Shown in pieces: positions 1 to 64,000 of a stretch of DNA of 64,000 nucleotides. The translations under genes and the position numbers were made by a program. This DNA comes from a virus (Duplodnaviria; Heunggongvirae; Uroviricota; Caudoviricetes). The notes beneath the pieces were generated by a model. It was not told the DNA's origin. It was given only the letters and a program-made list of their open reading frames with translations, and made no database searches. Positions within the stretch are counted from its first letter, which is position 1; each line of letters starts with the position of its first letter. Location: the IMG/VR virus record IMGVR_UViG_3300042400_000444; one strand, given 5' to 3'.

Positions 1-1
1 G

Positions 2-286
2 ATGATTCCGGTGGACGCTGAATCAGCTATTGCTCAAGGTATCATTGAGCCAGTAGAAGTAGAAATAGTTGATGCAGTTGACGAAGAACGTGATCCAGAA
101 TATGTAAACAGCCCACGTGAACAAACTGCTGGCATCGATGCAGCTATTCCGAGTGGCAATGATTTACATGCTACTAAACGTGCTTACAAAATTGCACAGC
201 CGGGTGATAATCCGATGGCAGTTGCTGAAACAAAAGATACTAGCTGGAGCAAATACACTAGCTTGTTAAAAGGATTATTAAAATGA
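2..286 (+). CDS. hypothetical protein, 5'-truncated at window edge
   Basis: ORF open to the window start; acidic composition; same strand as neighbouring genes. Confidence 0.35.
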   Translation: MIPVDAESAIAQGIIEPVEVEIVDAVDEERDPEYVNSPREQTAGIDAAIPSGNDLHATKRAYKIAQPGDNPMAVAETKDTSWSKYTSLLKGLLK

Positions 287-648
287 GTTCAGATTTATTA
301 AAAAAATATGCAATGATTGTTGAAAGTAGTAATTACTTCAACAATCCTACTGTACCAGCTGATGAACAACTTCCTGCACCGCCAGAAGAAGTTAATCTAC
401 AACTTAACGAAGAAGATGACAACTATCATCTCAATGAGTTATTAGATCAACTCGAAGAAGCATTGGAACAAGCTGGTAACATCTGTAGAGAACTTGAGCG
501 TTCTGAACAGTTAGGTAGAGTTGTTCGTGCATACACTCGCCCATGGTTACAAGCATGGATTAGTGATAGCCATCAAATGGGTTCAGTATATTCAATGCGT
601 GAAACATTAGTAGACAATGCTAGCGATGAAGAAGACGGCGAATACTAA
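283..648 (+). CDS. hypothetical acidic protein
   Basis: 121-aa ORF; its ATG overlaps the upstream stop (ATGA); D/E-rich. Confidence 0.4.
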   Translation: MSSDLLKKYAMIVESSNYFNNPTVPADEQLPAPPEEVNLQLNEEDDNYHLNELLDQLEEALEQAGNICRELERSEQLGRVVRAYTRPWLQAWISDSHQMGSVYSMRETLVDNASDEEDGEY

Positions 649-649
649 A

Positions 650-994
650 ATGAAAACATTACGTGAATATATCGAGCAACTGACTGAACGTAGTCAAGTT
701 GACCCAGAAACACAAAATATGCTAACTATTGCAAAGGCAAAATACCCACAGGCCCAAGGCGATGATCTTAGTGCATTGGCTACATTAGTACGTAGATCAA
801 ACAAACATAGTATGGCCGATATTAAAACACTTGGTGCAGAAAATGATGCAGAAGAAGCCGACATCGACCAATTAGAAATTGAAAACAATGGCGAAGATAT
901 GGCAATTGATGCAAACAGTCACAAACTCGATACACTTGATAACGAATTAACTCAATTGCGTAAACAAATAGCTACACTAACAGGTAGACACTAG
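650..994 (+). CDS. small protein with a T4 internal-protein-like N-terminal capsid-targeting sequence (MKTLREYIEQ)
   Basis: An in-frame ATG at 650 gives MKTLREYIEQL, which resembles the T4 IP capsid-targeting sequence MKTYQEFIAE. The six-frame ORF begins at 617. Confidence 0.4.
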   Translation: MKTLREYIEQLTERSQVDPETQNMLTIAKAKYPQAQGDDLSALATLVRRSNKHSMADIKTLGAENDAEEADIDQLEIENNGEDMAIDANSHKLDTLDNELTQLRKQIATLTGRH

Positions 995-1380
995 TGAAAA
1001 TTAATGAAATAATCACCGAAGGTTATGCTGGTGCAATACCCGATAATGCTAAAAACTCAAATACAGGTGAGTGGAAATTCCGTGACAAAGGTGGGTACGA
1101 TCGTACTTACAATTTAAATCGTGTAATGATGGCAGCTGCAATGTCAGATGGTTCTGGTAAACCAGTTGAAATGGACCAATCAAGTTGGGTCGAGAAGTTT
1201 AACCTTGCTCGCCCATATACAGAAGCAGAACACGGCATGATGAAATCTGCTATGAAAACAGTAGATAGCGAATACGAAGAAACTGAAAAAGATCATAAAA
1301 GTAAAGAAGATGATGATGTGCATAAAAACAGTTCAGTTCCGCACAATGCTGGTGCAAAGCGCAACAAGCCAAAGAACTAA
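994..1380 (+). CDS. internal-head-protein-like protein (N-terminus MKINEIITE)
   Basis: Shares the N-terminal MKINEI(I/L)xE with the ORFs at 55797 and 56250. Basic/acidic, low-complexity body. Confidence 0.45.
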   Translation: MKINEIITEGYAGAIPDNAKNSNTGEWKFRDKGGYDRTYNLNRVMMAAAMSDGSGKPVEMDQSSWVEKFNLARPYTEAEHGMMKSAMKTVDSEYEETEKDHKSKEDDDVHKNSSVPHNAGAKRNKPKN

Positions 1381-1562
1381 TGATCAAACAATATCGCATT
1401 AGAGCACAGGATTACACAGAGTCTTTAATACCTGATGCGATACTTGATGTAAACGACCCAGCATACACAATCGCAAGCGTAACAGATGTAAATCAACCGA
1501 TGACACTATCTAATTTTATAACAGCGCACAATATTAATACAACTCCATCACAAGATAAGTAA
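1380..1562 (+). CDS. hypothetical small protein
   Basis: 60-aa ORF; translationally coupled (ATGA overlap). Confidence 0.3.
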   Translation: MIKQYRIRAQDYTESLIPDAILDVNDPAYTIASVTDVNQPMTLSNFITAHNINTTPSQDK

Positions 1563-1566
1563 TAGT

Positions 1567-3129
1567 ATGGCTAAATCCTTAGAAGGCGTACTTGTAAAAC
1601 GTGCGCACCAAACAGAAACATTTACTGAAGAACAAATCCTAGAATTCGCGCGGTGCGCCGACCCTATTACGGGTCCACAGTATTTTATGAGCCATTACTT
1701 TTACATACAGCATCCTACTAAAGGTCGTATGCTGTACCAACCGTTTGATTACCAAACGCGACTTATTGATACATACCACAACTATCGCTTTAGTATTTCG
1801 TTAATGCCACGACAAACGGGTAAGTCAACATCTGCTGCAGGTTACTTGTTATGGTATGCAATGTTTGTGCCAGATAGCACTATTCTAATTGCCGCACACA
1901 AATACACAGGTTCACAAGAAATTATGGCACGTATACGTTATGCATATGAATTATGTCCTGATTTTATACGTGCCGGCGCAACAAGTTACAACAAAGGTAG
2001 TATAGACTTTGAAAATGGTAGTAGAATTAACTCATCGACTACAACAGAAAATACCGGACGGGGTATGTCTATATCATTACTATACTGTGATGAGTTTGCA
2101 TTTGTACGCAGTACAATCGGTAGAGAATTCTGGACTTCTATTAGTCCTACACTAGCAACAGGTGGTAAATGTATTATCACATCAACTCCAAACTCAGACG
2201 AAGACCAATTTGCTACCTTATGGAAAGGAGCCAACAAATGCATTGATGAATTTGGCAATGCCACTGAACTTGGAGTTAATGGGTTTAAATCATTCCGTAG
2301 CTTTTGGCGTGAACATCCAGAACGAGATGATAAATGGGCAAACGAACAACGTAGTCAATTAGGCGATGAACGATTCCGTCGTGAAATGGATTGTGAATTT
2401 ATCATTTGGGACGAAACATTAATTAATCCCGGGCATTTAATTGAAATGTCTGGTATTGACCCAATTGAGCGCCAAGGGCAAATACGTTGGTATAAAAAGC
2501 CAAGCCCAGCAAACACATATCTTGTTGCATTAGACCCAAGTTTAGGCACAGGTGGTGACCCCGCCGCAATACAAATATTTGAATTGCCTAGCTTTATACA
2601 GGTAGGCGAATGGCAACACAATCGCACACCAATACAGCAACAGATTGGTATACTTAGAGAAATCACACGTTACCTAGCAGAAACAGTGCCAGTGAACAAT
2701 ATATACTATAGTATGGAAAACAATACAATTGGTGAAGCGGCACTAATAACAGTAGCAGAAATGGGCGAAGAAAATATCAAAGGAACATTTTTAAATGAAC
2801 CTAAGAGTATGGGTTCTGGCAGACGCTATCGCAAAGGATTTAACACCACAAACAAAAGCAAAATATCAGCTTGTTCTAAATTAAAAAATCTAATTGAAAC
2901 TAAGCGTATGACTATTGCTAGTAAGAACTTAATATCAGAATTAAAAACATTTGTTGCCAGTGGCTCTAGTTTCGCTGCAAAACCTGGTGAAACAGATGAC
3001 TTAGTAATGAGCTTGGTATTAATAGTACGTATGGCAATGCTATTACAAACCTATGATGCAACACTTGATAACGCTATGCGTGATACACTTGATGACTTTA
3101 TAGAACCTATGCCATTCATACTTTTCTGA
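1567..3129 (+). CDS. terminase large subunit (T4 gp17-like)
   Basis: 520 aa. Walker A-like PRQTGKSTS; C-terminal DDLVMSLVL matches the T4 gp17 HDDLVMSLV region; overall gp17-like architecture. Confidence 0.85.
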   Translation: MAKSLEGVLVKRAHQTETFTEEQILEFARCADPITGPQYFMSHYFYIQHPTKGRMLYQPFDYQTRLIDTYHNYRFSISLMPRQTGKSTSAAGYLLWYAMFVPDSTILIAAHKYTGSQEIMARIRYAYELCPDFIRAGATSYNKGSIDFENGSRINSSTTTENTGRGMSISLLYCDEFAFVRSTIGREFWTSISPTLATGGKCIITSTPNSDEDQFATLWKGANKCIDEFGNATELGVNGFKSFRSFWREHPERDDKWANEQRSQLGDERFRREMDCEFIIWDETLINPGHLIEMSGIDPIERQGQIRWYKKPSPANTYLVALDPSLGTGGDPAAIQIFELPSFIQVGEWQHNRTPIQQQIGILREITRYLAETVPVNNIYYSMENNTIGEAALITVAEMGEENIKGTFLNEPKSMGSGRRYRKGFNTTNKSKISACSKLKNLIETKRMTIASKNLISELKTFVASGSSFAAKPGETDDLVMSLVLIVRMAMLLQTYDATLDNAMRDTLDDFIEPMPFILF

Positions 3130-3195
3130 TAAATAATAGTGTAGTTCGCGATACTGAAATATCCAACTACTCTAACGCCATGGGAGGCATCAGCA

Positions 3196-3843
3196 ATGTT
3201 ATTTATTAATAACAAATATACACGTATATATTATAGCATTATATCTAATGCGCAACTAAGAATATTATCAAAAGAAACATATACAGAAACGCATCATATT
3301 ATACCAAAAAGCATAGGTGGTAGCAATCTAATAGATAATTTGGCTATACTAACCGCAAGAGAGCATTTTGTGTGTCATTGGTTACTTACTAAAATGGTAC
3401 ACGGCAAGCATCAAGAGTTAATGATATATGCCTTGAGAATGATGAATTGTACAGGCAAAAAGCAACAGCGATATAAAACATTAATAACAAGTAGAGTTTA
3501 TGCAAAGTTAAAGGCGCAATTTTCTATAATACACAGTAATAGAATTATTACCGATGAAGTCAGACATAATATGTCGGTTGGTCAAACAGGCAAAAAACAC
3601 TCGGATGCAACTAAGGCAAAATTTTCTAAAAATAGAATTGGCACTACATGGTCTGAAGAATCAAGACAAAAAATGCGTGGCCGGGTTATATCCGAAGAAA
3701 CCCGGCAGAAGCTACGAGATCGAATAGTATCTGACAAACAACGTGCGCAAGTAAGCGCAACACATAAAGGTAAAATAGTATCGGAAGAAACAAAACAAAA
3801 GATGCGAGAAGCCTATCAACGACGTAAGCAGGACAAAAGCTAA
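3196..3843 (+). CDS. HNH homing endonuclease with NUMOD3 repeats
   Basis: HHIIPKSIGGSN...DNLAILTAREH is an HNH motif. C-terminus has repeated xSEETKQKMR NUMOD3-like units. Inserted between terminase and the downstream gene. AT-rich. Confidence 0.75.
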   Translation: MLFINNKYTRIYYSIISNAQLRILSKETYTETHHIIPKSIGGSNLIDNLAILTAREHFVCHWLLTKMVHGKHQELMIYALRMMNCTGKKQQRYKTLITSRVYAKLKAQFSIIHSNRIITDEVRHNMSVGQTGKKHSDATKAKFSKNRIGTTWSEESRQKMRGRVISEETRQKLRDRIVSDKQRAQVSATHKGKIVSEETKQKMREAYQRRKQDKS

Positions 3844-3865
3844 ATAACATATAAGAGAAATATAT

Positions 3866-6004
3866 ATGAGAGAAATATCAAAAATATCCGACGCACTATT
3901 TGAAAAGATCCGTGATCGTTTTGAAGATGTTAGTTTAGGCGACGAAAACGCTAAAGCAACACAAAAGCCAGAAGATGCACGTTTCTTCAACTTTGATTAT
4001 ACAGTTGATGGCAACAGTCACGGCAACATAACAATTAGTGTTATTGACGAAAATTCACTTAAAGTATACTTTAGTAAAAACATCAGCAGTGATTTAGATC
4101 AAGAAGAAAAAGCAAAATGGTATGGCTTCTTAAGAGAGCTGCGTGAGTTTGCTAAACGTAATCTATTGAGCTTTGAGCCACGTGATATTACACGTAGCAC
4201 ACTAAAACACCGTGACTTACAACAAGTAAGCAACTCAGACAGTACATACACTAAAGATGAAGTAATTGGCGAAAGCAGATTACACGGTACAAGTCGTAGC
4301 AGTTACGAGCAAGACGGCGATGTAAAGATTATTGTACGTCATAGCGATAAAGTAGACCCAGAACAACGTGGTGCACGTAGTCGTAAAATTAAAGCTCTAT
4401 TCATTGAAACAGCAGACGGCGCACGTATTAAACTCCCACACAACAACTTAAAATACGCACGTGCAATGGCACAACACGTATCACAAGGTGGTGAAGCTGG
4501 TGATGATTTCGGTCAACATATTACTAAGATAGCAGAAGAATGTGGTAAACTACGTCCGTTCAAATCAGCAATGATACGTAGAACATTTGAAGATGCTGAA
4601 ACACAATCAATGGCAGAAGCCGCATTTGAATATCACGGCTTGCTAAACAATACACTTAAAAAAATGGGTGGACGTAAAGGTTATGCTGCTTGTAAAGAAA
4701 GTTTTATAGCAGATGATGTTTTAATGGATGAATTTGATGTCGATGCATTGCGTGAACGCTTTGTTAAACGATCATTCAATGATAGAATGGAAGAAGCACT
4801 ACCACTTGTACAAAAGGCATATAATATGAAAAAATCTAATAACTTCGCACAACAATTTGAAAGCTGGGCTAACACAATAAGTGAAGGCACATGGGCTATA
4901 CCAGACACAGAAGAACAAGTTTCTGAATTGACTGACTTGCTAATGGAACCACTTCCAGTAGGAGTTGATGCAACTAATGCAACTAATGCATTATATAATT
5001 TAATCGGCGATGATGTATTGTTTGATCGATTGGGTGACTTAGCAGATGAAGATTCAGAAGCTGATGCACGTGATGTGGTTATGGACTGGGTTCAAGAAAA
5101 CATGCCAGACATTTATCAACAAATTATGTCAGTGATTGGCGACGAAGAACCAGCTGATCAAACTGTAGAGCCAGAACTGGATGAAGGTACTGCTGGTGCA
5201 GTAGTGGGCGGAGTAGCTGGCGCGGTACTAGGCAAATCTCCACAAGCTGCAGGAATGGGCGCAAACGCAGGCAGTGCAATACAAGATGCAATAGCTGAAA
5301 ACTACGATGATGAAGAAAACAATAGCACTGATGCAGTGCAAGCGTCGATTATTCGTCGCATTATAAACTCACATAGCGATTTACTATCACAATACGGACC
5401 AGAAGCAATTACAAATGCATCAAGAGATGTTGCAGAATGGGTAGGCAAAGTTGAAGAAATTGGTAGCAGTGATGTTAGCGCATGGGTTAAAGAAGTTATT
5501 AACATGTGTGGCCACAATGACGAAATAGAATTTGAACGTGACCGCGATGAACCAGATCAAGACGTTGGTAGCGATATGCAGTTTGATCAAGATAGAGATG
5601 AAGATTTACCACAATGGGCAGAATGGCCAACTAAGAACGGTGAAATGGATGAAAGCAAAATGTCTGACATGGACATTGACGTTAGTGAATTAACAGATCA
5701 AGAATTTTTAGAAAAATACAATCACACTAAACAACAAGCAATGGACGGCGATTGGGAAAATCACTACGAACCAGAAACAATGCCAGAGCCAACTGATGAA
5801 TCAATTGGTGATGATTACGTAAACAAAGATGAAAAAATGAAACGTATGGGCGCAAAGCCATTAAGCACATTAGACAAAGTTAAAATCATGCCAAGCCAAA
5901 TGAAAGCAATGGCTAAAGGTGACGACGAAGGCGACTTAACAGCATACAACAAACAATTCAATGAAGCAATTGCACAAATGCGCAAAATCGCAGGCATAAA
6001 ATAG
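3866..6004 (+). CDS. large acidic hypothetical protein (712 aa); possible head/scaffold-associated, function unassigned
   Basis: Long ORF with RBS GAGAAATATATATG. Very D/E-rich C-terminal half. Followed by a rho-independent terminator. Confidence 0.6.
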   Translation: MREISKISDALFEKIRDRFEDVSLGDENAKATQKPEDARFFNFDYTVDGNSHGNITISVIDENSLKVYFSKNISSDLDQEEKAKWYGFLRELREFAKRNLLSFEPRDITRSTLKHRDLQQVSNSDSTYTKDEVIGESRLHGTSRSSYEQDGDVKIIVRHSDKVDPEQRGARSRKIKALFIETADGARIKLPHNNLKYARAMAQHVSQGGEAGDDFGQHITKIAEECGKLRPFKSAMIRRTFEDAETQSMAEAAFEYHGLLNNTLKKMGGRKGYAACKESFIADDVLMDEFDVDALRERFVKRSFNDRMEEALPLVQKAYNMKKSNNFAQQFESWANTISEGTWAIPDTEEQVSELTDLLMEPLPVGVDATNATNALYNLIGDDVLFDRLGDLADEDSEADARDVVMDWVQENMPDIYQQIMSVIGDEEPADQTVEPELDEGTAGAVVGGVAGAVLGKSPQAAGMGANAGSAIQDAIAENYDDEENNSTDAVQASIIRRIINSHSDLLSQYGPEAITNASRDVAEWVGKVEEIGSSDVSAWVKEVINMCGHNDEIEFERDRDEPDQDVGSDMQFDQDRDEDLPQWAEWPTKNGEMDESKMSDMDIDVSELTDQEFLEKYNHTKQQAMDGDWENHYEPETMPEPTDESIGDDYVNKDEKMKRMGAKPLSTLDKVKIMPSQMKAMAKGDDEGDLTAYNKQFNEAIAQMRKIAGIK

Positions 6005-6021
6005 TAATAAGCAGTTTTACC

Positions 6022-6050
6022 AAAAGGGCACTTTTTAGTGCCTTTTTGTT
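6022..6050 (+). terminator. rho-independent terminator
   Basis: AAAAGGGCAC-TTTTTA-GTGCCTTTTTGTTT hairpin plus T-run. Confidence 0.7.
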
Positions 6051-6078
6051 TGACTCTGCTATCAATATAACGTATTAT
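6050..6078 (+). promoter_or_regulatory. sigma70-type promoter upstream of gene 32
   Basis: TTGACT-N17-TATTAT. Confidence 0.5.
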
Positions 6079-6164
6079 TATTGTATAGGTGATAAATACT
6101 ATTGTAGGTAGCGGGAAGTTACTTATATTAAGACCAACTTAAAACAACAGGAGTAATACATATC

Positions 6165-7235
6165 ATGGCAACATCATTAGCAGAAATCAGAGCAAAGTTA
6201 CAAGCGCAAGACACACGTAGTTCAGGTAAATCATCCACAGGCGGCGGCGACAACGCAATCTACGCACACTGGAATATTGACGAAGGTGCTACAGCACGTA
6301 TCCGTTTCTTACCAGATGCAGATCCAAAAAACACATTCTTCTGGGTTGAACGTAATATGATCAACTTAGAATTCGCTGGCATCAAAGGTCAGACAGACAG
6401 TAAAAAAACAACAGTACAAGTACCGTGTGTTGAGATGTGGGGTGAATCATGCCCAATCTTAGCAGAAGTGCGTACATGGTTCAAAGACGCTTCATTAGAA
6501 GAAATGGGTCGTAAGTACTGGAAAAAGAAATCATATCTATTCCAAGGGTTTGTACGTGAAAACCCATTGAAAGATGATAAGACACCAGAAAATCCAATTC
6601 GTCGTTTCATTATCAGTCCACAAATTTTCAACTTGGTTAAATCGGCATTGATGGACCCAGAGCTAGAAAACTTGCCAACTGACTATGCAGGTGGCTTAGA
6701 TTTCACTGCAACTAAAACATCTAAAGGCGGTTATGCTGACTATAGTACTTCAAAATGGTCACGTAAAGAATCTGCATTAACTGTAGATGAAGCTGAAGCA
6801 ATTGAGAAACATGGTTTATACAACCTTGCTGACTTCTTGCCTAAACGCCCAAACGAAGCAGAGCTTAAAATCATGAAGGAAATGTTCGAAGCATCAGTTG
6901 ACGGACAACCATATGATGAAGAAAAATGGGGTGCGTACTTTAAACCACGCGGTTCATACACTTCAAATGCTCCAGCAACTACTACATCAAATGATGTAGC
7001 TGCGCAACCAGCAGACCGTGCAGTTGTTTCTGAGCATGTTGAAAGCACTCCGGCACAAAGTTCTGGTCAAGGCTATGTAGCACCTAACAGTGGTGCAGTA
7101 GCAACAGACGTTCCATTTGAAGCAGATGAAGTAGCAGTTAGTGCTCCAACAGCACCGGTTACTACTCCAGCAAGCGGTGGACAACGTGCTGAAGACATTT
7201 TAGCAATGATTCGCAATCGTCAAAAGACAGCTTAG
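6165..7235 (+). CDS. 32: single-stranded DNA-binding protein (T4 gp32-like)
   Basis: N-terminal region with the IRFLP motif and overall similarity to gp32. RBS AACAGGAG. Confidence 0.75.
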   Translation: MATSLAEIRAKLQAQDTRSSGKSSTGGGDNAIYAHWNIDEGATARIRFLPDADPKNTFFWVERNMINLEFAGIKGQTDSKKTTVQVPCVEMWGESCPILAEVRTWFKDASLEEMGRKYWKKKSYLFQGFVRENPLKDDKTPENPIRRFIISPQIFNLVKSALMDPELENLPTDYAGGLDFTATKTSKGGYADYSTSKWSRKESALTVDEAEAIEKHGLYNLADFLPKRPNEAELKIMKEMFEASVDGQPYDEEKWGAYFKPRGSYTSNAPATTTSNDVAAQPADRAVVSEHVESTPAQSSGQGYVAPNSGAVATDVPFEADEVAVSAPTAPVTTPASGGQRAEDILAMIRNRQKTA

Positions 7236-7289
7236 TAGTTAATGTATAATGGGGGCGCAATGCCCCCAATTCGATTAAAGGATAATTCT

Positions 7290-8357
7290 ATGGCTAAGCC
7301 ATTCGACGTAAGTAAATTTAGAAAGACCTTGACTAAGTCTATCGACGGGTTAGGATTTGGGTTCAATGACCCAACAGATTGGATTAGTACAGGCAATTAT
7401 GCACTTAACTATCTAATCAGTAGTGATTTCAACAAAGGTATCCCATTGGGTAAAGTAACAGTATTCGCTGGTGAGTCTGGTGCAGGTAAATCATACATCT
7501 GTTCAGGCAACGTTATCAAAAATGCACAAGATCAAGGAATCTACGTAGTACTTGTAGATAGTGAAAACGCATTGGATGAAAACTGGCTTAAAGCACTTGG
7601 TGTAGATACAGATGAAAGCAAGTTACTTAAACTAAGCATGTGTATGATTGATGATGTTGCTAAAACAATTAGTGAATTCATGAAAGAATACAAAACTCTC
7701 CCAGAAGATGGCAGACCAAAAGTGTTATTTGTAGTTGACTCGCTTGGTATGTTATTAACTCCAACAGATGTAAACCAGTTCGAAGCAGGTGAAATGAAAG
7801 GTGATATGGGTCGTAAACCTAAAGCACTTACATCACTGGTACGTAACTGCGTAAACATGTTTGGTAGTTACAACGTAGGGTTAATTTGTACAAATCACAC
7901 ATACGCATCACAAGATATGTTTGACCCAGATGATAAAATCAGTGGTGGACAAGGTTTCATCTACGCAAGTTCAATTGTTGTTGCTATGCGCAAACTTAAA
8001 CTTAAAACAGATGCAGACGGCAACAAGACTACAACTGTCAACGGTATACGTGCGGCATGTAAGATTATGAAAACACGTTATGCTAAACCATTTGAGTCAG
8101 TGCAAGTCGAAATTCCATATGATACTGGTATGAGCCCGTACAGTGGATTAACTGACTTAGCTGAAAAAGCTGGTATGTTAGTCAAAGACGGCAACAGACT
8201 TAAATTCACTACAAGTGCAGGTGAAGAAATCAAACAATTCCGTAAAGCATGGGAACATAACGAAGATGGTTGCTTAGACAAAGTTATGAATGATTTCGGC
8301 AAGGTTGCAGTTACGCTAAGTATTGATACAACAACTGATGAAGAGGAAGAAGCATAA
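7290..8357 (+). CDS. uvsX: UvsX recombinase (RecA-like)
   Basis: Walker A GESGAGKS. VDSLG / ICTNHTY motifs as in T4 UvsX. The start is refined to the ATG at 7290, which has RBS AAGGATAA; the six-frame ORF begins at 7242. Confidence 0.8.
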   Translation: MAKPFDVSKFRKTLTKSIDGLGFGFNDPTDWISTGNYALNYLISSDFNKGIPLGKVTVFAGESGAGKSYICSGNVIKNAQDQGIYVVLVDSENALDENWLKALGVDTDESKLLKLSMCMIDDVAKTISEFMKEYKTLPEDGRPKVLFVVDSLGMLLTPTDVNQFEAGEMKGDMGRKPKALTSLVRNCVNMFGSYNVGLICTNHTYASQDMFDPDDKISGGQGFIYASSIVVAMRKLKLKTDADGNKTTTVNGIRAACKIMKTRYAKPFESVQVEIPYDTGMSPYSGLTDLAEKAGMLVKDGNRLKFTTSAGEEIKQFRKAWEHNEDGCLDKVMNDFGKVAVTLSIDTTTDEEEEA

Positions 8358-8588
8358 ATGAGCAATAATGTATTAGGCTTACCAGAAACCACAATATTAA
8401 GTATATCACCTGATGATATTTTGCTAGTTCGGGTTAATAGTATTTACAATGTACAGCAATTAGAAGAACTTGGTAAGAACGTTAAGAACTTATTACCAAA
8501 AAACAAGGTGATGATTGTACCCAACGACATTGAGTTTTTAGTGATACCAGCCCAAGCCGATCTTATTATGGCAGGAGTAAAGAAATGA
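8358..8588 (+). CDS. hypothetical protein
   Basis: 76-aa ORF, ATGA-coupled. Confidence 0.35.
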   Translation: MSNNVLGLPETTILSISPDDILLVRVNSIYNVQQLEELGKNVKNLLPKNKVMIVPNDIEFLVIPAQADLIMAGVKK

Positions 8589-8815
8589 GCATTGATGTAG
8601 AAATCTTAAGTGAAATGTGGCTTACAGTTAAAGAGTATGTATCACAAAAAGACAGACAAGCAGTAGCAGATCATGTTATTAATGTTGTAGCAGACCACAG
8701 CATTACAGAAGCAGATCTGAAGAAGTTTGGCGGTACTGATGCGTATCTGCGACGAGCAGTTGAAGAATACTTAGGCGAAGAAGCTGAACCCGAAAACGAC
8801 TACGACGACGAGTAA
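8585..8815 (+). CDS. hypothetical acidic protein
   Basis: 76-aa ORF, coupled. Confidence 0.35.
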   Translation: MSIDVEILSEMWLTVKEYVSQKDRQAVADHVINVVADHSITEADLKKFGGTDAYLRRAVEEYLGEEAEPENDYDDE

Positions 8816-8817
8816 TT

Positions 8818-10020
8818 GTGTCAACCGTTATTAACATTGTACCCGACAATTTATCAAACAGAGACTATTACTGTTCGATGAAGTTTCGTATGCTGAAAGT
8901 GGATATCGAATCGGGTACTACTTATAATTGTCATGCGGCAACTCCTCATAAAATTGATTTTAATTGGTTACGTGCTCATCCAGGACAATTATTTAATTCG
9001 GAAATTAATATAACTGAACGTCGTATGATGTTAGAAAATCAACGTAATGCTAGTTGTGAACAAAATTGTTGGCCTGCTGAGGATATAAGTGCAATCAGTC
9101 CTCGGCTTTTGCAAGAAGGCACTAAAAAAACTCATACTGAAATAATAGCATCTCCTGAAATTTTAGATTTAACTATAGGTTCTAATTGTAATTTATCATG
9201 TTCATATTGCTGTAAAGAATTTAGTAGTTCGTGGCGTAATGATATTTTACAAAATGGCGATTATTTATTAACTGATGATAATAAACGATACAGTGTGAAT
9301 TCGACAGACAGAATTCTAAACAAACTTAGTTATAATAAAATTCATAATAGTAAATCAATACAATACTTGTACAATGAAATAACTTTATGGAGTGCAGATC
9401 TTAAACAACTTGTAATTACCGGTGGTGAACCATTTCTAGATAATACTTTATTAGATATCATTGACTCAGCCAAGTCAATTCCGATAATAGAAATTTATAC
9501 AGGACTAGGAGTCAATCCTTCGAGGTTTGCTCGAATACTAAAACAATTATCATTATTTAAAAATATCATATTAATTATAAGTGCCGAGGGAATAATGCAA
9601 TTTTTGGAATTTAATCGGTATGGGATTGACTGGGAAGAATTTAAACAAAAAATAGTTCAACTTGAAAATTCTGGAATTGACTTTAAATTTCAATCTACTA
9701 TTACTAATTTAACATTATTTGGATTTGCTGACTTTTATAAATATTTTAATCAACACCGAATCGAATTAAATTTTGCTTATCAACCCAACATGATGGCACC
9801 GTATGTACTTGATCCGGCAAGTAAACAAATAATTTTAGATACACTCCAAAAAATATTGCCAGAATCGGAATTTAAAAAAATACAAATGTCGATTAATCAA
9901 ACTCCAACTAACTTGCAGAGAATTAATATAAAAGAATTTTTAACGGAATTTACAAGACGTAGACCGGATATCAGCACAGATATCTTTCCAAAGTCATTTA
10001 TAAATTGGATCAATGAATAA
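8818..10020 (+). CDS. radical SAM enzyme (paralogue A)
   Basis: CNLSCSYC is a CxxxCxxC motif. GGEPFL glycine-rich SAM motif. N-terminal C..K..CH motif shared with the ORF at 24302. GTG start immediately after the upstream stop. Confidence 0.8.
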   Translation: MSTVINIVPDNLSNRDYYCSMKFRMLKVDIESGTTYNCHAATPHKIDFNWLRAHPGQLFNSEINITERRMMLENQRNASCEQNCWPAEDISAISPRLLQEGTKKTHTEIIASPEILDLTIGSNCNLSCSYCCKEFSSSWRNDILQNGDYLLTDDNKRYSVNSTDRILNKLSYNKIHNSKSIQYLYNEITLWSADLKQLVITGGEPFLDNTLLDIIDSAKSIPIIEIYTGLGVNPSRFARILKQLSLFKNIILIISAEGIMQFLEFNRYGIDWEEFKQKIVQLENSGIDFKFQSTITNLTLFGFADFYKYFNQHRIELNFAYQPNMMAPYVLDPASKQIILDTLQKILPESEFKKIQMSINQTPTNLQRINIKEFLTEFTRRRPDISTDIFPKSFINWINE

Positions 10021-10475
10021 TGTGGTATAACAAAGTAGTACAAAATATTGGCACGTTACCTGACTTTATTGACTTCTATAGCAACGAATTGGATCAAGCA
10101 AAACGTGAAGTTAAGGTATACGGCAATATTGAAAAAGGGCTAGCATCATTGCCCGGAGTTACAGAGCAACGGTTCAATCAGTTACAGGAGATTGAAGCAG
10201 TATTGAACTTTCTCAACATCAAACTTCGCAAAATCCGCCAAGACCACTACAAAAAGTATCTCGAAAGCTACGCACGTGCGTTAACTTCTCGCGATGCTGA
10301 AAAGTATGTCGATGGTGAAAGCGAAGTAATTGATATGGAAACTATTATCAACGAAGTCGCACTATTGCGCAACAAGTGGCTTGGCATCATGAAAGGGCTA
10401 GAAGCAAAATCATACATGATCGGACATATTGTTAGACTGCGTACAGCAGGAATGGAAGATGCAACAGTCAATTAA
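10020..10475 (+). CDS. uvsY: UvsY-like recombination mediator
   Basis: 151 aa. The C-terminal NKWLGIMKGLEAKSYMIGHIVRLR resembles T4 UvsY LQYWGILLDFCSGALDAIKSRGFAIKHIQDMR. Confidence 0.45.
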   Translation: MWYNKVVQNIGTLPDFIDFYSNELDQAKREVKVYGNIEKGLASLPGVTEQRFNQLQEIEAVLNFLNIKLRKIRQDHYKKYLESYARALTSRDAEKYVDGESEVIDMETIINEVALLRNKWLGIMKGLEAKSYMIGHIVRLRTAGMEDATVN

Positions 10476-10725
10476 TCCAGTAGACGAATTATTAGAGCAA
10501 TGGGAAGAAATGAAATATTGTTCCTCTCATATTACTCCAACAGATGACATCGACATATTAGATTATATGCGTCGCAAAGGGCAACTTATGGCATATTCAC
10601 AAGAATTGCGCTATGCAAGGTTGCAGAATAATACAGAAGTTGAAGCAGAGTATACAACAAAATTTATAGAAGCATACACTAACTTCAGCAGAGACTTTAT
10701 TTTTAGGATTTTAAAAAATGGCTAG
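10429..10725 (+). CDS. hypothetical protein (start uncertain, possibly ATG at 10459)
   Basis: ORF overlaps the end of uvsY. Confidence 0.3.
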   Translation: MLDCVQQEWKMQQSINPVDELLEQWEEMKYCSSHITPTDDIDILDYMRRKGQLMAYSQELRYARLQNNTEVEAEYTTKFIEAYTNFSRDFIFRILKNG

Positions 10726-11614
10726 ACATGCACTTAGGGTATTAAATCAACTCAGAGAATACGATAGTTTTCTTGACAGTTTACACACAATTGTAGACAT
10801 GGGTTGCGGAACCGGCGAAGACATTACGTGGTGGGCAACATTAGAAACACGTGATGACCCACCAGTACCACACAATTATAATTGTTTTGCTGTTGATCGC
10901 GACCCTGCTAAACTAGATCAAGTGCCTGATCTTAAAAATATACACAAAACTAAACAAGATTTTAATACACGTTGCATACCCGTACAAGCTGATTTAATGT
11001 GGGCACATGATAGTTTACAGTATAGCACTAACCCAATCGAAACATTAAAAGTATGGAATGAGCAAATGAATGTTGATGCTATGCTAGTATTGAGCATACC
11101 GCAACATTCCGGAGTTGCAGACAATAGGTACTATAGTCGTACACATAGCGGATGTTTTCATAACTTTACTCCGACTAGTTTAATTTATATGCTTGCAGTA
11201 AATGGATTTGATTGTAAAGATGCATATATGCTTAAAGAATTTAATGATCCGTGGATTCATATTGCTGTATACAAATCAGATGTTGCACCGAAAGATGCAG
11301 ATACAACGTCGTGGCTTGATTTAATTGATAGTGGATTATTGAATCAGACTGTAATCAATTCAATTACTTCATATGGTTATTTGCGCCAAGAGGATATTTT
11401 ATATCCATGGTTAGATAAAGAGAACTATTTTATTGATTATGTAAGCCAACAGACAGTAATTCCTGCAGAAGCTGTACACAATGATGCTGGTGTAGTTAAT
11501 ACTAAAAAACAAGCCAAAAAATCTACAGTAAAGCAAGCGAAACCAACAAGGGTAGAAACTACAATAGCAAAACCGGTTGGTGTAATGCGTCCACCTAAGA
11601 AAAACTATGATTAA
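10718..11614 (+). CDS. class I SAM-dependent methyltransferase
   Basis: VDMGCGTGED motif I. Confidence 0.6.
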   Translation: MARHALRVLNQLREYDSFLDSLHTIVDMGCGTGEDITWWATLETRDDPPVPHNYNCFAVDRDPAKLDQVPDLKNIHKTKQDFNTRCIPVQADLMWAHDSLQYSTNPIETLKVWNEQMNVDAMLVLSIPQHSGVADNRYYSRTHSGCFHNFTPTSLIYMLAVNGFDCKDAYMLKEFNDPWIHIAVYKSDVAPKDADTTSWLDLIDSGLLNQTVINSITSYGYLRQEDILYPWLDKENYFIDYVSQQTVIPAEAVHNDAGVVNTKKQAKKSTVKQAKPTRVETTIAKPVGVMRPPKKNYD

Positions 11615-12371
11615 TAAAGTTGTACTTGTGACCGGCGGGTTTGACCCGCTTCATTCCGGGCATATAGAATATTTCAAAGCTGCTAAAGCACTTGGCAAGA
11701 TACTTGTTGTTGGTGTGAATAGTGATGCCTGGGTAGCTCGCAAGAAGGGCAGAGCATTTATGCCATCTACTGAACGTATTGCTATTATTGAAAACTTAAA
11801 GATGGTTGATCATTGCATATTGTTTAATGATAATGATAACACAGCCATTGAGGCAATTAATAACGTAAAACTAATGTACCCTAACAGTCAAATTATATTT
11901 GCCAACGGTGGCGACAGAACAGCTAATAATATTCCAGAAATGATAGTCAATGATATAGTATTTAAATTTGGCATCGGCGGCGGTAATAAGCTCAACAGTA
12001 GCAGTTGGATATTAGATGAGTGGAAAGCACCTAAAACTGACCGAGAATGGGGCTATTATCGTGTATTACATGACGTTCCGGGCCTAAAAGTGAAAGAATT
12101 AACCATTGATCCGGGCAAGCGCCTAAGTATGCAGAAACATTACAATAGATCTGAATTATGGTTTATTGCAGATGGTGAGGCAACGGTTAGTGAATATAGC
12201 ATTGTTTATCCAACTGCTCTACAAAATCCACATCTACCTAAACATTCGACCCATCGCATACCAGAAGAACAATGGCATCAACTTGCTAACCCATACGACA
12301 GACCCGTTCGCATAATTGAAATACAATATGGCGATATCTGTGTTGAGGATGACATAGAACGTAAAGCATAA
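11607..12371 (+). CDS. cytidylyltransferase-family nucleotidyltransferase fused to a cupin domain
   Basis: GGFDPLHSGH (HxGH nucleotidyltransferase motif, TagD/RfaE-II family). C-terminal cupin-like segment LSMQKHYNRSELWFIADGEA. Confidence 0.6.
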   Translation: MINKVVLVTGGFDPLHSGHIEYFKAAKALGKILVVGVNSDAWVARKKGRAFMPSTERIAIIENLKMVDHCILFNDNDNTAIEAINNVKLMYPNSQIIFANGGDRTANNIPEMIVNDIVFKFGIGGGNKLNSSSWILDEWKAPKTDREWGYYRVLHDVPGLKVKELTIDPGKRLSMQKHYNRSELWFIADGEATVSEYSIVYPTALQNPHLPKHSTHRIPEEQWHQLANPYDRPVRIIEIQYGDICVEDDIERKA

Positions 12372-12378
12372 ATACACT

Positions 12379-13680
12379 ATGCGCAAATTTATTGACCTTA
12401 TTAAACTAACCGAAGCAATGGCACAACCAACAGTAGACGAATTTGCGTCTATGAAAGCAATCATTGCAGGCAAAATTAAACAATTACCTGATGATGATGA
12501 AACTGCTAAAGCACTTCGCGAAATCGAAGACTTGCTTGCACACGTTGGTGGCGGTGGCACAGGTGGTAAGATTGGTATGATCAATGGCGAACTTGCTAAG
12601 ATTAGCGATCCAACAGTACAAGCCGCACAAAAAGAACTTGCACGTTACATTTTAAGTTTAGATATGACCCCAGCTCAACGTGATGAACTATTTAAACTAT
12701 GGCGCGAAGATAAACTTGTTGACCGTGCTAAACTATTAAGCAAAGGTAAGAAAACATTTGCTGACATTGTTAACAGTTATCACAGCAACCCAGCTATTAA
12801 AGAGCTTACGAATGATTTAATGCGCATAGCTGCATTAGGACAAGGCAAGGGTGAGTTTGCATTATGTGTACTAAGCAAAAGCATCAGCAAACCACCTAAG
12901 GGAGATTTGTTAGTTGATGGCCGCAAGATTGAAGTTAAGACAACAGATGGTGGTGCTGGCCGCTTTACTGACCAAGAAGTACGTCCAGGCAAAGGTTTCG
13001 AACAAGCCGCACGTGAACTAACTGACTTTGTTGTAAACAATGAAGAAACTCCGTTTGCACTTCCTGGAAGTGGATTAAGTCTTGCTTATGCGGCTAAGAT
13101 TGCAAGTCAAATGGCAGACACAGATAAATTTGTTACATTATGTAAAAACGTAATTAATATTATTTTTGATAGTAGTGACACCTCAGCAGTAAACAGAATC
13201 AGCGACGCAATTAAATCAGGTAACGCAGGTGCAGCATTACAAGAATATGCACAACTAAGTTTTAACTATTACATGAGTAAGAAAGACGACGAAGGTGTAT
13301 TATACATTAACGTAACTAAAGACCCGATATCAATGGTTTACTTTGTTGATGCAAGCGAACTAGCAGCAAGTGGTCTACGTCTACATGCCGGTACAGTATA
13401 CATTACAAGTGTTGATGATATACGTCTACCTTACCCGCAGATGGAGATTGTTGATACTACGTTTGGTGCTAATGCCGCAGCCGCAACAGCTAAAAAAGCC
13501 GCAACCGCAGAAAAGAAAGCTGCCAAGGCAACAGCAGATGCAATACGTAAACAAGTAGATGGAACCACTCCTACCACAGGGCTGACTCCTCCTGGTGCAG
13601 TATCTACTCCTGCTACGGTCATTGACCGTGCTACTCGTCCAGGTTCACAAATATCCGAACATAGGCGAGAAAGACGTTGA
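12379..13680 (+). CDS. hypothetical protein with possible PD-(D/E)xK-like motif and A/K/T-rich basic tail
   Basis: 433 aa. GDLLVDGRKIEVK is a D...ExK pattern. The C-terminal AAAATAKKAATAEKKAAKATA tract is histone-H1-like. Confidence 0.5.
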   Translation: MRKFIDLIKLTEAMAQPTVDEFASMKAIIAGKIKQLPDDDETAKALREIEDLLAHVGGGGTGGKIGMINGELAKISDPTVQAAQKELARYILSLDMTPAQRDELFKLWREDKLVDRAKLLSKGKKTFADIVNSYHSNPAIKELTNDLMRIAALGQGKGEFALCVLSKSISKPPKGDLLVDGRKIEVKTTDGGAGRFTDQEVRPGKGFEQAARELTDFVVNNEETPFALPGSGLSLAYAAKIASQMADTDKFVTLCKNVINIIFDSSDTSAVNRISDAIKSGNAGAALQEYAQLSFNYYMSKKDDEGVLYINVTKDPISMVYFVDASELAASGLRLHAGTVYITSVDDIRLPYPQMEIVDTTFGANAAAATAKKAATAEKKAAKATADAIRKQVDGTTPTTGLTPPGAVSTPATVIDRATRPGSQISEHRRERR

Positions 13681-13737
13681 CATTCAGGTAATTCCGTGTT
13701 ACAATAGTACTTTAAATAACAACTTAGGGTATATATT

Positions 13738-14007
13738 ATGGCAAACAAAATAGCGTCAGTTGAAAAATACAACATTGATAACTGTGATGCTGTATTTGGT
13801 GGTAATCGATTCCAATTAATTTTAGCCGCAGGTGTTCGAGCACATGAGATTGCAAAAGCTCGTGTAACTGCATCACGTAACGCAGGAACAATTGCAGATC
13901 AACCTAAGTATGCAAATCTTCCAGCAGTGCAAGCATTGCTTGATGTAGAAGCAGGTACCTGTGGTGTAGAATACTTAACTAAAGTCGGCAAGCAAATAAG
14001 ACAATAA
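13738..14007 (+). CDS. rpoZ: RNA polymerase omega subunit (RpoZ)-like protein
   Basis: NRFQLILAAGVRAHEIA matches the RpoZ core NRFDLVLVAARRARQ. 89 aa, typical RpoZ size. RBS present. Confidence 0.5.
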   Translation: MANKIASVEKYNIDNCDAVFGGNRFQLILAAGVRAHEIAKARVTASRNAGTIADQPKYANLPAVQALLDVEAGTCGVEYLTKVGKQIRQ

Positions 14008-14014
14008 TTTATCC

Positions 14015-14089
14015 GGGCCTGTAGCTTAATGGTAAAGCGGAGAACTCATAATTCTAGGAGTGCTAGTTCAATTCTAGCCAGGCCCACCA
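14015..14089 (+). tRNA. tRNA-Met/Ile2 (anticodon CAT)
   Basis: 7-bp acceptor GGGCCTG/CAGGCCC, D-arm GCTT..AAGC, anticodon loop CTCATAA, T-loop TTCAATT, encoded CCA. Confidence 0.75.
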
Positions 14090-14098
14090 AACAACACT

Positions 14099-14173
14099 AC
14101 CCCGGTGGTCCAAGGAATGGGCACCGTTCTTCTAAAGCGGCTTATATTGGTTTGAATCCAATCCGGGGTACCA
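14099..14173 (+). tRNA. tRNA-Arg (anticodon TCT)
   Basis: Acceptor ACCCCGG/CCGGGGT, anticodon loop CTTCTAA, T-arm ATTGG-TTTGAAT-CCAAT, CCA. Confidence 0.7.
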
Positions 14174-14196
14174 ATATTTAAATATAAGGAAATATA

Positions 14197-14397
14197 ATGT
14201 CAGATTTAAATGAATATGATTATGAACAAGCAATGGCAGAATTTTTAGCTAACGGTGGCGAAGTAAAACAAATCGCCCGTGGCGTACAAAGTGAAACAGC
14301 AACAACAAACTTCTGGGGTGCACCAAAGAAAAAAGCCGCAGTAGAAGCAGTAAGTGAACTGGGCGATACTGCTGGAATTGACATAAACGATGTTTAG
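14197..14397 (+). CDS. hypothetical small protein
   Basis: 66-aa ORF with RBS AAGGAAATATAATG. Confidence 0.35.
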   Translation: MSDLNEYDYEQAMAEFLANGGEVKQIARGVQSETATTNFWGAPKKKAAVEAVSELGDTAGIDINDV

Positions 14398-15124
14398 CTT
14401 TTTTAAAAAGAAACTAATATTGGTCGGCAGTCGTCATAACTTGTCGGATATCAGCGTAATTGCGACAATGAATAATTATAAGATTGTTGGAATATTAGAT
14501 AAACATTATTGGGGCAATACTCCGGAGATTTGTGGTATTCCTGTGATAGGGTCTGAAGAGGAATTACTAGTACCTAATAATAAATGGGCAAAGTGTAATT
14601 TCTTTCCAGCAAATTGGTGGGATGGTAAACAAGCACGTGGACAAGAGTTTGATGCAGATGCACTTAGACGAGACCGATTGGAGTTACTCGACAAGTCTGG
14701 AGTCAATGTAGTGAATTTAATATCGAAAGAAGTGCATTGGTTTCATAATAAATCAAATTTAGTAATGGGTAAGGGAATATTAATTTTAAGTAATTCTAGC
14801 ATAGGCGAGAATATAACTATAGGCGACTACAGTGTAATTGATTGGGACGTTCGAATAAACAATACTGAGATTGGCCGTAATAGTATTGTTGGTACAGGAA
14901 GTTTATTGGCGCATGTTAAGGTTGGTGATAATGTTCGTATAGGTGCTAGGTGTACATTGATACCTAGTAGAAAAAAAGACTTGCTCACGATAGGAAATAA
15001 TGCTATTATATATCTTGTTAGTTTAGTATTAGATGACGTTGCAGAGAATGGAATTTATACAATGCACGGTAAAACTAGACAAAGATTCAAAAAATCACCG
15101 GATATAACACCGGTTCAAAAATAA
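14390..15124 (+). CDS. hexapeptide-repeat (left-handed beta-helix) acetyltransferase, NeuD/PglD-like
   Basis: C-terminal [IV]G..x repeats (IGENITIGDYSVIDWDVRINNTEIGRNSIVG...VKVGDNVRIGARCTL). N-terminal Rossmann-like region. Confidence 0.6.
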   Translation: MFSFFKKKLILVGSRHNLSDISVIATMNNYKIVGILDKHYWGNTPEICGIPVIGSEEELLVPNNKWAKCNFFPANWWDGKQARGQEFDADALRRDRLELLDKSGVNVVNLISKEVHWFHNKSNLVMGKGILILSNSSIGENITIGDYSVIDWDVRINNTEIGRNSIVGTGSLLAHVKVGDNVRIGARCTLIPSRKKDLLTIGNNAIIYLVSLVLDDVAENGIYTMHGKTRQRFKKSPDITPVQK

Positions 15125-15149
15125 AAGATAAATAATTAGATAAAGTGCT

Positions 15150-15178
15150 TGACAAAGATATAAATAGAATATATAATA
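15150..15178 (+). promoter_or_regulatory. sigma70-type promoter
   Basis: TTGACA-N17-TATAAT (cttgacaaagatataaatagaatatataat). Confidence 0.5.
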
Positions 15179-15378
15179 GCAGCATAGTAAGAAATTAATT
15201 AAAGGATACGAACGCAAAATGTTTAAAACGTGTAATCAATTTAAGAAATCACCGGTGCAGATACTTGCCACGATGTCTTATTGGTCAGCGATTGAGACAT
15301 TAGGCAGTAATGATCGTACACCGCATAATGAGGGTTTAAGTTAACGTTTATTTTTATATCATAAATGAATTTTTACTT

Positions 15379-15411
15379 AAACCCTAGGATTAATACTTCT
15401 AGGGTTTTTTG
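15379..15411 (+). terminator. rho-independent terminator
   Basis: AAACCCTAGG...CTAGGGTTTTTTG. Confidence 0.65.
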
Positions 15412-15428
15412 CATTTAAGGAGCCGAAG

Positions 15429-15557
15429 ATGGATAAAAAACAAATTGTTCAGAAGCCGACTCCAGAACAAAGGATTGTGCAGTTAGAACAAAAATTAGAA
15501 AGGGTAACAAAACTATTAACAGAAAACGTTAATCTTTTAAAGAAACTTTCTAAGTAG
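15429..15557 (+). CDS. small ORF (42 aa)
   Basis: RBS AAGGAGCCGAAGATG. Lys/Glu-rich, helical-looking. Confidence 0.3.
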   Translation: MDKKQIVQKPTPEQRIVQLEQKLERVTKLLTENVNLLKKLSK

Positions 15558-15766
15558 CAGTACGTGGCATGCGAAACGAGCTCGCGGCACACACGTTAAA
15601 TAGGCAAAGGGGCGGACAAGTGGATGGCATGTTCTTATGTGAACAGAAAATACTTGTTATAATAAAGTACACTAATCGGCAACTAGGTCCCATGCAACGT
15701 GGACTATGTCTTAGGCGAGTAATTAGTGTACTTTATTATACGCATTCATATGAGTGCGTTAACAGT

Positions 15767-15849
15767 TTGTAGATAGTCCTGTTGGGCCAGGAGCCTAGTC
15801 ATGCTAGGTCAAGATCGCAACTTGTTGGGTTCGATTCCCAGTCTACAAT
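15767..15849 (+). tRNA. tRNA-like with apparent CAT anticodon and a long variable arm; no encoded CCA
   Basis: Perfect 7-bp acceptor TTGTAGA/TCTACAA. T-arm TTGGG-TTCGATT-CCCAG. Anticodon arm GCCTA-GTCATGC-TAGGT. 15-nt variable arm CAAG-ATCGCAA-CTTG. Confidence 0.45.
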
Positions 15850-15851
15850 TT

Positions 15852-15896
15852 AACAGGGCTCCTATCTATTGCCTACGGGGATAGCTTAGGAGTTAT
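15852..15896 (+). terminator. imperfect long hairpin followed by a T-rich tract (possible terminator or processing site)
   Basis: GCTCCTATCTAT...ATAGCTTAGGAG stem followed by TTATTTTATAA. Confidence 0.35.
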
Positions 15897-15903
15897 TTTA
15901 TAA

Positions 15904-15981
15904 CTCTCGTTCGCCTAGTCTGGTATGGCACTTGCTTTGGGAGCAAGAAGAACGTAGGTTCAAATCCTACACGAGAGACCA
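15904..15981 (+). tRNA. tRNA-Pro (anticodon TGG)
   Basis: Acceptor CTCTCGT/ACGAGAG, anticodon arm CTTGC-TTTGGGA-GCAAG, T-arm GTAGG-TTCAAAT-CCTAC, CCA. Confidence 0.7.
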
Positions 15982-16044
15982 ATTGTTACAACCGCTGATT
16001 TAAACTTAATTGCAGGCGGATAAAATGCTAAAGGAGGATTAATC

Positions 16045-16107
16045 ATGAACGAACATGATGTTGAGACATGGGGCTTTGGCTTCCCATCTTACGCAAGACA
16101 AAAATAG
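16045..16107 (+). CDS. 20-aa peptide ORF (MNEHDVETWGFGFPSYARQK) with a near-perfect Shine-Dalgarno sequence
   Basis: AAAGGAGG-N7-ATG. Convergent with, and 16 bp from, the 3' end of the class B radical-SAM gene. Confidence 0.3.
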   Translation: MNEHDVETWGFGFPSYARQK

Positions 16108-16122
16108 TACAGAGTAGTTAAG

Positions 16123-18192
16123 TTAACATGAACTAATAGGGATATATTTTTTCTCTTTAGCAGTTTGTTCTAATAGTAGTTTATTTTTTGCTCGGGTCTC
16201 GGAAGAGATAGTTTCGATACAGTTATCGACCCAGCCAGATTGACTTTCGGTAACAATAGTAGCATGAGTACTTTCTTTAGTCCAATAACCAGTACCGGCC
16301 CACTCAAAGTTAAAACTTTTAGTACCAGTCATCCATGGTTCGCCGGGGTGTACTAGTTTGTGTGTAAAGTTACCTGAGAATTTACCAGCATCGTCAATTT
16401 TAAATTGAATAGTATATGCGTGGTCGTCACAGGCTAACATAGATCCGAATTCTGCATGGTCTATTTGTTTATCGGCTGTTTGATTAAATTCAAACCCGCC
16501 TTTGATTAACCATACCATTCTAAGGAAATGCCATATTTCGTTAACGATGCTATTAGCAAATGGTCCTAAGTTAGTGTTAATGATATTAAAATTAAATTCT
16601 TCGTTATCTATAGTGTCAACTGCATATGATGGATTATTAAATTCTATATTATAAAAATTTAATAAATTTGGTCTGTAATGACCATTTATAATATAATCGC
16701 CGTGCTGTTTGCACAGCGTCAACCAGATATTAAGTAATTTTAATCTTATAAGTTTAGATGCTTTATTGTTAGACCAATCCAACGACCACCACCAACCTTC
16801 GTAACGATTATCGGTGGGGCTTACGTCGTAGCGTTGGCGGTTAAATCCGAAATCAGATTGGTCGTTATCGCCAAAGGTCATACCTGGAGATATAACTTGA
16901 ATATTATTTCGATTGTTCCATAGCAACGATAAACTATGTGCAGATGCAATGGCATCTTCATTAGGAAATCCAACAATCCAGTTAACTAGTACCATAATGT
17001 TAGCAGATCTACAATCTTTAAGATTATTGTTAATTTCGTCAAGTGTGATTTTTTTATTCATTAAGTCTAGTACTTTTTGACTACCACTTTCGACCCCAAA
17101 ACTTAGATGTTCGCAACCACTTTGTTGCAACTCAATGAAATAGTCAAGGTCCATACGTCCGTCGCATCGAGCATAACCCATCCATCGGATGTGTAATTGT
17201 TTTTCGATTACTCCTGATGCAAATGCACGTAGTTCTTTAAGATTGCCATTTACGAGGCTGTCGATGAACCATAACGTTTTTACACCGTATGTTTTTACTT
17301 GAAATTCAACTTCGTCTAACAGCGTATGTGCTTGCCTATCGCGAAATTTCCAGAACCAAGTTTCTGTACAAAAACTACATTGGGCAACACACCCCCTGCT
17401 TAGTTCTGCACTGACACCATTGGACGTTTTGTAAATAGATAAATCGTAATCTGTGTAATCGGGCATTGGCAACGTATCTAGATTAAGTCTGGTATTACTA
17501 TACGTTGCTCCTAGTTTAACAGGCATTTCAATGTTGTTTTCGATATTATCTAATATATCTAGGATAGCTTGTTCGCCTTCGCCAGTTACCCAATGGTCAA
17601 CTCCGTCCATTGGTACAAAATGTGGGTCGTGGCATGAGGGCCCACCGACAATAATTTTTATATTAGGTAATCGTTTTTTTAATTCGGCAATTACAAATTT
17701 AGTTGGTTCGATGTTTGTATCGTATAAGCTAAAGCCTACAACAGTTGGGGAACTATCGATAATTTGTGATATGTATTTGATTAGGTATGGGTGTAGTGTA
17801 GGATGGAGTTTTTCATAATAGTCCAACCCTAACCACCACCAGTATTTTGCAGAATCCCATGCATCATCTAAATTAACAGATTTTAACTCGCGATACAATT
17901 CTCCGTTAAAATCGAATATGCTAGTAGCATATCCAGCGGCACGGGTTACAGCACTTAACCTAGCTAAATTATATGGAGGAAAATAAACACCCCAGCACCC
18001 TAATAGGCAGAGAGTAAATTTAATTTTTCGGGTAGCTGTAGTGGTTTGTAAATTTTGAAAATTCCTGCGTTGCCGAGGCACAGCATCTTGATCTTGTTTG
18101 GTTAATAAATTTTCAGCAATCCAGGCGTGTTTATCGGGGATGTCGGGTTGAGTAGTCATACAAATATTTATAGTAATAAAAGAGGTTGACAA
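16123..18192 (-). CDS. B12-binding-domain (class B) radical SAM enzyme
   Basis: 689 aa. SRGCVAQCSFC is a CxxxCxxC motif. The preceding Rossmann-like VVGFSLYDT...IIVGGP is typical of the cobalamin-binding domain of class B rSAMs. The only large minus-strand gene in the window. Confidence 0.85.
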   Translation of the reverse strand: MSTSFITINICMTTQPDIPDKHAWIAENLLTKQDQDAVPRQRRNFQNLQTTTATRKIKFTLCLLGCWGVYFPPYNLARLSAVTRAAGYATSIFDFNGELYRELKSVNLDDAWDSAKYWWWLGLDYYEKLHPTLHPYLIKYISQIIDSSPTVVGFSLYDTNIEPTKFVIAELKKRLPNIKIIVGGPSCHDPHFVPMDGVDHWVTGEGEQAILDILDNIENNIEMPVKLGATYSNTRLNLDTLPMPDYTDYDLSIYKTSNGVSAELSRGCVAQCSFCTETWFWKFRDRQAHTLLDEVEFQVKTYGVKTLWFIDSLVNGNLKELRAFASGVIEKQLHIRWMGYARCDGRMDLDYFIELQQSGCEHLSFGVESGSQKVLDLMNKKITLDEINNNLKDCRSANIMVLVNWIVGFPNEDAIASAHSLSLLWNNRNNIQVISPGMTFGDNDQSDFGFNRQRYDVSPTDNRYEGWWWSLDWSNNKASKLIRLKLLNIWLTLCKQHGDYIINGHYRPNLLNFYNIEFNNPSYAVDTIDNEEFNFNIINTNLGPFANSIVNEIWHFLRMVWLIKGGFEFNQTADKQIDHAEFGSMLACDDHAYTIQFKIDDAGKFSGNFTHKLVHPGEPWMTGTKSFNFEWAGTGYWTKESTHATIVTESQSGWVDNCIETISSETRAKNKLLLEQTAKEKKYIPISSC

Positions 18193-18213
18193 ATAAATTA
18201 AAGAGTGTATAAT
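18186..18213 (+). promoter_or_regulatory. sigma70-type promoter driving the start of the tRNA island
   Basis: TTGACA-N16-TATAAT. Confidence 0.55.
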
Positions 18214-18264
18214 AGCATTTGAAGTTAAGTAATACGCTCTTTAACAGTTTAGAAGTAGTACAAT

Positions 18265-18339
18265 ATCGCTATAGTTTATCGGTTAGAACAACAGGTTTTC
18301 ATCCTGTCGGGCGGAGTTCGACTCTCCGTAGCGATACCA
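18265..18339 (+). tRNA. tRNA-Glu (anticodon TTC)
   Basis: Acceptor ATCGCTA/TAGCGAT, anticodon arm ACAGG-TTTTCAT-CCTGT, T-arm CGGAG-TTCGACT-CTCCG, CCA. Confidence 0.7.
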
Positions 18340-19020
18340 TATTAAAGCACATTGTGAAGCACTATGTAAATAGTATCACGAGGGCCATGTAGTGAGAAGG
18401 CAGTAGCCAAGTCTGGGAAGGCAACTTGTTCGGGATGGAGTCTATAGGTAGGAAGTCATGATCCTACTGGACCGAGTCAGCAAGTCATACGTAGGTTCAA
18501 ATCCTACCTGCTAACATAATGTTTCACAGTGTGCTTTAATATGGTAGTATCAGTTATATGTGAGTCATACACGGGACTGGCGTAAGAAACACATTGGGGC
18601 TCGGAACCCCTGCACATATAACACAATGACACAAAGGTAGTTGCAATCTACCCGGCGTGGTCGCAGACGTATACGGTCTTTTCCGTTCAATTCGGAGTGT
18701 TATTGGATATACCATATAAAAACACATTCTTCAAAGAATACAGGGTTCAATTCCCGGCCGTTGATCACGGAACTGCCAAGGTGGTGAGTGTGTTTCTATA
18801 TGGTAGTAATGGCAGAGGCAAGGATTAATTACCCATGCTGAGCGACCTGGAAGCGGGTGGACAAACGTGACTGTGGGCCACTAAGGTAGTCAACATTACT
18901 CGCCATATAAAAGCACACTTAATGCGTAGGCCACGCAGAGTCATGGATGATAGCATTGCCCCGTAAGGAGCAGTGTCGGTGGGTTCAATTCCCGCATAGT
19001 GTGTTTCTATATGGTTATAT
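18336..19020 (+). repeat. non-coding block with three nested pairs of ~25-bp inverted repeats flanking short tRNA-fragment-like segments
   Basis: Arm consensus ACCATAT(A/T)AAA(G/A)CACA / TGTGTTTCTATATGGT. Plus-sense arms at 18336, 18708, 18903; reverse arms at 18520, 18781, 18993. No ORF of 60 aa or more on either strand. Confidence 0.5.
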
Positions 19021-19106
19021 GCTGTCGCGGTGCAGTAGGAGAGGCACGCTGGTCTGTAAAATCAGTCCCACTGGGTGAATAGGTTCGATTCCTATAGGCA
19101 GCACCA
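19021..19106 (+). tRNA. tRNA-Tyr (anticodon GTA), type II
   Basis: Acceptor GCTGTCG/AGGCAGC (6/7 pairs). Anticodon arm CTGGT-CTGTAAA-ATCAG. Long variable arm TCCCACTGGGTGA. T-arm ATAGG-TTCGATT-CCTAT. CCA. Confidence 0.65.
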
Positions 19107-19466
19107 AGAATTTGCAGAGCGCGGTGCTAGTCTAGCCTCGAGGCATAATCCAAGTTAGTTGCAACTAGCAACAGATTGTGAAAACTAGACAACAAGGTTC
19201 GATTCCTTACTGCATCTTATTTTATGTCGCAGTTCCAGTTACACTAATCTCTCAGTTAAAAGCTGTTAGTGTGTAAAGGATACGAGAAAGTCAACTTCTT
19301 CTGGGTAGACTGTGACGCCAAACACGAGGAGTGTTCACCTCTATAAAAACGAGCCAATATTTTTACACTAAAGGAAAAACAGTTATGAAGGTAACTAAAC
19401 TTTAGTGTCGTCTTTAATCCCATGTATGATTAAGGATAGGCACGTTAAACATCTTTATACATATAT

Positions 19467-19541
19467 GGGGGTATAATTCAATGGCTAGAATATCCGGCTT
19501 TTACCCGGACTATCAGAGTTCAAATCTCTGTGCCCTCACCA
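19467..19541 (+). tRNA. tRNA-Lys (anticodon TTT)
   Basis: Acceptor GGGGGTA/TGCCCTC with G-U pairs, anticodon arm TCCGG-CTTTTAC-CCGGA, T-arm CAGAG-TTCAAAT-CTCTG, CCA. Confidence 0.7.
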
Positions 19542-19655
19542 TAAGAAAGTATATTACTGACGCCTCAGAGAAGAGTTCCGGTAGCTCAGTATCGATTAAT
19601 AACTAAGTCAGCAGTTGGGTTCGCTGAATGTAGTGTACTTCCTTATGGTATCAAT

Positions 19656-19732
19656 GGTGACCGTAGCTCAGTTGGTAGAGTCCAGGATTGTGATTCCTGT
19701 TGTCGTGGGTTCGAGCCCCATCGGTCACCCCA
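19656..19732 (+). tRNA. tRNA-His (anticodon GTG) with extra 5' G(-1)
   Basis: G+GTGACCG/CGGTCAC, D-arm GCTC-AGTTGGTA-GAGT, anticodon arm CAGGA-TTGTGAT-TCCTG, CCA. Confidence 0.75.
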
Positions 19733-19790
19733 AGTTTTAATATGGCTTCCGTCCGTAGAATACTGCTTGCAGTCGGCTCGGAAGTTCTTT

Positions 19791-19868
19791 GGCACTTTAG
19801 CATAGCTGGCTTAATGCGCTACCCTGTCACGGTAGAGATCACGGATTCGAATTCCGTAAGTGTCGCCA
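19791..19868 (+). tRNA. tRNA-Asp (anticodon GTC)
   Basis: Acceptor GGCACTT/AAGTGTC, anticodon arm CTACC-CTGTCAC-GGTAG, T-arm ACGGA-TTCGAAT-TCCGT, CCA. Confidence 0.75.
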
Positions 19869-19874
19869 ACTTAT

Positions 19875-19948
19875 TCCGGTGTAGTATAATGGCAGTGCGA
19901 CGGTCTCCAAAACCGTTAGTGGGGGTTCGATTCCCTCCACCGGAGCCA
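19875..19948 (+). tRNA. tRNA-Trp (anticodon CCA)
   Basis: Acceptor TCCGGTG/CACCGGA, anticodon arm ACGGT-CTCCAAA-ACCGT, T-loop TTCGATT, CCA. Confidence 0.7.
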
Positions 19949-19962
19949 GTTTCAAATAGTGG

Positions 19963-19991
19963 TTGACAGCAAATATCAAAAATGCTACACT
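19963..19991 (+). promoter_or_regulatory. sigma70-type promoter inside the tRNA island
   Basis: TTGACA-N17-TACACT. Confidence 0.5.
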
Positions 19992-20021
19992 ATATAGATA
20001 GTAACAAATAAGTAAATGGAA

Positions 20022-20074
20022 GAAAGCCGTAACAATATGTATTCGAGGTTAGGAGAGTACGGCAAACCGTCCAA
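20022..20074 (+). ncRNA. conserved 52-nt structured element, copy 1 (second copy at 23301)
   Basis: GAAAGCcGTAACAaTATGTATTCGAGGTTAGGAGAGTACgGCAAACCG. The GCCGTA/TACGGC stem covaries with GCTGTA/TACAGC in copy 2. Could alternatively encode a 14-15-aa peptide MYSRLGEY(G/S)KP. Confidence 0.4.
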
Positions 20075-20168
20075 GGGTAGCTGATGCCTGTGGTGCAACT
20101 CCACCGTTGAAATCAGTCATGATTCTGCACATGATAACAGGCCTGTATTTGGCCGCAGAACTTTTATC

Positions 20169-20242
20169 GCGGTGGTGGGCTAATTGGCAAGCCGTAGGGC
20201 TCATAACCCTGAGACGAGGTTCGAATCCTCCGACCGCAACCA
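20169..20242 (+). tRNA. tRNA with CAT anticodon (Met/Ile2 class), slightly non-canonical
   Basis: D-arm GGCT-AATTGGCA-AGCC, anticodon arm TAGGG-CTCATAA-CCCTG, T-loop TTCGAAT. Acceptor GCGGTGG/CGACCGC has one G-G mismatch. 3' ACCA. Confidence 0.5.
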
Positions 20243-20260
20243 AATACACAGGGGAATAAC

Positions 20261-20428
20261 ATGGCAATTAAAAAAGCAAACTCAATGACTACACGTACAG
20301 GCAAACCTAGACTAGGTCCACTGAATTTAACCCAACTAAATACATTGTTGGATAAAACTAGCAAAGGTAAAGATAAAGCAAAACTCCGTAATAGAATTGC
20401 TGTATTGGAATCACGCTTAGTTAAATAA
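20261..20428 (+). CDS. small basic protein (55 aa)
   Basis: RBS CAGGGGAATAACATG. K/R-rich. Confidence 0.35.
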   Translation: MAIKKANSMTTRTGKPRLGPLNLTQLNTLLDKTSKGKDKAKLRNRIAVLESRLVK

Positions 20429-20434
20429 GTTTTT

Positions 20435-20519
20435 GCCGGGTTGCGCCGAATGGGATGGCACCTGACTTGTAATCAGGCTTCGTAAGATAGAGAGTGTTCG
20501 ATTCACTCACCCGGCACCA
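20435..20519 (+). tRNA. type-II-architecture tRNA (long variable arm, 3-bp D-stem) with apparent TGT (Thr) anticodon
   Basis: Acceptor GCCGGGT/ACCCGGC perfect. Anticodon arm CCTGA-CTTGTAA-TCAGG. Variable arm CTTCGTAAGATAGA. T-arm GAGTG-TTCGATT-CACTC. CCA. 85 nt. Confidence 0.55.
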
Positions 20520-20524
20520 GTAAT

Positions 20525-20599
20525 GCCCAGTTAGCAGAGTGGTAATGCGCCTCACTTGTAATGAGGATATCGGCGGTTCGATTCCGTCACTGGGCACCA
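20525..20599 (+). tRNA. tRNA-Thr (anticodon TGT)
   Basis: Acceptor GCCCAGT/ACTGGGC, anticodon arm CCTCA-CTTGTAA-TGAGG, T-arm GGCGG-TTCGATT-CCGTC, CCA. Confidence 0.7.
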
Positions 20600-20607
20600 A
20601 GTATTAA

Positions 20608-20692
20608 GCCTCTTTGGTGGAATTGGTATACACGTTGGTCTTAGAAGCCAATGCTGAAAGGCTTGAGAGTTCGAGTCTCTCAGGGGGCACCA
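20608..20692 (+). tRNA. tRNA-Leu (anticodon TAG), type II
   Basis: Acceptor GCCTCTT/AGGGGGC (G-U pairs), anticodon loop CTTAGAA, long variable arm, T-arm GAGAG-TTCGAGT-CTCTC, CCA. Confidence 0.65.
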
Positions 20693-20749
20693 AAAAATTT
20701 TATAGAGTAAAGTCTGATCGGTAAATACCCGTACAACGGAGATAAATTT

Positions 20750-21493
20750 ATGTTTGAATGGTATTGGGCGTTTGTATTCGGGTATATAGTACATACTATA
20801 ACAGTAATTGTAGTTTCAATTTTCCTGCATCGAATGTATGCACATAAGCACTTGTTATCCACGCCGGCATTTGATACAATGAGTCGAATTTGGTTATGGA
20901 TGGTAGGCGCATATTGGCCTAAAATTGCAAGAATATTTGCAGCAGTGCATAGAAAGCACCATGCTATGCCGGACACACTAGATGATCCACATACACCATG
21001 GATATATTCATGCCGTGAATTATTATTTCCTACGACAGACAGGGAAAAAGGCAAAGCATATTACATGCCGCCTGAAGAAAGAGATAGTATTGCAGGTGAT
21101 GTACCGGCATTCGATGATAAGTTGGATATATTCTTAATGAAGTATCTACCATACAGTAAGATACCATTGGTATTAGTATTCTTAACGTTATTTTCATGGC
21201 AAGGTGCTATAATTGGGTTTGTGTGGTTAACTATATCTCGGTACAGCGGAAGATTACATAATTGCGTATCGCACAAATATGGATATAGATGGCAACCAGC
21301 AAAAACAGAAGGTGACCGTTCAGTAAACTGCTTACCGATTGGGTTAGTATTCGGCGGTGAGGAATTAGGAGCCAATCATCATGATTATCCAGATTTGGTT
21401 AACTTTGCAATTAAGTGGTACGAATTTGATACAGGGTGGTATGTTGTTAAAGTATTAGAATTTTTTAAATTAGTAAAAATTGTTAAATCTTAA
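20750..21493 (+). CDS. membrane fatty-acid desaturase (stearoyl-CoA desaturase-like), paralogue 1
   Basis: His boxes HRMYAH, HRKHH(AMPD), NHHDYP. Hydrophobic N-terminal segments. Confidence 0.65.
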   Translation: MFEWYWAFVFGYIVHTITVIVVSIFLHRMYAHKHLLSTPAFDTMSRIWLWMVGAYWPKIARIFAAVHRKHHAMPDTLDDPHTPWIYSCRELLFPTTDREKGKAYYMPPEERDSIAGDVPAFDDKLDIFLMKYLPYSKIPLVLVFLTLFSWQGAIIGFVWLTISRYSGRLHNCVSHKYGYRWQPAKTEGDRSVNCLPIGLVFGGEELGANHHDYPDLVNFAIKWYEFDTGWYVVKVLEFFKLVKIVKS

Positions 21494-21638
21494 AGAAAAA
21501 ATTGCGAGTATGGTGGAATTGGTATACACAGTAAATGGTTGGAAATACCAATGGGTCAGCAAATAAAGGTAAACCCAAAAGTGAAGAGCATAAGAAAAAG
21601 ATTGCTGAATCAATAAAACAAAAATATGCTACAAGAAA

Positions 21639-21723
21639 TGCTCCGATGGCGTAATTGGTAGCCGCAATGGACTTAAAATTCATTATCGAAAGGTGTCCCG
21701 GTTCGACTCCGGGTCGGAGCACC
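21639..21723 (+). tRNA. tRNA-Leu (anticodon TAA), type II
   Basis: Acceptor GCTCCGA/TCGGAGC, anticodon arm ATGGA-CTTAAAA-TTCAT, long variable arm, T-arm CCCGG-TTCGACT-CCGGG, CCA. Confidence 0.7.
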
Positions 21724-21823
21724 AGAGTTTAGTTGCACAGTAAAAACACGAGTGATGGTGTGCGGGTTCAAATCCCGGTGGGGAGGTAAAAGCTCCCGGC
21801 TGCACTCAGACTAACAGTTTTAA

Positions 21824-21897
21824 AGCGGGATTAGTTTAATGGCAAAACTGGAGTTTTCCAAACTTCTGTCATCAGTTCGATTCTGATATCCCGCTCC
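21824..21897 (+). tRNA. tRNA-Gly (anticodon TCC)
   Basis: Acceptor GCGGGAT/ATCCCGC, D-arm GTTT-AATGGCA-AAAC, anticodon loop TTTCCAA, T-arm ATCAG-TTCGATT-CTGAT, CCA. Confidence 0.75.
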
Positions 21898-22173
21898 AAA
21901 CACTAGCTTTACACTTTGCGCTTTATCGAAAGTGGGTAATTGGCAATACCATAGCGCCAGGGCACACACGATGGTCTAGACCATGCCACAAGTCCCATTG
22001 CCGGGAGCCTTGAAAGTATCGTGGGTTATTTGTTGTTATATCCAAAAGATAACAGCTGGACAGGGTAACTACTCAGTTCTGGGCTAGGTGGTGCTAGTAG
22101 CAGAACACTTTACACTACAGCAATGTAGACGAACAGTATATATTATAGATTTACAAATTAGATAAGAAGTAAA

Positions 22174-22249
22174 TGGGGGTGTAGCTCATTTGGGAGAGCG
22201 CCTGCTTTGCAAGCAGGATGTAGCAAGTTCGATCCTTGTCACCTCCACC
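22174..22249 (+). tRNA. tRNA-Ala (anticodon TGC)
   Basis: Acceptor GGGGGTG/CACCTCC with G3-U70, D-arm GCTC-ATTTGGGA-GAGC, anticodon arm CCTGC-TTTGCAA-GCAGG, CCA. Confidence 0.75.
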
Positions 22250-22255
22250 ATATTA

Positions 22256-22331
22256 TAGGAGATTAGCTCATTTGGTAGAGCAGTGCCCTTACAAGGCAAA
22301 GGCGACTGGATCGTAACCAGTATCTCCTACC
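22256..22331 (+). tRNA. tRNA-Val (anticodon TAC), unusual T-loop ATCGTAA
   Basis: Acceptor AGGAGAT/ATCTCCT, D-arm GCTC-ATTTGGTA-GAGC, anticodon loop CTTACAA, T-arm ACTGG-ATCGTAA-CCAGT, CCA. Confidence 0.6.
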
Positions 22332-22345
22332 AGTTTTAAGTTTTA

Positions 22346-22424
22346 TTCCGCAGAATCCGAGCTAGGCGCACGGACTTGACTGTTAATCAATGATTAGCTG
22401 GGTTCGAATCCCAGATGCGGAGCC
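22346..22424 (+). tRNA. tRNA-Asn (anticodon GTT)
   Basis: Acceptor TCCGCAG/ATGCGGA (6/7), D-stem TCCG/CGGA, anticodon loop CTGTTAA, T-arm CTGGG-TTCGAAT-CCCAG, CCA. Confidence 0.6.
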
Positions 22425-22482
22425 AATATTATTTGGTAGAGCAATAGACTGAGCTAAATAAACATATAACGGAGTTATTGAT

Positions 22483-23106
22483 ATGTTTACTTGTGTGTAT
22501 TGTTCTAAAGTATGTAAAAATGATAATAGTCATCGAAATCATGAAAGACAATGTCCTAAAAATCTTAACAGGATTTATAAAAATGGAATGACTGGTAAAA
22601 CGGCATGGAACAAAGGACTTACAGTTGCTACTGATGAACGAGTGGCTAAAAATGCTATAGCAATTAAAGCAAATGCTAAAGAAATTGGTAAATGTAAAGA
22701 TCCAGAGAAGGAAGTATTACGTAGACAAAAATTGTCAATCGCTGCAAAAAGAAGCGGATTTGGCGGATACAGAGAAAACGCAGGACGCAGTAAAAAATTT
22801 AGAGTGTTAGATTCTTACGGTAAAGAAACAGTTTTACAAAGCACATATGAATTAAAGTGTAGTGAAATATTAAATGAGTTGGGCATTGAATGGATTCGAC
22901 CCAAAGCATTAAAATATGATAATAAAAATTATTTTGCGGACTTTTACTTACCTAAGATAGATATGTATCTTGATCCTAAGAATAGTTATAAAGCAAGATT
23001 AGATTTAGAAAAAATAAACAAAGTTATAGAACAAAATAATGTTAAAGTTGTAATCTTATTAGAAGAACACCTAACATTAGAACATATTAAACAGCTCTGT
23101 AGTTAA
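22483..23106 (+). CDS. putative homing-endonuclease-like protein (zinc finger plus NUMOD-like segment)
   Basis: N-terminal CVYCSKVCKNDNSHRNHERQC zinc finger. GKTAWNKGLT is NUMOD3-like. AT-rich gene inside the tRNA island. Its 3' end overlaps the start of tRNA-Ile. Confidence 0.4.
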   Translation: MFTCVYCSKVCKNDNSHRNHERQCPKNLNRIYKNGMTGKTAWNKGLTVATDERVAKNAIAIKANAKEIGKCKDPEKEVLRRQKLSIAAKRSGFGGYRENAGRSKKFRVLDSYGKETVLQSTYELKCSEILNELGIEWIRPKALKYDNKNYFADFYLPKIDMYLDPKNSYKARLDLEKINKVIEQNNVKVVILLEEHLTLEHIKQLCS

Positions 23107-23166
23107 ATGGTATAACGGACGCTTGATAAGCGTTTATTACAAGTTCAATTCTTGTCAGAGCTACCA
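23093..23166 (+). tRNA. tRNA-Ile (anticodon GAT)
   Basis: Acceptor AGCTCTG/CAGAGCT, D-arm GTTA-AATGGTA-TAAC, anticodon arm GACGC-TTGATAA-GCGTT, T-arm ACAAG-TTCAATT-CTTGT, CCA. First 14 nt lie inside the upstream CDS. Confidence 0.7.
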
Positions 23167-23300
23167 AGTATTCCAACCGCATCACGTTTAGGGTGAAGTA
23201 GGGCGTGTTAACAAAACCCTGTAAGATCAAAAATACCTATCAAGGCAAGGAGGAATCACAGCGCAAGCTGAAGACGACTGCGGTGACTTGCTAAAAGGGA

Positions 23301-23353
23301 GAAAGCTGTAACATTATGTATTCGAGGTTAGGAGAGTACAGCAAACCGCCCAA
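23301..23353 (+). ncRNA. conserved 52-nt structured element, copy 2
   Basis: GAAAGCtGTAACAtTATGTATTCGAGGTTAGGAGAGTACaGCAAACCG. Compensatory C>T/G>A relative to copy 1 preserves the 6-bp stem. Confidence 0.4.
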
Positions 23354-23476
23354 CTCATAATACACCAGACCTCAACCTCGCAAGAGACAATTCTGGTTCC
23401 GCTGACGCGAAAAGAGGATGGGCTGCGCTCACGGGGTTTGTTAGGTTCCTGTCACATGAATACCTAACACTTATTT

Positions 23477-23564
23477 GGAGGATTGGCTGAGTGGTTTAAG
23501 GCAGCAGTCTTGAAAACTGTCGAGCTGAAAGGCTCCGTGAGTTCGAATCCCACATCCTCCGCCA
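23477..23564 (+). tRNA. tRNA-Ser (anticodon TGA), type II
   Basis: Acceptor GGAGGAT/ATCCTCC, anticodon arm GCAGT-CTTGAAA-ACTGT, variable arm CGAGC-TGAAAG-GCTCCG, CCA. Confidence 0.65.
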
Positions 23565-23569
23565 AATAC

Positions 23570-23598
23570 TTGACAACGTTCTAAAACGGTGTTATAAT
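23570..23598 (+). promoter_or_regulatory. sigma70-type promoter
   Basis: TTGACA-N17-TATAAT. Confidence 0.55.
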
Positions 23599-23618
23599 AG
23601 TTTTATAGTAAGAAATTA

Positions 23619-23712
23619 GGAGAGCTGGCCGAGTGGTCGAAGGCACTTCCCTGCTAAGGAAGCATACGGGCTTAACCCTGTATCGAGGGTTCGAATCTCA
23701 CCGCTTCCGCCA
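23619..23712 (+). tRNA. tRNA-Ser(GCT)-like with non-pairing acceptor stem (possible pseudogene)
   Basis: D-arm and anticodon arm CTTCC-CTGCTAA-GGAAG, long variable arm, T-loop TTCGAAT. The 5' end GGAGAGC does not pair with the 3' end CGCTTCC. Ends GCCA. Confidence 0.35.
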
Positions 23713-23730
23713 ATTTTATTAAGGACTGAT

Positions 23731-24147
23731 ATGTTGCGCACTGTGGTATTATCGTTGGCACTTTTGTTTACAATTACAGCACATGCTGAAGATTGGGCAG
23801 TAGTAACTGATTCGGGTGATGGAGTACGTTTAATTGCTGATGTTGAATCAGTAAAGGTTAAAGAATACAAAAAAGGTACTAAAAAAGGTACAGGTATATT
23901 TGTCAATATGCAATATGTAAACACCGACCTTATATTTGTATCTGCTATTGATGTTGAAGAATGCTTATTAAAGCAACGTGGCACATTAATTAATGCTTAC
24001 CCAAGCGGTGAATCCAATACATACTTTTGGGACATTAGCGGTGGCAAGATGTATGATGCACAAGGGCAATGGTTATGCGGTGCTGTATATGGCATACTTA
24101 AAAATAATAAAAAACAACCAAAACCTAAACCTAAAGTAACAATGTAA
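23731..24147 (+). CDS. secreted hypothetical protein (signal peptide)
   Basis: N-terminal MLRTVVLSLALLFTITAHA signal. 138 aa. KPKPK C-terminal tail. Confidence 0.45.
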   Translation: MLRTVVLSLALLFTITAHAEDWAVVTDSGDGVRLIADVESVKVKEYKKGTKKGTGIFVNMQYVNTDLIFVSAIDVEECLLKQRGTLINAYPSGESNTYFWDISGGKMYDAQGQWLCGAVYGILKNNKKQPKPKPKVTM

Positions 24148-24157
24148 TATAGCATTC

Positions 24158-24247
24158 GGAGAGTGGGCCGGACGGTAAGGCACCACCCTGCTAAGGTGTA
24201 CAACTCTTTAAACAGTTGACAGGGTTCGACTCCCTGACTCTCCGCCA
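24158..24247 (+). tRNA. tRNA-Ser (anticodon GCT), type II
   Basis: Acceptor GGAGAGT/ACTCTCC perfect, anticodon loop CTGCTAA, variable arm CAACT...AGTTG, T-arm AGGG-TTCGACT-CCCT, CCA. Confidence 0.7.
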
Positions 24248-24301
24248 TAAAATTGAGGATAACTAACCCTCAACTAAGTATGTATAATACACGAGAATTT
24301 A

Positions 24302-25642
24302 ATGAACGATAATAAAAAAATATGGCCTATTAAATCAGAGACATCGTGCTATTTAAAATGGTCATGGAGCACTATTTTCCTCACTAAAGGTACCACAGCC
24401 AGTTGTCATCGAACTGTACATTCAGATATTGATATTAATAATTTTAATAATTTTCATAATACTCCAAAAAAATTAGATGATCGAAAGCGTATGCTAGCTG
24501 GCAACTGGCCGGAAGAGAGCGAGTCTGATAAATTTGGAATTCCTGGATGTACTTATTGTAAAGATATAGAAGATCATGGTGGCACAAGTGATCGTACAGT
24601 GCAATTACGTCATCTCGAAGCAATGAGTGCAACACAAAATAATATATTGCCCGTAGAATTATTAACAGATCCAACAGCAACGGAAGTAACTCCTACAATA
24701 ATTGAAGTTTATTTTAATAATGTGTGCAACATGGCTTGTTTGTACTGCGGCCCTCATTTTAGTACTATGTGGGAAGAAGAAAATCGGAGATTTGGCATTA
24801 CAGAAGACGACGGTATATTAAATACACCGTTATGGAAACGTAATCCTACTCAATATAGTACGTTGCGTGATGGACTATTTACTTGGTTACGTGAACACGG
24901 AGATAAGATTTGGAACTTCGGTATGTTAGGTGGCGAACCTTTCTTCCAACAAGAATTTGACATGGTATTAGATCATTGGGAAAATTATCCTAATCCAAAT
25001 TTACTATTAACTATAGTTAGTAATTTAAAAATAGAACATACTCGATTTGTTGGTTACATTCAACGATTAAAACGTATGGTAGAAACTGGTAAGATTAAAA
25101 AATTAAATCTTAGTGCTAGTTTAGATTGTTGGGGACCCCCAGCAGAATATATTAGATGGGGATTAAATCTAATAGAGTGGGAGAAGAATTTTAATTATCT
25201 AGCACAAGCGGGGTTCGATGAATGGATTGTTTTGAATGTCAATATTACCATCACTCCATTAAGCATAAGGACATTGCCGGACTTGATTTATAAATTAAAC
25301 GAATTGGATAAACTTAGAGACCCAACACGTCATATTTGTATTAGTTTTATGCACGTTAATTCGCCGACACAACTAAACCCATTATGGTTTGGTGCTGGTG
25401 TATTTACAGAAGATATGATTAAGGTAGTGGATGCAATGCCGACAGGAACACAATACCAGCGTGATTATAAAGAATATATGCAAGGTATTGCTAACAGTAT
25501 AGAACAGACTCCACGAAATCCTGCCGCTATTCTTATGTTAGAAACATATCTAAATGAAATGGACCAGCGCAGGGGAACACATTGGCCAGAATTATTTCCG
25601 TGGCTAGTGAGACAATTTGAGTTAGCCCATTCGGAAATATAA
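24302..25642 (+). CDS. radical SAM enzyme (paralogue B)
   Basis: CNMACLYC is a CxxxCxxC motif. GGEPFF. N-terminal SCYLKW...ASCH motif shared with the ORF at 8818. 446 aa. Confidence 0.8.
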   Translation: MNDNKKIWPIKSETSCYLKWSWSTIFLTKGTTASCHRTVHSDIDINNFNNFHNTPKKLDDRKRMLAGNWPEESESDKFGIPGCTYCKDIEDHGGTSDRTVQLRHLEAMSATQNNILPVELLTDPTATEVTPTIIEVYFNNVCNMACLYCGPHFSTMWEEENRRFGITEDDGILNTPLWKRNPTQYSTLRDGLFTWLREHGDKIWNFGMLGGEPFFQQEFDMVLDHWENYPNPNLLLTIVSNLKIEHTRFVGYIQRLKRMVETGKIKKLNLSASLDCWGPPAEYIRWGLNLIEWEKNFNYLAQAGFDEWIVLNVNITITPLSIRTLPDLIYKLNELDKLRDPTRHICISFMHVNSPTQLNPLWFGAGVFTEDMIKVVDAMPTGTQYQRDYKEYMQGIANSIEQTPRNPAAILMLETYLNEMDQRRGTHWPELFPWLVRQFELAHSEI

Positions 25643-25672
25643 CACAATTCATTATTAAACACAGGAGCATTA

Positions 25673-25777
25673 TATGTTATTTCTAATCTTAAAAAGCGCA
25701 GTAGTTGTTGCAATAGCATTTTGCGCATTAATTCTAGAAGTATTCATATTAGTGTGGATCGCAAACAAACTAAAATA
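25673..25777 (+). CDS. 34-aa hydrophobic peptide (single predicted TM helix) directly downstream of radical SAM paralogue B
   Basis: RBS ACAGGAGCATTATATG. MLFLILKSAVVVAIAFCALILEVFILVWIANKLK. Confidence 0.3.
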
Positions 25778-25785
25778 GTTTAATT

Positions 25786-25876
25786 GCTCCTGTAGTTTAA
25801 CGGTAAAACAGCGGGCTTATACCCCGTAACAACAGATAATTGGCTGATCAAGGTTCGAATCCTACCACTTCCGCCA
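25786..25876 (+). tRNA. tRNA-like (apparent TAT anticodon, 21-nt variable region) with non-pairing acceptor ends
   Basis: D-arm GTTT-AACGGTA-AAAC, anticodon arm GCGGG-CTTATAC-CCCGT, T-loop TTCGAAT. The 3' tail CACTTCCGCCA has no complementary 5' strand. Confidence 0.3.
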
Positions 25877-26004
25877 AAACAACCGAGAACGCCTCTTAAC
25901 AATGCGCAACATCAAACGTGGATTTACACGTGACGCTATAGGACGCTATAGTCTACGGTCCTCCGGGAGGATAACTCCCAACTTATTCTAAAAGTATCAG
26001 TAAT

Positions 26005-26080
26005 ACCCTCTTCGCCAAGTTGGTAAGGCAACAGGTTTTGATCCTGTCATTCGGTGGTTCGAGTCCATCAGGGGGTGCCA
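26005..26080 (+). tRNA. tRNA-Gln (anticodon TTG)
   Basis: Acceptor ACCCTCT/AGGGGGT, anticodon arm ACAGG-TTTTGAT-CCTGT, T-arm GGTGG-TTCGAGT-CCATC, CCA. Confidence 0.65.
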
Positions 26081-26086
26081 AACAAT

Positions 26087-26163
26087 GTATGTGTGTAGCT
26101 GAATGGATAAGCTGCGGATTGCAACCCCGTATTATGCAGGTTCGACCCCTGTCACATACTCCA
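26087..26163 (+). tRNA. tRNA-Cys (anticodon GCA), probable
   Basis: Acceptor GTATGTG/CACATAC perfect, anticodon loop TTGCAAC, T-arm GCAGG-TTCGACC-CCTGT, CCA. Confidence 0.55.
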
Positions 26164-26173
26164 CTTTCAATAT

Positions 26174-26250
26174 AGAGATGTAGCATAGTGGCCTAATGCA
26201 CTTGCTTCATACGCAAGCTACCGTAGGTTCAAATCCTACCATCTCTACCA
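26174..26250 (+). tRNA. tRNA-Met (anticodon CAT)
   Basis: Acceptor AGAGATG/CATCTCT, D-arm GCAT-AGTGGCCTA-ATGC, anticodon arm CTTGC-TTCATAC-GCAAG, T-arm GTAGG-TTCAAAT-CCTAC, CCA. Confidence 0.75.
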
Positions 26251-26256
26251 AACAAT

Positions 26257-26326
26257 GCCCCCGCCGATGGACGGACTTTGGCCTTCGAAGCCGAAAGAAG
26301 CGGTTCGATACCGTTCGGGGGCTCCA
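26257..26326 (+). tRNA. tRNA-Arg (anticodon TCG) with reduced D-arm (70 nt)
   Basis: Acceptor GCCCCCG/CGGGGGC, anticodon arm TTGGC-CTTCGAA-GCCGA, T-arm AGCGG-TTCGATA-CCGTT, CCA. Confidence 0.5.
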
Positions 26327-26334
26327 ACAATTAT

Positions 26335-26458
26335 GTGCGGGTGCTGGAACAGGGATACAGCTCAGCGGCAGTTGAGGCAAAGGGTTCGAGTCCCTTGGAA
26401 GTTCGCAAGACTTTTAGTATGGTACTGTTGGAGGCTCGAGTCCTTCCTCGCACACCAA
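26335..26458 (+). tRNA. ~124-nt tRNA-like locus with a good acceptor stem and two T-arm-like motifs (candidate intron-containing or fused tRNA)
   Basis: Acceptor GTGCGGG/CTCGCAC pairs 7/7 with one G-U. 3' T-arm GGAGG-CTCGAGT-CCTTC. Internal AAGGG-TTCGAGT-CCCTT. CCA. Confidence 0.3.
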
Positions 26459-26463
26459 ATAAA

Positions 26464-26530
26464 ATGTTACTGCTCAGTAACATTTGCCGTCAAAACCGGC
26501 TAAATCAGTTCAAATGTTACTGAGCAGTAA
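26464..26530 (+). promoter_or_regulatory. two copies of an 18-20-bp dyad-symmetric site ATGTTACTG-NN-CAGTAACAT, centres ~50 bp apart
   Basis: 26464-26483 ATGTTACTGCTCAGTAACAT; 26514-26530 ATGTTACTGAGCAGTAA. Lies between a tRNA-like locus and tRNA-Gly. Confidence 0.4.
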
Positions 26531-26539
26531 GATTAAAAT

Positions 26540-26616
26540 GCGGGATTAGCTCAGCTTGGTAGAGCACGACGTTGCCAACGTCGTTGTCAGGAGTTCAAAT
26601 CTCCTATCCCGCTCCA
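26540..26616 (+). tRNA. tRNA-Gly (anticodon GCC)
   Basis: Acceptor GCGGGAT/ATCCCGC, D-arm GCTC-AGCTTGGTA-GAGC, anticodon arm CGACG-TTGCCAA-CGTCG, T-arm AGGAG-TTCAAAT-CTCCT, CCA. Confidence 0.8.
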
Positions 26617-26624
26617 AATTTCAA

Positions 26625-26653
26625 TTGACAAAATGTCAAAACGAATGTATAAT
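26625..26653 (+). promoter_or_regulatory. sigma70-type promoter
   Basis: TTGACA-N17-TATAAT. Confidence 0.55.
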
Positions 26654-26679
26654 ACACTTAATTAAAAAAGGAGGCTATT

Positions 26680-27078
26680 ATGTCTTACAACTATAAAGAA
26701 GTAGAATTTAACGAATTAAAAGGTAAAGTGTTGACAAGCGTAGTAGTCAACGAATACAACGATGAAATTGTGTTTAAAACTACAGACGGCGAAGTATATA
26801 CTTTGTATCACGCACAAGATTGTTGTGAGTCAGTAGAAATTGAATCTATCGTTGGTGACTTGTCTGACTTAGTTGGCGAAGAAATCTTACTGGCAGAAGA
26901 AGCACAAAACTTATTTGACTTGATTAAATCTGCAGGCGAAGTAGAAGAAGATGAATACGGTTCACACACATGGACATTTTATAAATTAGCAACTCGCAAA
27001 GGGTACGTTGACATCAGATGGTATGGTTCAAGCAACGGTTACTATTCAGAGGAAGTTTCTTTTAAAAGAGAGCAGTAA
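26680..27078 (+). CDS. hypothetical acidic protein
   Basis: RBS AAAGGAGGCTATTATG. 132 aa. Confidence 0.5.
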   Translation: MSYNYKEVEFNELKGKVLTSVVVNEYNDEIVFKTTDGEVYTLYHAQDCCESVEIESIVGDLSDLVGEEILLAEEAQNLFDLIKSAGEVEEDEYGSHTWTFYKLATRKGYVDIRWYGSSNGYYSEEVSFKREQ

Positions 27079-27079
27079 C

Positions 27080-27442
27080 ATGTCACACAGTGAATTAGAT
27101 TGGTTAGAATACAATGGGTGGGCAGGTCAGGATACTATTCCGCAACTTGCCCATGAAGCATTAGTACGATACTTTGTGCATGGCATGGAACCGGGTAGTT
27201 TTTTAACTGCTATGCTCGAGGGTGATTTGTTTACTGCGGCGTTTAAAGCAGACTTTGCAAACGCAGGAGCAATGGCAAAAATTGCTAAATGGATTGTACA
27301 TCATGCACCACACAATAGTTATGGTAATGCTGACATAGTTAAAAAATGGTGCAGTGACCCGACTATACGAGCAGACTTCGATAAGAAAGTGTTGTGGCAT
27401 TATTTACACACAGATGGAAAACCAAAAGTATATGACTTCTAA
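27080..27442 (+). CDS. hypothetical protein
   Basis: ATG at 27080 with RBS AAAGAGAGCAG. The six-frame ORF begins at 27008 and overlaps the upstream gene. Confidence 0.45.
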   Translation: MSHSELDWLEYNGWAGQDTIPQLAHEALVRYFVHGMEPGSFLTAMLEGDLFTAAFKADFANAGAMAKIAKWIVHHAPHNSYGNADIVKKWCSDPTIRADFDKKVLWHYLHTDGKPKVYDF

Positions 27443-27596
27443 ATTAAAACCGCAATGGATTAAAGATAAAGAAGCACTACAAACTATTAAGCCAGAAGAA
27501 CTTATCATTGTAGGAAAGATGGGAGTTGCTGGCGTAATAGATGGTAAACTTCCAAACGGTGAAGTGTACAATAGAAACATTAGAAAGAAACGATGA
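27354..27596 (+). CDS. hypothetical small protein (likely starts at internal ATG 27432)
   Basis: ORF overlapping the upstream gene. Basic C-terminus. Confidence 0.3.
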   Translation: MTRLYEQTSIRKCCGIIYTQMENQKYMTSKLKPQWIKDKEALQTIKPEELIIVGKMGVAGVIDGKLPNGEVYNRNIRKKR

Positions 27597-27835
27597 CATA
27601 CTATTGTGAGCTAAACAATGATGAGAATATAATACGCACAATGGGTGGACATAGAATAGTTGGGCGGTATGTAATAGTCGCCAGCCAATTCATTCCAACC
27701 GGGCTTACGTATAGTGCAAAAAACATTAATGATGGTATGCGATGGTACAAGCATCGAGAGAAAGCGAATTCGGACTTAACAGAAAATGAATGCAAAGCAC
27801 TAACTTTTCAAATATTAAAAAGTGAGACTTGGTGA
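27593..27835 (+). CDS. hypothetical protein
   Basis: 80-aa ORF, ATGA-coupled. Confidence 0.35.
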   Translation: MTYYCELNNDENIIRTMGGHRIVGRYVIVASQFIPTGLTYSAKNINDGMRWYKHREKANSDLTENECKALTFQILKSETW

Positions 27836-28218
27836 TGGAATTTACAATCGACCCAGAGTACTTAACAAGCGTAACTATTCATAAAGAGTGGAACACGTAT
27901 ACACACAATGGTCGCGTACCTACAGCAGAAGAACTTATTTTAATTATTCAAGGCAAGGGCGAGTGTTCGACTACAAGTTCAGAAGATCATCCAGAGTTTG
28001 CTAAGTTGCGCGAGCAGTTGGGTGCAGATGGATATATTCATATCCAGCGAGGTTGGTGGAATGGTGATGAGGTCTTAAAACCGTTTAAACTTAACGGAAG
28101 AAAATTTAAAGTAGGAGCACAGTTTAGCAGCGGTAGTGCAATGGGTACACACCTTGCTGTAAGAGCTAAACACCCCGAGTTATATAAGGATGAATACGAT
28201 GATGAAACCGTGGATTGA
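27829..28218 (+). CDS. hypothetical protein
   Basis: 129-aa ORF. Confidence 0.45.
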   Translation: MVMEFTIDPEYLTSVTIHKEWNTYTHNGRVPTAEELILIIQGKGECSTTSSEDHPEFAKLREQLGADGYIHIQRGWWNGDEVLKPFKLNGRKFKVGAQFSSGSAMGTHLAVRAKHPELYKDEYDDETVD

Positions 28219-28684
28219 AAACGTTAGTATGAAAGACATACAAGTAGGCGAGCACTTTGATGCTGGCACTAATTCTATGCTTATTCAAATTGTTGACCCT
28301 ATTACTCTTTTTCCAACACCAAAGCATACATTTAAAGAAGTGCATCAGTTTAAATTTTTAGATGCAGAAGACTCTGATGTTGCAGAGTACGGTGAAGAGC
28401 CATTGATTAGCGATCAGCAAGCAGAAGCAATTTTGCAGTTACTACAACGTGCGCTGGCCAACCATATGAACATTGTTGTACATTGTCACGCTGGTTTATG
28501 TCGTAGTGGTGCAGTAGTAGAGATTGGTGTTATGATGGGCTTTAGAGATACTGAAAAGTTTCGTAGTCCCAACTTACGGGTTAAACACAAATTAATGAAG
28601 TTGCTCGGGCTAATACACGACCCAGACGAGGAACATAACTGGCGTGATGATTATAGACATCACTTAACTAAAAGCAATATGTAA
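28190..28684 (+). CDS. protein tyrosine / dual-specificity phosphatase
   Basis: VHCHAGLCRSG is an HCx5R(S/T) P-loop signature. Confidence 0.65.
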   Translation: MNTMMKPWIENVSMKDIQVGEHFDAGTNSMLIQIVDPITLFPTPKHTFKEVHQFKFLDAEDSDVAEYGEEPLISDQQAEAILQLLQRALANHMNIVVHCHAGLCRSGAVVEIGVMMGFRDTEKFRSPNLRVKHKLMKLLGLIHDPDEEHNWRDDYRHHLTKSNM

Positions 28685-28695
28685 AGGAGTAGTAC

Positions 28696-28890
28696 ATGAT
28701 TAAGTTATCCCCAACGGGTAAAATATCCAAAAATGCTAACAAGGAACTTTGTTTAGATACTAAGTTTACTGTTAGCATTGATGTACGTGACGTAACGTAT
28801 GCTAACATTGATGAAAAGATTGCTGAGCTTATTGCAGAGGCACACAAAGTCAAACAAGTACTCGAACAAAACATAGTAACATCAAATTAA
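28696..28890 (+). CDS. hypothetical small protein
   Basis: RBS AAAGGAGTAGTACATG. Confidence 0.4.
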   Translation: MIKLSPTGKISKNANKELCLDTKFTVSIDVRDVTYANIDEKIAELIAEAHKVKQVLEQNIVTSN

Positions 28891-28898
28891 AAGAATAC

Positions 28899-28974
28899 GC
28901 AACCTTAGCTCATCTGGTAGAGCACCTGCTTGAAGCGCAGGGTGTGCTTGGTTCAAGTCCAAGAGGTTGCACCA
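28899..28974 (+). tRNA. tRNA-Phe (anticodon GAA)
   Basis: Acceptor GCAACCT/AGGTTGC, D-arm GCTC-ATCTGGTA-GAGC, anticodon arm CCTGC-TTGAAGC-GCAGG, T-arm CTTGG-TTCAAGT-CCAAG, CCA. Confidence 0.8.
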
Positions 28975-28990
28975 ACAATAAGTACTAGTA

Positions 28991-29020
28991 TAAAATAGGT
29001 TGACTTTTTTGTAAAGTGGC
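28991..29020 (+). promoter_or_regulatory. sigma70-type promoter (extended GGTTGACTTTTTTGTAAA family)
   Basis: GGTTGACTTTTTTGTAAAGTGGCTGTATAAT. Confidence 0.5.
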
Positions 29021-29057
29021 TGTATAATACGTATATACTAAACAAATGGAGTATGTA

Positions 29058-31481
29058 ATGAAAAAACTTTTATTAGTACTATCGCTAGTAACAGCCGTTA
29101 TTAGTCAACCGATTTATTCTGCACCACTAACCCCTGCACAAATAGCAATAGCGGCAGAAGAAGTTAGGGTTGCACAAGCGGCCGCAACAGCGGCGTGGAA
29201 TGCAAATTATGCGGCAATTTTAGCAGAAAATGCCCGACAAGTCCAACTTGTCTACGGCACACCGGCAGCAGTTGCTCCTGTAGCAGTTGCTCCAACCTTA
29301 ACTCCAGCACAGATTGCGGCAGAAGAAGTTAGAGTTGCGCAATCTGCTGCGGCTGCAAAGGCAGCGGCAAATTATGCGGCAATTTTAGCAGAAAATGCCC
29401 GACAGGTTGCACTAGTTTACGGCACACCAGTTGTTGCTCCGGTAGTTGTTGCTCCAAAAGTTGTTCCTGTAGTTGTTGCTCCGCTAAATTTTGTCGGACT
29501 ACCTATACTTCCACAATACGACACCCCAGAGCTTACAGCTAATAACATTTCGCCAGGCAAGACTAACGACAACGTGTTGAATGTAATTAACGCCGAGTAT
29601 GCTTGGTCACGTGGTTACACAGGTAACGGCAGTACCATTCTTATTATTGATAGTGGTATTAACGCGAATCATAAAGAATTTACTGGCAGTATTGGCTTTA
29701 CAAAAGACTTTATTAACAGCAAGTATGGCATAGTTGATGTACAAGGACACGGTACTGCGATGGCAGGTATTGCGGCCGCAAACTACGACGGGGTGGGTAT
29801 GGCAGGTGTTGCACCAGATGCAACATTAGCTATTGCTAAAGTAACAGACAACACAGCATTTAACTTTTCACAAGCTCGTAATGCGTTAAAGTGGGGAGAT
29901 AGTATTGGTGCAGTTGTGGCTAATATTAGTGCTAATACTACATATGATGCTACTTATATTAAAAATATGGTTAAGCTAAGTGATGGCAACTATACCAACA
30001 CTGACCCACGTTATATTGGCAAGTACTTTATGGATGAGGACCCTAAATTGTGGGCAAAATCATTAAGTCCTAATATGGTTATTGTTAATAGTGCAGGTAA
30101 TGGCGGATATGCTTATTCGTATCAGCCCGGTACACTTGCTACCGCAGTTGATGCAAATGGTAAGTTGATATTAGGTGGGCAAATGCTTATCGTTGGCTCT
30201 TGGGATACTGGTACTAACAACATTGCTAGCACCAGTAATAAAGCAGGTAGTATTTGTAAAATTGTAGTAAATGGTGTATGTGGAGATGCATACAAAGTAA
30301 GTGACTTCTTTATTATGGCACCGGGTAATGTATTTGCTCCAAGTAAAACAGGAACAGATGTTTATGCTATTAGTACCGGTACAAGTGAAGCGGCCGCAGT
30401 AGTGTCAGGTAGTGTAGCAATTATTCACCAAATGTGGCCACAAATGACAGCGGCTAACATAGTTAAGTTATTGCTAGTAACAGCAAACAAGGATTTGCCT
30501 AACTACAATGTAAACGTAATGGGACAAGGTTTGTTGGATTTAGAAAAAGCAACCCGTCCAGTTGGTGTACTTGGTATCCCAACAATTGGTCGCACAGGCG
30601 TTACTGCTACATTAGGTACATTTACAACTAGTACATCAGCTGGGTTATCTGCGCTGAATACTAAATTAAGTAGTGTGATGACACTTGATTCGTTTGGGCG
30701 TGATTACTATGTAGACATGTCACAAGCAAGTAATAACAAAACACCACGTGTTGCGTTTAATCCAATTACTAACGCAAGTTTTTACGAAGATTACAATCCG
30801 TACAATAAATTAACTTACTTTACAAACAACGGCAAGTTACAGTCGGGTGAATATGATATTAAGTTAAGTATGAACGAATATACTTCGCAAGCAATGGCTG
30901 AGATTGGTAAAACAACTAAGTTCGGCGATATGACTAAGATGCGTATAGGTTTTGGGTCATTAAATGAGCGTAACGCTTGGACTGGTAATAGTATTAGTGG
31001 TGCTTTGGGTACAGTTGATAGCAGTTACACGACATATACTAATATCGGTGGTGTACATAACTTGAATAAGAACGTTAGTGTATTTGGCACAATGTGGCTT
31101 GGTGTTACGCAAGCCAATCTACAACAAAGTGGCTTGATTACTAATGTAGGTGATACACAAAGTTATAGCTGGAACATTGGGTTAAATTACACTAAAGATA
31201 AGCATAGCGTTGGCACAACAGTTAGTCAGCCAATGACAGTATATAAAGGTACAGTTGATGTTGCTATCCCAGTTGGCTTAACTGCTAACGGCGCAGTGGC
31301 ATATGACCGTTCAACAGTAAGCATTACACCAAACGTAAATGAATATGACTTTGGTGCGTATTACAAATACAAAACAGCATCGTTAAACTTAATTGCTTAC
31401 GGTGAACATCAAATGAACTATCTAAATCAACAAGGTGTTACCAACAAACAAGTTGGATTGGGGATAGTAAAGAACTTTTAA
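29058..31481 (+). CDS. secreted subtilisin-like serine protease (S8) with N-terminal tandem repeats and C-terminal beta-barrel/autotransporter-like domain
   Basis: Signal peptide MKKLLLVLSLVTAVISQPIYSA. Two ~55-aa tandem repeats (LTPAQIA..AEEVRVAQ..ANYAAILAENARQV.LVYGTP). Catalytic triad motifs IIDSGI, HGTAMAG, GTSEAAAVVSG. The C-terminus has alternating beta-strand pattern ending ...GIVKNF. Start refined to ATG 29058 (ORF from 29046). Confidence 0.7.
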   Translation: MKKLLLVLSLVTAVISQPIYSAPLTPAQIAIAAEEVRVAQAAATAAWNANYAAILAENARQVQLVYGTPAAVAPVAVAPTLTPAQIAAEEVRVAQSAAAAKAAANYAAILAENARQVALVYGTPVVAPVVVAPKVVPVVVAPLNFVGLPILPQYDTPELTANNISPGKTNDNVLNVINAEYAWSRGYTGNGSTILIIDSGINANHKEFTGSIGFTKDFINSKYGIVDVQGHGTAMAGIAAANYDGVGMAGVAPDATLAIAKVTDNTAFNFSQARNALKWGDSIGAVVANISANTTYDATYIKNMVKLSDGNYTNTDPRYIGKYFMDEDPKLWAKSLSPNMVIVNSAGNGGYAYSYQPGTLATAVDANGKLILGGQMLIVGSWDTGTNNIASTSNKAGSICKIVVNGVCGDAYKVSDFFIMAPGNVFAPSKTGTDVYAISTGTSEAAAVVSGSVAIIHQMWPQMTAANIVKLLLVTANKDLPNYNVNVMGQGLLDLEKATRPVGVLGIPTIGRTGVTATLGTFTTSTSAGLSALNTKLSSVMTLDSFGRDYYVDMSQASNNKTPRVAFNPITNASFYEDYNPYNKLTYFTNNGKLQSGEYDIKLSMNEYTSQAMAEIGKTTKFGDMTKMRIGFGSLNERNAWTGNSISGALGTVDSSYTTYTNIGGVHNLNKNVSVFGTMWLGVTQANLQQSGLITNVGDTQSYSWNIGLNYTKDKHSVGTTVSQPMTVYKGTVDVAIPVGLTANGAVAYDRSTVSITPNVNEYDFGAYYKYKTASLNLIAYGEHQMNYLNQQGVTNKQVGLGIVKNF

Positions 31482-31492
31482 AAGGGCGAGAT

Positions 31493-31975
31493 ATGAAAAA
31501 ACTGAATTTCGATGAAGTACGTGATTTTATCAATGCACAAAGTGATGAAACTAAAATCTACATTGGCGGCGATAGTACACGCTTTCGTAAAAATGGTGTA
31601 TGGCATGCAGAATACACTATGGCAATTGTAGTACACATTGATGGAAAACACGGCTGTAAGATATTTGGTGAAAGCTCAACTGAAGTAGATTACGACCAAA
31701 AGCGCAACCGCCCAAGTATGCGTCTAATGAATGAAGTTTTCAAAATTAGTGAACTGTACTTAAAACTACACGAAGTATTAGAAGGGCGCGATGTTGCTGT
31801 ACACTTAGACATCAACCCAAACGAAGCACACGGTTCAAGCTGTGTAGTATCTCAAGCAATAGGTTACATTCGCGGTACTTGCAACGTTATCCCAATGGTT
31901 AAACCGCAAGCATGGGCTGCAAGTTACGCGGCAGATAGACTACATCACGTGCTTAAATCACAAAAAGCGGCATAA
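31493..31975 (+). CDS. hypothetical protein
   Basis: 160-aa ORF with RBS AAGGGCGAGATATG. Confidence 0.45.
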   Translation: MKKLNFDEVRDFINAQSDETKIYIGGDSTRFRKNGVWHAEYTMAIVVHIDGKHGCKIFGESSTEVDYDQKRNRPSMRLMNEVFKISELYLKLHEVLEGRDVAVHLDINPNEAHGSSCVVSQAIGYIRGTCNVIPMVKPQAWAASYAADRLHHVLKSQKAA

Positions 31976-32169
31976 AATAATCTGTCCTCTAATGTTAAAT
32001 AATACATTAAGGGACAGTATTATGATATTGTACGTAGTAACAATTAAAGAAAATGGCATAGTAACAAACAAATTCCAATACACTAGCGAATCAAAAGCAG
32101 ACAAGACAGTAGCCGACAGCAAGCTCAACGGATACGAAGTCATCAAAGAAACAATTCAAATTAACGATT

Positions 32170-32198
32170 GACAAAACAGTCGGCTGGTAGTATAATAA
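32170..32198 (+). promoter_or_regulatory. sigma70-type promoter
   Basis: TTGACA-N17-TATAAT (ttgacaaaacagtcggctggtagtataat). Confidence 0.5.
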
Positions 32199-32219
32199 TA
32201 CATTAATTAGGAGAGCGAC

Positions 32220-33116
32220 ATGCGTTTAGCAATAGCATCAGATATACATTTGGAGTTTGGTAGCATTGAATTAACCAATGACCAAAATGCTGACGTGCTA
32301 ATCTTAGCTGGCGATATTTGTGTTGCTCGTGACATTGAATTAGCAGACAAGAACATGTACAGCAATCGTAAACGTGCCGATCGTTATATTGAATTCTTTG
32401 CGCAAGTAAGCAAAGCATTTCCAAAAGTAATTTACGTAATGGGCAATCACGAACACTATGATGGTGACTTTAAGTATACTAAGGGTATTCTTCAACGTGC
32501 ATTGGCACACTTACCCAATGTACATATACTTGAAAAAGAAACATTGGAACTTGGTGACATTACATTCATTGGTGCTACTATTTGGACTGATATGAATGGC
32601 GGCGATCCACTTACACTGACAGGCATTAAAAATGCATTAAATGACTTTAGGTGTATTGATAACGGTCATAACATGGTGCAACGTAAAGTACCATTGTATG
32701 ATGACGGCATTGAATTTAATGCTGTGCGTACTGTTATTGGATACAAGTTCAAAGAAGAAGCTAGCAGGTTTACTCCAACCGACGCAATGGATGATCATAA
32801 GCAAGCTGTGGATTATATTAATCACGTTGTTGCCAATGATACCACGAAGAAATACGTAGTTGTGGGTCATCACGCACCAAGCATGCAAAGCTGTCATGAT
32901 AGATTTCGTGGCGACAGGATTATGAATGGTGGATTCTATACAGAGCTTGGCGACTTTATGGCTTATCGCCCACAGATTAAATTATGGGTACATGGTCACA
33001 CTCACGATCCGTATGATTATGTTATTGGTGAAACACGTGTTGTATGTAATCCACGCGGTTATATTGGATACGAAGCGCAAGCAACTGGCTTTGCATTGAA
33101 ATATGTTGATGTATGA
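32220..33116 (+). CDS. calcineurin-like metallophosphoesterase
   Basis: Motifs DIHLE, GDI, GNHE, GHHAP, GHTH. Confidence 0.65.
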   Translation: MRLAIASDIHLEFGSIELTNDQNADVLILAGDICVARDIELADKNMYSNRKRADRYIEFFAQVSKAFPKVIYVMGNHEHYDGDFKYTKGILQRALAHLPNVHILEKETLELGDITFIGATIWTDMNGGDPLTLTGIKNALNDFRCIDNGHNMVQRKVPLYDDGIEFNAVRTVIGYKFKEEASRFTPTDAMDDHKQAVDYINHVVANDTTKKYVVVGHHAPSMQSCHDRFRGDRIMNGGFYTELGDFMAYRPQIKLWVHGHTHDPYDYVIGETRVVCNPRGYIGYEAQATGFALKYVDV

Positions 33117-33331
33117 CATTAGACCAAGCAGAAGTTGGTGCAAGCGTTAAGGTATTAGCATTATCATTCGACGAGGAACTTTCTCGTCGAATTAATGCAC
33201 TCGGTATTAAAGTTGGCTCAACGCTAACTATTCTTCGGCAAGCAACATTCAATGGTCCAATTCACATTAGGGTAGGCACAACAGAATTAATGATGCGAGT
33301 TACACAAGCAAAGTTAATTGATGTTGCATAA
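33113..33331 (+). CDS. feoA: FeoA-like small protein
   Basis: LGIKVGSTLTILRQATFNGPIHIRVGTTELMMRVTQAKLIDV parallels E. coli FeoA [42 protein letters not shown]. Confidence 0.5.
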   Translation: MTLDQAEVGASVKVLALSFDEELSRRINALGIKVGSTLTILRQATFNGPIHIRVGTTELMMRVTQAKLIDVA

Positions 33332-33378
33332 AAACAACACCTTCGATATTTTTATATCAAAAAACAACAAAAAGGTTG

Positions 33379-33407
33379 ACACCACTGATAAATACATATA
33401 CACTATA
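33379..33407 (+). promoter_or_regulatory. sigma70-type promoter
   Basis: TTGACA-N17-TACACT. Confidence 0.45.
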
Positions 33408-33450
33408 CAAATACTATAAGTCATAGTGTATCAATTAAGGAGTATTATCA

Positions 33451-34035
33451 ATGAGTAAAATTTTATTAGCATTATTATTAGCAGTATCAGCAACACAAGC
33501 ATTTGCAGAAGATAACAAAAACTTTGTACATTTACAATATACATTCCGTGATACCGTAGCCAGCGACAGCCAAGATACAAATCGTCAAGGTGTAAACTTT
33601 ACAGTTGGTCGCAAGTTATCTGATAATTTAACTATCGATTTAGGTGAGCAATTTCGTACAGAAAAATTAAACAATAATGACGGAGTAAGCAGCACTAGAT
33701 TAGAATCTGGAGTTACTTACGCTTATGGTTTAACTAACGGTATTTCATTATATACTCGTGGCGGTTTGGGTTATAAATTTACCACTAACAGTGACTATTC
33801 TTATTACAGCATAGAACCTGGTGCTAAATTAGATTTGGCAAATGGATTTGTAGTTAGAGCTGGATACCGTTTCCGTGATAGCTTTAATAATTCATATAAT
33901 GAACAGACTGATACTGTGCGTTTAGGTGCAGATTATACTTTAGCAAAAAATCAAACTTTGACATTGGGCGTGGATCGTAGTTATGGCGCTAGCGAGTTTA
34001 TTGGTTACAACCTAGGTTATTTGGTTAAGTTCTAA
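33451..34035 (+). CDS. outer-membrane beta-barrel protein (OmpW/OmpA-like)
   Basis: Signal peptide MSKILLALLLAVSATQAFA. Alternating hydrophobic beta-strand pattern. C-terminal ...GYLVKF aromatic terminus. Confidence 0.55.
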   Translation: MSKILLALLLAVSATQAFAEDNKNFVHLQYTFRDTVASDSQDTNRQGVNFTVGRKLSDNLTIDLGEQFRTEKLNNNDGVSSTRLESGVTYAYGLTNGISLYTRGGLGYKFTTNSDYSYYSIEPGAKLDLANGFVVRAGYRFRDSFNNSYNEQTDTVRLGADYTLAKNQTLTLGVDRSYGASEFIGYNLGYLVKF

Positions 34036-34047
34036 TTTGAACTAATT

Positions 34048-34075
34048 AAAAAGGCACTTCGGTGCCTTTTTTGTT
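34048..34075 (+). terminator. rho-independent terminator
   Basis: AAAAAGGCACTTCGGTGCCTTTTTTGTT. Confidence 0.7.
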
Positions 34076-34102
34076 GACTACACTAATTAAAGGCTATATA
34101 AT
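34075..34102 (+). promoter_or_regulatory. sigma70-type promoter overlapping the terminator
   Basis: TTGACT-N16-TATAAT. Confidence 0.5.
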
Positions 34103-34108
34103 ATATAA

Positions 34109-34348
34109 ATGAACTATACACTTGAACAAATTATAGAACTAGCACAAGAAGTAGAAAGAACGGATGCTATTGATTGGGAAAACTTACCGTTGAATAAAGA
34201 CAGTATATATCAACTAGTAGGAAGTCAAGCATACGAACTATATAAGCAACACGCTGGCACAGAAGATGGCGAAGCAATTATAGTAGCAACAATCACTAAA
34301 CTGTTAGTAGAAAATTTTGTACTAAATCTCAAAGTTGAATCACGATAA
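34109..34348 (+). CDS. hypothetical small acidic protein
   Basis: 79-aa ORF downstream of a promoter. Confidence 0.4.
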   Translation: MNYTLEQIIELAQEVERTDAIDWENLPLNKDSIYQLVGSQAYELYKQHAGTEDGEAIIVATITKLLVENFVLNLKVESR

Positions 34349-34361
34349 GGAGTATTACAGC

Positions 34362-34574
34362 ATGGCTAAAACAAATGCAAGTTTTAAATTAGGTAAGATG
34401 GTTAAATTGACATTGTCTACAATCTTAGACAAAACAGAGCGCAGAAATTATCTGAATGCAATGGTAAGCGCACAGCAATCATTTATGGAAGCTAAGAACA
34501 AAAAGTTCTCTGAATTGCGCTCAACACCAGCTAATGGTGGACAAGCACGTCAGCCGCAACAACCAGCTAAGTAA
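34362..34574 (+). CDS. hypothetical small protein
   Basis: ATG at 34362 with RBS AAGGAGTATTACAGCATG. The ORF begins at 34335. Confidence 0.4.
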   Translation: MAKTNASFKLGKMVKLTLSTILDKTERRNYLNAMVSAQQSFMEAKNKKFSELRSTPANGGQARQPQQPAK

Positions 34575-34679
34575 TTTAATCAAAATAGGCAGATTTCTTG
34601 CCTATTCTCTTGACTACGGCTTCAAAATAGTGTTATAATAATAGAATAAGAGTTTATCTTAAATTAATGGAGTAACACA

Positions 34680-34835
34680 ATGTTTGAATCAATTGAGATT
34701 AGAAAAGTAGCAAATGGTTTTATTGTAATTTTAAATACAGAAGATGATGCTAAAGAGTTTGTATTTGACACAAGTCGTAAAGCAGTTAAGTTCATTCGTG
34801 AATACGTAGAAGGCAAAGTATCACAACCAGCGTAA
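34680..34835 (+). CDS. small ORF (51 aa)
   Basis: Downstream of promoter CTTGAC-N17-TATAAT at ~34609. RBS TGGAGTAACACAATG. Confidence 0.3.
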   Translation: MFESIEIRKVANGFIVILNTEDDAKEFVFDTSRKAVKFIREYVEGKVSQPA

Positions 34836-34869
34836 ATAAATATTGTATCAATTAACAAGGAACACTTCA

Positions 34870-35898
34870 ATGTCAAAAACCGTGCTGGTAACAGGTGGCG
34901 CAGGATTCATCGCACACCACGTTATCGAAAACTTACTTAAAAACACAGATTGGAATATCGTTAGCTTAGATCGTTTAGACTTTTCGGGTAACTTAAACCG
35001 ATTAGCTGATATGATGGAAGACTTTCCGTTAGAAACACGTAAACGTGTTAAGATTGTATTTCATGATTTACGTGCAGAAATTAATCCAATGGTAGCACGT
35101 GAGATTGGCGATGCAAACTTTGTATTACACTTGGCGGCAGGTTCGCATGTAGATCGCAGTATTGATTATCCAATGGAATTTGTAATGGATAACGTAGTCG
35201 GTACAGGTCACGCATTGCAATTTGCACGTACATTGCCTAACTTAGAACGCTTTATCTATTTCTCAACTGATGAAGTATTTGGTCCAGCACCGGCAGGAGT
35301 TAATTATAAAGAACGTGATAGATATAATTCAACTAATCCATATTCGGCAAGTAAAGCTGGCGGTGAAGAGCTAGCAGTTGCATTTGAAAACACATATGGC
35401 TTGCCAATTTACATTACCCATACTATGAATGTGTTTGGTGAAAGACAGCATCCTGAGAAGTTTATTCCTATGTGTATACGTAAAGTAAATGATGGTGACT
35501 CTATTACTATTCACAGCGATAGCACACGTACAATACCAGGCAGTCGTTATTACATACATGCCGCAGATGTTGCAGATGCAATGCACTTTTTATTAAACTT
35601 AGATCCTAGTAAGTTAACACGTGACTTTGGTGATGCAAAATGTCCTAAATTTAATTTAGTTGGTAAAGAAGAAATTGATAATTTAGCACTTGCTAAACTA
35701 ATTGCAGAAGCACAGGGTAAAGAGTTAAAATATGAAATGGTAGACTTCCACAGTGCTCGCCCAGGACACGACTTACGTTATGCATTGAGCGGCGACTATA
35801 TGCGTACACTTGGATGGGAACCGAAAGTTGTATTATCGGATCGTATCGGCGAAGTGGTGCAATGGACATTAGCTAATGAGAGATGGTTGAGATGCTAA
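34870..35898 (+). CDS. NAD-dependent sugar epimerase/dehydratase (dTDP-glucose 4,6-dehydratase-like)
   Basis: GGAGFIAHH Rossmann motif. YSASK catalytic YxxxK. Start refined to ATG 34870 (ORF from 34843). Confidence 0.7.
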   Translation: MSKTVLVTGGAGFIAHHVIENLLKNTDWNIVSLDRLDFSGNLNRLADMMEDFPLETRKRVKIVFHDLRAEINPMVAREIGDANFVLHLAAGSHVDRSIDYPMEFVMDNVVGTGHALQFARTLPNLERFIYFSTDEVFGPAPAGVNYKERDRYNSTNPYSASKAGGEELAVAFENTYGLPIYITHTMNVFGERQHPEKFIPMCIRKVNDGDSITIHSDSTRTIPGSRYYIHAADVADAMHFLLNLDPSKLTRDFGDAKCPKFNLVGKEEIDNLALAKLIAEAQGKELKYEMVDFHSARPGHDLRYALSGDYMRTLGWEPKVVLSDRIGEVVQWTLANERWLRC

Positions 35899-36638
35899 CT
35901 AAACACACTGTCTTAGTAACATCAGCAGTACATACTAACTATGGCATTTATGATGCTAAACAGCGCATACAACAAACGTTAGATACTGTTAAAAGCGCAA
36001 AGCAATATATACCGGGCTGTACTGTTATCTTAATCGACAATAGTACTACTGCAATTGCACAAGACGAGAGCAATGAACTGAATGAGTTAATTGACCTTGT
36101 TGATTATTACATTGATAACAGTGATGATAAAGACATACAACATTTCCATAATAATATTACTAATTACGATATTGGTAAGAATTCAATGGAGTGCATTGGT
36201 ATGTACAAAGCATTATCGTATATTGCTTCATCGGACATTGAAATGATGAATGCAATTGTAGATTCAACACGCATATTTAAACTTAGCGGCCGTTACCAAC
36301 TAACTGATAAGTTTGACATTACTAAGTTTGACAATGAAACAACAGTAGACAAATATGTGTTTAAGAAAGCACAACCAAGTTGGATTGCAACCGCAGACAC
36401 CGGAGTATCAACAATGTTACAGACTCGCCTGTGGTCGTTTACTCCGAGTTTGTATGTAGACACTATTCAACTATTTCAAAATATTCTTCAAAATATGTTT
36501 GCGACATTTAACATAGGAAAATATATTGATATTGAACATAGTATGGCTAAGTTCGTTCCACCTAGTAAACTAGTTGAACTTGATACGGTTGGCCTTCGAG
36601 GTAACATCGCACCAAACGGAATGGAAGTAATAGACTAA
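35883..36638 (+). CDS. hypothetical protein in sugar-modification cluster
   Basis: 251-aa ORF overlapping upstream stop. Confidence 0.45.
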   Translation: MVEMLTKHTVLVTSAVHTNYGIYDAKQRIQQTLDTVKSAKQYIPGCTVILIDNSTTAIAQDESNELNELIDLVDYYIDNSDDKDIQHFHNNITNYDIGKNSMECIGMYKALSYIASSDIEMMNAIVDSTRIFKLSGRYQLTDKFDITKFDNETTVDKYVFKKAQPSWIATADTGVSTMLQTRLWSFTPSLYVDTIQLFQNILQNMFATFNIGKYIDIEHSMAKFVPPSKLVELDTVGLRGNIAPNGMEVID

Positions 36639-37174
36639 TGTCACACCCACAACAATTATATTTTGTAAGTAGCATACGTGCAGTATTTCCTAAACAGTTT
36701 ACCAATAGTAAGATATTAGAAATTGGTAGTTTAAATATAAATGGTTCAGTACGCCAATTCTTTGATAACTGTGATTATACAGGCATAGATGTGGGCGCCG
36801 GCCGAGATGTCGATATTGTATGTGAAGGGCACGTGTATGATGCACCCGTGGAAACATTTGATACTGTTATATCATGCGAATGTTTTGAGCATAATCCGCA
36901 TTGGGCCGAAACATTTCTAAATATGATTAGACTATGTAAATCAGGCGGACTAATTGTAATGACCTGTGCTACCACTGGCAGAGCAGAGCACGGTACCACT
37001 CGTACTTCTCCTCTAGATAGTCCTTTGACTATTGGAAAAGGTTGGGAATATTATAAAAATCTAATCGAAGATGATTTCAATAATATTATTAATGCATCGG
37101 ACATATTTGCAAGTCATAACTATTCCGTAAATCCAGCATCACAAGATTTATATTTTTGGGGAATTAAGAAATAA
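36638..37174 (+). CDS. class I SAM-dependent methyltransferase
   Basis: ILEIGSLNINGS...GIDVGAG motif I/II region. ATGA-coupled. Confidence 0.55.
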   Translation: MSHPQQLYFVSSIRAVFPKQFTNSKILEIGSLNINGSVRQFFDNCDYTGIDVGAGRDVDIVCEGHVYDAPVETFDTVISCECFEHNPHWAETFLNMIRLCKSGGLIVMTCATTGRAEHGTTRTSPLDSPLTIGKGWEYYKNLIEDDFNNIINASDIFASHNYSVNPASQDLYFWGIKK

Positions 37175-37995
37175 TGAAAATATTTCAAATATATTACGAT
37201 CCTGCCCAAATACCATTATTGGATCCAGGATTCACTGCATATGACAATACATCAAACCTTCGCCCGGAATTGTGTGAATGGTATGTATGGGATAAGGAAC
37301 ATGAAAATATTGTCGCACAGGATTTGGACCATTGGGGATTTGTTAGCTGGCGATATAAAGAAAAGATGTTCCTGACTGGAAAGCAAACAACAGATTATAT
37401 TACAGCAAATCCCGGATACGATGTTTATTTGTTTAATCCTTTTCTAGTAAATGAAGCACTATTTGCAAATCCTTGGGAACAAGGAGATATCTACCATCCG
37501 AATCTAAGTCAAATAGCAGATTCGTTTATGGCTAAAAGTGGTTACAAAGACATTAACGTACGAGAGTTAGTAATAGACAGAAGACACACCGTTTTTGCTA
37601 CTTATGTGGTAGGAAATAGGGAGTTTTGGGATGGTTATATGGCATTTAGTCGCCGAATATTTACCGAAGCAGCAAGTGATGCTGAATTCCATAAACAAGT
37701 ATTTGCTCCGGGATCTGCTTTGTATGCGCATGATAAATCGTTGCCTATGTTTACATTTTTAAATGAACGATTAATATCGACTTATTTAGAATTATCCGGA
37801 CTATCGGTGCTAGCATATCATCACACTGATGAAACTATGCCAGCCAAGTATAAGCCTTATATTGCAGACATTGGTGCATTATCGGATTTAAAGGTATTAA
37901 TAAATGATTACGATAGTGAAGAATTGTATAATATATGGGATCATTATAGACTTGATCTACTTAAACGTATGCCGGGTATTTTAAATTTGTGGTAG
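37174..37995 (+). CDS. hypothetical protein in sugar-modification cluster
   Basis: 273-aa ORF, coupled to upstream gene. Confidence 0.45.
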   Translation: MKIFQIYYDPAQIPLLDPGFTAYDNTSNLRPELCEWYVWDKEHENIVAQDLDHWGFVSWRYKEKMFLTGKQTTDYITANPGYDVYLFNPFLVNEALFANPWEQGDIYHPNLSQIADSFMAKSGYKDINVRELVIDRRHTVFATYVVGNREFWDGYMAFSRRIFTEAASDAEFHKQVFAPGSALYAHDKSLPMFTFLNERLISTYLELSGLSVLAYHHTDETMPAKYKPYIADIGALSDLKVLINDYDSEELYNIWDHYRLDLLKRMPGILNLW

Positions 37996-38075
37996 TTATC
38001 CTATCCTGCATAAAGTAAAGTATATAGTAAACCACGGAAGAAATGGACTATATATAATACACAAGGAGGATTCTT

Positions 38076-38291
38076 ATGCGAAAGCCACAGGAAGCCACAT
38101 TGCAACAAGCAACGCCTGCACTAAGTTATTATTGTGCGGGAAGAAAGTGTAAGATAAGTACTACGTGCCACAGACACACAGCAAGTTTAGAAGTTGTAGA
38201 ACCCAGATGTAGTGATTATGATCTACTGATGATTCAAGAACAACCAGCTACTTGCAAATTTTTAACATTTCAAAGAAAGTCATCAACTTAG
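38076..38291 (+). CDS. hypothetical small Cys-containing protein
   Basis: Strong RBS ACAAGGAGGATTCTTATG. Confidence 0.4.
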   Translation: MRKPQEATLQQATPALSYYCAGRKCKISTTCHRHTASLEVVEPRCSDYDLLMIQEQPATCKFLTFQRKSST

Positions 38292-38339
38292 TAACACGTC
38301 TGTAAGAAATACGCAATAACTTAATAGGAGGTATCTACT

Positions 38340-38846
38340 ATGAGCAGTTTCATCTACTCAAAAATAGCATTCATGGCCATTATGTCATTAGTTATAATTA
38401 CTGCCAACGCAGAAGAAGTATCCGCATCAACGCAAAAACAATTAAATTGTTTAGCACAAAACATTTACCACGAAGCTGGAAGCGAAAGTTTCGACGGCAA
38501 AGTAGCAGTAGCTCAAGTAACAATTAATAGAGCTAACAGTGGTAATTTCCCATCAACTATATGCGGGGTTGTAAATCAAAAAACTCAAGTAGCAGATAAG
38601 ACTATATGTCAATTCTCATGGGTGTGTGACCCGTTAGCAAAAGGTCGTCGAATATATTCTAAAGCATGGCTGGATAGTCAAGAAATTGCACACAGCGTAT
38701 TACTTGATGGACTTAGATTAGAATCACTTGGCACTAAGGCATTGTACTTTCATAATGCTAAAGTGCGTCCGAAGTGGGGTCTTGCTAAAATAGATCGCAT
38801 TGGCGGACACACGTTTTACAGTGGAGACAAAGTCGCTGTAAGATAA
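38340..38846 (+). CDS. secreted cell-wall hydrolase, SleB/Hydrolase_2 family
   Basis: Signal peptide. LAQNIYHEAGSE, VAQVTINRAN, ICQFSW motifs. Confidence 0.55.
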   Translation: MSSFIYSKIAFMAIMSLVIITANAEEVSASTQKQLNCLAQNIYHEAGSESFDGKVAVAQVTINRANSGNFPSTICGVVNQKTQVADKTICQFSWVCDPLAKGRRIYSKAWLDSQEIAHSVLLDGLRLESLGTKALYFHNAKVRPKWGLAKIDRIGGHTFYSGDKVAVR

Positions 38847-38849
38847 CGC

Positions 38850-38878
38850 TTGACACCTTCACTAATTTCAGTTATACT
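38850..38878 (+). promoter_or_regulatory. sigma70-type promoter
   Basis: TTGACA-N17-TATACT. Confidence 0.45.
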
Positions 38879-38901
38879 ATGTTTTTAGTGAAAGGTTCTG
38901 T

Positions 38902-39387
38902 ATGAAAATAGGTTTTAGTTTTGGTCGGTGTCTTAAAGATTTAGTTAACGGTACAGTTAAACTTGAAGATGTTATGTGCATCATTGCACGTACACATATG
39001 ATTACGGAAGAACACGTTAAAAATGTAATTACTGAATATACCCATAGACGTGATTACTTAATGGGATTAGACCCAGCAGAATGTGAACGCATTGGACTTG
39101 AACTTTGGAAGTCCGGTAAAGTACTCGAGCCACGTGCTAACGGTATTAGTGCAAGCTCAGTGCCGCGTGATTACATTTGGATGGACTTATACCCAACAGA
39201 AGCAGACGTTACAAGTGATGGTGTTAAAGAAGCATGGGAAGCATATCGTCTTATGATTGCGCTTACTGAACAACTACCCGAACCAAATGAGCAAGTGTAT
39301 CAGCACAGTTCAAAGTTTGTAAGCGAAAATGAGCGTGGCACCTTTGATGATATTGACCCCGCTATACTTGCGGCATTAATTACATAA
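38902..39387 (+). CDS. hypothetical protein
   Basis: 161-aa ORF downstream of a promoter. Confidence 0.45.
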   Translation: MKIGFSFGRCLKDLVNGTVKLEDVMCIIARTHMITEEHVKNVITEYTHRRDYLMGLDPAECERIGLELWKSGKVLEPRANGISASSVPRDYIWMDLYPTEADVTSDGVKEAWEAYRLMIALTEQLPEPNEQVYQHSSKFVSENERGTFDDIDPAILAALIT

Positions 39388-39643
39388 TCAACTAAATATT
39401 TACATGGTGACAAAATTGCCATGTAAATTAACTAAGGGACACACAATGTCAACGACAACAGCACAATTAGCAAATGATGTATTGGCACTTGCTAAACATC
39501 AACTATCTGCGTACCAAAGAGAAACACTAACCCTTGTACCAACTGATACTAAGACCGAAGCTGAAATAGTTCGACGCTTAATCGAGTGCTCTGACTGCGA
39601 GTAAAAATAATTTACACAGTAGTAATTACTGATAATTAGATGT

Positions 39644-40378
39644 ATGTCATATAAAACTAAACATTTGCTATTAATTATAGTCAGCGCAATATTGGCGCTA
39701 ACCTTGCCGTTCTATATTCATATCGCATGGTATGCTCCGCTGATTATTTTTGCGATATGCAATTTAACTAAAGGAATCGGAAGTGAAGTTGGTGCTCATC
39801 GATTATGGACACATAAAAGTTTTAAGACAAGTCCGTTATATGAACGCATAATAATATTATTAAACACATTATCTGGCGAAGGTAGTATTGTTGCGTTTGT
39901 TGGAATTCATCGTGCGCACCATGCACATTCTGATACAGCTCGAGACCCGCACAATCCTCATACTAATTTTTGGGGCACTATATTTTATCAACACAATATC
40001 GAATCGTTTAGCCCACGTTCCATTGTTGATGTAATACGCGATCCATTGTTGGCATTTCAACACCGTCATTATTTTAGAATACAGGCAGTTATCTTAATAA
40101 CGCTTGCATTGATTTCTCCGCTTGCACTTTGGTATTATGCAGTTAATGTGTGGATGACCCTTTGGATTAATTTTTTAGTTAATGTAGTTTGTCATATGTA
40201 CGGGCCAGCAGATAACAAAATGCCGGATACTAGTACAAATAATTTTTGGGCTGGCTTCTTTTTACTTGGCGCGAACCTACATAATAATCATCATGCTCGT
40301 CCGAGCGAATATGATAATGCCTGGGGCAACTATAAGTTTGATATATGGGGCAATATCATCAGACTAATCAAAAGTTAA
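39644..40378 (+). CDS. acyl-CoA/acyl-lipid delta-9-type fatty-acid desaturase, paralogue 2
   Basis: Canonical SCD His boxes HRLWTH, HRAHHAHSD, HNNHH. Hydrophobic TM segments. Confidence 0.7.
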   Translation: MSYKTKHLLLIIVSAILALTLPFYIHIAWYAPLIIFAICNLTKGIGSEVGAHRLWTHKSFKTSPLYERIIILLNTLSGEGSIVAFVGIHRAHHAHSDTARDPHNPHTNFWGTIFYQHNIESFSPRSIVDVIRDPLLAFQHRHYFRIQAVILITLALISPLALWYYAVNVWMTLWINFLVNVVCHMYGPADNKMPDTSTNNFWAGFFLLGANLHNNHHARPSEYDNAWGNYKFDIWGNIIRLIKS

Positions 40379-40385
40379 ATAACGG

Positions 40386-40414
40386 TTGACTTTTTGGTAA
40401 AGTGACTGTATAAT
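40386..40414 (+). promoter_or_regulatory. sigma70-type promoter (extended GGTTGACTTTTTGGTAAA family)
   Basis: GGTTGACTTTTTGGTAAAGTGACTGTATAAT. Confidence 0.55.
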
Positions 40415-40446
40415 GCTATACATACACTAACAACAAGGAGCAACAA

Positions 40447-40734
40447 ATGAAAAACTTAGCACTGTACATCGATCAGAAAAATGCTTGGGCTTCTATTTTT
40501 GGCAACCCAACTTTTGATATCAATAACTTATCAGAACGTGATTGTCAAAACCTGTATGATAGTTTAGATAATGATTTATCCCCAGAGAACTTAACCTGCG
40601 ACGGTGAAATGAGCGGTGCAAACATTCGCGGCCGCGCACGTTTATTGAACTCAGCGGCAAAAGAGTTAGTCACAATTATTCGTGCTAACAACTATACAAT
40701 TCCATACTCAGACTTCCGCGAACTTAAATTTTAG
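40447..40734 (+). CDS. hypothetical protein
   Basis: RBS AACAAGGAGCAACAAATG. 95 aa. Confidence 0.45.
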   Translation: MKNLALYIDQKNAWASIFGNPTFDINNLSERDCQNLYDSLDNDLSPENLTCDGEMSGANIRGRARLLNSAAKELVTIIRANNYTIPYSDFRELKF

Positions 40735-40820
40735 TTGACTTTGATTCAAAAGGCATATATACTTGTGTTAGTAACGAAATAGAAGTAGTTACTAATAAAC
40801 ACACACACAGGAGTAATATT

Positions 40821-41081
40821 ATGTCATTTGAAACACCAGAAGTAAAATTTAACAAAAACGGTTACGAAATTCGTACCAACATCTTAGATATGGCCAAAGG
40901 ACTTGTTAGCGAAGAATTCCACGCTAAGTTCGCCGGTTGGGAAATGTCAGCAGAACGCGATGAGAAAACTGGTCAAGTTGTTACCAAAGTAGCAATGCCA
41001 GAATTTCCAGGACTTGATAAAGTTTTAGAAACTGCTGAAAAGATGTATGCGTTTGTGAATCAAGGCAACACTCGTAAGTAA
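40821..41081 (+). CDS. hypothetical protein
   Basis: RBS CACAGGAGTAATATTATG. 86 aa. Confidence 0.45.
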   Translation: MSFETPEVKFNKNGYEIRTNILDMAKGLVSEEFHAKFAGWEMSAERDEKTGQVVTKVAMPEFPGLDKVLETAEKMYAFVNQGNTRK

Positions 41082-41094
41082 TTTATTACTAACG

Positions 41095-41120
41095 AAAAGG
41101 CTCTTCGGAGCCTTTTATTG
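41095..41120 (+). terminator. rho-independent terminator
   Basis: AAAAGGCTCTTCGGAGCCTTTTATTG. Confidence 0.65.
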
Positions 41121-41194
41121 TGACTAAATTTCGGTTGACTTTTTGGTAAAAGAGCGTATAATAGCACTTATACACTAAAGCAACGGAGAACAAG

Positions 41195-41626
41195 ATGGCT
41201 TACACATTTGATGAAAACTTAGTTAGCGATTTGCACAAAGATGCACGTGGTTCACGTCCAAGTGAATCATTTTACGAAATTTGGAACAGTGGTTCTGACT
41301 TTGATAAACAGTGTATATGGAACAATCTGCTTACACAACTTGATGTTGCTATCGATGAAGAACAAACTCGTGAACAATCGGCAATTGCTAGCTTTGAAAA
41401 GCATATTGCTTCGTTAGAGTCAATTAGCAACTCACGTGAACAATCTATTAGATGGATTGTTGAAGGCTTAGGTCTTACTGAATCAGACAAACTATATGGT
41501 AGTGATTACATTTGCTACAAATTGGGTCTACCATACAGTTACGCTACGCAATTTGATCTAGCATTTGTTCGTAATGATGCAGACATATATGCGGATTTAG
41601 ATGCTATTGCATACGGTCAGAAATAG
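41195..41626 (+). CDS. hypothetical protein
   Basis: RBS AACGGAGAACAAGATG. 143 aa. Preceded by a GGTTGAC-type promoter. Confidence 0.45.
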   Translation: MAYTFDENLVSDLHKDARGSRPSESFYEIWNSGSDFDKQCIWNNLLTQLDVAIDEEQTREQSAIASFEKHIASLESISNSREQSIRWIVEGLGLTESDKLYGSDYICYKLGLPYSYATQFDLAFVRNDADIYADLDAIAYGQK

Positions 41627-41689
41627 GTTGACATTTTGGTAAAATGACTGTATAATGTTATACATACACTAACAACACAGGAGTAACAA

Positions 41690-41941
41690 ATGAGTAAAAA
41701 TGATGCAGTACGCGAATTTATTAAAGCAGTGGTGGTGTTCCGCAAAGCACAAGGTCAGACGGTTATCCCACGCAAGGTAATTTTTGAAGCATTGAACCGT
41801 GAAGATCCCCGTGACGAATATGGTAGTGGCCCTATAGGTGCCGACCTTACTGTAGAATTGATGGAAAGCATTGCTACAGAGTTGGGCGGCATTTATACCA
41901 AAGATGCCAATGGTCGTAATGCACGATTTGAATTTGTTTAA
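41690..41941 (+). CDS. hypothetical protein
   Basis: RBS ACAGGAGTAACAAATG. 83 aa. Preceded by a GGTTGAC-type promoter. Confidence 0.45.
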   Translation: MSKNDAVREFIKAVVVFRKAQGQTVIPRKVIFEALNREDPRDEYGSGPIGADLTVELMESIATELGGIYTKDANGRNARFEFV

Positions 41942-42063
41942 AAGTAGTTGACAACAAGTCAATTTGGTGTTATAATGTTTGTGTAGTATAAGTAGTAACT
42001 TTTATATCCTGGCTTACTTAACCATATTGGTCATATAGCCGCAAAATTTAGGAGAAATATGTA

Positions 42064-42489
42064 ATGACAATTAAAAACGTTTTAAACGCAAATAAACTAC
42101 ACATTAAGTGGAAAAATGAAGGTACTAAAAAGGTACTTAAATTTAATAAAGCCAATGGCACAAATTGGATACATGATGCAGGTTTGGTAGGAGACATCAT
42201 CGATGACCTTTCTATAGAAGACCAACAAAGTCTTCTTTCGGCATCATCAATAAACCTGCTTAAAGAAGAAGTGCATTCGATTAAAAAAGATTCCGACTCG
42301 GATGCAACTTCTTATTCTTCTGTATATACATACGTAGGTAATATCTTAGGGAAGAAATTTGGTGATGACGCTGTTAGTCTAGATAATAAGTTAGGGTTTC
42401 GGGCTATTAAAAATTCTAGAGAGATCAAAGATTATGCCAGAGATTTAATGAAAATCACTGTTGATCGATTAGTTCTCAAAGGTCGTTAA
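42064..42489 (+). CDS. hypothetical protein
   Basis: RBS TAGGAGAAATATGTAATG. 141 aa. Confidence 0.4.
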   Translation: MTIKNVLNANKLHIKWKNEGTKKVLKFNKANGTNWIHDAGLVGDIIDDLSIEDQQSLLSASSINLLKEEVHSIKKDSDSDATSYSSVYTYVGNILGKKFGDDAVSLDNKLGFRAIKNSREIKDYARDLMKITVDRLVLKGR

Positions 42490-42589
42490 AATCAACATAC
42501 CGGTTGACAAACCAAAAAAATGACTGTATAATAGCTACATAATAAGAAAACAGATAACTGTTTCAATTATAACCAATAAGGAGCATTAA

Positions 42590-43612
42590 ATGACTGGTTT
42601 TGTTAAAATTAAAAGTGGTACTTACAGAAACGCTAAAGTGGAAAACGAAGTATTTCCGTTAGTAAAACATTATACTGTTGGTGCTAAAGGCGGTTTCCTT
42701 ACTGTTGATGGTACAGGACAGTTTGGTAAAGATAAAGTACGTGTGTTAGTAGATAACGTTACAGACTTTGAGTTTGTACACGCTGATGAATACACAGGTG
42801 TTGTAAACAAAGCAGAACGTGCAGTTGTTTCAACTGTAACAGATGAACAACGTATTTCTGAAATTGCAGAACGTTTTGAAATCTTAGATGAAATGACTAA
42901 AGCAACATTGAACGGTGACATCCGTGCAATGATTGTAAGTGGCCCTCCGGGTGTTGGTAAGTCTTTTACAGTTGAACGTGAACTTGAGCGTTCTGCACTG
43001 TTTGATCAAATTAGTGGACGTCGTGTAAAAAGTACTATTGTTAAAGGTAGTGCAACAGCTATTGGCTTATACAAAACATTGTATGAGTTTAGTGATAGCA
43101 ACTGCGTAATTGTATTTGATGACTGTGATAGCATCTTGTTTGATGACGTGTGTTTGAACTTGCTTAAAGGTGCGTTGGACAGTGGTAAAAATCGTAAGAT
43201 TAGCTGGTTAGCTGAAAGCCGTGCATTAAAAAATGAAGGCATTCCCAATAGCTTTACATTTCACGGTAGTGTAATTTTTATTACAAACTTGAAATTTGAT
43301 CAAGTACGTAGTCAAAAGATGAAAGATCACTTGGAAGCATTGCAATCACGTTGTCACTACTTAGATTTGACACTTGACACAATGCGTGATAAGATTTTGC
43401 GTATTAAGCAAATTGCTGATACTGGTGTATTGTTTGCAGACTACGATTTTGAACAATGCGCACAAGATGAGATTATTGACTTCTTGAACGTAAACAAAAA
43501 CAAAATGCGTGAAATGAGTTTGCGTATGGCAATTAAAGTAGCAGAGCTACGTAAGAGCTTTCCACTTAAATGGCAGGCACTTGCTTCAACAACTTGTATG
43601 AAAGCTAACTAG
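42590..43612 (+). CDS. AAA+ ATPase, clamp-loader (gp44/RFC)-like
   Basis: Walker A SGPPGVGKS. Walker B VIVFDDCD. LQSRC sensor motif typical of clamp-loader subunits. ~100-aa N-terminal extension. Confidence 0.55.
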   Translation: MTGFVKIKSGTYRNAKVENEVFPLVKHYTVGAKGGFLTVDGTGQFGKDKVRVLVDNVTDFEFVHADEYTGVVNKAERAVVSTVTDEQRISEIAERFEILDEMTKATLNGDIRAMIVSGPPGVGKSFTVERELERSALFDQISGRRVKSTIVKGSATAIGLYKTLYEFSDSNCVIVFDDCDSILFDDVCLNLLKGALDSGKNRKISWLAESRALKNEGIPNSFTFHGSVIFITNLKFDQVRSQKMKDHLEALQSRCHYLDLTLDTMRDKILRIKQIADTGVLFADYDFEQCAQDEIIDFLNVNKNKMREMSLRMAIKVAELRKSFPLKWQALASTTCMKAN

Positions 43613-43620
43613 GAGGCAGT

Positions 43621-43800
43621 ATGAGATTTTTAATAATCCCATTTATAGTATTTTTAATCAGTTTTGTTGTGTTGCGAACCAGCAACCGTTGGAGCACAAA
43701 AACTAACTGGAAACGTATCGGTCTGGAATTAGGAGTAAGTGCATTGGCATTTCTTTTAGCAACAGGCATCATTACAACAATCGTAGTATTTTTTGATTAA
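43621..43800 (+). CDS. small membrane protein (59 aa, two predicted TM helices)
   Basis: Strong RBS CTAGGAGGCAGTATG. Hydrophobic. Confidence 0.45.
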   Translation: MRFLIIPFIVFLISFVVLRTSNRWSTKTNWKRIGLELGVSALAFLLATGIITTIVVFFD

Positions 43801-43809
43801 GGAAACAAA

Positions 43810-44598
43810 GTGAAAAAAATTATCTTAGCATTAGTAGCAGTTGGTATCGTTAGTTCATTTGGTTGCACACGTGTTGAAACTGGACACGTGGGTATTCGAA
43901 CATCGTTCAATGGTGAGATTGAACCAACCGAACTTGGTGTAGGTTTCCACCAAACATTAATTGGTTCTGTGCATACATACGTGGCCAATGAAATCACTTG
44001 GAAGATTGATAACCTAACACCCCAAACCAAAGACCGTAGTCAGTTAGAAGACTTGGACTTAGCATACACGTATTCTATTAACCCATCATCAATTGGTGAC
44101 TTGGTTGTTAAGTACAAAGGTCGAGATGCCGAAGCTCCAAATGGCGAGCGTTATCCATTAGCATTGTATGTAGAAAACGTAGTTAAAACTGCAACTACAG
44201 ATGTTATCAGTAAGTATGATGCTTTAGAAGCAAATGAAAAGCGTGAAGAAATTCGTAATGCAATTCGTAAGCAAGCAGAAGCTATGTTTAAAGAAGATGG
44301 CTTAGCAGAGGCAGTAAACATTCACCAAGTGTTTGTAAAGAACTTACAACTAAGCAAAGCAATTATGGCTAGTGCTAACGCTGTGATTATTTCACAAAAC
44401 GAATTAAAGACTAAAGGGTATGAAGTTGATACTGCACGTAAAGAAGCCGAACGTTTAACCTTTTTATCAAATAACAAAAGTAACATTGACTACATGAACG
44501 CTAAGTCATTGAGCGACATTGCAGAAGGTGTTAAGACTGGTAAGGTGAATACAATTGTTGTTCCATTCGACTTTAAAGGTATTGTGAACGTAAAGTAG
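43810..44598 (+). CDS. SPFH/band-7 (prohibitin/stomatin-like) domain lipoprotein
   Basis: Lipobox-like signal ...IVSSFGC. ETGHVGIRTSFNGEI start of SPFH domain. Coiled-coil C-terminal region. Confidence 0.55.
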   Translation: MKKIILALVAVGIVSSFGCTRVETGHVGIRTSFNGEIEPTELGVGFHQTLIGSVHTYVANEITWKIDNLTPQTKDRSQLEDLDLAYTYSINPSSIGDLVVKYKGRDAEAPNGERYPLALYVENVVKTATTDVISKYDALEANEKREEIRNAIRKQAEAMFKEDGLAEAVNIHQVFVKNLQLSKAIMASANAVIISQNELKTKGYEVDTARKEAERLTFLSNNKSNIDYMNAKSLSDIAEGVKTGKVNTIVVPFDFKGIVNVK

Positions 44599-44657
44599 TA
44601 AATAGTTTTACGTTACACCGCTCAGTCATGCTCCTGGTGTAACGTCCTCGAAGCTCA

Positions 44658-45050
44658 ATGTTTAACTACATTGAGCTTTTTTTTGATAACGATAAATATC
44701 TTTATACAGGAATTATCGAAATGACAACAGAATTTTTTAGAAAGTTTGCAGATTTAATCACAGAAGCCGAAGTGCCTGTTGTTAATCCTGCCGTAAAAAA
44801 AGCCGCAATAAAAATAGAGCGCGGAGTTGGTCGTATTTCTAGCATAGGAAATGATGATGGTTACGAATGGTTGGCAGGATGGAACACGCCAATTGGAGTA
44901 GCATACAACGCATATTGGGAGACTGACGCATGTGATGACATGGATTTCTCCGATTACTTAATACAAACTGTAGACCATACTACTATATTAGAATATGGTG
45001 CAGATGTTGCGAGCTGGGTTAACGACGCTAAATTTGATATTGATTTTTAA
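44658..45050 (+). CDS. hypothetical protein
   Basis: 130-aa ORF. Confidence 0.4.
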   Translation: MFNYIELFFDNDKYLYTGIIEMTTEFFRKFADLITEAEVPVVNPAVKKAAIKIERGVGRISSIGNDDGYEWLAGWNTPIGVAYNAYWETDACDDMDFSDYLIQTVDHTTILEYGADVASWVNDAKFDIDF

Positions 45051-45071
45051 GTAAGCAATTAGTTTACTAAT

Positions 45072-45098
45072 AAGGCACTTTTTAGTGCCTTTTTTTTT
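45072..45098 (+). terminator. rho-independent terminator
   Basis: AAGGCACTTTTTAGTGCCTTTTTTTTT. Confidence 0.7.
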
Positions 45099-45136
45099 AG
45101 GTTGATTTACTTAAAATATTCACGTATACTAATACT

Positions 45137-46261
45137 ATGACAATTGCATATACATTCGTTGAAGACTATTTAGAATTACTTGGGGGACACGACCCCAATA
45201 CATCTACAATTAGTAATCCCTTTGCTGTTCCTACTATAAGTCTTGCACGTTACGACACTACAATAGTAGAGAGCATGAGCGCACATACTTATTGGGGCGG
45301 TGCGCTAACAGACAAGCAAGCAGACCTTGCTGTACGTCTTGTGCTTAAATATCGCAAGCAATTTGCTAAACATAGCATTGATATAACGCCTATTGAAAAT
45401 CCACGTTATCGCAAGCCAGTGCGCATTATAAACAGAGCCAAACAAATTTGGTTAGATGATGAACGTATTGGTGTACGCTTTCCATATGACCTACCGATGA
45501 TTAAAGCAACACAAGAAGCAAGGAACATAAGTCAAGGTAGTATGAAGTACGACCAAGAAGAAAAGGTTTGGTATTTGGCAATTACTGAATGTAATGTAAA
45601 TTGGGCAGTGACTTGGGGCGAATTAAATCAATTTGAAATCGACCCACTTGTACAAAACTTGTTTAATTTGATTATGGAGTGTGAAGCAATACCATACGAA
45701 ATCAAATTAATACGCAACGAAACATGCTTTGAAATTACTAACGCTTCTGATAGTTTAATCGAATACATTAACACTAAGTTGGGTGGCTTCGGGTTTGATA
45801 ACGTAGTTGCACTAATTGACAATTCTGGTGTGCTTGGATACACATATGATGATATGCTAATACGTCCTGCACTATTAGATATATTTGGTTCTAAACGTGA
45901 TATACATTTACCAATGATGGAAGATGCATTATCGATGTTATTTGCGTATGCAGAAGTAACCAATCGTTATCCAATATGCATATATGACCCAGCAATGACA
46001 TCTGTTAATATAGACTTGAGTATGTTCAAAGATGATGAAGTTGTCCGTTTTAACTACAGTGGTAAAACAAAGACTTGTGATTACAATATAGATCATGTTA
46101 AAGTAGTATATGCAAATAAGATTCCAACAACTTGGGATTATCCTGTGCCTTTACTTATTTCGATGGTTGAAATGATGTATGGTGGTAAACGTATGGAATG
46201 GCTTAACAGAGCAGAAAAGATTGCGTACTGCACGACTACTAAATTAAGAGAAACTGATTAA
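45137..46261 (+). CDS. hypothetical protein (374 aa)
   Basis: Long ORF, ATGA-coupled to uvsW. Confidence 0.5.
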   Translation: MTIAYTFVEDYLELLGGHDPNTSTISNPFAVPTISLARYDTTIVESMSAHTYWGGALTDKQADLAVRLVLKYRKQFAKHSIDITPIENPRYRKPVRIINRAKQIWLDDERIGVRFPYDLPMIKATQEARNISQGSMKYDQEEKVWYLAITECNVNWAVTWGELNQFEIDPLVQNLFNLIMECEAIPYEIKLIRNETCFEITNASDSLIEYINTKLGGFGFDNVVALIDNSGVLGYTYDDMLIRPALLDIFGSKRDIHLPMMEDALSMLFAYAEVTNRYPICIYDPAMTSVNIDLSMFKDDEVVRFNYSGKTKTCDYNIDHVKVVYANKIPTTWDYPVPLLISMVEMMYGGKRMEWLNRAEKIAYCTTTKLRETD

Positions 46262-47718
46262 TGGCAACCTGTAAAATTATAATTAAAGATGAAGTGAACT
46301 GTAAGTTAGAAGGTCTTGAACTTACTGAGCGCAAGTATCTAGCCAACAAATTTAAGTTTGAAATCCCAGGCGCACGTTATCTACCAAGTGTACGTCTTGG
46401 TCGCTGGGATGGCAAGGTAGCATACTTTCAATTAGGTGGCAGTACCTACACTAATTTGCTTGCTGAAATGTTACCCTACATTGACGAACGTGGCTATAAC
46501 ATTGAATTAGAAGACCTCCGTGACTATCGTACACAGTTTGATTTTACACAGGTAACAGAAGCTACATTTGCACATAAAGTGTGGCCTAAAAAACACCCTA
46601 TTGAAGGACAGCCCGTTGTCTTACGAGATTATCAAATTGAGATCATTAACAAGTTTCTTGAGAACCCACAATGCTTACAAGAAATTGCAACAGGCGCAGG
46701 TAAGACATTAATTACTGCGGCATTAAGTTATAGCTGTGAACCTTATGGACGCACTGTGGTAATTGTACCAAACAAAAGCCTGGTAACACAAACAGAAGCA
46801 GACTATATTAACCTGGGCCTAGATGTGGGTGTTTACTTTGGTGACCGTAAAGAGTTCGGACATACACATACTATCTGTACTTGGCAAAGTCTAAACATCC
46901 TGCTTAAAAATACCAAAGCACACGAAGCAGACGTTACCATAATGGAATTTTTAGAAGGTGTTGTTTGTGTAATGGTCGATGAAGTACACATGGCTAAAGC
47001 AGATGCACTTAAAACATTACTTACTACTGTAATGGCACACATTCCGATCCGGTGGGGATTAACAGGCACAATACCTAAAGAAATGTACGAATTTATGGCT
47101 CTAAAGTGTTCGTTGGGTGAGGTATTGGGACGTTTAAGCGCCAGTGAATTGCAAGACCAGGGTGTACTTGCTAACTGTCATGTAAACGTTGTGCAACTAG
47201 TTGACCATGTTGAATACAAAGATTATCAAAGCGAGTTAAAATATCTATTAGAGACTGATGCACGTATCAATTACATAAGTAAAATGATAGAGCGTATTAG
47301 ATTAACGGGCAATACACTTGTATTGGTTGATAGAATTGCTCCAGGCAAAGCATTGGTTGACTTAGTTAAAGATGCTGTGTTTGTATCAGGAGGAACAAAA
47401 GCAAATGACAGAAAAGACAGTTATGATGAGTTTGCAACCAGTGATAACTTTGTTGCTGTTGCTACCTATGGTGTTGCTGCTGTTGGCATCAATATTCCTC
47501 GTGTTTTTAACCTTGTGCTTATTGAGCCTGGTAAATCTTTTGTTAGGGTCATCCAAAGTATCGGGCGTGGCATTCGAAAAGCGGAAGACAAAGACTTTGT
47601 ACAGATCTGGGACGTAACATCAACTTGTAAGTTTGCTAAACGACATCTTACAGTTAGAAAGAAATTCTATACAGAAGCAAACTATCCTTATGCGGTAGAA
47701 AAAACGGAGTGGAAATAA
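46261..47718 (+). CDS. uvsW: UvsW-like SF2 DNA helicase
   Basis: N-terminal (K/R)xGxWDG(K/R) region as in T4 UvsW. Helicase motifs ATGAGKT (I), MVDEVH (II), TGT (III). C-terminal RecA-like domain 2. Confidence 0.7.
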   Translation: MATCKIIIKDEVNCKLEGLELTERKYLANKFKFEIPGARYLPSVRLGRWDGKVAYFQLGGSTYTNLLAEMLPYIDERGYNIELEDLRDYRTQFDFTQVTEATFAHKVWPKKHPIEGQPVVLRDYQIEIINKFLENPQCLQEIATGAGKTLITAALSYSCEPYGRTVVIVPNKSLVTQTEADYINLGLDVGVYFGDRKEFGHTHTICTWQSLNILLKNTKAHEADVTIMEFLEGVVCVMVDEVHMAKADALKTLLTTVMAHIPIRWGLTGTIPKEMYEFMALKCSLGEVLGRLSASELQDQGVLANCHVNVVQLVDHVEYKDYQSELKYLLETDARINYISKMIERIRLTGNTLVLVDRIAPGKALVDLVKDAVFVSGGTKANDRKDSYDEFATSDNFVAVATYGVAAVGINIPRVFNLVLIEPGKSFVRVIQSIGRGIRKAEDKDFVQIWDVTSTCKFAKRHLTVRKKFYTEANYPYAVEKTEWK

Positions 47719-47721
47719 CAA

Positions 47722-48312
47722 ATGGAAAGCAACAATTCCGCTGAAATTATTTGCAAAACTATTGTTGAACAGTTAACTGAATTCATTACAGGAAAAATTT
47801 TAGAAATTGGTCCACTTGACGGTCGATTTACTGAGCAATTTTTACAATATACTAATAATATTTCTGTAGTTGAATATGATAGCGGTTTATGCAATGTACT
47901 TAGAGAAAAGTTTTTAGGTAATATTACAATCTACGAAGAAGATGCACATTTGTTCCTAAGCCGGACTAATACACATTATGATACTGTGGTTTTGTTTGGT
48001 TTTTTATATCATTCGCATGCGCCATTGGCAATAGTCGAAGATATGGTTAATAACATTTCTCCAAAATATATATTGTTAGAAACATGGGATATGAATTGCC
48101 CTGTGGCCATCAAAGAAGAGCTTATTAATATTACAGGATGGCGCTGGGCACATAAAAAACATTGTGGATTAAGCATAACAATAAATGACTTTTATTATGA
48201 AAAAGCATTAGATATTTTGGGATATAGGCTAATTAAAAAATTTCGGTCCGAGGATCTAATAGAATGTGCATCCTTTAAAAAAGGCGGAATTTATATGGTA
48301 TTTGAAAAATAA
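47722..48312 (+). CDS. KsgA/Erm-like SAM-dependent methyltransferase (putative)
   Basis: GKILEIGPLDGRFT resembles rRNA adenine dimethylase motif I (VLEIGPGxGxLT). Confidence 0.4.
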   Translation: MESNNSAEIICKTIVEQLTEFITGKILEIGPLDGRFTEQFLQYTNNISVVEYDSGLCNVLREKFLGNITIYEEDAHLFLSRTNTHYDTVVLFGFLYHSHAPLAIVEDMVNNISPKYILLETWDMNCPVAIKEELINITGWRWAHKKHCGLSITINDFYYEKALDILGYRLIKKFRSEDLIECASFKKGGIYMVFEK

Positions 48313-48539
48313 TTAAAGAGAATATATGCACATACTAATTTTAGAAAAAACGGAGTGGAAATGAAAAAATTAATAGTCAAATTGATAAACCCAAGGTTTA
48401 CTTTGCTAATAAAACACAGTATAATATAGAGTGTATTGCAACATCTATTTTAAATTTTGATGAATTTCCGCTTCATAAAGAAGTTCTTCAAATGTTTAAT
48501 AACTTAGACATTGCGCATTACCATAATTAAAGAGAACAC

Positions 48540-49040
48540 ATGCATATACTAACCTTAGAAAACACAGCGTACGAAATGAATGAAATTCCAGATGAAGTGG
48601 AGGATTTACGCTTTGCTATTTTAGATAACAGTGACCCAAAGAATCCAGATTACTTCTTTATTCCACTTATCTTTTTAGAATCATTTAATAGCCCTGCACT
48701 TGTATTGAACATTGGCGGCAACATGGTAAAGATGCCAGTTGATTGGCAAGTACTAATCGGTGAACCCGACATCGGTGATTTGGAAGTTATACCATTAACA
48801 AGTATTAACGATCGTGGCTTTAGTGTATTTGGATTTAATCCATTATCCAGCTTTAAGCCGGAGTTCTTTAAGATTGAGATTGTGGACATTTATCAAGATG
48901 TTAAATGGTATTTTCCTAAACTCAAGCCAGGACAGATGCTTGCAGTACCAATTGAATCAGGTGAAGCACCACTATGCGCATACTTTGTTAAGGACATTTC
49001 AAGACAAAGTGAAATTGTAGACTACTCAAAGATTTGGTAA
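48540..49040 (+). CDS. hypothetical protein
   Basis: 166-aa ORF. Confidence 0.45.
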   Translation: MHILTLENTAYEMNEIPDEVEDLRFAILDNSDPKNPDYFFIPLIFLESFNSPALVLNIGGNMVKMPVDWQVLIGEPDIGDLEVIPLTSINDRGFSVFGFNPLSSFKPEFFKIEIVDIYQDVKWYFPKLKPGQMLAVPIESGEAPLCAYFVKDISRQSEIVDYSKIW

Positions 49041-49213
49041 TATGATACATAAGAGAGCATGGCGGCTATGGGCTAAAGCACTCGGTGAAAAAGCCGGAAC
49101 AACAGATAGCGAAGCAGATAGAGTTGCACTGATACGCACTATAATTGTAATAACATACCTGCTAACTAATTTTACTATTATTGCAGGTGTATTGCGACAT
49201 TGGAATGGATAAT

Positions 49214-49483
49214 ATGACAACTAAACTTAATCCTAGTGTAATAACAGATGATATGATGTACGAAGGCACGGACTTATCGGGTGCGGTTGTGCCAACTGCT
49301 GAAATTGATGCATGGGCATTAGATAACAAGCGTCAGATACTTAAACATCATGAAGAAATGATGGAACGAGCTATGTGGGAAAAGATTCGCCAAACAGCTA
49401 AAACAAATATTGCTTTACAAGCCGCCCTTGATCATGTTATAATGATATATAAGTTAAGCAAGGAATATAAAGATGGCATTTAA
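49214..49483 (+). CDS. hypothetical protein
   Basis: In-frame ATG within ORF 49181-49483. Confidence 0.35.
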   Translation: MTTKLNPSVITDDMMYEGTDLSGAVVPTAEIDAWALDNKRQILKHHEEMMERAMWEKIRQTAKTNIALQAALDHVIMIYKLSKEYKDGI

Positions 49484-49712
49484 CGCTAAACAATTTAAAG
49501 TAAAGAAGAAACGTGCAGTAGACCCAAATGCGCCACCCCGCCCTAACCTACTTTCGCATGAAAAGCGCATGAAAGAATCGCAAGCGGCATTTGAAGAACT
49601 GTATCGTAAAGTACATCAACAAGATGAATTTATTGCAAGTTTAAAAACAAAGTTACAATTCTTAGAGAACACAGTGAATTACATGGCAAACAAACTAAGA
49701 GGCGGCAAGTGA
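49473..49712 (+). CDS. hypothetical coiled-coil protein
   Basis: 79-aa ORF, coupled. Confidence 0.4.
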   Translation: MAFNAKQFKVKKKRAVDPNAPPRPNLLSHEKRMKESQAAFEELYRKVHQQDEFIASLKTKLQFLENTVNYMANKLRGGK

Positions 49713-50173
49713 GTTCAAGTTTACAAATCAATGATGAAATGGCAGCATATGATCGCAAAGATCGTGCTTACTACGATAACTTTACAGCAGAAGATTTGAA
49801 GAAGTTTAGCACATACTTGATGTTACGTTATGGTGCAAGTGTTACAGGGTCTGCTGATTTACAAGCATACTATGTTATGGCAGTAAATGAACGGGTAAAC
49901 AAAAACTTCTTTGACTTAAACAAACATCCAAAGTTACAATGGTTAATGTGTACAACTGTAAGCCCGGGTATGGGTAGACAAAGTCATTATTGGCAAGGTA
50001 CTAAGAAGAAAGAAGGCAATAGCAAAGCACAAAAGTTTCTCGCTAAACTATATCCAAACATGCGCCAAGATGAACTTGATGTACTTGTTGCAATCAATGA
50101 TACTAAAAGTCTTAAACTGCTCGGACAGAAAATGGGCATGGATGACAAGACCATTAAGAAAGAGCTAGAATGA
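49709..50173 (+). CDS. hypothetical protein; weak resemblance to T4 gp62 clamp-loader small subunit
   Basis: SKAQKFLAKLYP versus gp62 VLIIKLLAKRYQ. Low-confidence recall. Confidence 0.35.
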   Translation: MSSSLQINDEMAAYDRKDRAYYDNFTAEDLKKFSTYLMLRYGASVTGSADLQAYYVMAVNERVNKNFFDLNKHPKLQWLMCTTVSPGMGRQSHYWQGTKKKEGNSKAQKFLAKLYPNMRQDELDVLVAINDTKSLKLLGQKMGMDDKTIKKELE

Positions 50174-50880
50174 GTACATTATTAATCAATGGTTGTAGTT
50201 ATGCATGTTCGTGGGGTGCCGAACTCCCGGTAGAATTGGGAAATAAATTAGGATTTGACAAAACAGTTAACATAGGACACGGTGGCGGCAGCAATTCTAG
50301 AACCTTTCGAACTACTATGGAATATATATTAGGAAACGATTCTGTTGAGTTTGTAATTTTAATGTTAACATTTTGGGGCAGGGATGAAGGAGCATGGGCG
50401 AAATCAATCCCGATTGAGGGGCCGTGGATATCGCACGGTTCAGCACTGCATACACATGACATAAATGCTAACAATAGAACTATGGATGTGCCCATTGATT
50501 GGGTAACACAGTATTTGGAGTTAAAAACATTAATCGGGTTTAATGGCGTACATTGCTGTGATACATTGATAACAGATTTGTTATGTTTAATAGGGTGGCT
50601 AAAGTCTAGAAATATTAAATATTGTATATTTGGTGCATGTGATATGGAATATAGTCAAGACTCCTTATCTCCGATTAAAAAAAGAGAATTATTAACTGAC
50701 CCTGGTGTGATTAATATATTCGAATGGAGTAGTAATAAATTTTTATACGAAAACGGCGCAGAATGTGATGATCAAGATGCGAAACTGCCTTATCCGTATA
50801 TTCGTCACTATAAGCCGGCTGGCTACAGCGTACTAAATGATTTTTTATATAATTATATTACAGATAATAAATTACTATGA
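50170..50880 (+). CDS. hypothetical protein
   Basis: 236-aa ORF, coupled. Confidence 0.45.
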   Translation: MSTLLINGCSYACSWGAELPVELGNKLGFDKTVNIGHGGGSNSRTFRTTMEYILGNDSVEFVILMLTFWGRDEGAWAKSIPIEGPWISHGSALHTHDINANNRTMDVPIDWVTQYLELKTLIGFNGVHCCDTLITDLLCLIGWLKSRNIKYCIFGACDMEYSQDSLSPIKKRELLTDPGVINIFEWSSNKFLYENGAECDDQDAKLPYPYIRHYKPAGYSVLNDFLYNYITDNKLL

Positions 50881-51620
50881 TTGATGAAATCGTATCGGCT
50901 TGGAATGAAGGTAAAACTAACATAGAAGCTACACCAACATATACTTGTAAGTATTGCTCGAAGGAATTTCGTAAAGAAAGTACTCTGGCTGCGCATCTGT
51001 GTGAACCCAAACGTCGTTGGCAACAAGAAAAAGAAGTTGGGGTGCAGTTCGGCTTACAAGCATATCTACGTTTCTTTGAGCTAACGCAAGGTTCGGCTAA
51101 ACTAAAGAGCTATGCTGACTTTGTTACAAGTCCATACTACACAGCGTTTGTTAAGTTCGGCAGGCATATTATTGGTATACGTGCAGTAAACCCAAAAGCA
51201 TTTATTGAATATGTAATTAAACAGAACAAGAAGATTGACAACTGGACACATGAAGTAATATACTTAGAATACTTGCATCAATACATGCGCAAAGAAGCAG
51301 TACAAGATGCACTTGAACGAGCACTAACGGAGATGCAGAATTATGTGGATGAAAATACGGAATTATTTCCAAACGGGTTTACAGACTATTTTAGATTGGC
51401 TAACGCAAACCGTGTTTGTCATCACATCGCTAATGGTCGTATTAGTCCTTGGATTGTGTTTAACTGTGATTCGGGTATTGCATTCTTGGATACATTGGGC
51501 GAAGAGCAAATTACACAAATAATCACAATGATTGACCCGGAGTATTGGCAACGTAAGTTTAAGGATTACTTGGCTGATACTGAATGGACTAAACAAATAT
51601 TGAAAGATGCTGGGCTATGA
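50877..51620 (+). CDS. C2H2-zinc-finger-containing hypothetical protein
   Basis: CKYCSKEFRKESTLAAHLC. Confidence 0.45.
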   Translation: MIDEIVSAWNEGKTNIEATPTYTCKYCSKEFRKESTLAAHLCEPKRRWQQEKEVGVQFGLQAYLRFFELTQGSAKLKSYADFVTSPYYTAFVKFGRHIIGIRAVNPKAFIEYVIKQNKKIDNWTHEVIYLEYLHQYMRKEAVQDALERALTEMQNYVDENTELFPNGFTDYFRLANANRVCHHIANGRISPWIVFNCDSGIAFLDTLGEEQITQIITMIDPEYWQRKFKDYLADTEWTKQILKDAGL

Positions 51621-52198
51621 CCATTAAGTTTAAAAGTGACATTGATATTGATTTTGCCGACAGAGAACAAGTTATTGACTTGCTTAATGTAACACAGGCA
51701 AGTATTCTGCGTGATGGTAAGATGGTTAAGCACAATACTGGGGTGTATGCAACCGACATCCCACAAGACCCATTCACAGCGCAAGCAAGTTTAGATTATG
51801 ATGTTGCCGAAGATAGAGGTTATGTTAAGCTGGACTTTCTTAATGTAAACTTATATAAGCAAGTACGTAATGAAGAACATCTAATTGAACTTATGCGTGA
51901 ACCAGACTGGGCTAAACTATACGACCCAGATTTCTGTGCGCAATTGATGCATGTAAATGCACATTATGACTTACTGCTACAAATGCCCGAAGCAGTAAAC
52001 ACTATTCCGCGACTAGCAATGTTCCTTGCTATTATACGTCCTGCAAAGCGACACTTGGTTGGTAAAACTTGGAAAGAAGTTGCTGAAACTGTGTGGGATA
52101 AACCTGCTGATGATACTTATTACTTCAAACGTAGTCACTCATGTGCTTACGCAAATCTAGTTGTCGTTAATATGAACTTACTGGATACGTCTAACTAA
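51617..52198 (+). CDS. hypothetical protein
   Basis: 193-aa ORF, coupled. Confidence 0.45.
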   Translation: MTIKFKSDIDIDFADREQVIDLLNVTQASILRDGKMVKHNTGVYATDIPQDPFTAQASLDYDVAEDRGYVKLDFLNVNLYKQVRNEEHLIELMREPDWAKLYDPDFCAQLMHVNAHYDLLLQMPEAVNTIPRLAMFLAIIRPAKRHLVGKTWKEVAETVWDKPADDTYYFKRSHSCAYANLVVVNMNLLDTSN

Positions 52199-52597
52199 CG
52201 TAATACTTCTGCGCTTACTGCGCTTTGCTGCAATCTCTCTTAAACTTACGTACGGTCCATGTTGTATTACGACATCTTTGCTGTTAAACGTTTTTAAACA
52301 AACTCTAAACTCTACCCAATCCTGCTTTAAAAATACGTTAATAGGTATAAGTCTATTACTCTCCCACCACCACTGATCTGCCATTGCTAAAAACACTGTT
52401 TTCTGTTCTATAGTACGTAATGCCGCAAAGTCGTATATAGTGGTGATAAATTCATCTGCATTTTGAACAATGCCAATATAATCATTTCCGCCATACGTTA
52501 TGAACGATAAGAAGGGATATTGATCGAGTAAAATCTTGTGACTGTCTTCCATGTGATTCCGTATAAATATGTGATAAGGGATAAAACACAGTGCCAC
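52178..52597 (-). CDS. hypothetical protein on minus strand
   Basis: 139-aa ORF with balanced composition. The + strand has no competing ORF across 52198-52590. Confidence 0.4.
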   Translation of the reverse strand: MALCFIPYHIFIRNHMEDSHKILLDQYPFLSFITYGGNDYIGIVQNADEFITTIYDFAALRTIEQKTVFLAMADQWWWESNRLIPINVFLKQDWVEFRVCLKTFNSKDVVIQHGPYVSLREIAAKRSKRRSITLVRRIQ

Positions 52598-53028
52598 TCA
52601 TCACAAGTTATTTATATGAAAATATTATAGAGGTTCAAGTTCTAGACAATGATCCCACAATTAAAACAAGGAATAGAATCGTGTATAGCAGACCAGTGAA
52701 AGTTTATAAGAATATTGACAATATTATCACAATTCAATTCAGAAACAATGACCAAAAGCCTGCTAATATTACTAGTAGAGATTTTACCTTTGCTCTGACA
52801 GACGGCAATGTAACAGTATGGTCGACTACTGCTAATATCACTAGTATAACTACTTCGGTTGGTACGGTTACATTGGACCAAGCAAACGTTGCGAACCTAA
52901 CACAAGAATACTACAATTACACAGTAAGCTATACTGGAACAGCAGTAGGTAACTTAACACTACCTGCATACACTGATGACAATTGGGGTGCGGCTGGACA
53001 AATGCAAGTTATCTCAAACGTTTATTAA
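52591..53028 (+). CDS. hypothetical protein (possible Ig-like beta-sandwich; GTG start)
   Basis: 145-aa ORF rich in T/N/V. Start uncertain. Confidence 0.3.
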   Translation: MPLITSYLYENIIEVQVLDNDPTIKTRNRIVYSRPVKVYKNIDNIITIQFRNNDQKPANITSRDFTFALTDGNVTVWSTTANITSITTSVGTVTLDQANVANLTQEYYNYTVSYTGTAVGNLTLPAYTDDNWGAAGQMQVISNVY

Positions 53029-53038
53029 TCAAAATACT

Positions 53039-53067
53039 TGACTCGTAGTAACAACTAGCATATAATA
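53039..53067 (+). promoter_or_regulatory. sigma70-type promoter
   Basis: TTGACT-N17-TATAAT. Confidence 0.5.
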
Positions 53068-53073
53068 TAGTAT

Positions 53074-54105
53074 ATGCTGAATATAATCTCTAATTTTGTT
53101 AAAACAATTCTGCCCGCAAAGCGCAAAACAACGCCAAGCGGCTGGACAAGTTTCAACGGAGTATGTTGTCCACATAACGGTGAATCAGCAGATACCCGTG
53201 GCCGTGGTGGCTTAACAGCCAACGCAGATGGTAGTGTTAGCTATCACTGTTTCAATTGTGGTTTCAAAGCCAGCTACCAACCAGGCAGACACTTAACATT
53301 TAAATTCCGTAAACTACTTGGTTGGCTTGGTGCTAACGATGGTGATGTTAAACGTCTAGTAATCGAAGCAATCCGCATTAAAGATTTAGTAGCGCCAGAA
53401 CAGGTAAAAGAACCAGAAGAAAAGATTGAGTTTAAAGTTCGTGACTTACCCAAAGATGCTTTAAGTTTCCAGCAGCTACTTACACATCACATATTAGATG
53501 ACTTTAATAATGTTCCCACACTGCTAAATTCAGCAGTTGACTATATTAAACAGCGTAAAGTTGATCATACCAAATATGATTTCTTGTGGACTGATAGTAC
53601 AGAACACAGTCTACATCAACGTGTAATCATTCCAATTATTTGGGAAGGTAAACCCATTGGTTATACCAGCCGTGCATTTACTGATGGGGTTAAACCAAAG
53701 TATTACAGTCACTATGAACCCAACGTTGTATTCAACACTAACAATCAACAACGTGATTGGAAGTTTGTTATTGTTTGTGAAGGCCCATTCGATGCTATGG
53801 CAATTGATGGTGTAGCAGTATTAGGTAATGAAGTAGCAGAAGTACAAGCAGATATTATTGATGCACTTGGTCGCGAAGTTATTGTTGTTGCTGATGCAGA
53901 CAAAAGCGGTGCTAAACTTGTCGATGCGGCAATAAAGTATGGGTGGAGTGTAAGTTTTCCGGTATGGCAGGAAGATGCTGACTGCAAAGACATTAGCGAT
54001 GCAGTAGTTAAGTACGGCAAACTGTTTGTGCTTAAAAGCATTATTGATGCTAAAGAAACAAGTAAATTAAAAATTGAGCTATTAAGAAAAAGGCTATATA
54101 ATTAA
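53074..54105 (+). CDS. DNA primase (T4 gp61-like)
   Basis: Zn-ribbon CCPHNGESADTRGRGG...YHCFNCGF. TOPRIM-like VIVCEGPFDAMAI...VVADADKSG. Confidence 0.7.
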   Translation: MLNIISNFVKTILPAKRKTTPSGWTSFNGVCCPHNGESADTRGRGGLTANADGSVSYHCFNCGFKASYQPGRHLTFKFRKLLGWLGANDGDVKRLVIEAIRIKDLVAPEQVKEPEEKIEFKVRDLPKDALSFQQLLTHHILDDFNNVPTLLNSAVDYIKQRKVDHTKYDFLWTDSTEHSLHQRVIIPIIWEGKPIGYTSRAFTDGVKPKYYSHYEPNVVFNTNNQQRDWKFVIVCEGPFDAMAIDGVAVLGNEVAEVQADIIDALGREVIVVADADKSGAKLVDAAIKYGWSVSFPVWQEDADCKDISDAVVKYGKLFVLKSIIDAKETSKLKIELLRKRLYN

Positions 54106-54108
54106 CAT

Positions 54109-55515
54109 ATGAGCAAAGAATATTCAGCAGACCTACAACGTTTATTTTTAGAAATGATGTTACAAGACCCGCAAAGTTATGTGCGAGTACAAAACATCTA
54201 CAATCCCGAAAACTTTGATAGAAGTTTACGTGAAGCTGCTAAATTTATTAAACAACACAGTGACGAATACAGAACACTTCCTACCATTGATCAAGTGCAG
54301 GCAGTAACTACAGTCACACTTAAACACGTGCCCGACCTAACTGAAGATCACTATAGCTGGTTTATGACAGAGTTCGAGGGCTTTACTAAACGTAACGAAC
54401 TTGAACGTGCAATTCTTGCGGCGGCAGATATGTTAGAGAAGGGCGAGTATGATCCTGTAGAAAAACTTATTAAAGACGCTGTACAAATAAGTTTAACTAA
54501 AGACATGGGTATAGAATACTTTGAAGACCCACGTACTCGAATCGACAAATATTTCAACAGTGGCGGCCAAGTAAGCACAGGCTGGCCACAAATGGATAAG
54601 ATATTGTACGGTGGCTTTAGTCGCGGTGAACTTAACATCTTTGCAGGCGGATCTGGTTCGGGTAAATCATTGGTTATGATGAACATTGCACTTAGCTGGT
54701 TGCAAGCTGGGCTAAGTGGTGTGTATGTAACATTGGAACTTAGTGAAGAACTATGTAGTCTGCGTACAGATGCTATGCTTACTGGTATGAGTACAAAAGA
54801 CATTAGAAAAGATATTGATACAACAGAACTTAAAGTTAAGATGGTGGGTAAGAAATCTGGACAATATCGTGTTAAGGGCTTTCCAGCACAAAGTAACGTA
54901 AACGACATACGCAGTTACTTAAAAGAAGTGCAGATACAAACAGGTATTAAAATTGACTTTGTTATGGTGGATTACTTAGACTTAGTAATGCCAGTGTCGA
55001 TTAAAGTTAACCCAAATGATCAGTTTATTAAAGACAAGTACGTAGCAGAAGAATTGCGCAACTTAGCAAAAGAGCTTAATGTATTACTTGTAACAGCATC
55101 GCAGTTAAATCGTAGTGCAGTTGAAGAAATTGAGTTTGATCATAGTCATATTGCGGGTGGTATTAGTAAGATTAATACAGCAGATAACGTGTTTGGTATC
55201 TTTACAAGCAGAGCAATGAAAGAACGTGGTCGCTATCAGTTACAATGTATGAAGTCACGTAGCTCAACTGGTGTAGGACATAAAGTAGACTTGGAATACA
55301 ATATCGAAACAATGCGCATTACAGACCCTGGTGAAGATATGGCAGGTGATGGCAATGGTGCAAGTCGTAATATCAACAATGTGCTAAACAACATTAAACC
55401 AAACTCAACAGTTAATAAAGAAACTGGTGAAATTACAGACCATCCAAAAATCAATGCAACTGTAGATAGTAGCAAACTTAAAAGTATGCTTGCTGGTCTA
55501 AAGAATTCGGATTAA
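54109..55515 (+). CDS. DnaB-family replicative helicase (T4 gp41-like)
   Basis: Walker A GGSGSGKS. DnaB-like H2-H4 motifs (VDYLDL, ASQLNRS). Confidence 0.8.
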   Translation: MSKEYSADLQRLFLEMMLQDPQSYVRVQNIYNPENFDRSLREAAKFIKQHSDEYRTLPTIDQVQAVTTVTLKHVPDLTEDHYSWFMTEFEGFTKRNELERAILAAADMLEKGEYDPVEKLIKDAVQISLTKDMGIEYFEDPRTRIDKYFNSGGQVSTGWPQMDKILYGGFSRGELNIFAGGSGSGKSLVMMNIALSWLQAGLSGVYVTLELSEELCSLRTDAMLTGMSTKDIRKDIDTTELKVKMVGKKSGQYRVKGFPAQSNVNDIRSYLKEVQIQTGIKIDFVMVDYLDLVMPVSIKVNPNDQFIKDKYVAEELRNLAKELNVLLVTASQLNRSAVEEIEFDHSHIAGGISKINTADNVFGIFTSRAMKERGRYQLQCMKSRSSTGVGHKVDLEYNIETMRITDPGEDMAGDGNGASRNINNVLNNIKPNSTVNKETGEITDHPKINATVDSSKLKSMLAGLKNSD

Positions 55516-55558
55516 CTTATTCTTAATTACTAATAAATAATACAAATGGAGTAAGATC

Positions 55559-55807
55559 TTGCAAAAGCGCACCCGTAGTATCCTTACTGAACTCGATGAG
55601 CTATTACAGCACAAGGATAAAGCAAATCTGATTGAAAGCAGAGCCAATAACATCATTAATGGTGCTATTAATCTCATTAATCACATCCGTGAAAGCTACG
55701 ATGCAGAAGCCGCCGGTGAGTTAGAACGACGTTTACTCAATGCAATTAAAGGACAAGACCCTGCAAAATTTGCACGGGGCATACGGAAACTGAAAGATGA
55801 AGATTAA
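55559..55807 (+). CDS. hypothetical small protein (TTG start)
   Basis: RBS GGAGTAAGATCTTG. Confidence 0.3.
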   Translation: MQKRTRSILTELDELLQHKDKANLIESRANNIINGAINLINHIRESYDAEAAGELERRLLNAIKGQDPAKFARGIRKLKDED

Positions 55808-56237
55808 TGAAATATTAGCTGAAGCAGAGATTGACGATTTAATAGCACAATCTACCGCCCCTGAAGTTAAAAAACCCGGAATAGTCGATAGATTTAATGC
55901 ATCAGCACAACGCGGCGCAGCTAGTGTTGCTAATCGTAAAGCAAATCCTGGATTAATCGGTGGAGCACTCAATGGTGTTGCAAATGGTATTGGTGCTGTA
56001 TCAAATACTATAGCAAATACTACTAAAGGTATCCCGACTAGCTATGCTACTGCATTACCAAACACAGCGCAAGATGCTGCCCCAACTGCATCTTTCTCTG
56101 GCACAAGTGGAGAACCAGTGGTTGCAGCTCAGAATGCAGCATATTTAAGAACACTTGCAAAAAACAAAGTAGCGACTACCGGAACAGACTCGCCAGAAGT
56201 AAATGCTGTAATTAAATCAGCCGGCTTATTAAAATAA
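55797..56237 (+). CDS. internal-head-protein-like protein (N-terminus MKINEILAE)
   Basis: Shared capsid-targeting-sequence-like N-terminus. Ala/Gly/Asn-rich low-complexity body. Confidence 0.45.
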   Translation: MKINEILAEAEIDDLIAQSTAPEVKKPGIVDRFNASAQRGAASVANRKANPGLIGGALNGVANGIGAVSNTIANTTKGIPTSYATALPNTAQDAAPTASFSGTSGEPVVAAQNAAYLRTLAKNKVATTGTDSPEVNAVIKSAGLLK

Positions 56238-56249
56238 TAGAGAACATAT

Positions 56250-56900
56250 ATGAAGATTAATGAAATATTAACAGAAAATACTGTAGACGAAGGCTTTGTT
56301 GATTCGCTTAAAAATTTAGGGCAAAATTTTACTAGTGGGCTCAAAGGTGGTGCTAAAATGGGCACACGAAATGCACAGGGAAAATTTACTAAAGCTGGTG
56401 TAATTGCAACTGCGGCTAACAAAATAGGTAAAGGAGTAGCTGCAATACCTAAACTTCCACAAGCGGTCGCCGCGGCAAAAACAGGATACCAAGCATCACA
56501 AACATCGAGACAACAAGCAGAGCAAACTAAAAAAGTTGCCACTGGTGCACTACAAAAATGGGTTGCGATTGATAAAAATATTAAATTATCGGGTCAGCAA
56601 TCTCAGCCTGCGCAAGCAGTACAATGGTTTACTACATTTACTGGTGTGGCGCCAACTACTACACCCGTTAATACATCTCTTAACACAATGTCTCAATGGG
56701 TGAATACAGAGGTTTCTAATTTTATGGCAAAACGAGCATTAGGGCCAGCCGCCACACCGGCACCGACAGCAAAAGTTGCAAAACCAAAACCTGTAAAACC
56801 AACAGCATTACCGACAATAGGTGGCATCGGACCAACTGATCCTAGATATGCTGCACTTGCCGCTAAAACTAGTACCGCACCAGCAACACCAACAGTTTAA
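56250..56900 (+). CDS. internal-head-protein-like protein (N-terminus MKINEILTE)
   Basis: Shared capsid-targeting-sequence-like N-terminus. A/K/T/P-rich C-terminus. Confidence 0.45.
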   Translation: MKINEILTENTVDEGFVDSLKNLGQNFTSGLKGGAKMGTRNAQGKFTKAGVIATAANKIGKGVAAIPKLPQAVAAAKTGYQASQTSRQQAEQTKKVATGALQKWVAIDKNIKLSGQQSQPAQAVQWFTTFTGVAPTTTPVNTSLNTMSQWVNTEVSNFMAKRALGPAATPAPTAKVAKPKPVKPTALPTIGGIGPTDPRYAALAAKTSTAPATPTV

Positions 56901-56913
56901 GTATGGACATTAA

Positions 56914-58167
56914 ATGAAGTTATTTGAAATAAAGAAACAAACACCGCAATGGTTACTTGCTGAAGCAACAGTTGCTGCACCAAAAATTCATATAGAACAC
57001 TTAGAAGATTTAATCTTTAATAGTGGCTATGTGGGTGCGCAAGCGGCATTAAACTACGTAGAAAGTTTACGTGCTATGTTAGCAGAAGGCACAGGTACAA
57101 CTACACAGCTCACAGTTAAATGGGATGGCGCTCCTGCAATTATCTGTGGTATTGACCCGAGTGATAGTAAGTTTTTTATTGGTACTAAATCAGTATTTGC
57201 TAAAGGTGAGCCAAAACGTTGTAAAACACCAAAAGACATTGACAAATGGTACAGCGCACAACCAGAGCTTGCTACTAAATTACTTTCAGCATTAAAACAT
57301 CTCCCAAAACTTGGCATCGGTGGCGTTATACAAGGCGACTTAATGTTTACAGAAGGCGATGTAAGCACTGTATCTATTAATGATGAAGATTGTTATGTGT
57401 TTACCCCAAACACAATTACGTATGCAGTACCAGTTGATAGCAACTTAGGTAAACGTATTGCGAAAGCTAGTCTTGGTATTATATTCCACACTAGCTACGA
57501 AGGCACTTCACTAGAGGCAATGACAGCAAACTACGGAGTAAACGTAGGTAGCTTGCATCAAACGTCAGCGGTATGGTTTGATGATGCAACATATAAAGAC
57601 TTCACAGGCATTGCAAGTTTAACGCCGACTGAAAACGCAAGCATACAAAAACAAATTGCATCAACAACAGCAACAATAGAGAAGATTGGGCAAGCTCGCT
57701 TTGACATCATATTAAACAATAAAGACTTTGCACGTAGCATTAAACCATTCATAAATCAAATGGTAAGACAAGGCGAACAAGTGGGCGAACCATTGCAATT
57801 CTTACAAAAGTTTGTTGACTATTACAATGCTGAACTAATGAAAGACATTGAGAATTTATCGGGCGGTATTGCAGGACGTGCGGCACAAGCTCGCTTGGTA
57901 AAGATTAAAGAAAAAGAACAATGGGTAGCAGACAATGCAAATAACTTGCTGATTATACTTGCTACATACAAACGTATTATCGAACTTAAACATGCGTTGA
58001 TGCGTAAACTACAACAAGTAGACAGCATTGGTACATTTCAGAAAACAAATGACGGTTACAAAGTAACTGCTCCAGAAGGCTTTGTTGCAATAGGACACGA
58101 TGGCGGTGCAATTAAGCTAGTCGATAGACTTGAATTTACACGTACAAACGCATTGCGCCGTAGTTAA
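56914..58167 (+). CDS. RNA ligase 1 (T4 RnlA)-like nucleotidyltransferase carrying an N-terminal capsid-targeting-sequence-like motif MKLFEI
   Basis: Motif I VKWDGAPAI (KxDG). EGFVAIGHDGGAIKLVDRLEF parallels T4 Rnl1 EGYVAVMKDGSHFKIKSDW (motifs IV/V). Confidence 0.5.
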   Translation: MKLFEIKKQTPQWLLAEATVAAPKIHIEHLEDLIFNSGYVGAQAALNYVESLRAMLAEGTGTTTQLTVKWDGAPAIICGIDPSDSKFFIGTKSVFAKGEPKRCKTPKDIDKWYSAQPELATKLLSALKHLPKLGIGGVIQGDLMFTEGDVSTVSINDEDCYVFTPNTITYAVPVDSNLGKRIAKASLGIIFHTSYEGTSLEAMTANYGVNVGSLHQTSAVWFDDATYKDFTGIASLTPTENASIQKQIASTTATIEKIGQARFDIILNNKDFARSIKPFINQMVRQGEQVGEPLQFLQKFVDYYNAELMKDIENLSGGIAGRAAQARLVKIKEKEQWVADNANNLLIILATYKRIIELKHALMRKLQQVDSIGTFQKTNDGYKVTAPEGFVAIGHDGGAIKLVDRLEFTRTNALRRS

Positions 58168-58256
58168 AAATAAACACATTACAGTATGGAATTTTGCGCA
58201 GATGATAAATAAATGTATGCGCTTAAACACGCAAACTTAAAATTAGGAGAAATATT

Positions 58257-58565
58257 ATGACTACACCAGCTCGCGTTAACGGTGGTGCTTTACCAGTAGT
58301 AACAACAGGTCGTTCATTACAAATGTTCACTGTTGGTTTAACAGGCGTTCATACAGGTTATTCAGCAGTTGATAGTGACTTTGAAAAACTAGTACGTGCT
58401 ATCGAAACAATCGGTACTGTTGAAATCTTAGGTACACCAGCAGGAGATGCATTCCGTGTTGCTATCTCAGGTACACAAGTTACAGCAACTTCAGGTACAG
58501 CTTCATTACAAGGTATCTGTAATGCAGCAGTTGCAACTACTACAGTTGCAGACTACACATTCTAA
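58257..58565 (+). CDS. hypothetical protein, probably highly expressed (strong RBS, own terminator)
   Basis: RBS TTAGGAGAAATATTATG. Followed by a terminator. Confidence 0.5.
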   Translation: MTTPARVNGGALPVVTTGRSLQMFTVGLTGVHTGYSAVDSDFEKLVRAIETIGTVEILGTPAGDAFRVAISGTQVTATSGTASLQGICNAAVATTTVADYTF

Positions 58566-58592
58566 TATAAAACATTAAAATGTAAACTAAAA

Positions 58593-58620
58593 TGGCAGTT
58601 AAAAAACTGCCATTTTTTTA
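58593..58620 (+). terminator. rho-independent terminator
   Basis: TGGCAGTTAAAAAACTGCCATTTTTTT. Confidence 0.75.
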
Positions 58621-58637
58621 CGACTATAAATATTGCT

Positions 58638-59060
58638 ATGGAAGCATTATATCAGTATCGAGCATATACACTAATAGATATAACCGAAACTAAAGTACTG
58701 ACGCAATCAATAGAACAACAGAAGCAACGCAATCAACAGCGTAACTGGGAAACAATATATCAGTTATTAAGTTTGCGAGCACAGTTACTAGAATTTACTT
58801 ATCTGTCTGTTATAACTGCTGATGTTGCAGAGTATGCGTTTGGTGTTAACTATGTGGGCACACATAACATTTGGTCGTTTGACTTTGCAGTTGACCGCGA
58901 CGATGTGTATGCGTTTAATCACGATAAGTTTGGGGTAATTAAAGATGACTTCAAAATTACCCCTATCATTCTCGGGCTAGACGAAACAGCAACACCACCA
59001 CTGCCACTGTTCTACGCAAGTGGTGTGAATAATAATATCTACTTTAAAACACGTACTTAA
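58638..59060 (+). CDS. hypothetical protein
   Basis: 140-aa ORF. Confidence 0.4.
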   Translation: MEALYQYRAYTLIDITETKVLTQSIEQQKQRNQQRNWETIYQLLSLRAQLLEFTYLSVITADVAEYAFGVNYVGTHNIWSFDFAVDRDDVYAFNHDKFGVIKDDFKITPIILGLDETATPPLPLFYASGVNNNIYFKTRT

Positions 59061-59176
59061 CAATATCTCAATATAACTAAATATTAGTTAGATGCAACAA
59101 CAATAATCATGGCACATATTAAGGCATAACCTAGGCTCAACGAATACGCATCGCTACTATATAAAAGAGAGCGATA

Positions 59177-59443
59177 ATGGCAAGTAAACCTACAGAAATC
59201 GAGAAGCAAAATTTAGAAGCACACGTCGAACTATGCGCCGTAAGGTATGGTAGCTTGGAAACTAAACTAAACAACGTAGAACAGAGAATGGATAAACTCG
59301 AAATCCATCTGATCGACATTAAAAACAGTCTGACTGACAAAATCTCAGGTGGCGACAAACAAACCATCAGCATCTTCACAACTATGATGGGCGTTGTACT
59401 AGCAGGTCTTATTGGCTTTATCTCTCATTCACTATTTAAATAA
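59177..59443 (+). CDS. hypothetical protein with C-terminal TM helix
   Basis: Coiled-coil N-terminus. Hydrophobic C-terminal IFTTMMGVVLAGLIGFISHSLF. Confidence 0.4.
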   Translation: MASKPTEIEKQNLEAHVELCAVRYGSLETKLNNVEQRMDKLEIHLIDIKNSLTDKISGGDKQTISIFTTMMGVVLAGLIGFISHSLFK

Positions 59444-59489
59444 AACTCCTTAACGTTATCCTGTAATAAATACTTTATAGGATAACATC

Positions 59490-59699
59490 ATGAAAATTGT
59501 TGAACTCACAAACAAACTATTACTAACAATCACAAACGAAGAACATGAACTACTAGAACAGTTCACAGGCGATACTAGTATTGCTAAAAGTCAATTAGAC
59601 GAACGCGAACAAATGATCGCAAATCAACTCACAGTCAAAGATGTACTGTTAAGAACAAATGAAGCCGGAAAAATCTATTACAAAAAACGTATTGACTGA
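59490..59699 (+). CDS. hypothetical small protein
   Basis: 69-aa ORF. Confidence 0.35.
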   Translation: MKIVELTNKLLLTITNEEHELLEQFTGDTSIAKSQLDEREQMIANQLTVKDVLLRTNEAGKIYYKKRID

Positions 59700-60150
59700 A
59701 ATTGACATTGAAAAAATACGTCGATTTACAGAGGCTGAACTTGCTAAACACAGTAAAGGTCCGCTTCCATTCTGCTATCAACTTGGAGCAGATACATTAA
59801 TAGTTGGCAAGTATAAGATAGTAAAAATTACAGACAAAAACTGGCGCATAACTAAAGATAATGAACAAGTATTTGACTTCTTTAATAGAAAAGATGCTAT
59901 ATTTTACTGCATTGCGCTACATAAGCACAAATACGAATTAGCTCAAGAAGTACGCATTAATGATAACTTAATTGGCATACTTGAATTTGATGCTATACTG
60001 TACAGATATCGTTATAAGCAAGCACAAGAGAACAATGATGATTGGAAGATTACATTATATTCTAATAAATACACTGAAACTATGTTACGAATTGAAGAAT
60101 CGAAGAAACAATTAAAGAAGTCTATCGTTTTGATAAATAATATTAAATAA
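59659..60150 (+). CDS. hypothetical protein
   Basis: 163-aa ORF overlapping upstream. Confidence 0.35.
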   Translation: MKPEKSITKNVLTEIDIEKIRRFTEAELAKHSKGPLPFCYQLGADTLIVGKYKIVKITDKNWRITKDNEQVFDFFNRKDAIFYCIALHKHKYELAQEVRINDNLIGILEFDAILYRYRYKQAQENNDDWKITLYSNKYTETMLRIEESKKQLKKSIVLINNIK

Positions 60151-60172
60151 TTGCATTCAGGAAGAACTAAAC

Positions 60173-60865
60173 ATGAAACTATCAGAAATGTCATCAACGT
60201 CAGCAAAAAGACTTAACAAGGTATTGGAAAGTCGCTTCGGCTTTGCTATTGATTATGATACATTGTCTATCTCTAAAGCACAACGCTTAGGTGAAACAAT
60301 ATCATTAAACTTAAACAAAATCCGTCATAGTGCGGATTTTCACAGAGCAGAAACAAATCCACGTTACATGGAGTTGTTAACTGTACAAGAAGGCTTAAAC
60401 ACTTGGCTTACTGAACAACATCAACAACTTAACGAAGGTGAAGTTGGCAATGCAGAAGTATTATTAGCTGCTAAAGATATGGTTGATAGTGTACAAGATA
60501 CAATTGAGAAAGTTGGCAAAATGCAAAACGAACAACTTCCACAATTACTTGACAGTATCCGTGACCAAATTGGTTCAGAACAAGCTGATGCATTTAAAGC
60601 GGCAGTTGGTGGTACACTAGACCAATTAATGCAAAACTTACAACAAGCACGTGAAGGCGTTGACTCTGGTGTACGTGTATTAAGTGGCGAAGCAGTTGAT
60701 CAACCAATGGCTATGCCAGGTGATGCAATGGGTGGTGCTCCTGATTTAAGTGGACTTCCTCCTCCAGCAAGCGACTTTGATGCAGAAGAAGGTGGTGCAG
60801 ATGGCTTCGCAGCAACTGATGCAGCTGTAGGCGGAACTGAAACATTGGGTAGAGAATTGCGTTAA
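60173..60865 (+). CDS. acidic, helix-rich hypothetical protein (scaffold-like composition)
   Basis: RBS AGGAAGAACTAAACATG. Q/E/D/A-rich. G/A/D-rich tail. Confidence 0.45.
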   Translation: MKLSEMSSTSAKRLNKVLESRFGFAIDYDTLSISKAQRLGETISLNLNKIRHSADFHRAETNPRYMELLTVQEGLNTWLTEQHQQLNEGEVGNAEVLLAAKDMVDSVQDTIEKVGKMQNEQLPQLLDSIRDQIGSEQADAFKAAVGGTLDQLMQNLQQAREGVDSGVRVLSGEAVDQPMAMPGDAMGGAPDLSGLPPPASDFDAEEGGADGFAATDAAVGGTETLGRELR

Positions 60866-61257
60866 TGCGTTTACGCGAATTCGCAGGTGAAAACAATAGT
60901 GCTCCAGAGTCTAACTTAGTTACTGCTCTGGAGTTATTACGTCACCGTTCACAAGACAAATCAACACCAGCAACAATTAGTACTAAAAGTCTTATTAATC
61001 TAGTATTAAACACAGACAACACATTCAGCTACGATGCTTTGGTTGATGCAAACGAAAATAATCCAGCAGTAAAAAATCTTATTAAAAGTTTTAACAAAGA
61101 CCAAGTTATCCTTGCTCCATTAACGGGCGAAGATGAAGATTCAACTACAACTAACACAGATGGCGCTACCCAAAATACATTCCAAGCACCGGTAGACGAT
61201 GTTAGTTCAATGGCAGCACGTGCCGCTAAATCACGTGGCGCACCAATAGCACAATAA
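60865..61257 (+). CDS. hypothetical protein
   Basis: ATGA-coupled. 130 aa. Confidence 0.4.
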   Translation: MRLREFAGENNSAPESNLVTALELLRHRSQDKSTPATISTKSLINLVLNTDNTFSYDALVDANENNPAVKNLIKSFNKDQVILAPLTGEDEDSTTTNTDGATQNTFQAPVDDVSSMAARAAKSRGAPIAQ

Positions 61258-61276
61258 CCAAATAATCAAAAATCAT

Positions 61277-61310
61277 TGACTTTATACTATAAATAGTGTA
61301 GTATTGTAAT
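61277..61310 (+). promoter_or_regulatory. sigma70-type promoter upstream of iscU
   Basis: TTGACT-N17/18-TAGTAT. Confidence 0.4.
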
Positions 61311-61329
61311 ATACTATTGGAGGTATTAT

Positions 61330-61715
61330 ATGAGCTATTCAGCAGCGGTCTTGGACCATTATGAAAATCCAAGAAATGTAGGATCTTTAGATAAGGAGAA
61401 TGCGCAAGTTGGGACCGGAATCGTCGGTGCCCCAGCTTGCGGATGACAGGTGACGTCATGAAGTTACAAATTCAAGTCGAAGATGGTATTATAATCGATG
61501 CAAAGTTTAAAACATACGGATGTGGGTCAGCAATTGCTAGTTCTAGCCTAGTAACAGAATTGCTTAAAGGTATGACATTAGATGAAGCATACACAATTAA
61601 AAACTCAGCAATAGCAGAAGAACTTGCATTACCCCCAGTTAAGATACATTGTAGTGTATTAGCAGAAGATGCTATTAAAGCGGCTATTGCAGATTATAGG
61701 AATAAACAAGGATAA
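61330..61715 (+). pseudogene. iscU: iscU (Fe-S cluster scaffold) interrupted by an 8-nt insertion causing a frameshift inside the GAPACGD motif
   Basis: Frame 1 reads MSYSAAVLDHYENPRNVGSLDKENAQVGTGIVGAPACG-stop. The other frame continues DVMKLQIQVEDGIIIDAKFKTYGCGSAIASSSLVTE...LPPVKIHCSVLAEDAIKAAIADY, near-identical to E. coli IscU. RBS GGAGGTATTATATG. Confidence 0.6.
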
Positions 61716-61861
61716 GAAATGGCTTGCCCATTACACAATACAGAATATCAACAATATTGTTGTTTACATGATAAACATCAAGAGGATAATACATTTGAAC
61801 AATGCGAATATCAACAGGCATGTAGCTATCTTATTAACAATCAACAAGGGGTCGAAATAGA

Positions 61862-62017
61862 ATGGAAGAGGAAATCGAAAGCCCGTGCGTCGGCGCATGC
61901 GGATTATTTGATGGAGTTTGCCGCGGTTGTGGTAGAACAACAGACGAAGTAGTAGAATGGTACAATTTTACAAACGAACAAAAACAAGCAGTATTAGATA
62001 GGATATTCAATGATTAG
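61862..62017 (+). CDS. small Cys-rich ORF with a DUF1289-like motif (putative Fe-S protein)
   Basis: MEEEIESPCVGACGLFDGVCRGCGRTTDEVVEWYNFTNEQKQAVLDRIFND fits C.G.C...C.GC.RT..E...W. Stop overlaps the iscA start. Alternative overlapping ORF 61719-61952 not excluded. Confidence 0.35.
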   Translation: MEEEIESPCVGACGLFDGVCRGCGRTTDEVVEWYNFTNEQKQAVLDRIFND

Positions 62018-62333
62018 TTTAACTGAACTTGCTGCAGAGAAGATTAAGAAAAGCATTACTGCTCGCGGAGCAAACACGCTGGGTATTAAGATTGGCATCA
62101 AAACTGCTGGCTGTAGTGGTATGAGTTATGTTCTTGAGTTTGTTGATCAACTAACCGCAGATGATATTGAATATAAATGTCATGATGTTAGTATTTTTAC
62201 AACACCAAAAGACTTGGTGTATGTTGATGGCCTAAAAATGGATTGGAAACGTGAAGGGCTTAATGAGGGATTTGAATTTATTAATCCAAATGCTACCGGC
62301 GAATGTGGCTGTGGTGAAAGTTTTACAGTTTAG
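62010..62333 (+). CDS. iscA: A-type Fe-S carrier (IscA/ErpA/HesB family)
   Basis: GCSGMSY ... NPNATGECGCGESF with the three conserved Cys. Confidence 0.7.
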   Translation: MISLTELAAEKIKKSITARGANTLGIKIGIKTAGCSGMSYVLEFVDQLTADDIEYKCHDVSIFTTPKDLVYVDGLKMDWKREGLNEGFEFINPNATGECGCGESFTV

Positions 62334-62334
62334 T

Positions 62335-62364
62335 TGACCTTTGCTTTTTAATCCTGTACAATAA
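62335..62364 (+). promoter_or_regulatory. sigma70-type promoter
   Basis: TTGACC-N18-TACAAT. Confidence 0.4.
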
Positions 62365-62368
62365 TAAT

Positions 62369-63052
62369 ATGCTTATACAAAAATACGACTATACACCCAT
62401 CAATCGCCAGAGCGTGGATGGAAAAAGACTTTACAGTTTACCAGATGGTAGTAAAGTTCCTTCAGTAACAACAATTCTCGACAAGACAAAGTCCGCTGAA
62501 AGTAAAGCGGCACTTGATAACTGGCGAAAAAGTGTTGGCGAGAAAAAAGCTCAAGAGATTACTACAGAAGCCGCCAATCGCGGAACACGTATGCACAAAT
62601 GGTTAGAAGATTATGTGCAAAACAATCGTGTTATGGGCGAGCCTGGCACTAATCCTTACAGTATACAAAGTCACAAGATGGCGCAGACAATTGTAGAACA
62701 GGGCTTAGTACATGTAGACGAGGTATGGGGCATTGAAGTGCCGTTATATGTATCCGGACTGTATGCCGGTACAACTGACGCTTGTGGTGTACATAAAGGT
62801 AAACCAGCTATTTTAGACTACAAACAGACCAATAAACCGAAGAAAACAGAGTGGGTTCAGGACTATTTCCTCCAGTTATGTGCTTATGGACTAGCACACA
62901 ACGAAACACACGGAACTGACATTAAACAAGGTGTTATTCTAATGTGCAGTCAAGACTTCCAGTATCAGACATGGACAGTCGAAGGCGAGGAATGGGATAT
63001 GTGGACAGAAAAATGGTTGAAAAGAGTGGAACAGTATTATAATCTCAGCTAA
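62369..63052 (+). CDS. hypothetical protein, possible PD-(D/E)xK-family nuclease
   Basis: GTTDACGVHKGKPAILDYKQT is a D...(D/E)xK-like pattern. 227 aa. Confidence 0.4.
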   Translation: MLIQKYDYTPINRQSVDGKRLYSLPDGSKVPSVTTILDKTKSAESKAALDNWRKSVGEKKAQEITTEAANRGTRMHKWLEDYVQNNRVMGEPGTNPYSIQSHKMAQTIVEQGLVHVDEVWGIEVPLYVSGLYAGTTDACGVHKGKPAILDYKQTNKPKKTEWVQDYFLQLCAYGLAHNETHGTDIKQGVILMCSQDFQYQTWTVEGEEWDMWTEKWLKRVEQYYNLS

Positions 63053-63079
63053 ATATAAAATATAGACGAGGTTACTAAA

Positions 63080-63646
63080 ATGGCTGTAGTACAAATTTCA
63101 AAAATACAAATCCGTAGAGGATTACAAGAAGATTTACCACAATTAGCATCGGCTGAGTTGGGCTGGTCAATTGATGAACGTAGATTATTCATTGGCAACG
63201 GTACATTAGCAGAAGGTGCTCCTACTACCGGCCGTACAGAAATTCTCACTGCACAATCTATATTCTCAGAATTGGCAGCTATTACAGTACTGCAAGGTAA
63301 TGTTGCTAATATAGAAGCCGATGTTACTACTATACATTCTGATATCGCAAGTTTACAAGCAAACGGAGCGGTCGGTTCAACAACACTGTATGATGATGTA
63401 ACTTCTGGTAATATTGGAATGGTTGCCTCACCGACTATAATGTCGTATGCTATTACTAGAAACAATGAACGTCGAGTCGGCACACTTAGCGGTGCAAATT
63501 TTGGATCAACTACAGTAACCGATGATGATTATACAGAAACTGCTGATGTTGGAGTGACGTTTGAATTTACAGGTAATATGTTTCAATATACAACAACAAG
63601 CACAGGATATGATGCAGAATTAAAGTTCTTCTTAACTATATTTTGA
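63080..63646 (+). CDS. hypothetical protein
   Basis: RBS CGAGGTTACTAAAATG. 188 aa. T/S/G-rich. Confidence 0.45.
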   Translation: MAVVQISKIQIRRGLQEDLPQLASAELGWSIDERRLFIGNGTLAEGAPTTGRTEILTAQSIFSELAAITVLQGNVANIEADVTTIHSDIASLQANGAVGSTTLYDDVTSGNIGMVASPTIMSYAITRNNERRVGTLSGANFGSTTVTDDDYTETADVGVTFEFTGNMFQYTTTSTGYDAELKFFLTIF

Positions 63647-63780
63647 TTAATCAATCTGCTTGTAATAAGATGAAATACAGTATATACTATATATTTACTG
63701 CAACCAAATAAAATAGTTAAATACAACACAACAATCAACAATACAAATTTAGAGCAGTACTAAATTAAGAGGTTATCAAA

Positions 63781-64000
63781 TTGAGTATCATTCAAGTAAT
63801 AAAACGTAGCGGTAGTCGCACCCCGTTAGCAGTAGATAAATGGCAAGCCCAGATTACAAAAGTATGTGCTGGAATTGCAGATGTAAGTCAGTCAATGATT
63901 GAAATCAAAGCACAACCACACTTTTACGATGGCATTAGTACACGAGAGATTGATGAAATTACACTCCGTGCTATCGTAGATCTAATAGACGTAGAACACA
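63781..64000 (+). CDS. nrdA: ribonucleotide reductase class Ia alpha subunit (NrdA), 3'-truncated at window edge; TTG start
   Basis: LSIIQVIKRSGSRTPLAVDKWQAQ...HFYDGISTREIDEITLRAIVDLI matches the NrdA N-terminal ATP-cone. RBS TAAGAGGTTATCAAATTG. Confidence 0.65.
   Translation, partial: MSIIQVIKRSGSRTPLAVDKWQAQITKVCAGIADVSQSMIEIKAQPHFYDGISTREIDEITLRAIVDLIDVEH

What the first reader, a model, noticed from the sequence alone, without database searches (positions are those of the whole stretch)
20435..20519. Type-II-scaffold tRNA (long variable arm) carrying a Thr (UGU) anticodon; other type-II-like tRNAs with CAU and UAU
tRNA 20435-20519 has a perfect acceptor stem, 3-bp D-stem, 14-nt variable arm and anticodon loop CTTGTAA, identical to the canonical tRNA-Thr immediately downstream (20525-20599). 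Long variable arms are normally restricted to Ser/Leu/Tyr(/Sec) tRNAs and are the main SerRS identity element. Two further loci show the same combination: 15767-15849 (CAT anticodon, 15-nt variable arm) and 25786-25876 (apparent TAT, 21-nt variable region, unpaired acceptor). These could be anticodon-switched tRNAs capable of codon reassignment or mistranslation, or decoys for host nucleases or synthetases.
Basis: partly seen in the sequence, partly recalled or inferred. Interest (0 to 1): 0.7.

Follow-up and report, generated by a model that had tools for sequence, protein, structure and literature searches.

The report
Phage threonine tRNA with extra arm
A giant-phage tRNA gene that reads the threonine codon ACA carries an extra hairpin arm normally seen only on serine, leucine and tyrosine tRNAs. 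It belongs to a conserved, mostly viral family that looks like a genuine threonine tRNA rather than a miscoding one.

Summary
Window 20435-20519 is an 85-nt tRNA with anticodon UGU and a 14-nt variable region, by ARAGORN and by Rfam's tRNA model (49.7 bits).

It is not a one-off. The same architecture occurs in 66 IMG/VR stretches, in cultured Sinorhizobium and Pseudomonas phages, and chromosomally in Cytophagales and Eremiobacterota. Across 52 members the variable arm is a 3-4 bp hairpin, often GNRA-capped, with compensatory changes at every pair.

The "anticodon-switched Ser/Leu/Tyr tRNA" reading is not supported.
- The tRNA carries every listed bacterial ThrRS determinant: G1-C72, C2-G71, G4-C69, G5-C68, G35, U36.
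- It lacks the SerRS determinants G73 and G2-C71.
- In 16 of 22 large phage tRNA arrays it is the only Thr tRNA.
- ACA is the phage's main Thr codon and swaps freely with other Thr codons in orthologues.

Best reading: a working tRNA-Thr(UGU) of an apparently undescribed class-II-shaped lineage. What the arm does is unknown; shielding against tRNA nucleases such as PARIS AriB is speculation.

The CAU locus is a tRNA-like element with an abnormal anticodon loop. The UAU locus is a decayed tRNA.

The parts
20435..20519 (+). Long-variable-arm tRNA-Thr(UGU), 85 nt including the encoded CCA
   Evidence: ARAGORN; Rfam RF00005 49.7 bits; family model R1 65.6 bits, the top hit in the window.
20435..20441 (+). 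Acceptor stem 5' strand GCCGGGU. It pairs with 20509-20515 (ACCCGGC) and carries G1-C72, C2-G71, G4-C69 and G5-C68.
   Evidence: Sequence. Bacterial Thr identity set from PMC9976931 Table 1. Pair 6:67 is G:C here and C:G in 19 relatives.
20442..20444 (+). Three-nucleotide connector U-G-C between the acceptor and D stems, one more than the canonical two
   Evidence: ARAGORN drawing. Both covariance models insert one nucleotide here.
20445..20459 (+). D arm: stem GCCG/UGGC, loop AAUGGGA (A14, G18, G19, A21)
   Evidence: The third stem pair is C:G here and A:U in relatives, a compensatory change.
20461..20477 (+). Anticodon arm CCUGA-CUUGUAA-UCAGG, with anticodon UGU at 20468-20470. Positions 36-41 read UAAUCA.
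   Evidence: UAAUC|A is the PARIS AriB cleavage motif reported for E. coli tRNA-Thr(UGU) (PMC12409363).
20478..20491 (+). Variable region CUUCGUAAGAUAGA. It forms a mini-hairpin U.U / U:A / C:G closed by a GUAA tetraloop (20479-20488), followed by AGA.
   Evidence: R1 aligns it to the family's 3-bp stem plus tetraloop. Closest subfamily members have UC-GAAA-GA and AC-GAAA-GU.
20492..20508 (+). T arm GAGUG-UUCGAUU-CACUC
20516..20519 (+). Discriminator A73 and encoded CCA
   Evidence: The canonical tRNA-Thr next door also has A73.
20525..20599 (+). Canonical 75-nt tRNA-Thr(UGU), 5 nt downstream. Same anticodon loop, but positions 36-41 read UAAUGA.
   Evidence: ARAGORN and Rfam 71.2 bits; anticodon arm.
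20608..20692 (+). tRNA-Leu(UAG), third member of the tightly spaced tRNA cluster (spacers of 5 and 8 nt)
15767..15849 (+). tRNA-like element with CAU in the anticodon position, G32 and G37, a 15-nt variable arm and no CCA. Not a normal decoder.
   Evidence: ARAGORN only. Rfam tRNA below gathering score, tRNA-Sec 29.3 against 47. A 95%-identical copy in L012 has U33 changed to C.
25786..25876 (+). Degenerate long-variable-region tRNA-Ile(UAU)-like gene with a non-complementary acceptor stem
   Evidence: Rfam 32.8 bits, model positions 6-65 only. Not called by ARAGORN. It aligns to a well-formed 94-nt long-arm tRNA-Ile(UAU) in L077.

Best explanation
The locus is a functional elongator tRNA-Thr(UGU) of a jumbo phage. 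It belongs to a conserved, mainly phage-borne lineage of 7/5 tRNAs that keep threonine identity but carry a class-II-like variable arm, typically a short hairpin of 3-4 bp capped by a tetraloop.

Proposed working, step by step:
1. It is transcribed as part of a dense tRNA array. This is inferred from the 5- and 8-nt spacers to the neighbouring tRNAs, promoter-like sites only further upstream, and no terminator-like site on the + strand between 19900 and 20800.
2. Host enzymes process it, and the CCA is already encoded. The sequence is shown; the processing is inferred.
3. Host ThrRS charges it through G1-C72, C2-G71, G4-C69, G5-C68, G35 and U36. The determinants are shown to be present; charging is inferred.
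4. It decodes ACA, the phage's most used threonine codon. Usage is shown; decoding is inferred.

The arm is under selection, as covariation shows. Its role is not established.
For: - It is a real, conserved tRNA: ARAGORN and Rfam 49.7 bits. It is 93-100% identical in 19 contigs whose flanks align at only 52-73%, with two compensatory pair changes.
- It belongs to a family. The same anticodon arm plus a long variable region occurs in 66 viral stretches, against 46 with a normal-size variable loop. It also occurs at 12 chromosomal loci in Cytophagales and Eremiobacterota. The five Cytophagales flanking genes with domain hits are housekeeping types: G6PD, RpiB, GyrA and a DUF349 protein next to the tRNA in two genomes. 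Cultured Sinorhizobium phages phiM12/M7/M19/N3 and Pseudomonas phage vB_PpS_SYP carry it as well.
- Model R1, built from 15 other members, scores the window tRNA at 65.6 bits, above the canonical Thr (56.8), Ser (51.9) and Leu (48.1).
- On 52 members, 98.7% of cells are paired, against 28-47% in slid controls. All three variable-arm pairs show double changes in 18-20 sequences each.
- Identity. Long-arm Thr tRNAs have G1:C72 in 55/56 and C2:G71 in 56/56, with N73 = U or A, like the short Thr tRNAs of the same loci. Ser tRNAs there have G2:C71 (35/36) and G73 (27/36). The window copy has the full bacterial Thr determinant set.
- An anticodon-free, arm-free weight-matrix classifier assigns 40/55 members to Thr, 2 to Leu, and none to Ser or Tyr.
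- Role. It is the only Thr tRNA in 16 of 22 arrays with at least 12 tRNAs, including arrays covering 19-20 isotypes.
- ACA makes up 50% of Thr codons in window ORFs. ACA aligns mostly with Thr and interchanges with ACU/ACG/ACC in orthologues.
Against: - There is no expression, processing or charging evidence. None is obtainable with these tools.
- The window's subclade is the least regular member: a 3-nt connector, only a 2-bp (+U.U) variable hairpin, A15.A48 instead of a purine-pyrimidine Levitt pair, and the lowest R1 score among the 52 members (65.6 bits).
- The weight-matrix classifier is indecisive for this copy (Thr 1.9 against Leu 1.4 bits), and A73 is also the key LeuRS determinant.
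- The window also has a canonical tRNA-Thr(UGU) 5 nt away, so the long-arm copy is not strictly needed here.
- The family was collected with patterns that fix the anticodon arm and T loop, so invariance there is by construction.
- Alignment A3 was fitted to the model, which biases the pair counts toward that structure.
Confidence: 0.72

Rival explanations
1. Anticodon-switched class II tRNA. On this view a Ser-, Leu- or Tyr-type scaffold acquired a UGU anticodon, is still charged by SerRS, LeuRS or TyrRS, and inserts the wrong amino acid at ACA.
For: - It has a long variable region and a class-II-like short D stem.
- A73 and a GCC... acceptor start also occur in the phage's Leu tRNAs.
- The weight-matrix score for the window copy is nearly tied between Thr and Leu.
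- SerRS and LeuRS do not read the anticodon (PMC9976931).
- There are precedents: allo-tRNAs (PMC5389517) and nematode V-arm tRNAs (cited there).
Against: - Against Ser: C2-G71 is an antideterminant for E. coli SerRS, the discriminator is A73 rather than G73, and the variable stem is only 2-3 bp.
- Against Tyr: position 35 is G, not U.
- Against Leu: A15.A48 replaces A15-U48, there is no A20a, and 47/56 family members have U73.
- The full Thr determinant set is present.
- The family classifies as Thr without using the anticodon or the arm.
- ACA is used synonymously with other Thr codons.
- It is the sole Thr tRNA in complete phage tRNA sets.
Confidence: 0.06
2. A non-decoding decoy or inhibitor. 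The RNA mimics host tRNA-Thr(UGU) to soak up or block a tRNA-targeting nuclease, or another tRNA-binding factor, while the canonical neighbour does the decoding.
For: - The anticodon arm keeps the exact U36AAUC|A41 motif cleaved by PARIS AriB in E. coli tRNA-Thr(UGU). The canonical neighbour has G40, and the phage's tRNA-Lys(UUU) is strongly diverged there.
- The window has a second, canonical Thr(UGU).
Against: - Relatives lack any other Thr tRNA.
- A perfect acceptor stem, an encoded CCA and conserved ThrRS acceptor determinants are not needed for an anticodon-stem decoy.
- Chromosomal homologues sit among housekeeping genes in bacteria.
- No PARIS-like system is linked to the unknown host.
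Confidence: 0.1
3. A decaying or neutral duplicate. On this view it is a tRNA-Thr gene that suffered an insertion in its variable loop and is drifting toward pseudogene status, like the UAU locus.
For: - The window copy has irregular features: a 3-nt connector, a weak variable hairpin and A15.A48.
- The same island holds clearly degenerate tRNA-like genes at 25786-25876, 15767-15849 and 18400-18511.
- phiM12 and SYP have unpaired 10-12 nt variable loops.
Against: - The tRNA is 93-100% identical across contigs with diverged flanks and different neighbours.
- The differences that do occur are compensatory.
- Hairpin covariation holds across the family.
- It is the sole Thr tRNA in most arrays.
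Confidence: 0.06

Closest known systems
Canonical bacterial or phage tRNA-Thr(UGU), class I
   Same: It shares the anticodon loop CUUGUAA. Positions 36-41 (UAAUCA) match the U36AAUC|A41 motif reported for E. coli tRNA-Thr(UGU) (PMC12409363). It has the same acceptor determinants G1-C72, C2-G71, G4-C69 and G5-C68, a 7/5 acceptor/T geometry, and N73 = A or U.
   Different: The variable region is 14 nt (10-21 nt across the family) and forms a hairpin, instead of the usual 4-5 nt. The D stem has 3 Watson-Crick pairs, as in class II tRNAs. The window's clade has one extra connector nucleotide.
Bacterial class II tRNAs (Leu, Ser, Tyr, Sec)
   Same: It has a long variable arm that forms a stem-loop, a 3-bp D stem, and in most family members an enlarged D loop. 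The arm size (3-4 bp plus a tetraloop) is close to that of the phage Tyr and Leu tRNAs in the same loci.
   Different: The anticodon and acceptor identity are those of threonine. It lacks G73/G2-C71 (Ser), U35 (Tyr) and A15-U48/A20a (Leu). Reviews list only Ser, Leu, Tyr and Sec as class II (PMC7609411).
allo-tRNAs (Mukai et al. 2017, PMC5389517)
   Same: They are bacterial and phage-associated tRNAs with a long V arm and anticodons for class I amino acids.
   Different: allo-tRNAs have 8/4 or 9/3 acceptor/T geometry, Sec-like D arms and Ser (or Ala) identity, and many appear not to function in translation. This family is 7/5 with cognate Thr identity.
Nematode-specific V-arm tRNAs (nev-tRNAs; Hamashima et al., cited in PMC5389517 ref. 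8)
   Same: They combine a class II shape with class I anticodons (Gly, Ile).
   Different: They are eukaryotic. From my own recollection of that work, they are charged with leucine, so identity follows the scaffold rather than the anticodon. Here identity elements follow the anticodon.
Nuclease-resistant phage tRNAs (T5 tRNA-Lys/Thr/Asn against PARIS; PMC12409363, PMC10264068)
   Same: They are phage-encoded copies of isoacceptors that host defences target; tRNA-Thr(UGU) is a prime AriB target. The window's canonical Thr and its Lys tRNA carry substitutions at the AriB site, as T5's tRNAs do.
   Different: Known escape works through point substitutions in the anticodon stem-loop. The long-arm tRNA keeps the target sequence and differs in architecture instead. 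Any protective role of the arm is untested.

Membership tests
tRNA (Rfam RF00005) | Cloverleaf scoring above the curated gathering score of 29 bits, matched end to end | tested here: met
   49.7 bits, model positions 1-71 of 71, E=1.2e-7. ARAGORN also calls it.
tRNA (Rfam RF00005) | Conserved core nucleotides: U8, A14, G18G19, U33, purine 37, T loop UUCRAnY, 7-bp acceptor and 5-bp T stem | tested here: met
   U8, A14, G18, G19, A21, U33, A37 and UUCGAUU are present, with 7/5 stems that are all Watson-Crick. Exceptions: one extra connector nucleotide, and A15.A48.
Class II (long-variable-arm) tRNA architecture | Variable region of 10 nt or more (PMC7609411) | tested here: met
   14 nt, 20478-20491.
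Class II (long-variable-arm) tRNA architecture | The variable region forms a base-paired arm | tested here: inconclusive
   The window copy has only U:A and C:G closed by GUAA, plus a U.U mismatch. Family-wide the 3-bp stem is 91% paired, with double changes at all three pairs.
Threonine-accepting tRNA (bacterial ThrRS substrate) | Acceptor determinants G1-C72, C2-G71, G4-C69, G5-C68 (PMC9976931 Table 1) | tested here: met
   GCCGGGU / ACCCGGC (table).
Threonine-accepting tRNA (bacterial ThrRS substrate) | Anticodon determinants G35 and U36 | tested here: met
   Anticodon UGU at 20468-20470.
Threonine-accepting tRNA (bacterial ThrRS substrate) | Actual threonylation and delivery to the ribosome | not testable with these tools
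   Only indirect evidence is available: it is the sole Thr tRNA in 16 of 22 large arrays, and ACA behaves as a Thr codon.
Long-arm tRNA-Thr(UGU) family defined here (model R1) | Scores above all other tRNAs of the same genome with a model built without it, and aligns the variable hairpin | tested here: met
   65.6 bits against 56.8 for the canonical Thr and 51.9 or less for the rest. The variable region aligns as stem-GUAA-stem. It is the lowest-scoring of the 52 members.
tRNA-Ser (bacterial SerRS substrate) | G73, G2-C71 and a large variable arm (PMC9976931) | tested here: not met
   It has A73 and C2-G71, which is an antideterminant in E. coli, and only a 2-3 bp arm. The phage's own Ser tRNAs have G2:C71 in 35/36 and G73 in 27/36, with 15-24 nt arms.
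tRNA-Leu (bacterial LeuRS substrate) | A73 plus core elements A15-U48, G18G19 and A20a (PMC9976931) | tested here: not met
   A73 is present, but the Levitt position is A15.A48 and there is no 20a. 47/56 family members have U73. Cross-charging of this A73 subclade is not formally excluded.
tRNA-Tyr (bacterial TyrRS substrate) | A73 with G34 and U35 | tested here: not met
   It has U34 and G35 (table).
allo-tRNA | 8/4 or 9/3 acceptor/T-stem composition (PMC5389517) | tested here: not met
   7-bp acceptor and 5-bp T stem.
tRNA-Sec | 8/5 geometry, long D stem, UCA anticodon; Rfam RF01852 at 47 bits or more | tested here: not met
   RF00005 is the clan-best match for 20435-20519. The two overlapping same-clan matches were lower-scoring and were left out of the output.

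The most novel reading that the evidence does not exclude
Two linked claims.
1. Class II architecture is not confined to Leu/Ser/Tyr/Sec. A threonine tRNA lineage with a true variable arm is the regular tRNA-Thr(UGU) of some Cytophagales and Eremiobacterota, and it is the commoner form among phage tRNA-Thr(UGU) genes sharing this anticodon arm.
2. In phages the added arm is a counter-defence. It also appears on Asn, Lys, Cys, Ile, Val, Gly, Pro, Met and Glu tRNAs. [quoted passage not shown] In the published AlphaFold 3 model, those are the regions the two monomers of the PARIS nuclease AriB engage. The arm would therefore block such nucleases while leaving the anticodon arm, and so ThrRS recognition and decoding, unchanged.
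Probability: 0.22. Interest if true: 0.8.

Novelty: new variant of a known kind. Interest (0 to 1): 0.6.

Why it matters
Textbooks and current reviews restrict long variable arms to Ser, Leu, Tyr and Sec tRNAs, where the arm is an identity or discrimination element. A conserved lineage that joins such an arm to intact threonine identity raises several questions.
- It implies that ThrRS, a class II enzyme said to approach the tRNA from the variable-loop side (my own recollection of AspRS and ThrRS structural work), tolerates the arm.
- It asks how SerRS and LeuRS are kept off such a tRNA.
- It offers natural scaffolds for engineering tRNAs tagged in the variable arm.

tRNA-Thr(UGU) is one of the main targets of the PARIS defence, and phage arrays also hold long-arm versions of Asn and Lys tRNAs. 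The family therefore gives a concrete, testable case for architecture-based evasion of tRNA-targeting immunity, as opposed to point-mutation-based evasion. Cultured systems exist for such tests: phiM12 with Sinorhizobium meliloti, and vB_PpS_SYP with Pseudomonas.

Tried and rejected
- Megablast and blastn of 20100-20800 against INPHARED phages gave no near match. The distant hits cover only the canonical Thr/Leu part (query 453-598) and never the long-arm tRNA.
- The search for related loci with the neighbouring desaturase-like ORF returned one locus with no tRNAs, which was uninformative.
- A pattern anchored on the variable-region sequence (CTTGTAA N5 CTTCGTRAGAT) added only five coding-sequence coincidences, L022-L026, with no tRNA.
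- Nearest-neighbour comparison of fixed tRNA segments found a Leu(UAA) in L078 with 88% identity in the acceptor and T arms. Inspection showed this rests on a shared CCGGGU acceptor only, so I did not take it as evidence of ancestry.
- The anticodon-free weight-matrix isotype classifier is only 64.5% accurate and is indecisive for the window copy, though clear for the family.
- I tested whether long arms are enriched on PARIS-target isotypes. Asn is 6/21 long in long-arm-Thr contigs against 0/11 in canonical-Thr contigs (p=0.07), and Lys is 1/15 against 0/4. This is suggestive only.
- There are no matches in PLSDB plasmids or in complete E. coli genomes.
- Pfam scans of 40 window ORFs found no aminoacyl-tRNA synthetase, CCA-adding enzyme, RNA ligase or tRNA repair enzyme that could point to a dedicated partner.
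- Nine full-text literature searches found no description of a class-II-like tRNA-Thr. The library covers only open-access papers, so absence of a prior report is not proven.
Full report
**1. The observation**

ARAGORN finds 27 tRNA genes between 14015 and 28974. One is an 85-nt tRNA-Thr(tgt) at 20435-20519, directly followed by a canonical 75-nt tRNA-Thr(tgt) at 20525-20599 and a tRNA-Leu(tag) at 20608-20692. Rfam's tRNA model matches 20435-20516 end to end at 49.7 bits, against a gathering score of 29.

The sequence, the ARAGORN drawing and the Rfam alignment agree on the anatomy:
- a perfect 7-bp acceptor stem;
- anticodon arm CCUGA-CUUGUAA-UCAGG;
- 14 nt between the anticodon and T stems;
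- T arm GAGUG-UUCGAUU-CACUC;
- A73 and an encoded CCA.

The covariance model places an 11-nt insertion in the variable region and one extra nucleotide after position 9. The single-sequence fold gives the same cloverleaf (-29 kcal/mol).

Two details need correcting. The D stem is GCCG/UGGC behind a three-nucleotide connector. The variable region of this copy pairs only weakly, as UC-GUAA-GA plus a U.U mismatch.

**2. It is conserved**

An exact-pattern scan of IMG/VR (anticodon arm, 14 free positions, T arm) hit 20 contigs. In 19 of them ARAGORN calls the same 85-nt tRNA-Thr(tgt); the 20th is cut off by the end of its locus.

These copies are almost identical to one another. They differ from the window copy at 5 to 6 positions. 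Four of these are two compensatory pair changes: G6:C67 to C6:G67, and C:G to A:U in the D stem.

The tRNA body is 93-100% identical between contigs, while 120-nt flanks align at only 52-73% and the neighbouring tRNAs differ. That is the signature of a selected gene, not a decaying one.

**3. It belongs to a large family**

I relaxed the pattern to the same anticodon arm, a gap of 14-30 nt, and GTTCGAWTC.
- It found 66 viral stretches, many on 100-435 kb contigs.
- It found 12 chromosomal loci in species-representative genomes: Eremiobacterota/Vulcanimicrobiota MAGs and Cytophagales (Spirosomataceae, Fibrella, Hymenobacter with two copies). ARAGORN calls all of these tRNA-Thr(tgt), 84-91 nt.
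- With a normal-size gap, the same arm and T loop occur in only 46 viral stretches. Among phage tRNA-Thr(UGU) genes with this anticodon arm, the long-arm form is therefore at least as common as the canonical one.

The Cytophagales genes lie among housekeeping genes (G6PD, RpiB, PNP oxidase, GyrA), and a DUF349 protein adjoins the tRNA in two genomes. That points to chromosomal genes rather than prophage cargo.

Cultured phages also carry long-variable-loop Thr(UGU) tRNAs. Sinorhizobium phages phiM12, phiM7, phiM19 and phiN3 have it annotated simply as tRNA-Thr, and Pseudomonas phage vB_PpS_SYP has it unannotated.

**4. The arm is a real helix**

There are 56 unique long-arm Thr tRNAs. The usual variable region is one nucleotide, a 3-4 bp stem, a tetraloop (GNRA in about 24 of them) and three nucleotides.

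I built covariance model R1 from 15 members of the main subfamily, none from the window's clade. I then aligned 52 members to it. Pair counts on that alignment:
- 98.7% of cells are paired, against 28-47% when partners are slid by 1-3 columns.
- 17 of 23 pairs show changes on both sides.
- All three variable-arm pairs have double changes in 18-20 sequences each.
- None of 500 shuffles reaches the observed values.

There are two caveats. The alignment was fitted to the model, and the anticodon arm is invariant by ascertainment.

In the window itself, R1 scores the long-arm tRNA highest (65.6 bits), above the canonical Thr (56.8), Ser(UGA) (51.9) and Leu(UAA) (48.1). It aligns the variable region as UUC-GUAA-GAU. 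The closest subfamily members (A73, T loop UUCGAUU) have UC-GAAA-GA and AC-GAAA-GU, so the mini-hairpin covaries there too.

**5. Which amino acid?**

The identity review PMC9976931 lists these determinants:
- Bacterial tRNA-Thr: G1-C72, C2-G71, G4-C69, G5-C68, G35, U36.
- Ser: G73, G2-C71 and the large variable region, with C2-G71 acting as an antideterminant against E. coli SerRS.
- Tyr: A73, G34, U35.
- Leu: A73 plus core elements A15-U48, G18G19 and A20a.

The window tRNA has the complete Thr set. Its canonical neighbour lacks G4-C69 and G5-C68. The window tRNA fails the Ser, Tyr and Leu sets, apart from sharing A73.

Across the fetched loci:
- Long-arm Thr tRNAs have G1:C72 in 55/56, C2:G71 in 56/56, and U73 (47) or A73 (9), like the short Thr tRNAs.
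- Ser tRNAs have G2:C71 in 35/36 and G73 in 27/36.
- Leu tRNAs have A73 in 53/54.

A weight-matrix classifier using only the acceptor stem, T stem and discriminator (leave-one-out accuracy 64.5% over 20 classes) assigns 40 of 55 long-arm members to Thr, 2 to Leu, and none to Ser or Tyr. For the window copy it is indecisive, Thr 1.9 against Leu 1.4 bits. Some LeuRS cross-charging of this A73 subclade therefore cannot be formally excluded.

**6. Role in the phage**

The window has 38% G+C. ACA is its commonest Thr codon: 424 of 852, or 50%.

In ORFs orthologous between the window and the related contigs, window ACA codons align mostly with Thr (371 cases) and interchange with ACU, ACG and ACC. 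The pattern of non-Thr partners resembles that of ACU codons. I see no sign of recoding.

In 16 of 22 arrays that have at least 12 tRNAs and a long-arm Thr, it is the only Thr tRNA. Those include arrays covering 19-20 isotypes. It therefore fills the threonine slot of otherwise near-complete phage tRNA sets.

The window is unusual in having a canonical copy as well. The large terminase is 54% identical to those of Pseudomonas jumbo phages PA5oct and MIJ3. It is also related to Atu_ph07, Vibrio phage 2.275.O and the Rak2-like phages, so this is a jumbo myovirus-type genome.

Pfam scans of 40 ORFs found no synthetase or tRNA-processing enzyme. Promoter-like sites lie upstream at 19963-19991 and 20107-20135. 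There is no + strand terminator-like site within 19900-20800, which fits polycistronic transcription; this is inferred.

**7. What the arm might do (inference only)**

[quoted passage not shown] In the published AlphaFold 3 model, its second monomer contacts the D loop. T5's resistant tRNAs carry substitutions at the cleavage site (PMC12409363).

In the window:
- The canonical Thr has UAAUG|A.
- The Lys(UUU) tRNA is strongly diverged (UACCCG).
- The long-arm Thr keeps UAAUC|A, and so does an irregular, previously uncalled tRNA-Asn.

A hairpin emerging at position 44 sits three nucleotides from that cleavage site. A steric-shield role, or a decoy role, is therefore conceivable.

Long arms also occur on other class I isotypes in phage arrays: Asn, Cys, Ile, Met, Gly, Val, Pro, Lys, Glu and Arg. 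This applies to 27 of 387 tRNAs in long-arm-Thr contigs and 9 of 234 in canonical-Thr contigs. Enrichment on Asn is only suggestive, p=0.07. I rate the shield idea at roughly one in five.

**8. The other two loci**

15767-15849 is called only by ARAGORN. With Rfam it falls below the tRNA threshold; its best match is tRNA-Sec at 29.3 bits against 47. It has G32 and G37, so the anticodon loop can close to three nucleotides, and it has no CCA. Its 95%-identical copy in L012 has U33 changed to C. It is a conserved tRNA-like element, not a normal Met or Ile decoder.

25786-25876 matches the tRNA model only over positions 6-65 (32.8 bits), and its acceptor strands do not pair. It aligns to a well-formed 94-nt long-arm tRNA-Ile(UAU) in L077, so it looks like a decayed member of another long-arm lineage.

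**9. Comparison with known systems, and novelty**

Reviews restrict class II to Ser, Leu, Tyr and Sec (PMC7609411).

The closest precedents for "a long arm plus a class I anticodon" are two:
- allo-tRNAs, which have 8/4 or 9/3 geometry and Ser identity (PMC5389517);
- nematode V-arm tRNAs, cited in that paper; from my own recollection they are charged with leucine.

In both, identity follows the scaffold. Here the geometry is 7/5 and identity elements follow the anticodon.

Nine full-text searches found no description of such a tRNA-Thr. The library covers only open-access papers, and phiM12's gene has sat in GenBank annotated as an ordinary tRNA-Thr.

I file it as a new variant of a known kind: a genuine tRNA-Thr with class-II-like architecture.

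**10. Verdict**

- The mistranslation interpretation is not supported.
- The decoy interpretation remains open.
- The main value of the finding is that it exposes a conserved and apparently undescribed long-arm tRNA-Thr lineage, and hints at a wider habit of phage tRNAs acquiring variable arms.

Noticed in passing
L041 3506-3590, 4919-5004, 5332-5417, 7050-7136; L042 7501-7584; L043 10680-10765; L044 9177-9260; L046 3512-3691; L061 3502-3589; L066 2403-2597; L077 4053-4146; L081 4211-4298: Large-phage tRNA arrays hold well-formed long-variable-arm tRNAs (13-24 nt, a 3-4 bp stem plus a tetraloop) for many class I isotypes: Asn(GUU), Lys(UUU), Ile(GAU, UAU), Val(UAC), Cys(GCA), Glu(UUC), Gly(GCC, UCC), Pro(UGG), Met/CAU and Arg(CCU). 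This applies to 27 of 387 class I tRNAs in long-arm-Thr contigs and 9 of 234 in canonical-Thr contigs.
   Followed up: partly
L027-L038 (e.g. L028 4796-4880, L035 6443-6527, L036 597-681, L027 6700-6787): Chromosomal tRNA-Thr(UGU) genes with 14-21 nt variable arms occur in Cytophagales (Spirosomataceae, Fibrella, Hymenobacter) and in Eremiobacterota MAGs. The Cytophagales genes are flanked by housekeeping genes. I could not check whether they are the only UGU tRNA-Thr of these genomes.
   Followed up: partly
window 22347-22422 (+): This is an irregular tRNA-Asn(GUU)-like gene that ARAGORN misses and that falls below Rfam's gathering score. It has G73 plus CCA, A8 instead of U8, a G7.A66 mismatch and a C27.U43 mismatch, and it keeps UAAUC|A at positions 36-41. 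It would be the only Asn tRNA of the island (R1 hit at 23 bits; sequence).
   Followed up: partly
window 18400-18511 (+): This is a tRNA-like sequence (Rfam tRNA 29.8 bits, model positions 4-67) with a ~49-nt insertion in the anticodon loop region. It may be an intron-like insert or a disrupted gene.
   Followed up: no
window 19467-19541 and 20525-20599: The phage tRNA-Lys(UUU) has anticodon loop CUUUUAC, with UACCCG at positions 36-41. The canonical tRNA-Thr(UGU) has UAAUGA. Both depart from the U36AAUC|A41 motif that PARIS AriB cleaves, as the T5 escape tRNAs do. The long-arm Thr keeps the motif (PMC12409363).
   Followed up: partly
window 23618-23712 and 24158-24247: ARAGORN calls two tRNA-Ser(GCU) genes here, 95 and 90 nt, with mismatched stems. 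Neither reaches Rfam's tRNA gathering score. The first has ~80% identical counterparts in many related contigs.
   Followed up: no
window 16123-18192 (-): A 689-aa B12-binding radical SAM protein is encoded on the minus strand in the middle of the otherwise plus-strand tRNA island. A second radical SAM ORF lies at 8818-10020.
   Followed up: no
window 20750-21493 and 39644-40378; 10718-12371; 34843-35898: The window holds two fatty-acid-desaturase-like ORFs, one immediately downstream of the Thr-Thr-Leu cluster. It also holds a set of sugar-nucleotide and methyltransferase genes, which are auxiliary metabolic genes typical of jumbo phages.
   Followed up: no
window 3196-3843: An HNH/NUMOD3 homing-endonuclease-like ORF lies immediately after the large terminase gene at 1567-3129.
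   Followed up: no
L085 1599-1672 (Sinorhizobium phage phiM12, KF381361 81034-81107): Directly downstream of phiM12's long-variable-loop tRNA-Thr, the GenBank record annotates a 'tRNA-OTHER' that ARAGORN does not call. This may be another irregular tRNA.
   Followed up: no

What the first reader, a model, noticed from the sequence alone, without database searches (positions are those of the whole stretch)
61330..62333. Phage-borne isc module: iscU split by an 8-nt insertion, a DUF1289-like Cys-motif ORF, and iscA
A near-canonical IscU is encoded, but translation stops right after GAPACG. Canonical iscU reads TGC GGT GAC GTC ATG AAG; here it reads TGC GG[ATGACAGG]T GAC GTC, an 8-nt insertion in the most conserved cluster-ligand motif. 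The remainder (DVMKLQI...KIHCSVLAEDAIKAAIADY) continues in another frame. The module continues with a small CxGxC...CxGCxRT ORF and an intact iscA. A phage carrying its own Fe-S assembly scaffold fits its three radical-SAM enzymes and FeoA. Possible explanations for the split scaffold are a recent pseudogenisation, a sequencing or assembly error, or a recoding/regulatory event.
Basis: partly seen in the sequence, partly recalled or inferred. Interest (0 to 1): 0.75.

Follow-up and report, generated by a model that had tools for sequence, protein, structure and literature searches.

The report
Bypass-like coding gap in phage iscU
The 8-base break in this phage's iron-sulfur scaffold gene is real, and it belongs to a widespread mobile cassette (homing-endonuclease gene, RNA hairpin, Gly-stop-Gly mini-gap) that most likely makes ribosomes hop over the gap, a trick so far known in phages only from T4 gene 60.

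Summary
iscU stops after GAPACG (TGA 61444-46) and resumes at GAC 61452 in another frame. Unsplit relatives show that exactly 8 nt were inserted.

It is not an error or a decaying pseudogene. The junction occurs in 18 contigs from 18 metagenomes. About 70 distinct interrupted phage alleles exist, and none in 185,579 cellular genomes. Both halves are under purifying selection as strong as in intact phage iscU.

The inserts are 6-10 nt, fall in all three frames, and nearly all read Gly-STOP-(1-4 nt)-Gly-Asp. The Gly-Asp-Val codons after the stop are conserved with synonymous variation, and in-frame types have no start codon there.

Every interrupted allele has a covarying 10-bp mRNA hairpin ending at the take-off Gly codon (40/40, versus 1/68 intact alleles). 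An HNH-like endonuclease gene abuts 61/91 interrupted loci but only 1/76 intact ones. The window has lost that gene but keeps the hairpin and gap.

Best reading (about 0.6): a homing-endonuclease immunity insert is tolerated because peptidyl-tRNA-Gly hops from GGA to GGT. This parallels T4 mobA/gene 60 but is apparently independent of it, with a much shorter gap. No expression data exist. A two-piece IscU cannot be excluded for this clade.

The parts
61276..61329 (+). Promoter-like site (TTGACT-17-TAGTAT) and RBS (GGAGG) directly before iscU. This is the empty site where relatives carry the ~630-nt heA endonuclease gene.
   Evidence: promoter scan, 9/12 match; the window aligns with L087/L116 up to about 61322 and again from 61330, and heA (L116:6440-7075) lies between those points in the relative.
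61330..61446 (+). iscU N-piece: 38 codons (Met1 to Gly38, including cluster ligand Cys37) plus the TGA stop.
   Evidence: NifU_N profile positions 2-35. Intact in all relatives.
61403..61441 (+). mRNA hairpin with a 10-bp lower stem and an upper stem. Its last pair, C61403-G61441, uses the first base of the take-off Gly codon.
   Evidence: dG -35.2 kcal/mol, z=-3.1; interrupted alleles fold at -24.9 versus -13.4 kcal/mol for canonical ones, p=1e-21; z against synonymous resampling is -2.5 versus +0.2; covariation, 94.7% of cells paired, 0/500 shuffles; stem complete in 40/40 interrupted versus 1/68 canonical.
61441..61443 (+). Proposed take-off codon GGA (Gly38).
   Evidence: every junction type has GGN here, followed directly by a stop.
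61444..61451 (+). The 8-nt untranslated gap: stop TGA (61444-46), spacer CA, and proposed landing codon GGT (61449-51). The ATG at 61443-45 overlaps the stop (ATGA) and is in the C-piece frame in this clade only.
   Evidence: absent in unsplit sister alleles. (family architecture; the landing GGN is the first in-register GG after the stop).
61452..61715 (+). iscU C-piece: Asp39 to the C-terminus, with ligands Cys63, His105 and Cys106 and the LPPVK motif, plus the TAA stop.
   Evidence: NifU_N 34-124, E=2.4e-35. (omega 0.05-0.08 within the clade; pN/pS 0.17 family-wide).
61719..61952 (+). 77-aa Cys-rich ORF with no family match. It lies largely in a segment (about 61710-61867) that most relatives lack. 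It is probably not part of the mechanism.
   Evidence: (no Pfam hit).
61862..62017 (+). DUF1289-family small Cys protein.
   Evidence: PF06945, E=3.8e-16, above cut-off.
62010..62333 (+). iscA (A-type Fe-S carrier), intact.
   Evidence: PF01521, E=6.7e-18, above cut-off.
21825..21898 (+). Phage-encoded tRNA-Gly(UCC), the tRNA that reads the GGA take-off codon. tRNA-Gly(GCC) is at 26540-26616.
   Evidence: ARAGORN.

Best explanation
The 8-nt insert is the target-site immunity part of a homing-endonuclease cassette. In relatives an HNH-like endonuclease gene (heA) sits directly in front of iscU. It presumably cuts the canonical DNA that encodes the conserved ...GAPACGDVMK... ligand motif in phages lacking the cassette, and repair copies the cassette in. 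The short insert about 110 nt into iscU breaks that target, so the carrier is immune (inferred by analogy with T4 MobA; not tested here). The insert falls in the most constrained loop of IscU, so it is tolerated only because it is not translated. The ribosome reaches GGA (Gly38) with UGA in the A site. Peptidyl-tRNA-Gly unpairs, and the mRNA slides 8 nt. Sliding is helped by the upstream hairpin, whose 3' arm lies inside the ribosome at take-off and can re-pair with its waiting 5' arm as it emerges. The tRNA then re-pairs at GGU, and decoding resumes at GAC (Asp39), giving a normal full-length IscU. The window phage has lost heA but keeps the hairpin and gap, so it is an immune, endonuclease-less allele. 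Shown here: the insert family, the hairpin with covariation, the heA linkage, selection on both halves and on the Gly-Asp-Val codons, and the conversion-patch mosaicism. Inferred: the hop itself, its efficiency, and heA's target.
For: (1) The insert is real and old. The junction is in 18 contigs from 18 metagenomes whose flanks are 80-98% identical to the window. About 70 distinct interrupted alleles exist. There are 0 in 185,579 bacterial and archaeal genomes searched with the same pattern.
(2) At least 23 junction types have inserts of 6, 7, 8, 9 or 10 nt, so all three frames occur. All but two have the form TGY-GGN-STOP-(1-4 nt)-GGN-GAY. Alleles with identical 47-nt flanks carry gaps of different length and frame.
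(3) In an unbiased metagenome sample, 31/31 interrupted iscU keep GGN-GAY-GTN between the stop and Met41, with free third-base variation. The 18 in-frame alleles have no start codon there. There is no TAG reassignment.
(4) Both halves are under purifying selection equal to intact phage iscU: pN/pS 0.17 versus 0.16 for the C piece and 0.29 versus 0.19 for the N piece. Only 3 of 70 alleles have an extra stop.
(5) A hairpin ends at the take-off codon. Its stem is complete in 40/40 interrupted versus 1/68 canonical sequences. One pair shows all four Watson-Crick types with none unpaired. Stability far exceeds synonymous-codon controls.
(7) The split L101 and unsplit L098 alleles are identical except for a clean ~150-nt patch holding the hairpin and gap.
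(8) Precedent: the HNH endonuclease MobA and the gene 60 bypass form one mobile element, the insert blocks MobA nicking, and some phages keep the bypass after losing the endonuclease (10.1101/2022.08.31.505936). Pairing of mRNA exiting the ribosome has been proposed as the driver of forward bypassing (10.1101/2024.12.09.627546).
Confidence: 0.6

Rival explanations
1. Genes-in-pieces IscU. Translation terminates at UGA 61444, and the ribosome restarts at the overlapping AUG 61443 (AUGA coupling). A 38-aa N-fragment carrying Cys37 and a 90-aa C-fragment (MTG-Asp39...) then assemble non-covalently into a working scaffold. The break lies in the beta1-beta2 hairpin loop, a plausible split point.
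For: In the window clade an in-frame ATG overlaps the stop, and both ORFs are intact and conserved. HEG-split genes that still function are known; the gene 39/60 split is described.
Against: The ATG is in the right frame only in the 8-nt types. The 18 in-frame alleles have no start codon between the stop and Asp39, and the 7-nt types have only an inconsistent GTG eight codons upstream that is a by-product of a GGT-G codon junction. Restart at Met41 would leave Gly-Asp-Val untranslated, yet these codons are conserved 31/31 with synonymous variation. There is no SD before ATG 61443. This model gives no role to the obligatory hairpin ending at the Gly38 codon.
Confidence: 0.2
2. Dead or truncated gene. 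The insert is only an endonuclease-immunity scar, IscU function is lost or dispensable, and the apparent conservation reflects recent spread and gene conversion from intact alleles.
For: The window clade shows very low diversity around the junction and clear conversion patches. Intact alleles coexist in the same phage clade. The L138-type second insert and the L272 1-nt deletion look like plain lesions.
Against: Family-wide the N-piece, which travels with the cassette, has diverged to pS=0.64 with pN/pS 0.29, and the C-piece has pN/pS 0.17, the same as intact alleles. 67 of 70 alleles have no further lesion. The hairpin is kept by compensatory changes. A stop directly after Gly38 and a GGN directly before Asp39 are kept in 21 of 23 types despite rapid gap turnover.
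Confidence: 0.1
3. Conventional recoding that differs by class: a -1 frameshift here (product ...ACG-MTG-DVMK...), a +1 frameshift in the 7- and 10-nt types, and stop-codon readthrough in the 6- and 9-nt types. Each would give IscU a 2-3 residue loop insertion.
For: A stop in the A site stimulates frameshifting (prfB, from memory). An upstream structure and the GGUG sequence could modulate it. The C frame is open from 61395.
Against: It needs three different mechanisms for one conserved architecture. There is no slippery sequence: tRNA-Gly on GGA would have to re-pair on CGG. Sister alleles switch between classes. It would change the Cys37-Asp39 spacing in the most conserved motif. It gives no reason for an invariant GGN right before Asp39.
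Confidence: 0.07
4. Sequencing or assembly artefact.
For: None beyond its prior plausibility for a single metagenomic contig.
Against: The identical junction is in 18 independently assembled contigs, with synonymous variants next to it. There are dozens of other insert types at the same site, none in cellular genomes.
Confidence: 0.01

Closest known systems
Phage T4 gene 60 translational bypass with the MobA homing-endonuclease element
   Same: An HNH-family endonuclease gene lies directly upstream of the interrupted ORF. The take-off is at a Gly codon about 40 codons into the ORF (Gly38 here, Gly46 in T4), followed immediately by a stop, with a Gly landing codon. There is a stem-loop 5' of the take-off site. 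The insert lies in a highly conserved coding motif. Some phages keep the gap after losing the endonuclease. Distribution is patchy and conversion-like (one search compared).
   Different: The gap is 6-10 nt, not 50. There is no room for a take-off stem-loop or mini-SD inside the gap. The hairpin's 3' arm ends in the take-off codon. The host gene is iscU, not topoisomerase II. The host gene is not additionally split by the endonuclease ORF. heA is about 195 aa and showed no detected relationship to MobA; its cultured relatives sit between gp18 and gp19. Third-base take-off/landing matching is not significant. Bypassing here is not experimentally shown.
Non-programmed or short-range tRNA hopping over stop codons in E. 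coli (Weiss, Gesteland and Atkins work; from memory)
   Same: Peptidyl-tRNA detaches at a codon followed by a stop and re-pairs a few nucleotides downstream on a similar codon.
   Different: Those events are rare and occur in engineered contexts. Here the architecture is conserved in nature together with a dedicated covarying hairpin.
byp elements of Magnusiomyces capitatus mitochondria (mentioned)
   Same: Short mobile inserts in coding sequence are bypassed between matched or near-matched codons, with tolerance of wobble mismatches.
   Different: Those are 27-55 nt, GC-rich, and occur at many sites in many genes of a eukaryotic organelle. Here there is one site in one phage gene, linked to an endonuclease.
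Genes-in-pieces created by free-standing homing endonucleases in T4-like phages (for example the split nrd genes; from memory)
   Same: A HEG is inserted beside or inside a conserved gene, and function is kept despite the interruption.
   Different: There the two polypeptides each have their own start and reassemble. Here most alleles offer no start codon for the second piece.
prfB (RF2) +1 programmed frameshift
   Same: An early in-frame UGA follows a specific P-site codon, with an upstream mRNA element.
   Different: That is a single +1 slip on a slippery CUU-U with an SD stimulator. It cannot account for inserts of 6-10 nt in all three frames.

Membership tests
IscU / NifU_N Fe-S scaffold | Match to Pfam NifU_N above the gathering score across the domain | tested here: met
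   the repaired protein scores 173 bits (cut-off 22), and the pieces cover profile positions 2-35 and 34-124.
IscU / NifU_N Fe-S scaffold | Cluster ligands Cys37, Asp39, Cys63, His105 and Cys106, plus the LPPVK chaperone motif | tested here: met
   the sequence reads GAPAC|G..D VMK, YGCGSA, LPPVKIHCS. Cys37 is on the N-piece and the other ligands are on the C-piece.
IscU / NifU_N Fe-S scaffold | One uninterrupted reading frame | tested here: not met
   TGA at 61444, with the C-piece in another frame.
Programmed translational bypass (T4 gene 60 type) | A stop (or slow codon) immediately 3' of the take-off codon | tested here: met
   GGA-TGA here, and GGN-stop in 21 of 23 junction types.
Programmed translational bypass (T4 gene 60 type) | A landing codon cognate to the take-off tRNA, followed by in-phase coding | tested here: inconclusive
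   GGN always precedes Asp39, and it is the first in-register GG. The third base matches the same tRNA in only 18/24 types against about 69% expected by chance, and the window is GGA to GGT.
Programmed translational bypass (T4 gene 60 type) | A stimulatory mRNA structure at or upstream of the take-off site | tested here: met
   a covarying hairpin ends in the take-off codon and is present in 40/40 interrupted versus 1/68 canonical alleles. Its geometry differs from the T4 structures.
Programmed translational bypass (T4 gene 60 type) | The gap is non-coding and free to vary in length and frame | tested here: met
   inserts of 6-10 nt, with sister alleles differing in frame.
Programmed translational bypass (T4 gene 60 type) | A nascent-peptide signal in the exit tunnel | not testable with these tools
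   The upstream peptide is the conserved IscU sequence, so no separate signal can be resolved.
Programmed translational bypass (T4 gene 60 type) | A single polypeptide spanning the gap, shown experimentally | not testable with these tools
   No proteomic or reporter data are available.
Programmed translational bypass (T4 gene 60 type) | Homology to the MobA/gene 60 element (50-nt gap, located in Topo2L) | tested here: not met
   The host gene is different, the gap is 6-10 nt, and heA's cultured relatives are not beside the topoisomerase gene. This is an analogue, not a member.
Free-standing HNH homing endonuclease (heA, in relatives only) | HNH / His-Me finger catalytic motif and fold | tested here: inconclusive
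Free-standing HNH homing endonuclease (heA, in relatives only) | Patchy presence next to a conserved gene, with target-site alteration in carriers | tested here: met
   61/91 versus 1/76. The one canonical-spacing carrier (L030) has an altered target peptide. Conversion patch.
Free-standing HNH homing endonuclease (heA, in relatives only) | Cleavage of the cassette-less target DNA | not testable with these tools
   This needs enzyme assays.
Pseudogene | Relaxed selection and accumulating lesions | tested here: not met
DUF1289 / IscA (rest of the module) | Pfam matches above the gathering score | tested here: met

The most novel reading that the evidence does not exclude
Phage iscU genes carry a second, evolutionarily independent natural system of programmed translational bypassing. 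It is a minimal 6-10 nt Gly-stop-Gly gap, hopped with the help of a covarying hairpin that re-forms behind the ribosome, and it is spread by an HNH homing endonuclease that targets the DNA encoding the Fe-S ligand motif.
Probability: 0.55. Interest if true: 0.92.

Novelty: new variant of a known kind. Interest (0 to 1): 0.85.

Why it matters
Programmed bypassing has been described as an isolated phenomenon, with one element in one gene of T4-like phages, and I found no paper linking it to iscU. A second family would show that 'endonuclease plus bypassed immunity insert' is a recurrent evolutionary solution rather than a one-off. This family has about 70 natural alleles, gaps as short as 6 nt in all three frames, and one simple hairpin with natural compensatory mutants. 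It would offer a stripped-down system to test how upstream mRNA pairing drives ribosome sliding, which is the open question addressed in 10.1101/2024.12.09.627546. In practice, gene callers will report these phage Fe-S genes as broken, so metabolic-gene surveys will undercount them. The finding also marks iscU as a hotspot for selfish elements, with an intein at Cys63 and a second insert in LPPVK.

Tried and rejected
(1) Megablast of the region and of 24 kb of the window against cultured phages found no match, so there is no isolate relative.
(2) A protein search for IscU in viral contigs returned only intact alleles at the top and was uninformative until anchors not overlapping the junction were used.
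(3) I first read the ATGA stop/start overlap as translational coupling. I dropped it as a general mechanism because the ATG exists, or is in frame, only in the 8-nt types.
(4) I first took the frozen nucleotides 61357-61465 in the window clade as a possible long RNA signal. Family-wide synonymous entropy is near normal. The tract is explained by a recent conversion patch together with the specific 39-nt hairpin.
(5) Restart at Met41 using GGNGA as an SD was rejected because the Gly-Asp-Val codons are conserved and many alleles have GGCGA.
(6) TAG reassignment for the in-frame TAG types was rejected by ORF coverage.
(7) A downstream 'slippage barrier' structure showed no difference from intact alleles.
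(8) Third-base matching of take-off and landing codons is not above chance.
(9) An NJ tree to count origins was unresolved and confounded by recombination.
(10) A profile search of heA against PDB sequences found nothing, and Pfam and PHROGs give heA no named family.
(11) A bacterial isc-operon context was absent from all phage loci. The 'Acinetobacter phage MD-2021a' hits are bacterial isc operons.

Full report
OBSERVATION. An ORF starts at ATG 61330 behind a GGAGG RBS, encodes MSYSAAVLDHYENPRNVGSLDKENAQVGTGIVGAPACG, and stops at TGA 61444-61446. The rest of IscU (DVMKLQI...LPPVKIHCSVLAEDAIKAAIADYRNKQG) runs from GAC 61452 to TAA 61713-61715 in the -1/+2 frame. Pfam NifU_N matches the pieces at contiguous profile positions 2-35 and 34-124, and the repaired protein scores E=3.4e-51. 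ORF 61862-62017 is DUF1289 and ORF 62010-62333 is IscA, both above cut-off. The window is a large phage with terminase, helicases and an exonuclease and 27 tRNA genes. It has no close cultured relative.

NOT AN ERROR, NOT A RECENT PSEUDOGENE. The exact 26-nt junction occurs in 9 IMG/VR contigs. Anchors that do not include the junction (an upstream DNA word and the neighbouring 130-aa gene) brought in more relatives. Altogether 18 contigs from 18 metagenomes carry TGC-GGA-TGA-CA-GG[T/C]-GA[C/T], in 11 distinct alleles whose flanks are 80-98% identical to the window. Nine further contigs of the same phage clade carry an uninterrupted TGC-GGT-GAT, which proves an 8-nt insertion. No split allele has any further stop or frameshift. 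Within the clade the C-piece has dS from 0.3 to saturation with omega 0.05-0.08.

A FAMILY OF INSERTS AT ONE CODON BOUNDARY. I searched with a pattern that fixed only GAPACG and DVMK and left 2-30 nt free between them. These have about 20 different gap strings in about 60 alleles. The N-piece is a clean 38 aa and the C-piece runs to the normal C-terminus. Inserts are 6, 7, 8, 9 or 10 nt, so all three frames occur, including an in-frame stop. Of 23 types, 21 read TGY-GGN-STOP-(1-4 nt)-GGN-GAY. The same pattern in 185,579 bacterial and archaeal species genomes gave 7 chance hits and no IscU. Among 141 distinct phage alleles, 70 are interrupted and 71 canonical. None lies in a bacterial isc operon, and only 3 interrupted alleles carry an extra stop. 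Alleles with identical 47-nt upstream flanks carry gaps of different length and frame, for example CTGACGGC, TTAGCTTGGC and TTAGTGGC. The gap therefore turns over quickly while the stop and the second Gly codon are kept.

WHAT IS TRANSLATED. I ran an unbiased metagenome scan that fixed only GAPACG plus a stop and a downstream ATGAA. All 31 have GGN-GAY-GTN directly before Met41, with free third-base variation. Gly-Asp39-Val40 are therefore under protein-level selection even though they lie after the stop and before the first ATG. The 18 in-frame alleles have no ATG, GTG or TTG between the stop and Asp39. The GTG eight codons upstream in many 7-nt alleles is a by-product of a GGT-G codon junction: GGT is used at Gly33 in 79% of those alleles versus 54% of canonical ones, and 8 of 39 lack it. 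The ATGA overlap in the window exists only where GGA meets TGA, and it is in the C-piece frame only for the 8-nt types. ORF coverage gives no sign of TAG reassignment. Family-wide pN/pS is 0.17 for the C-piece of interrupted alleles versus 0.16 for canonical ones, and 0.29 versus 0.19 for N-piece codons 9-32, with pS of 0.64-0.82. Both halves are maintained by selection.

AN OBLIGATORY HAIRPIN. Folding window 61390-61500 gives a hairpin at 61403-61441, with GCGCAAGUUGGGACCGG pairing to UCGGUGCCCCAGCUUGCG. Its last pair uses the first G of the take-off GGA. The fold has dG -35.2 kcal/mol and z=-3.1. Across the family, the 51 nt ending at the Gly38 codon fold at -24.9 kcal/mol in interrupted alleles versus -13.4 in canonical ones (p=1e-21). 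Against resampling of synonymous codons, the z-scores are -2.5 versus +0.2 (p=5e-19), and this holds for every junction type. On 40 distinct sequences, 94.7% of cells are paired versus 32-39% when partners are slid. Pair 18-48 is CG 19, AU 17, UA 3, GC 1, and pair 21-45 has six standard types; neither has any unpaired cell. None of 500 shuffles reaches the covariation score, and RNAalifold finds the same stem. The 10-bp lower stem is complete in 40/40 interrupted but only 1/68 canonical sequences, where the median is 6 of 10 pairs. The invariant G-U pairs place the structure on the sense RNA. No comparable feature exists downstream. The only long-range nucleotide conservation is the recent patch in the window clade.

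MECHANISM. The closest precedent is T4. The HNH endonuclease MobA and the gene 60 bypass cassette form one mobile element, the insert prevents MobA from nicking its own genome, take-off is at Gly46 followed by a stop, and some phages retain the bypass after losing the endonuclease. The authors describe that cassette as unique and exclusive to the topoisomerase gene (10.1101/2022.08.31.505936). Pairing of mRNA emerging from the ribosome is proposed to drive forward bypassing (10.1101/2024.12.09.627546). By analogy I propose the following. heA targets the canonical DNA encoding GAPACGDVMK. The 6-10-nt insert confers immunity. The insert is harmless because peptidyl-tRNA-Gly leaves GGN when a stop occupies the A site. 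The mRNA slides 6-10 nt as the hairpin's 3' arm, which is inside the ribosome at take-off, re-pairs with its exposed 5' arm. The tRNA re-pairs at the next GGN, and decoding resumes at Asp39. One mechanism then explains all three frames, the conserved GGN and Asp-Val codons, the stop, and the hairpin. The phage's own tRNA-Gly(UCC) reads the window's take-off codon. I put this at about 0.6. Its weak points are that there are no expression data, that take-off and landing differ here at the third base (GGA to GGT) and matching is not above chance family-wide, and that in this clade an in-frame AUG overlaps the stop. A two-piece IscU (0.2) therefore remains possible for the window itself. A dead gene (0.1), class-specific frameshifting or readthrough (0.07) and an artefact (0.01) fit the data less well.

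NOVELTY. No paper in the library links iscU with bypassing or homing endonucleases. This is best filed as a new variant of a known kind: an analogue of the MobA/gene 60 element, not a member of that family. It sits in a different gene, with a far shorter gap and a different stimulatory structure.

Noticed in passing
L162 (IMGVR_UViG_3300005077_000572), minus strand of the locus, from about nt 7648 of the reverse complement: This iscU has the 10-nt gap (GGT TAG AACC GGC) and also a ~343-aa in-frame insertion at Cys63. It reads KTYG|CFVGNTY...VGSHN|CGSAIA: Cys at position 1, a C-terminal His-Asn, and a +1 Cys, which is the classic intein signature. Pfam Hint/Hint_2 matches are only sub-threshold (E=0.014-0.035).
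   Followed up: partly
L138, L261, L268 (second site in iscU) and L272: A second interruption lies inside the LPPVK motif: CCN CCN TAA CTA GTT AAG (a 6-nt in-frame insert with a stop, giving ...LALPP*LVKIHCS). L272 has a 1-nt deletion at the same place. All have a second endonuclease-like gene, heB, directly downstream of iscU (heB is at L116:7480-8253; PHROG 'endonuclease' E=5.9e-6 and 'homing endonuclease' E=1.3e-4). The insert has no Gly-stop-Gly or other hop-like architecture.
   Followed up: partly
L030 (IMGVR_UViG_3300032668_001028), iscU at 5001-5372: This is the only locus with heA upstream of an iscU with canonical spacing. Its peptide before Cys37 is GTGLTGSPACG instead of GTGMVGAPACG, which may be immunity by target substitution rather than by insertion.
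   Followed up: no
L121, L136, L144, L150 (gap TTGTTGGA) and L173 (gap TTGTTGAC): These are interrupted alleles without a stop right after Gly38. L144 looks derived from TTAGTTAGGT by a 2-nt loss, and its C frame then has a GTG (VVVGDVMK). L144 and L150 lack heA; upstream DNA was insufficient to judge L121, L136 and L173. These may be decaying alleles or ones that initiate the C-piece separately.
   Followed up: no
window 14015-28974: A cluster of 27 tRNA genes covers most amino acids, including four tRNA-Met(CAT), tRNA-Gly(UCC) at 21825-21898 and tRNA-Gly(GCC) at 26540-26616.
   Followed up: no
window 61710-61867, compared with L096, L097, L098, L114 and L116: The iscU-to-exonuclease interval is highly variable between sister phages. 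The window has an extra ~158 nt carrying most of a 77-aa Cys-rich ORF (61719-61952) that overlaps DUF1289. L096 and L097 carry a 437-aa FAD/NAD oxidoreductase (Pyr_redox_3, E=1e-16) between DUF1289 and iscA, and a 238-aa GDSL-like ORF after iscA. The unsplit-iscU phages (L098 type) have a truncated DUF1289-like ORF and no iscA.
   Followed up: partly
H1 and H2 = CAKLQH020000011.1 and CAKLQF020000009.1 ('Acinetobacter phage MD-2021a'), locus L002: These 'phage' records hold a complete bacterial iscR-iscS-iscU-iscA-hscB-hscA-fdx operon flanked by ppiD, hupB and cyaA. They look like bacterial contigs filed as phage.
   Followed up: no
window, whole (51 ORFs of at least 100 aa on the + strand): The Pfam census found one Radical_SAM protein (E=4e-7), two fatty-acid desaturases, sugar-nucleotide enzymes (GDP-mannose dehydratase, epimerase), RecA, and one NUMOD3-motif protein (E=7e-9), so the window phage carries another homing-endonuclease-type gene. 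FeoA and a second or third radical-SAM gene were not seen. Small ORFs were not scanned.
   Followed up: partly
window 61226-61459, minus strand: A 77-aa antisense ORF starts at the CAT of GTCATG and overlaps the whole N-piece. Its C-terminal part lies in the spacer that differs completely between relatives, so I judged it a chance ORF.
   Followed up: partly

Follow-up and report, generated by a model that had tools for sequence, protein, structure and literature searches.

To our knowledge, nearly all known cases of natural programmed translational bypassing come from gene 60 of bacteriophage T4 and its relatives and from the byps of yeast mitochondria, and in a non-exhaustive literature search we know of no earlier natural programmed bypass site with a short gap (3 to 5 nt). 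[quoted passage not shown] A 5′ stem-loop lies just upstream of the takeoff codon, and pairing within the exiting mRNA has been proposed to push the ribosome forward (bioRxiv 10.1101/2024.12.09.627546). Bypass cassettes of ∼50 nt that are homologous to that of gene 60 are spread by the MobA homing-endonuclease element; they have matched Gly or Asp codons, and their protein-level and structural elements are conserved between clades (bioRxiv 10.1101/2022.08.31.505936). The tRNA hopping and stop hopping of Escherichia coli were described in artificial constructs where a stretch of ∼9 nt is decoded as one amino acid (Weiss et al. 1987; O'Connor et al. 1989, as cited in 10.1101/2024.12.09.627546).

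Here, we describe a phage iscU gene that is interrupted at the codon for Gly38 and is probably expressed by programmed short-distance translational bypassing (stop hopping), a reading that draws on comparative sequence analysis. The site has three features of described bypass sites, namely, matched codons (Gly-Gly in 53/54), a stop after takeoff (50/54), and a 5′ structure, but not the ∼50-nt gap with an A-site stem-loop and a mini-Shine-Dalgarno sequence (mini-SD).

The phage isc module and its split iscU

The window (the whole 64,000-nt stretch of DNA that was analyzed, IMG/VR record IMGVR_UViG_3300042400_000444) has a low GC content (38%) and is part of a double-stranded DNA phage genome. 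It carries genes for a terminase large subunit, a DnaB-like helicase, virion structural proteins, and radical SAM proteins, and the presence of the first three beside the isc genes bears out the view, taken in a first-pass annotation made from the sequence, that the isc module is phage-borne. The terminase is 54% identical to those of the ∼287-kb Pseudomonas jumbo phages, e.g., PA5oct, and the nearest record (G001; 114 kb, estimated to be 33% complete) implies a jumbo genome for the window phage. The module comprises the following features.

61330..61446, + strand: N-terminal reading frame of iscU, 38 aa (MSYSAAVLDHY...VGAPACG), ending at an in-frame TGA; matches Pfam NifU_N positions 2-35
61452..61715, + strand: C-terminal part of iscU in the +2 frame (DVMKLQ...TYGCG...LPPVKIHC...RNKQG, then stop); matches NifU_N
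61862..62017, + strand: small Cys-motif protein (CxGxC...CxGC), DUF1289 (Pfam E value, 3.8e-16)
62010..62333, + strand: iscA (Fe-S_biosyn, C-terminal CGCG; Pfam E value, 6.7e-18)

At the interruption, the window reads GCC CCA GCT TGC GGA TGA CAG GTG ACG TCA TGA AG (61429-61470). The upstream iscU open reading frame (ORF) (61330-61446) translates to MSYSAAVLDHYENPRNVGSLDKENAQVGTGIVGAPACG and then meets the TGA at 61444-61446, while the downstream frame, at an offset of +2 (= -1), extends over 61437-61715 and reads ...MTGDVMKLQIQVEDG...KIHCSVLAEDAIKAAIADYRNKQG. IscU continues in this +2 frame from DVMKLQIQVEDG... through KIHCSVLAEDAIKAAIADYRNKQG, with the stop at 61715. Comparison with canonical relatives (e.g., L002, ...TGC GGT GAT GTA ATG...) shows the extra letters to be the 8 nt GGATGACA, inserted at Gly38 (61441-61451; TGC GGA TGA CA GGT GAC). 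With a Gly codon on either side, these 8 nt can be placed in more than one way, and the first-pass placement of ATGACAGG after TGCGG is equivalent. Both the sequence and the canonical relatives agree with the earlier description of an iscU split by an 8-nt insert in its most conserved motif.

The N-terminal part corresponds to positions 2-35 of the NifU_N profile (E value, 1.7e-10) and the C-terminal part to positions 34-124 (E value, 1.9e-35). The two parts tile the profile without loss or gain of a residue where they meet and therefore make up one complete domain, as had been supposed when the two frames were read as a single IscU. The C-terminal part of the window gene holds Cys63, the LPPVK HscA motif, His105, and Cys106; together with Cys37, these residues are kept by the window gene and by 45 to 48 of 48 insert-bearing relatives.

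Downstream of the split gene, the Cys-motif ORF and the intact iscA that had been named by eye are both matched by Pfam. The two differ in constancy, with iscA adjoining iscU in 75 of 80 relatives' loci and DUF1289 lying between iscU and iscA in only 13 of the 80; by this distribution, DUF1289 is a variable addition to the isc module. Neither iscS nor hscBA was found near the window iscU, where the cluster consists of iscU-(DUF1289)-iscA only. The IscU scaffold and the IscA carrier would supplement host Fe-S cluster assembly in infection, and phage IscU would likely use the IscS and the HscA/HscB of the host, the latter because the LPPVK HscA-binding motif is retained. Directly 3′ of iscA lies a PD-(D/E)XK nuclease-like ORF (62369-63052, + strand), and two genes past iscA there is an ORF with an Mtd_N (major tropism determinant N-terminal) domain (63080-63646, + strand), which may be the target of a diversity-generating retroelement.

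The module had been linked to three radical SAM enzymes and FeoA encoded by the same phage. A domain scan supports part of this link, confirming two radical SAM proteins; neither a third one nor FeoA turned up in the proteins scanned.

8818-10020, + strand: radical SAM protein
16123-18192, - strand: radical SAM protein fused to a B12-binding domain

It is plausible that the phage requires an Fe-S scaffold of its own for its radical SAM enzymes.

Recurrence, structure, and history of the insert

The junction found in the window is repeated identically in a record from another sample (L001, IMGVR_UViG_3300042485_000771)/L084 and in G001/L099. Logan assemblies from three lake-metagenome runs of different studies (X1-X3) span 61441-61451 with no indel relative to the window, and a 151-nt metatranscriptome contig (X17; 61403-61553) also spans the insert site with no indel. 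The insert is present in DNA and in transcript. Independent sequence across the site had been called for in the first-pass annotation, and the other-sample contig, the three runs, and the RNA contig all keep the insert.

Inserts at exactly the Gly38 codon were also found in several of the best 80 of 597 viral-contig relatives. An IMG/VR pattern search was anchored on the flanks only (CCN GCN TGY GG ... GAY GTN ATG), with the insert content unconstrained; pooled with constrained IMG/VR searches, it gives a total of ∼54 distinct phage IscU sites with an insert of 8 nt (n = 17), 7 nt (n = 35), or 6 nt (n = 2). The resumed frame is +2, +1, or 0 depending on insert length. The layout of the site, using the terms of the proposed hop, is as follows for the window and its relatives.

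61403..61441, + strand: stem-loop with an outer stem of ∼11 bp, an inner stem of 4 bp, and a 5-nt loop (consensus)
61441..61443, + strand: putative takeoff codon GGA (Gly38 of IscU); a Gly codon in all 54 insert-bearing relatives
61444..61446, + strand: TGA stop directly after takeoff, with C as the next base (UGA-C); a stop in 50/54 relatives
61447..61448, + strand: 2-nt spacer (CA); 0 to 2 nt and variable in sequence in relatives
61449..61451, + strand: putative landing codon GGT (Gly); GGA, GGT, or GGC in relatives, with Gly in 53/54

The stop directly 3′ of the takeoff Gly codon is TGA at 35 sites, TAA at 11, and TAG at 4, and the remaining 4 of the 54 carry TGT (Cys) in its place. The Gly landing codon lies 0 to 2 nt past the stop, and the canonical frame then resumes at Asp39, so that the coding gap amounts to 3 to 5 nt (3 nt in the 6-nt forms). 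Examples of the junctions are GGA/UGA CA/GGU in the window, GGA/UGA C/GGA in L035, GGU/UAA C/GGA in L019, and GGU/UAG/GGC in L252. [quoted passage not shown] Two of the genes with a Cys codon where others have the stop, L224 and L231, read GGT TGT T GGA, and L236 reads GGT TGT TGA C GAY, with no Gly landing codon and with a stop one codon later. Variants of this type may be degenerate forms, or they may indicate that parts of the layout are dispensable. No hop-like site besides that of iscU was found in the window. None of the few cultured phages with iscU (Acinetobacter phage MD-2021a, phage C48C1) shows an insert, as judged from matches starting at the canonical Gly38.

The last base of the 3′ arm of the stem-loop is the first base of the takeoff codon, which places the structure on the exit side of a ribosome paused at takeoff. 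In the window, the minimum free energy (MFE) over 120 nt is -38. A strong stem-loop in the 48 nt ending at takeoff is present in all 48 insert-bearing genes and lacking in 65 of 69 canonical genes; the mean ΔG of these 48 nt is -25 kcal/mol in the former versus -13.5 kcal/mol in the latter, and the mean MFE z-score of a 120-nt window is -2.2 versus -0.2. In an alignment of 25 insert-bearing sequences (A1), the stem-loop is 97.5% paired, while slid controls reach 32 to 44%. Compensatory two-sided pair changes were counted in 25 cells, compared with 7.1 ± 2.0 in shuffled data (0 of 500 shuffles reach 25). Each of the 6 independent contrasts that fall on supported branches shows a joint change of hairpin and insert (sign test, P = 0.031), these six being the only contrasts on which the phylogenetic test rests. 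The residues encoded over the hairpin are (A/P/S/T)(Q/H)VGTG in insert-bearing lineages versus D/S-rich in canonical ones. On this comparative evidence, the stem-loop co-evolves with the insert. Among the relatives compared, no conserved structure was found 3′ of the site, where a barrier to forward slippage would lie. Four canonical IscU genes (L036, L043, L060, and L067) have a strong upstream hairpin and no insert, and they may represent lineages after loss of the insert or before its gain.

A tree of IscU DNA (117 rows), built after removal of the insert, implies at least 10 changes of insert state (gains or losses). Within the clade that shares an insert identical to that of the window, the C-terminal part shows a dN/dS of ∼0.03 to 0.07 at a dS of 0.4 to 0.65, e.g., a dN of 0.03 and a dS of 0.65 between the window and L107 and a dN of 0.02 and a dS of 0.39 between the window and L091. 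The low dN/dS within this identical-insert clade indicates that selection has maintained the protein of the resumed frame ever since the insert appeared. Both parts are intact in 47 of 48 unique insert-bearing genes. The sole non-intact gene, L153 (IMGVR_UViG_3300032560_000730), has a second in-frame insert of 6 nt (CCG TAA CTA GTT) that places a stop between Pro and Val of ...LPP/VK without matched codons; this second insert is apparently a real disruption or an error.

Two further ideas were considered and rejected. Template switching at the nearby hairpin was one candidate source of the insert, and the inserts are, by inspection, not copies of the hairpin arms. An alternative genetic code was the other; the standard code fits the window genes, and reassignment of TGA gives no gene lengthening.

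Proposed hop and alternative explanations

Recent pseudogenization, a sequencing or assembly error, and a recoding or regulatory event had been put forward as possible explanations of the split scaffold. Recoding is the best supported of the three, and the stop/Gly layout in three frames suggests that its form would be a frame-independent ribosomal hop and not a frameshift. In the mechanism that we propose, the ribosome would decode Gly38 at GGA (61441-61443) and then have the UGA stop in its A site, the peptidyl-tRNA-Gly would release this first Gly codon and re-pair at the landing GGU (61449-61451), and elongation would continue in the +2 frame from GAC (Asp39). The predicted product has the canonical junction ...GAPACGDVMK... 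(exactly, ...VGAPACGDVMKLQ...), with no residue gained or lost. Terminating ribosomes would release the 38-aa N-terminal fragment, and the amount of IscU scaffold would be set by the efficiency of bypass, which could be very low. Three aids to the hop are suggested by the site. The stem-loop, forming on the exiting mRNA, would push the ribosome forward by 7 to 8 nt (or 6); the UGA-C context, found in most forms, would weaken termination; and the matched Gly codons would permit re-pairing. UGA-C is a weak termination context. A single mechanism would serve inserts of 6, 7, and 8 nt because a Gly-tRNA hop gives exactly the canonical IscU in all of them, and, as far as the sequences can tell, only such a frame-independent hop yields normal IscU for all three lengths.

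In E. coli, GGA and GGU are read by different tRNA-Gly species, and re-pairing from GGA to GGU would need a wobble mismatch. The window has 27 tRNA genes (14015-28974), which include readers of both the takeoff and the landing codons.

21825-21898: tRNA-Gly(UCC)
26540-26616: tRNA-Gly(GCC)

An expanded anticodon loop favoring hopping was considered for the phage tRNA-Gly(UCC) and rejected, the loop having by inspection the normal 7 nt. The benefit to the phage is a matter of speculation, and it may lie in limiting or timing the supply of IscU for the radical SAM enzymes. More tentatively still, and with doubt outweighing confidence, the hop site might be repeatedly installed and removed together with its exit-side stem-loop as a tunable or condition-dependent switch of the Fe-S scaffold, perhaps acting through the phage tRNA-Gly or the translation state of the host. 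The repeated gain and loss of the insert could also reflect an unstable, mutation-prone site that is purged by selection and not a recoding signal that is kept.

The last point leads to the alternative that survives best, although we consider it unlikely, namely, that the insert kills iscU at a mutational hotspot, where slippage of 6 to 8 nt occurs between Gly codons, with the phage using the IscU of its host and the remnant gene decaying. The changes of insert state on the tree, at least 10 in number, fit a mutation-prone site, the direct repeats of Gly codons that flank every insert would permit precise deletion by slippage, and L153 has acquired a second in-frame stop. However, the C-terminal part has been under strong purifying selection after the shared insertion (dN/dS of ∼0.03 to 0.07 at a dS of up to 0.65), the insert-bearing genes are otherwise intact in 47 of 48 cases, and mutation alone would not explain why, across three frames, the stop persists in 50/54 and the Gly landing codon in 53/54. 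The co-evolving stem-loop tracks the insert as well. Purifying selection, intact parts, and co-evolving structure thus speak against the recent pseudogenization envisaged in the first-pass annotation.

Alternatively, IscU may be made in two pieces, with termination followed by reinitiation at the overlapping ATG (61443; in 8-nt forms) or at Met41, and with fragments that assemble or act alone. The window does have an ATG at 61443 that overlaps the stop (GG-ATGA), a classic arrangement of translational coupling, and the ATG of Met41 lies three codons past the landing codon in every form. We nevertheless find this quite improbable. In the 7-nt and 6-nt forms, the nearest ATG of the resumed frame is that of Met41, and initiation there would yield a fragment without Cys37 (one of three conserved cluster ligands) and without the N-terminal strands; from the structure of IscU, such a fragment is unlikely to work as a scaffold. 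The stem-loop lies 5′ of the stop and not over the downstream start, which fits coupling poorly, and the exact canonical junction is accounted for by the hop.

Conventional recoding has a similarly slender chance of being the explanation. It would comprise a -1 frameshift in the 8-nt forms, a +1 frameshift in the 7-nt forms, and stop readthrough in the 6-nt forms, with 1 to 3 extra residues after Gly38. For each length class taken singly, a known mechanism would in principle suffice, and the weak UGA-C stop context is that of the +1 frameshift site of prfB. Against this, three mechanisms would be needed at one codon among related phages, no heptamer slippery site is visible, and the constant Gly landing codon (53/54) would be left without a role, as merely an extra residue. 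A sequencing or assembly error in the window contig, finally, has practically no chance of being correct and is excluded by the identical insert in L001/L084 and G001/L099, by the X1-X3 assemblies and the RNA contig X17 that span the site with no indel, and by the ∼50 further relatives that bear related inserts.

If the proposed hop is true, the iscU site would be a second, independent example of bypassing in phages and would bear on the generality of the mechanism. The compact stem-loop that co-evolves with the hop site would make the drive by exit-side pairing testable, and gene callers would be labeling these phage IscUs as broken though the protein may be full-length. If the switch reading is true as well, the sites would form a class of short-gap bypass that occurs naturally and is labile in evolution, separate from the 50-nt cassettes of gene 60.

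Comparison with known systems

Judged by its sequence, the window IscU is a bona fide IscU/NifU_N protein, and the operon is a reduced phage isc module. Like the IscU/NifU_N protein of E. coli, it has the full domain, here laid out over two frames, with Cys37, Cys63, His105, Cys106, and LPPVK. As in bacterial isc operons, IscA (Fe-S_biosyn) is encoded 3′ of IscU; unlike them, the module is phage-borne, has no adjacent iscS, iscR, or hscBA, includes DUF1289 in some lineages, and has an iscU split by an insert.

The closest natural counterpart, T4 gene 60, resembles the iscU site in its Gly takeoff codon, the stop immediately 3′ of it, and the resumption after a Gly landing codon to give an uninterrupted protein, which in the case of iscU is predicted. 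Both are phage genes for a conserved protein, and both have an exit-side (5′) stem-loop near takeoff, the iscU hairpin occupying the same place relative to the takeoff codon. The two differ in the size of the gap, which is 47 to 50 nt in the topoisomerase subunit gene and 3 to 5 nt in iscU. The iscU insert has no room for an A-site stem-loop and lacks a mini-SD positioned 6 nt before the landing codon, and the A-site stem-loop, nascent-peptide signal, and mini-SD of gene 60 are not applicable as such because the iscU gap is far shorter. The N-terminus of IscU is in any case conserved for its function, which would mask a nascent-peptide signal in sequence comparisons. In addition, the takeoff and landing codons of iscU do not in every case match exactly or by wobble (GGA and GGU in the window clade), and the insert contains no remnant of the MobA mobile element.

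The gene 60/MobA cassettes resemble the iscU inserts in their occurrence in many phage lineages at one codon of a conserved gene, with a stop after takeoff. However, the cassettes are ∼50 nt long and are borne by a mobile element, while the iscU inserts are 6 to 8 nt long, have no such element, and have apparently been gained and lost many times. Because the long gap, the A-site stem-loop, the mini-SD, and the mobile element are all absent, the iscU insert does not belong to the gene 60/MobA cassette family.

The stop hopping of E. coli, as far as it is described in the preprint that cites it, comes closest in scale. It moves a peptidyl-tRNA-Gly over a stop to a nearby matched codon, as proposed here for iscU, and the 6-nt forms of L252 and L256 (GGU UAG GGC) would be the natural counterpart of the 9-nt constructs. 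Those constructs, in the same account, are of low efficiency and have no stimulatory structure, whereas the iscU site is natural and recurrent and is accompanied by a stem-loop that co-evolves with it.
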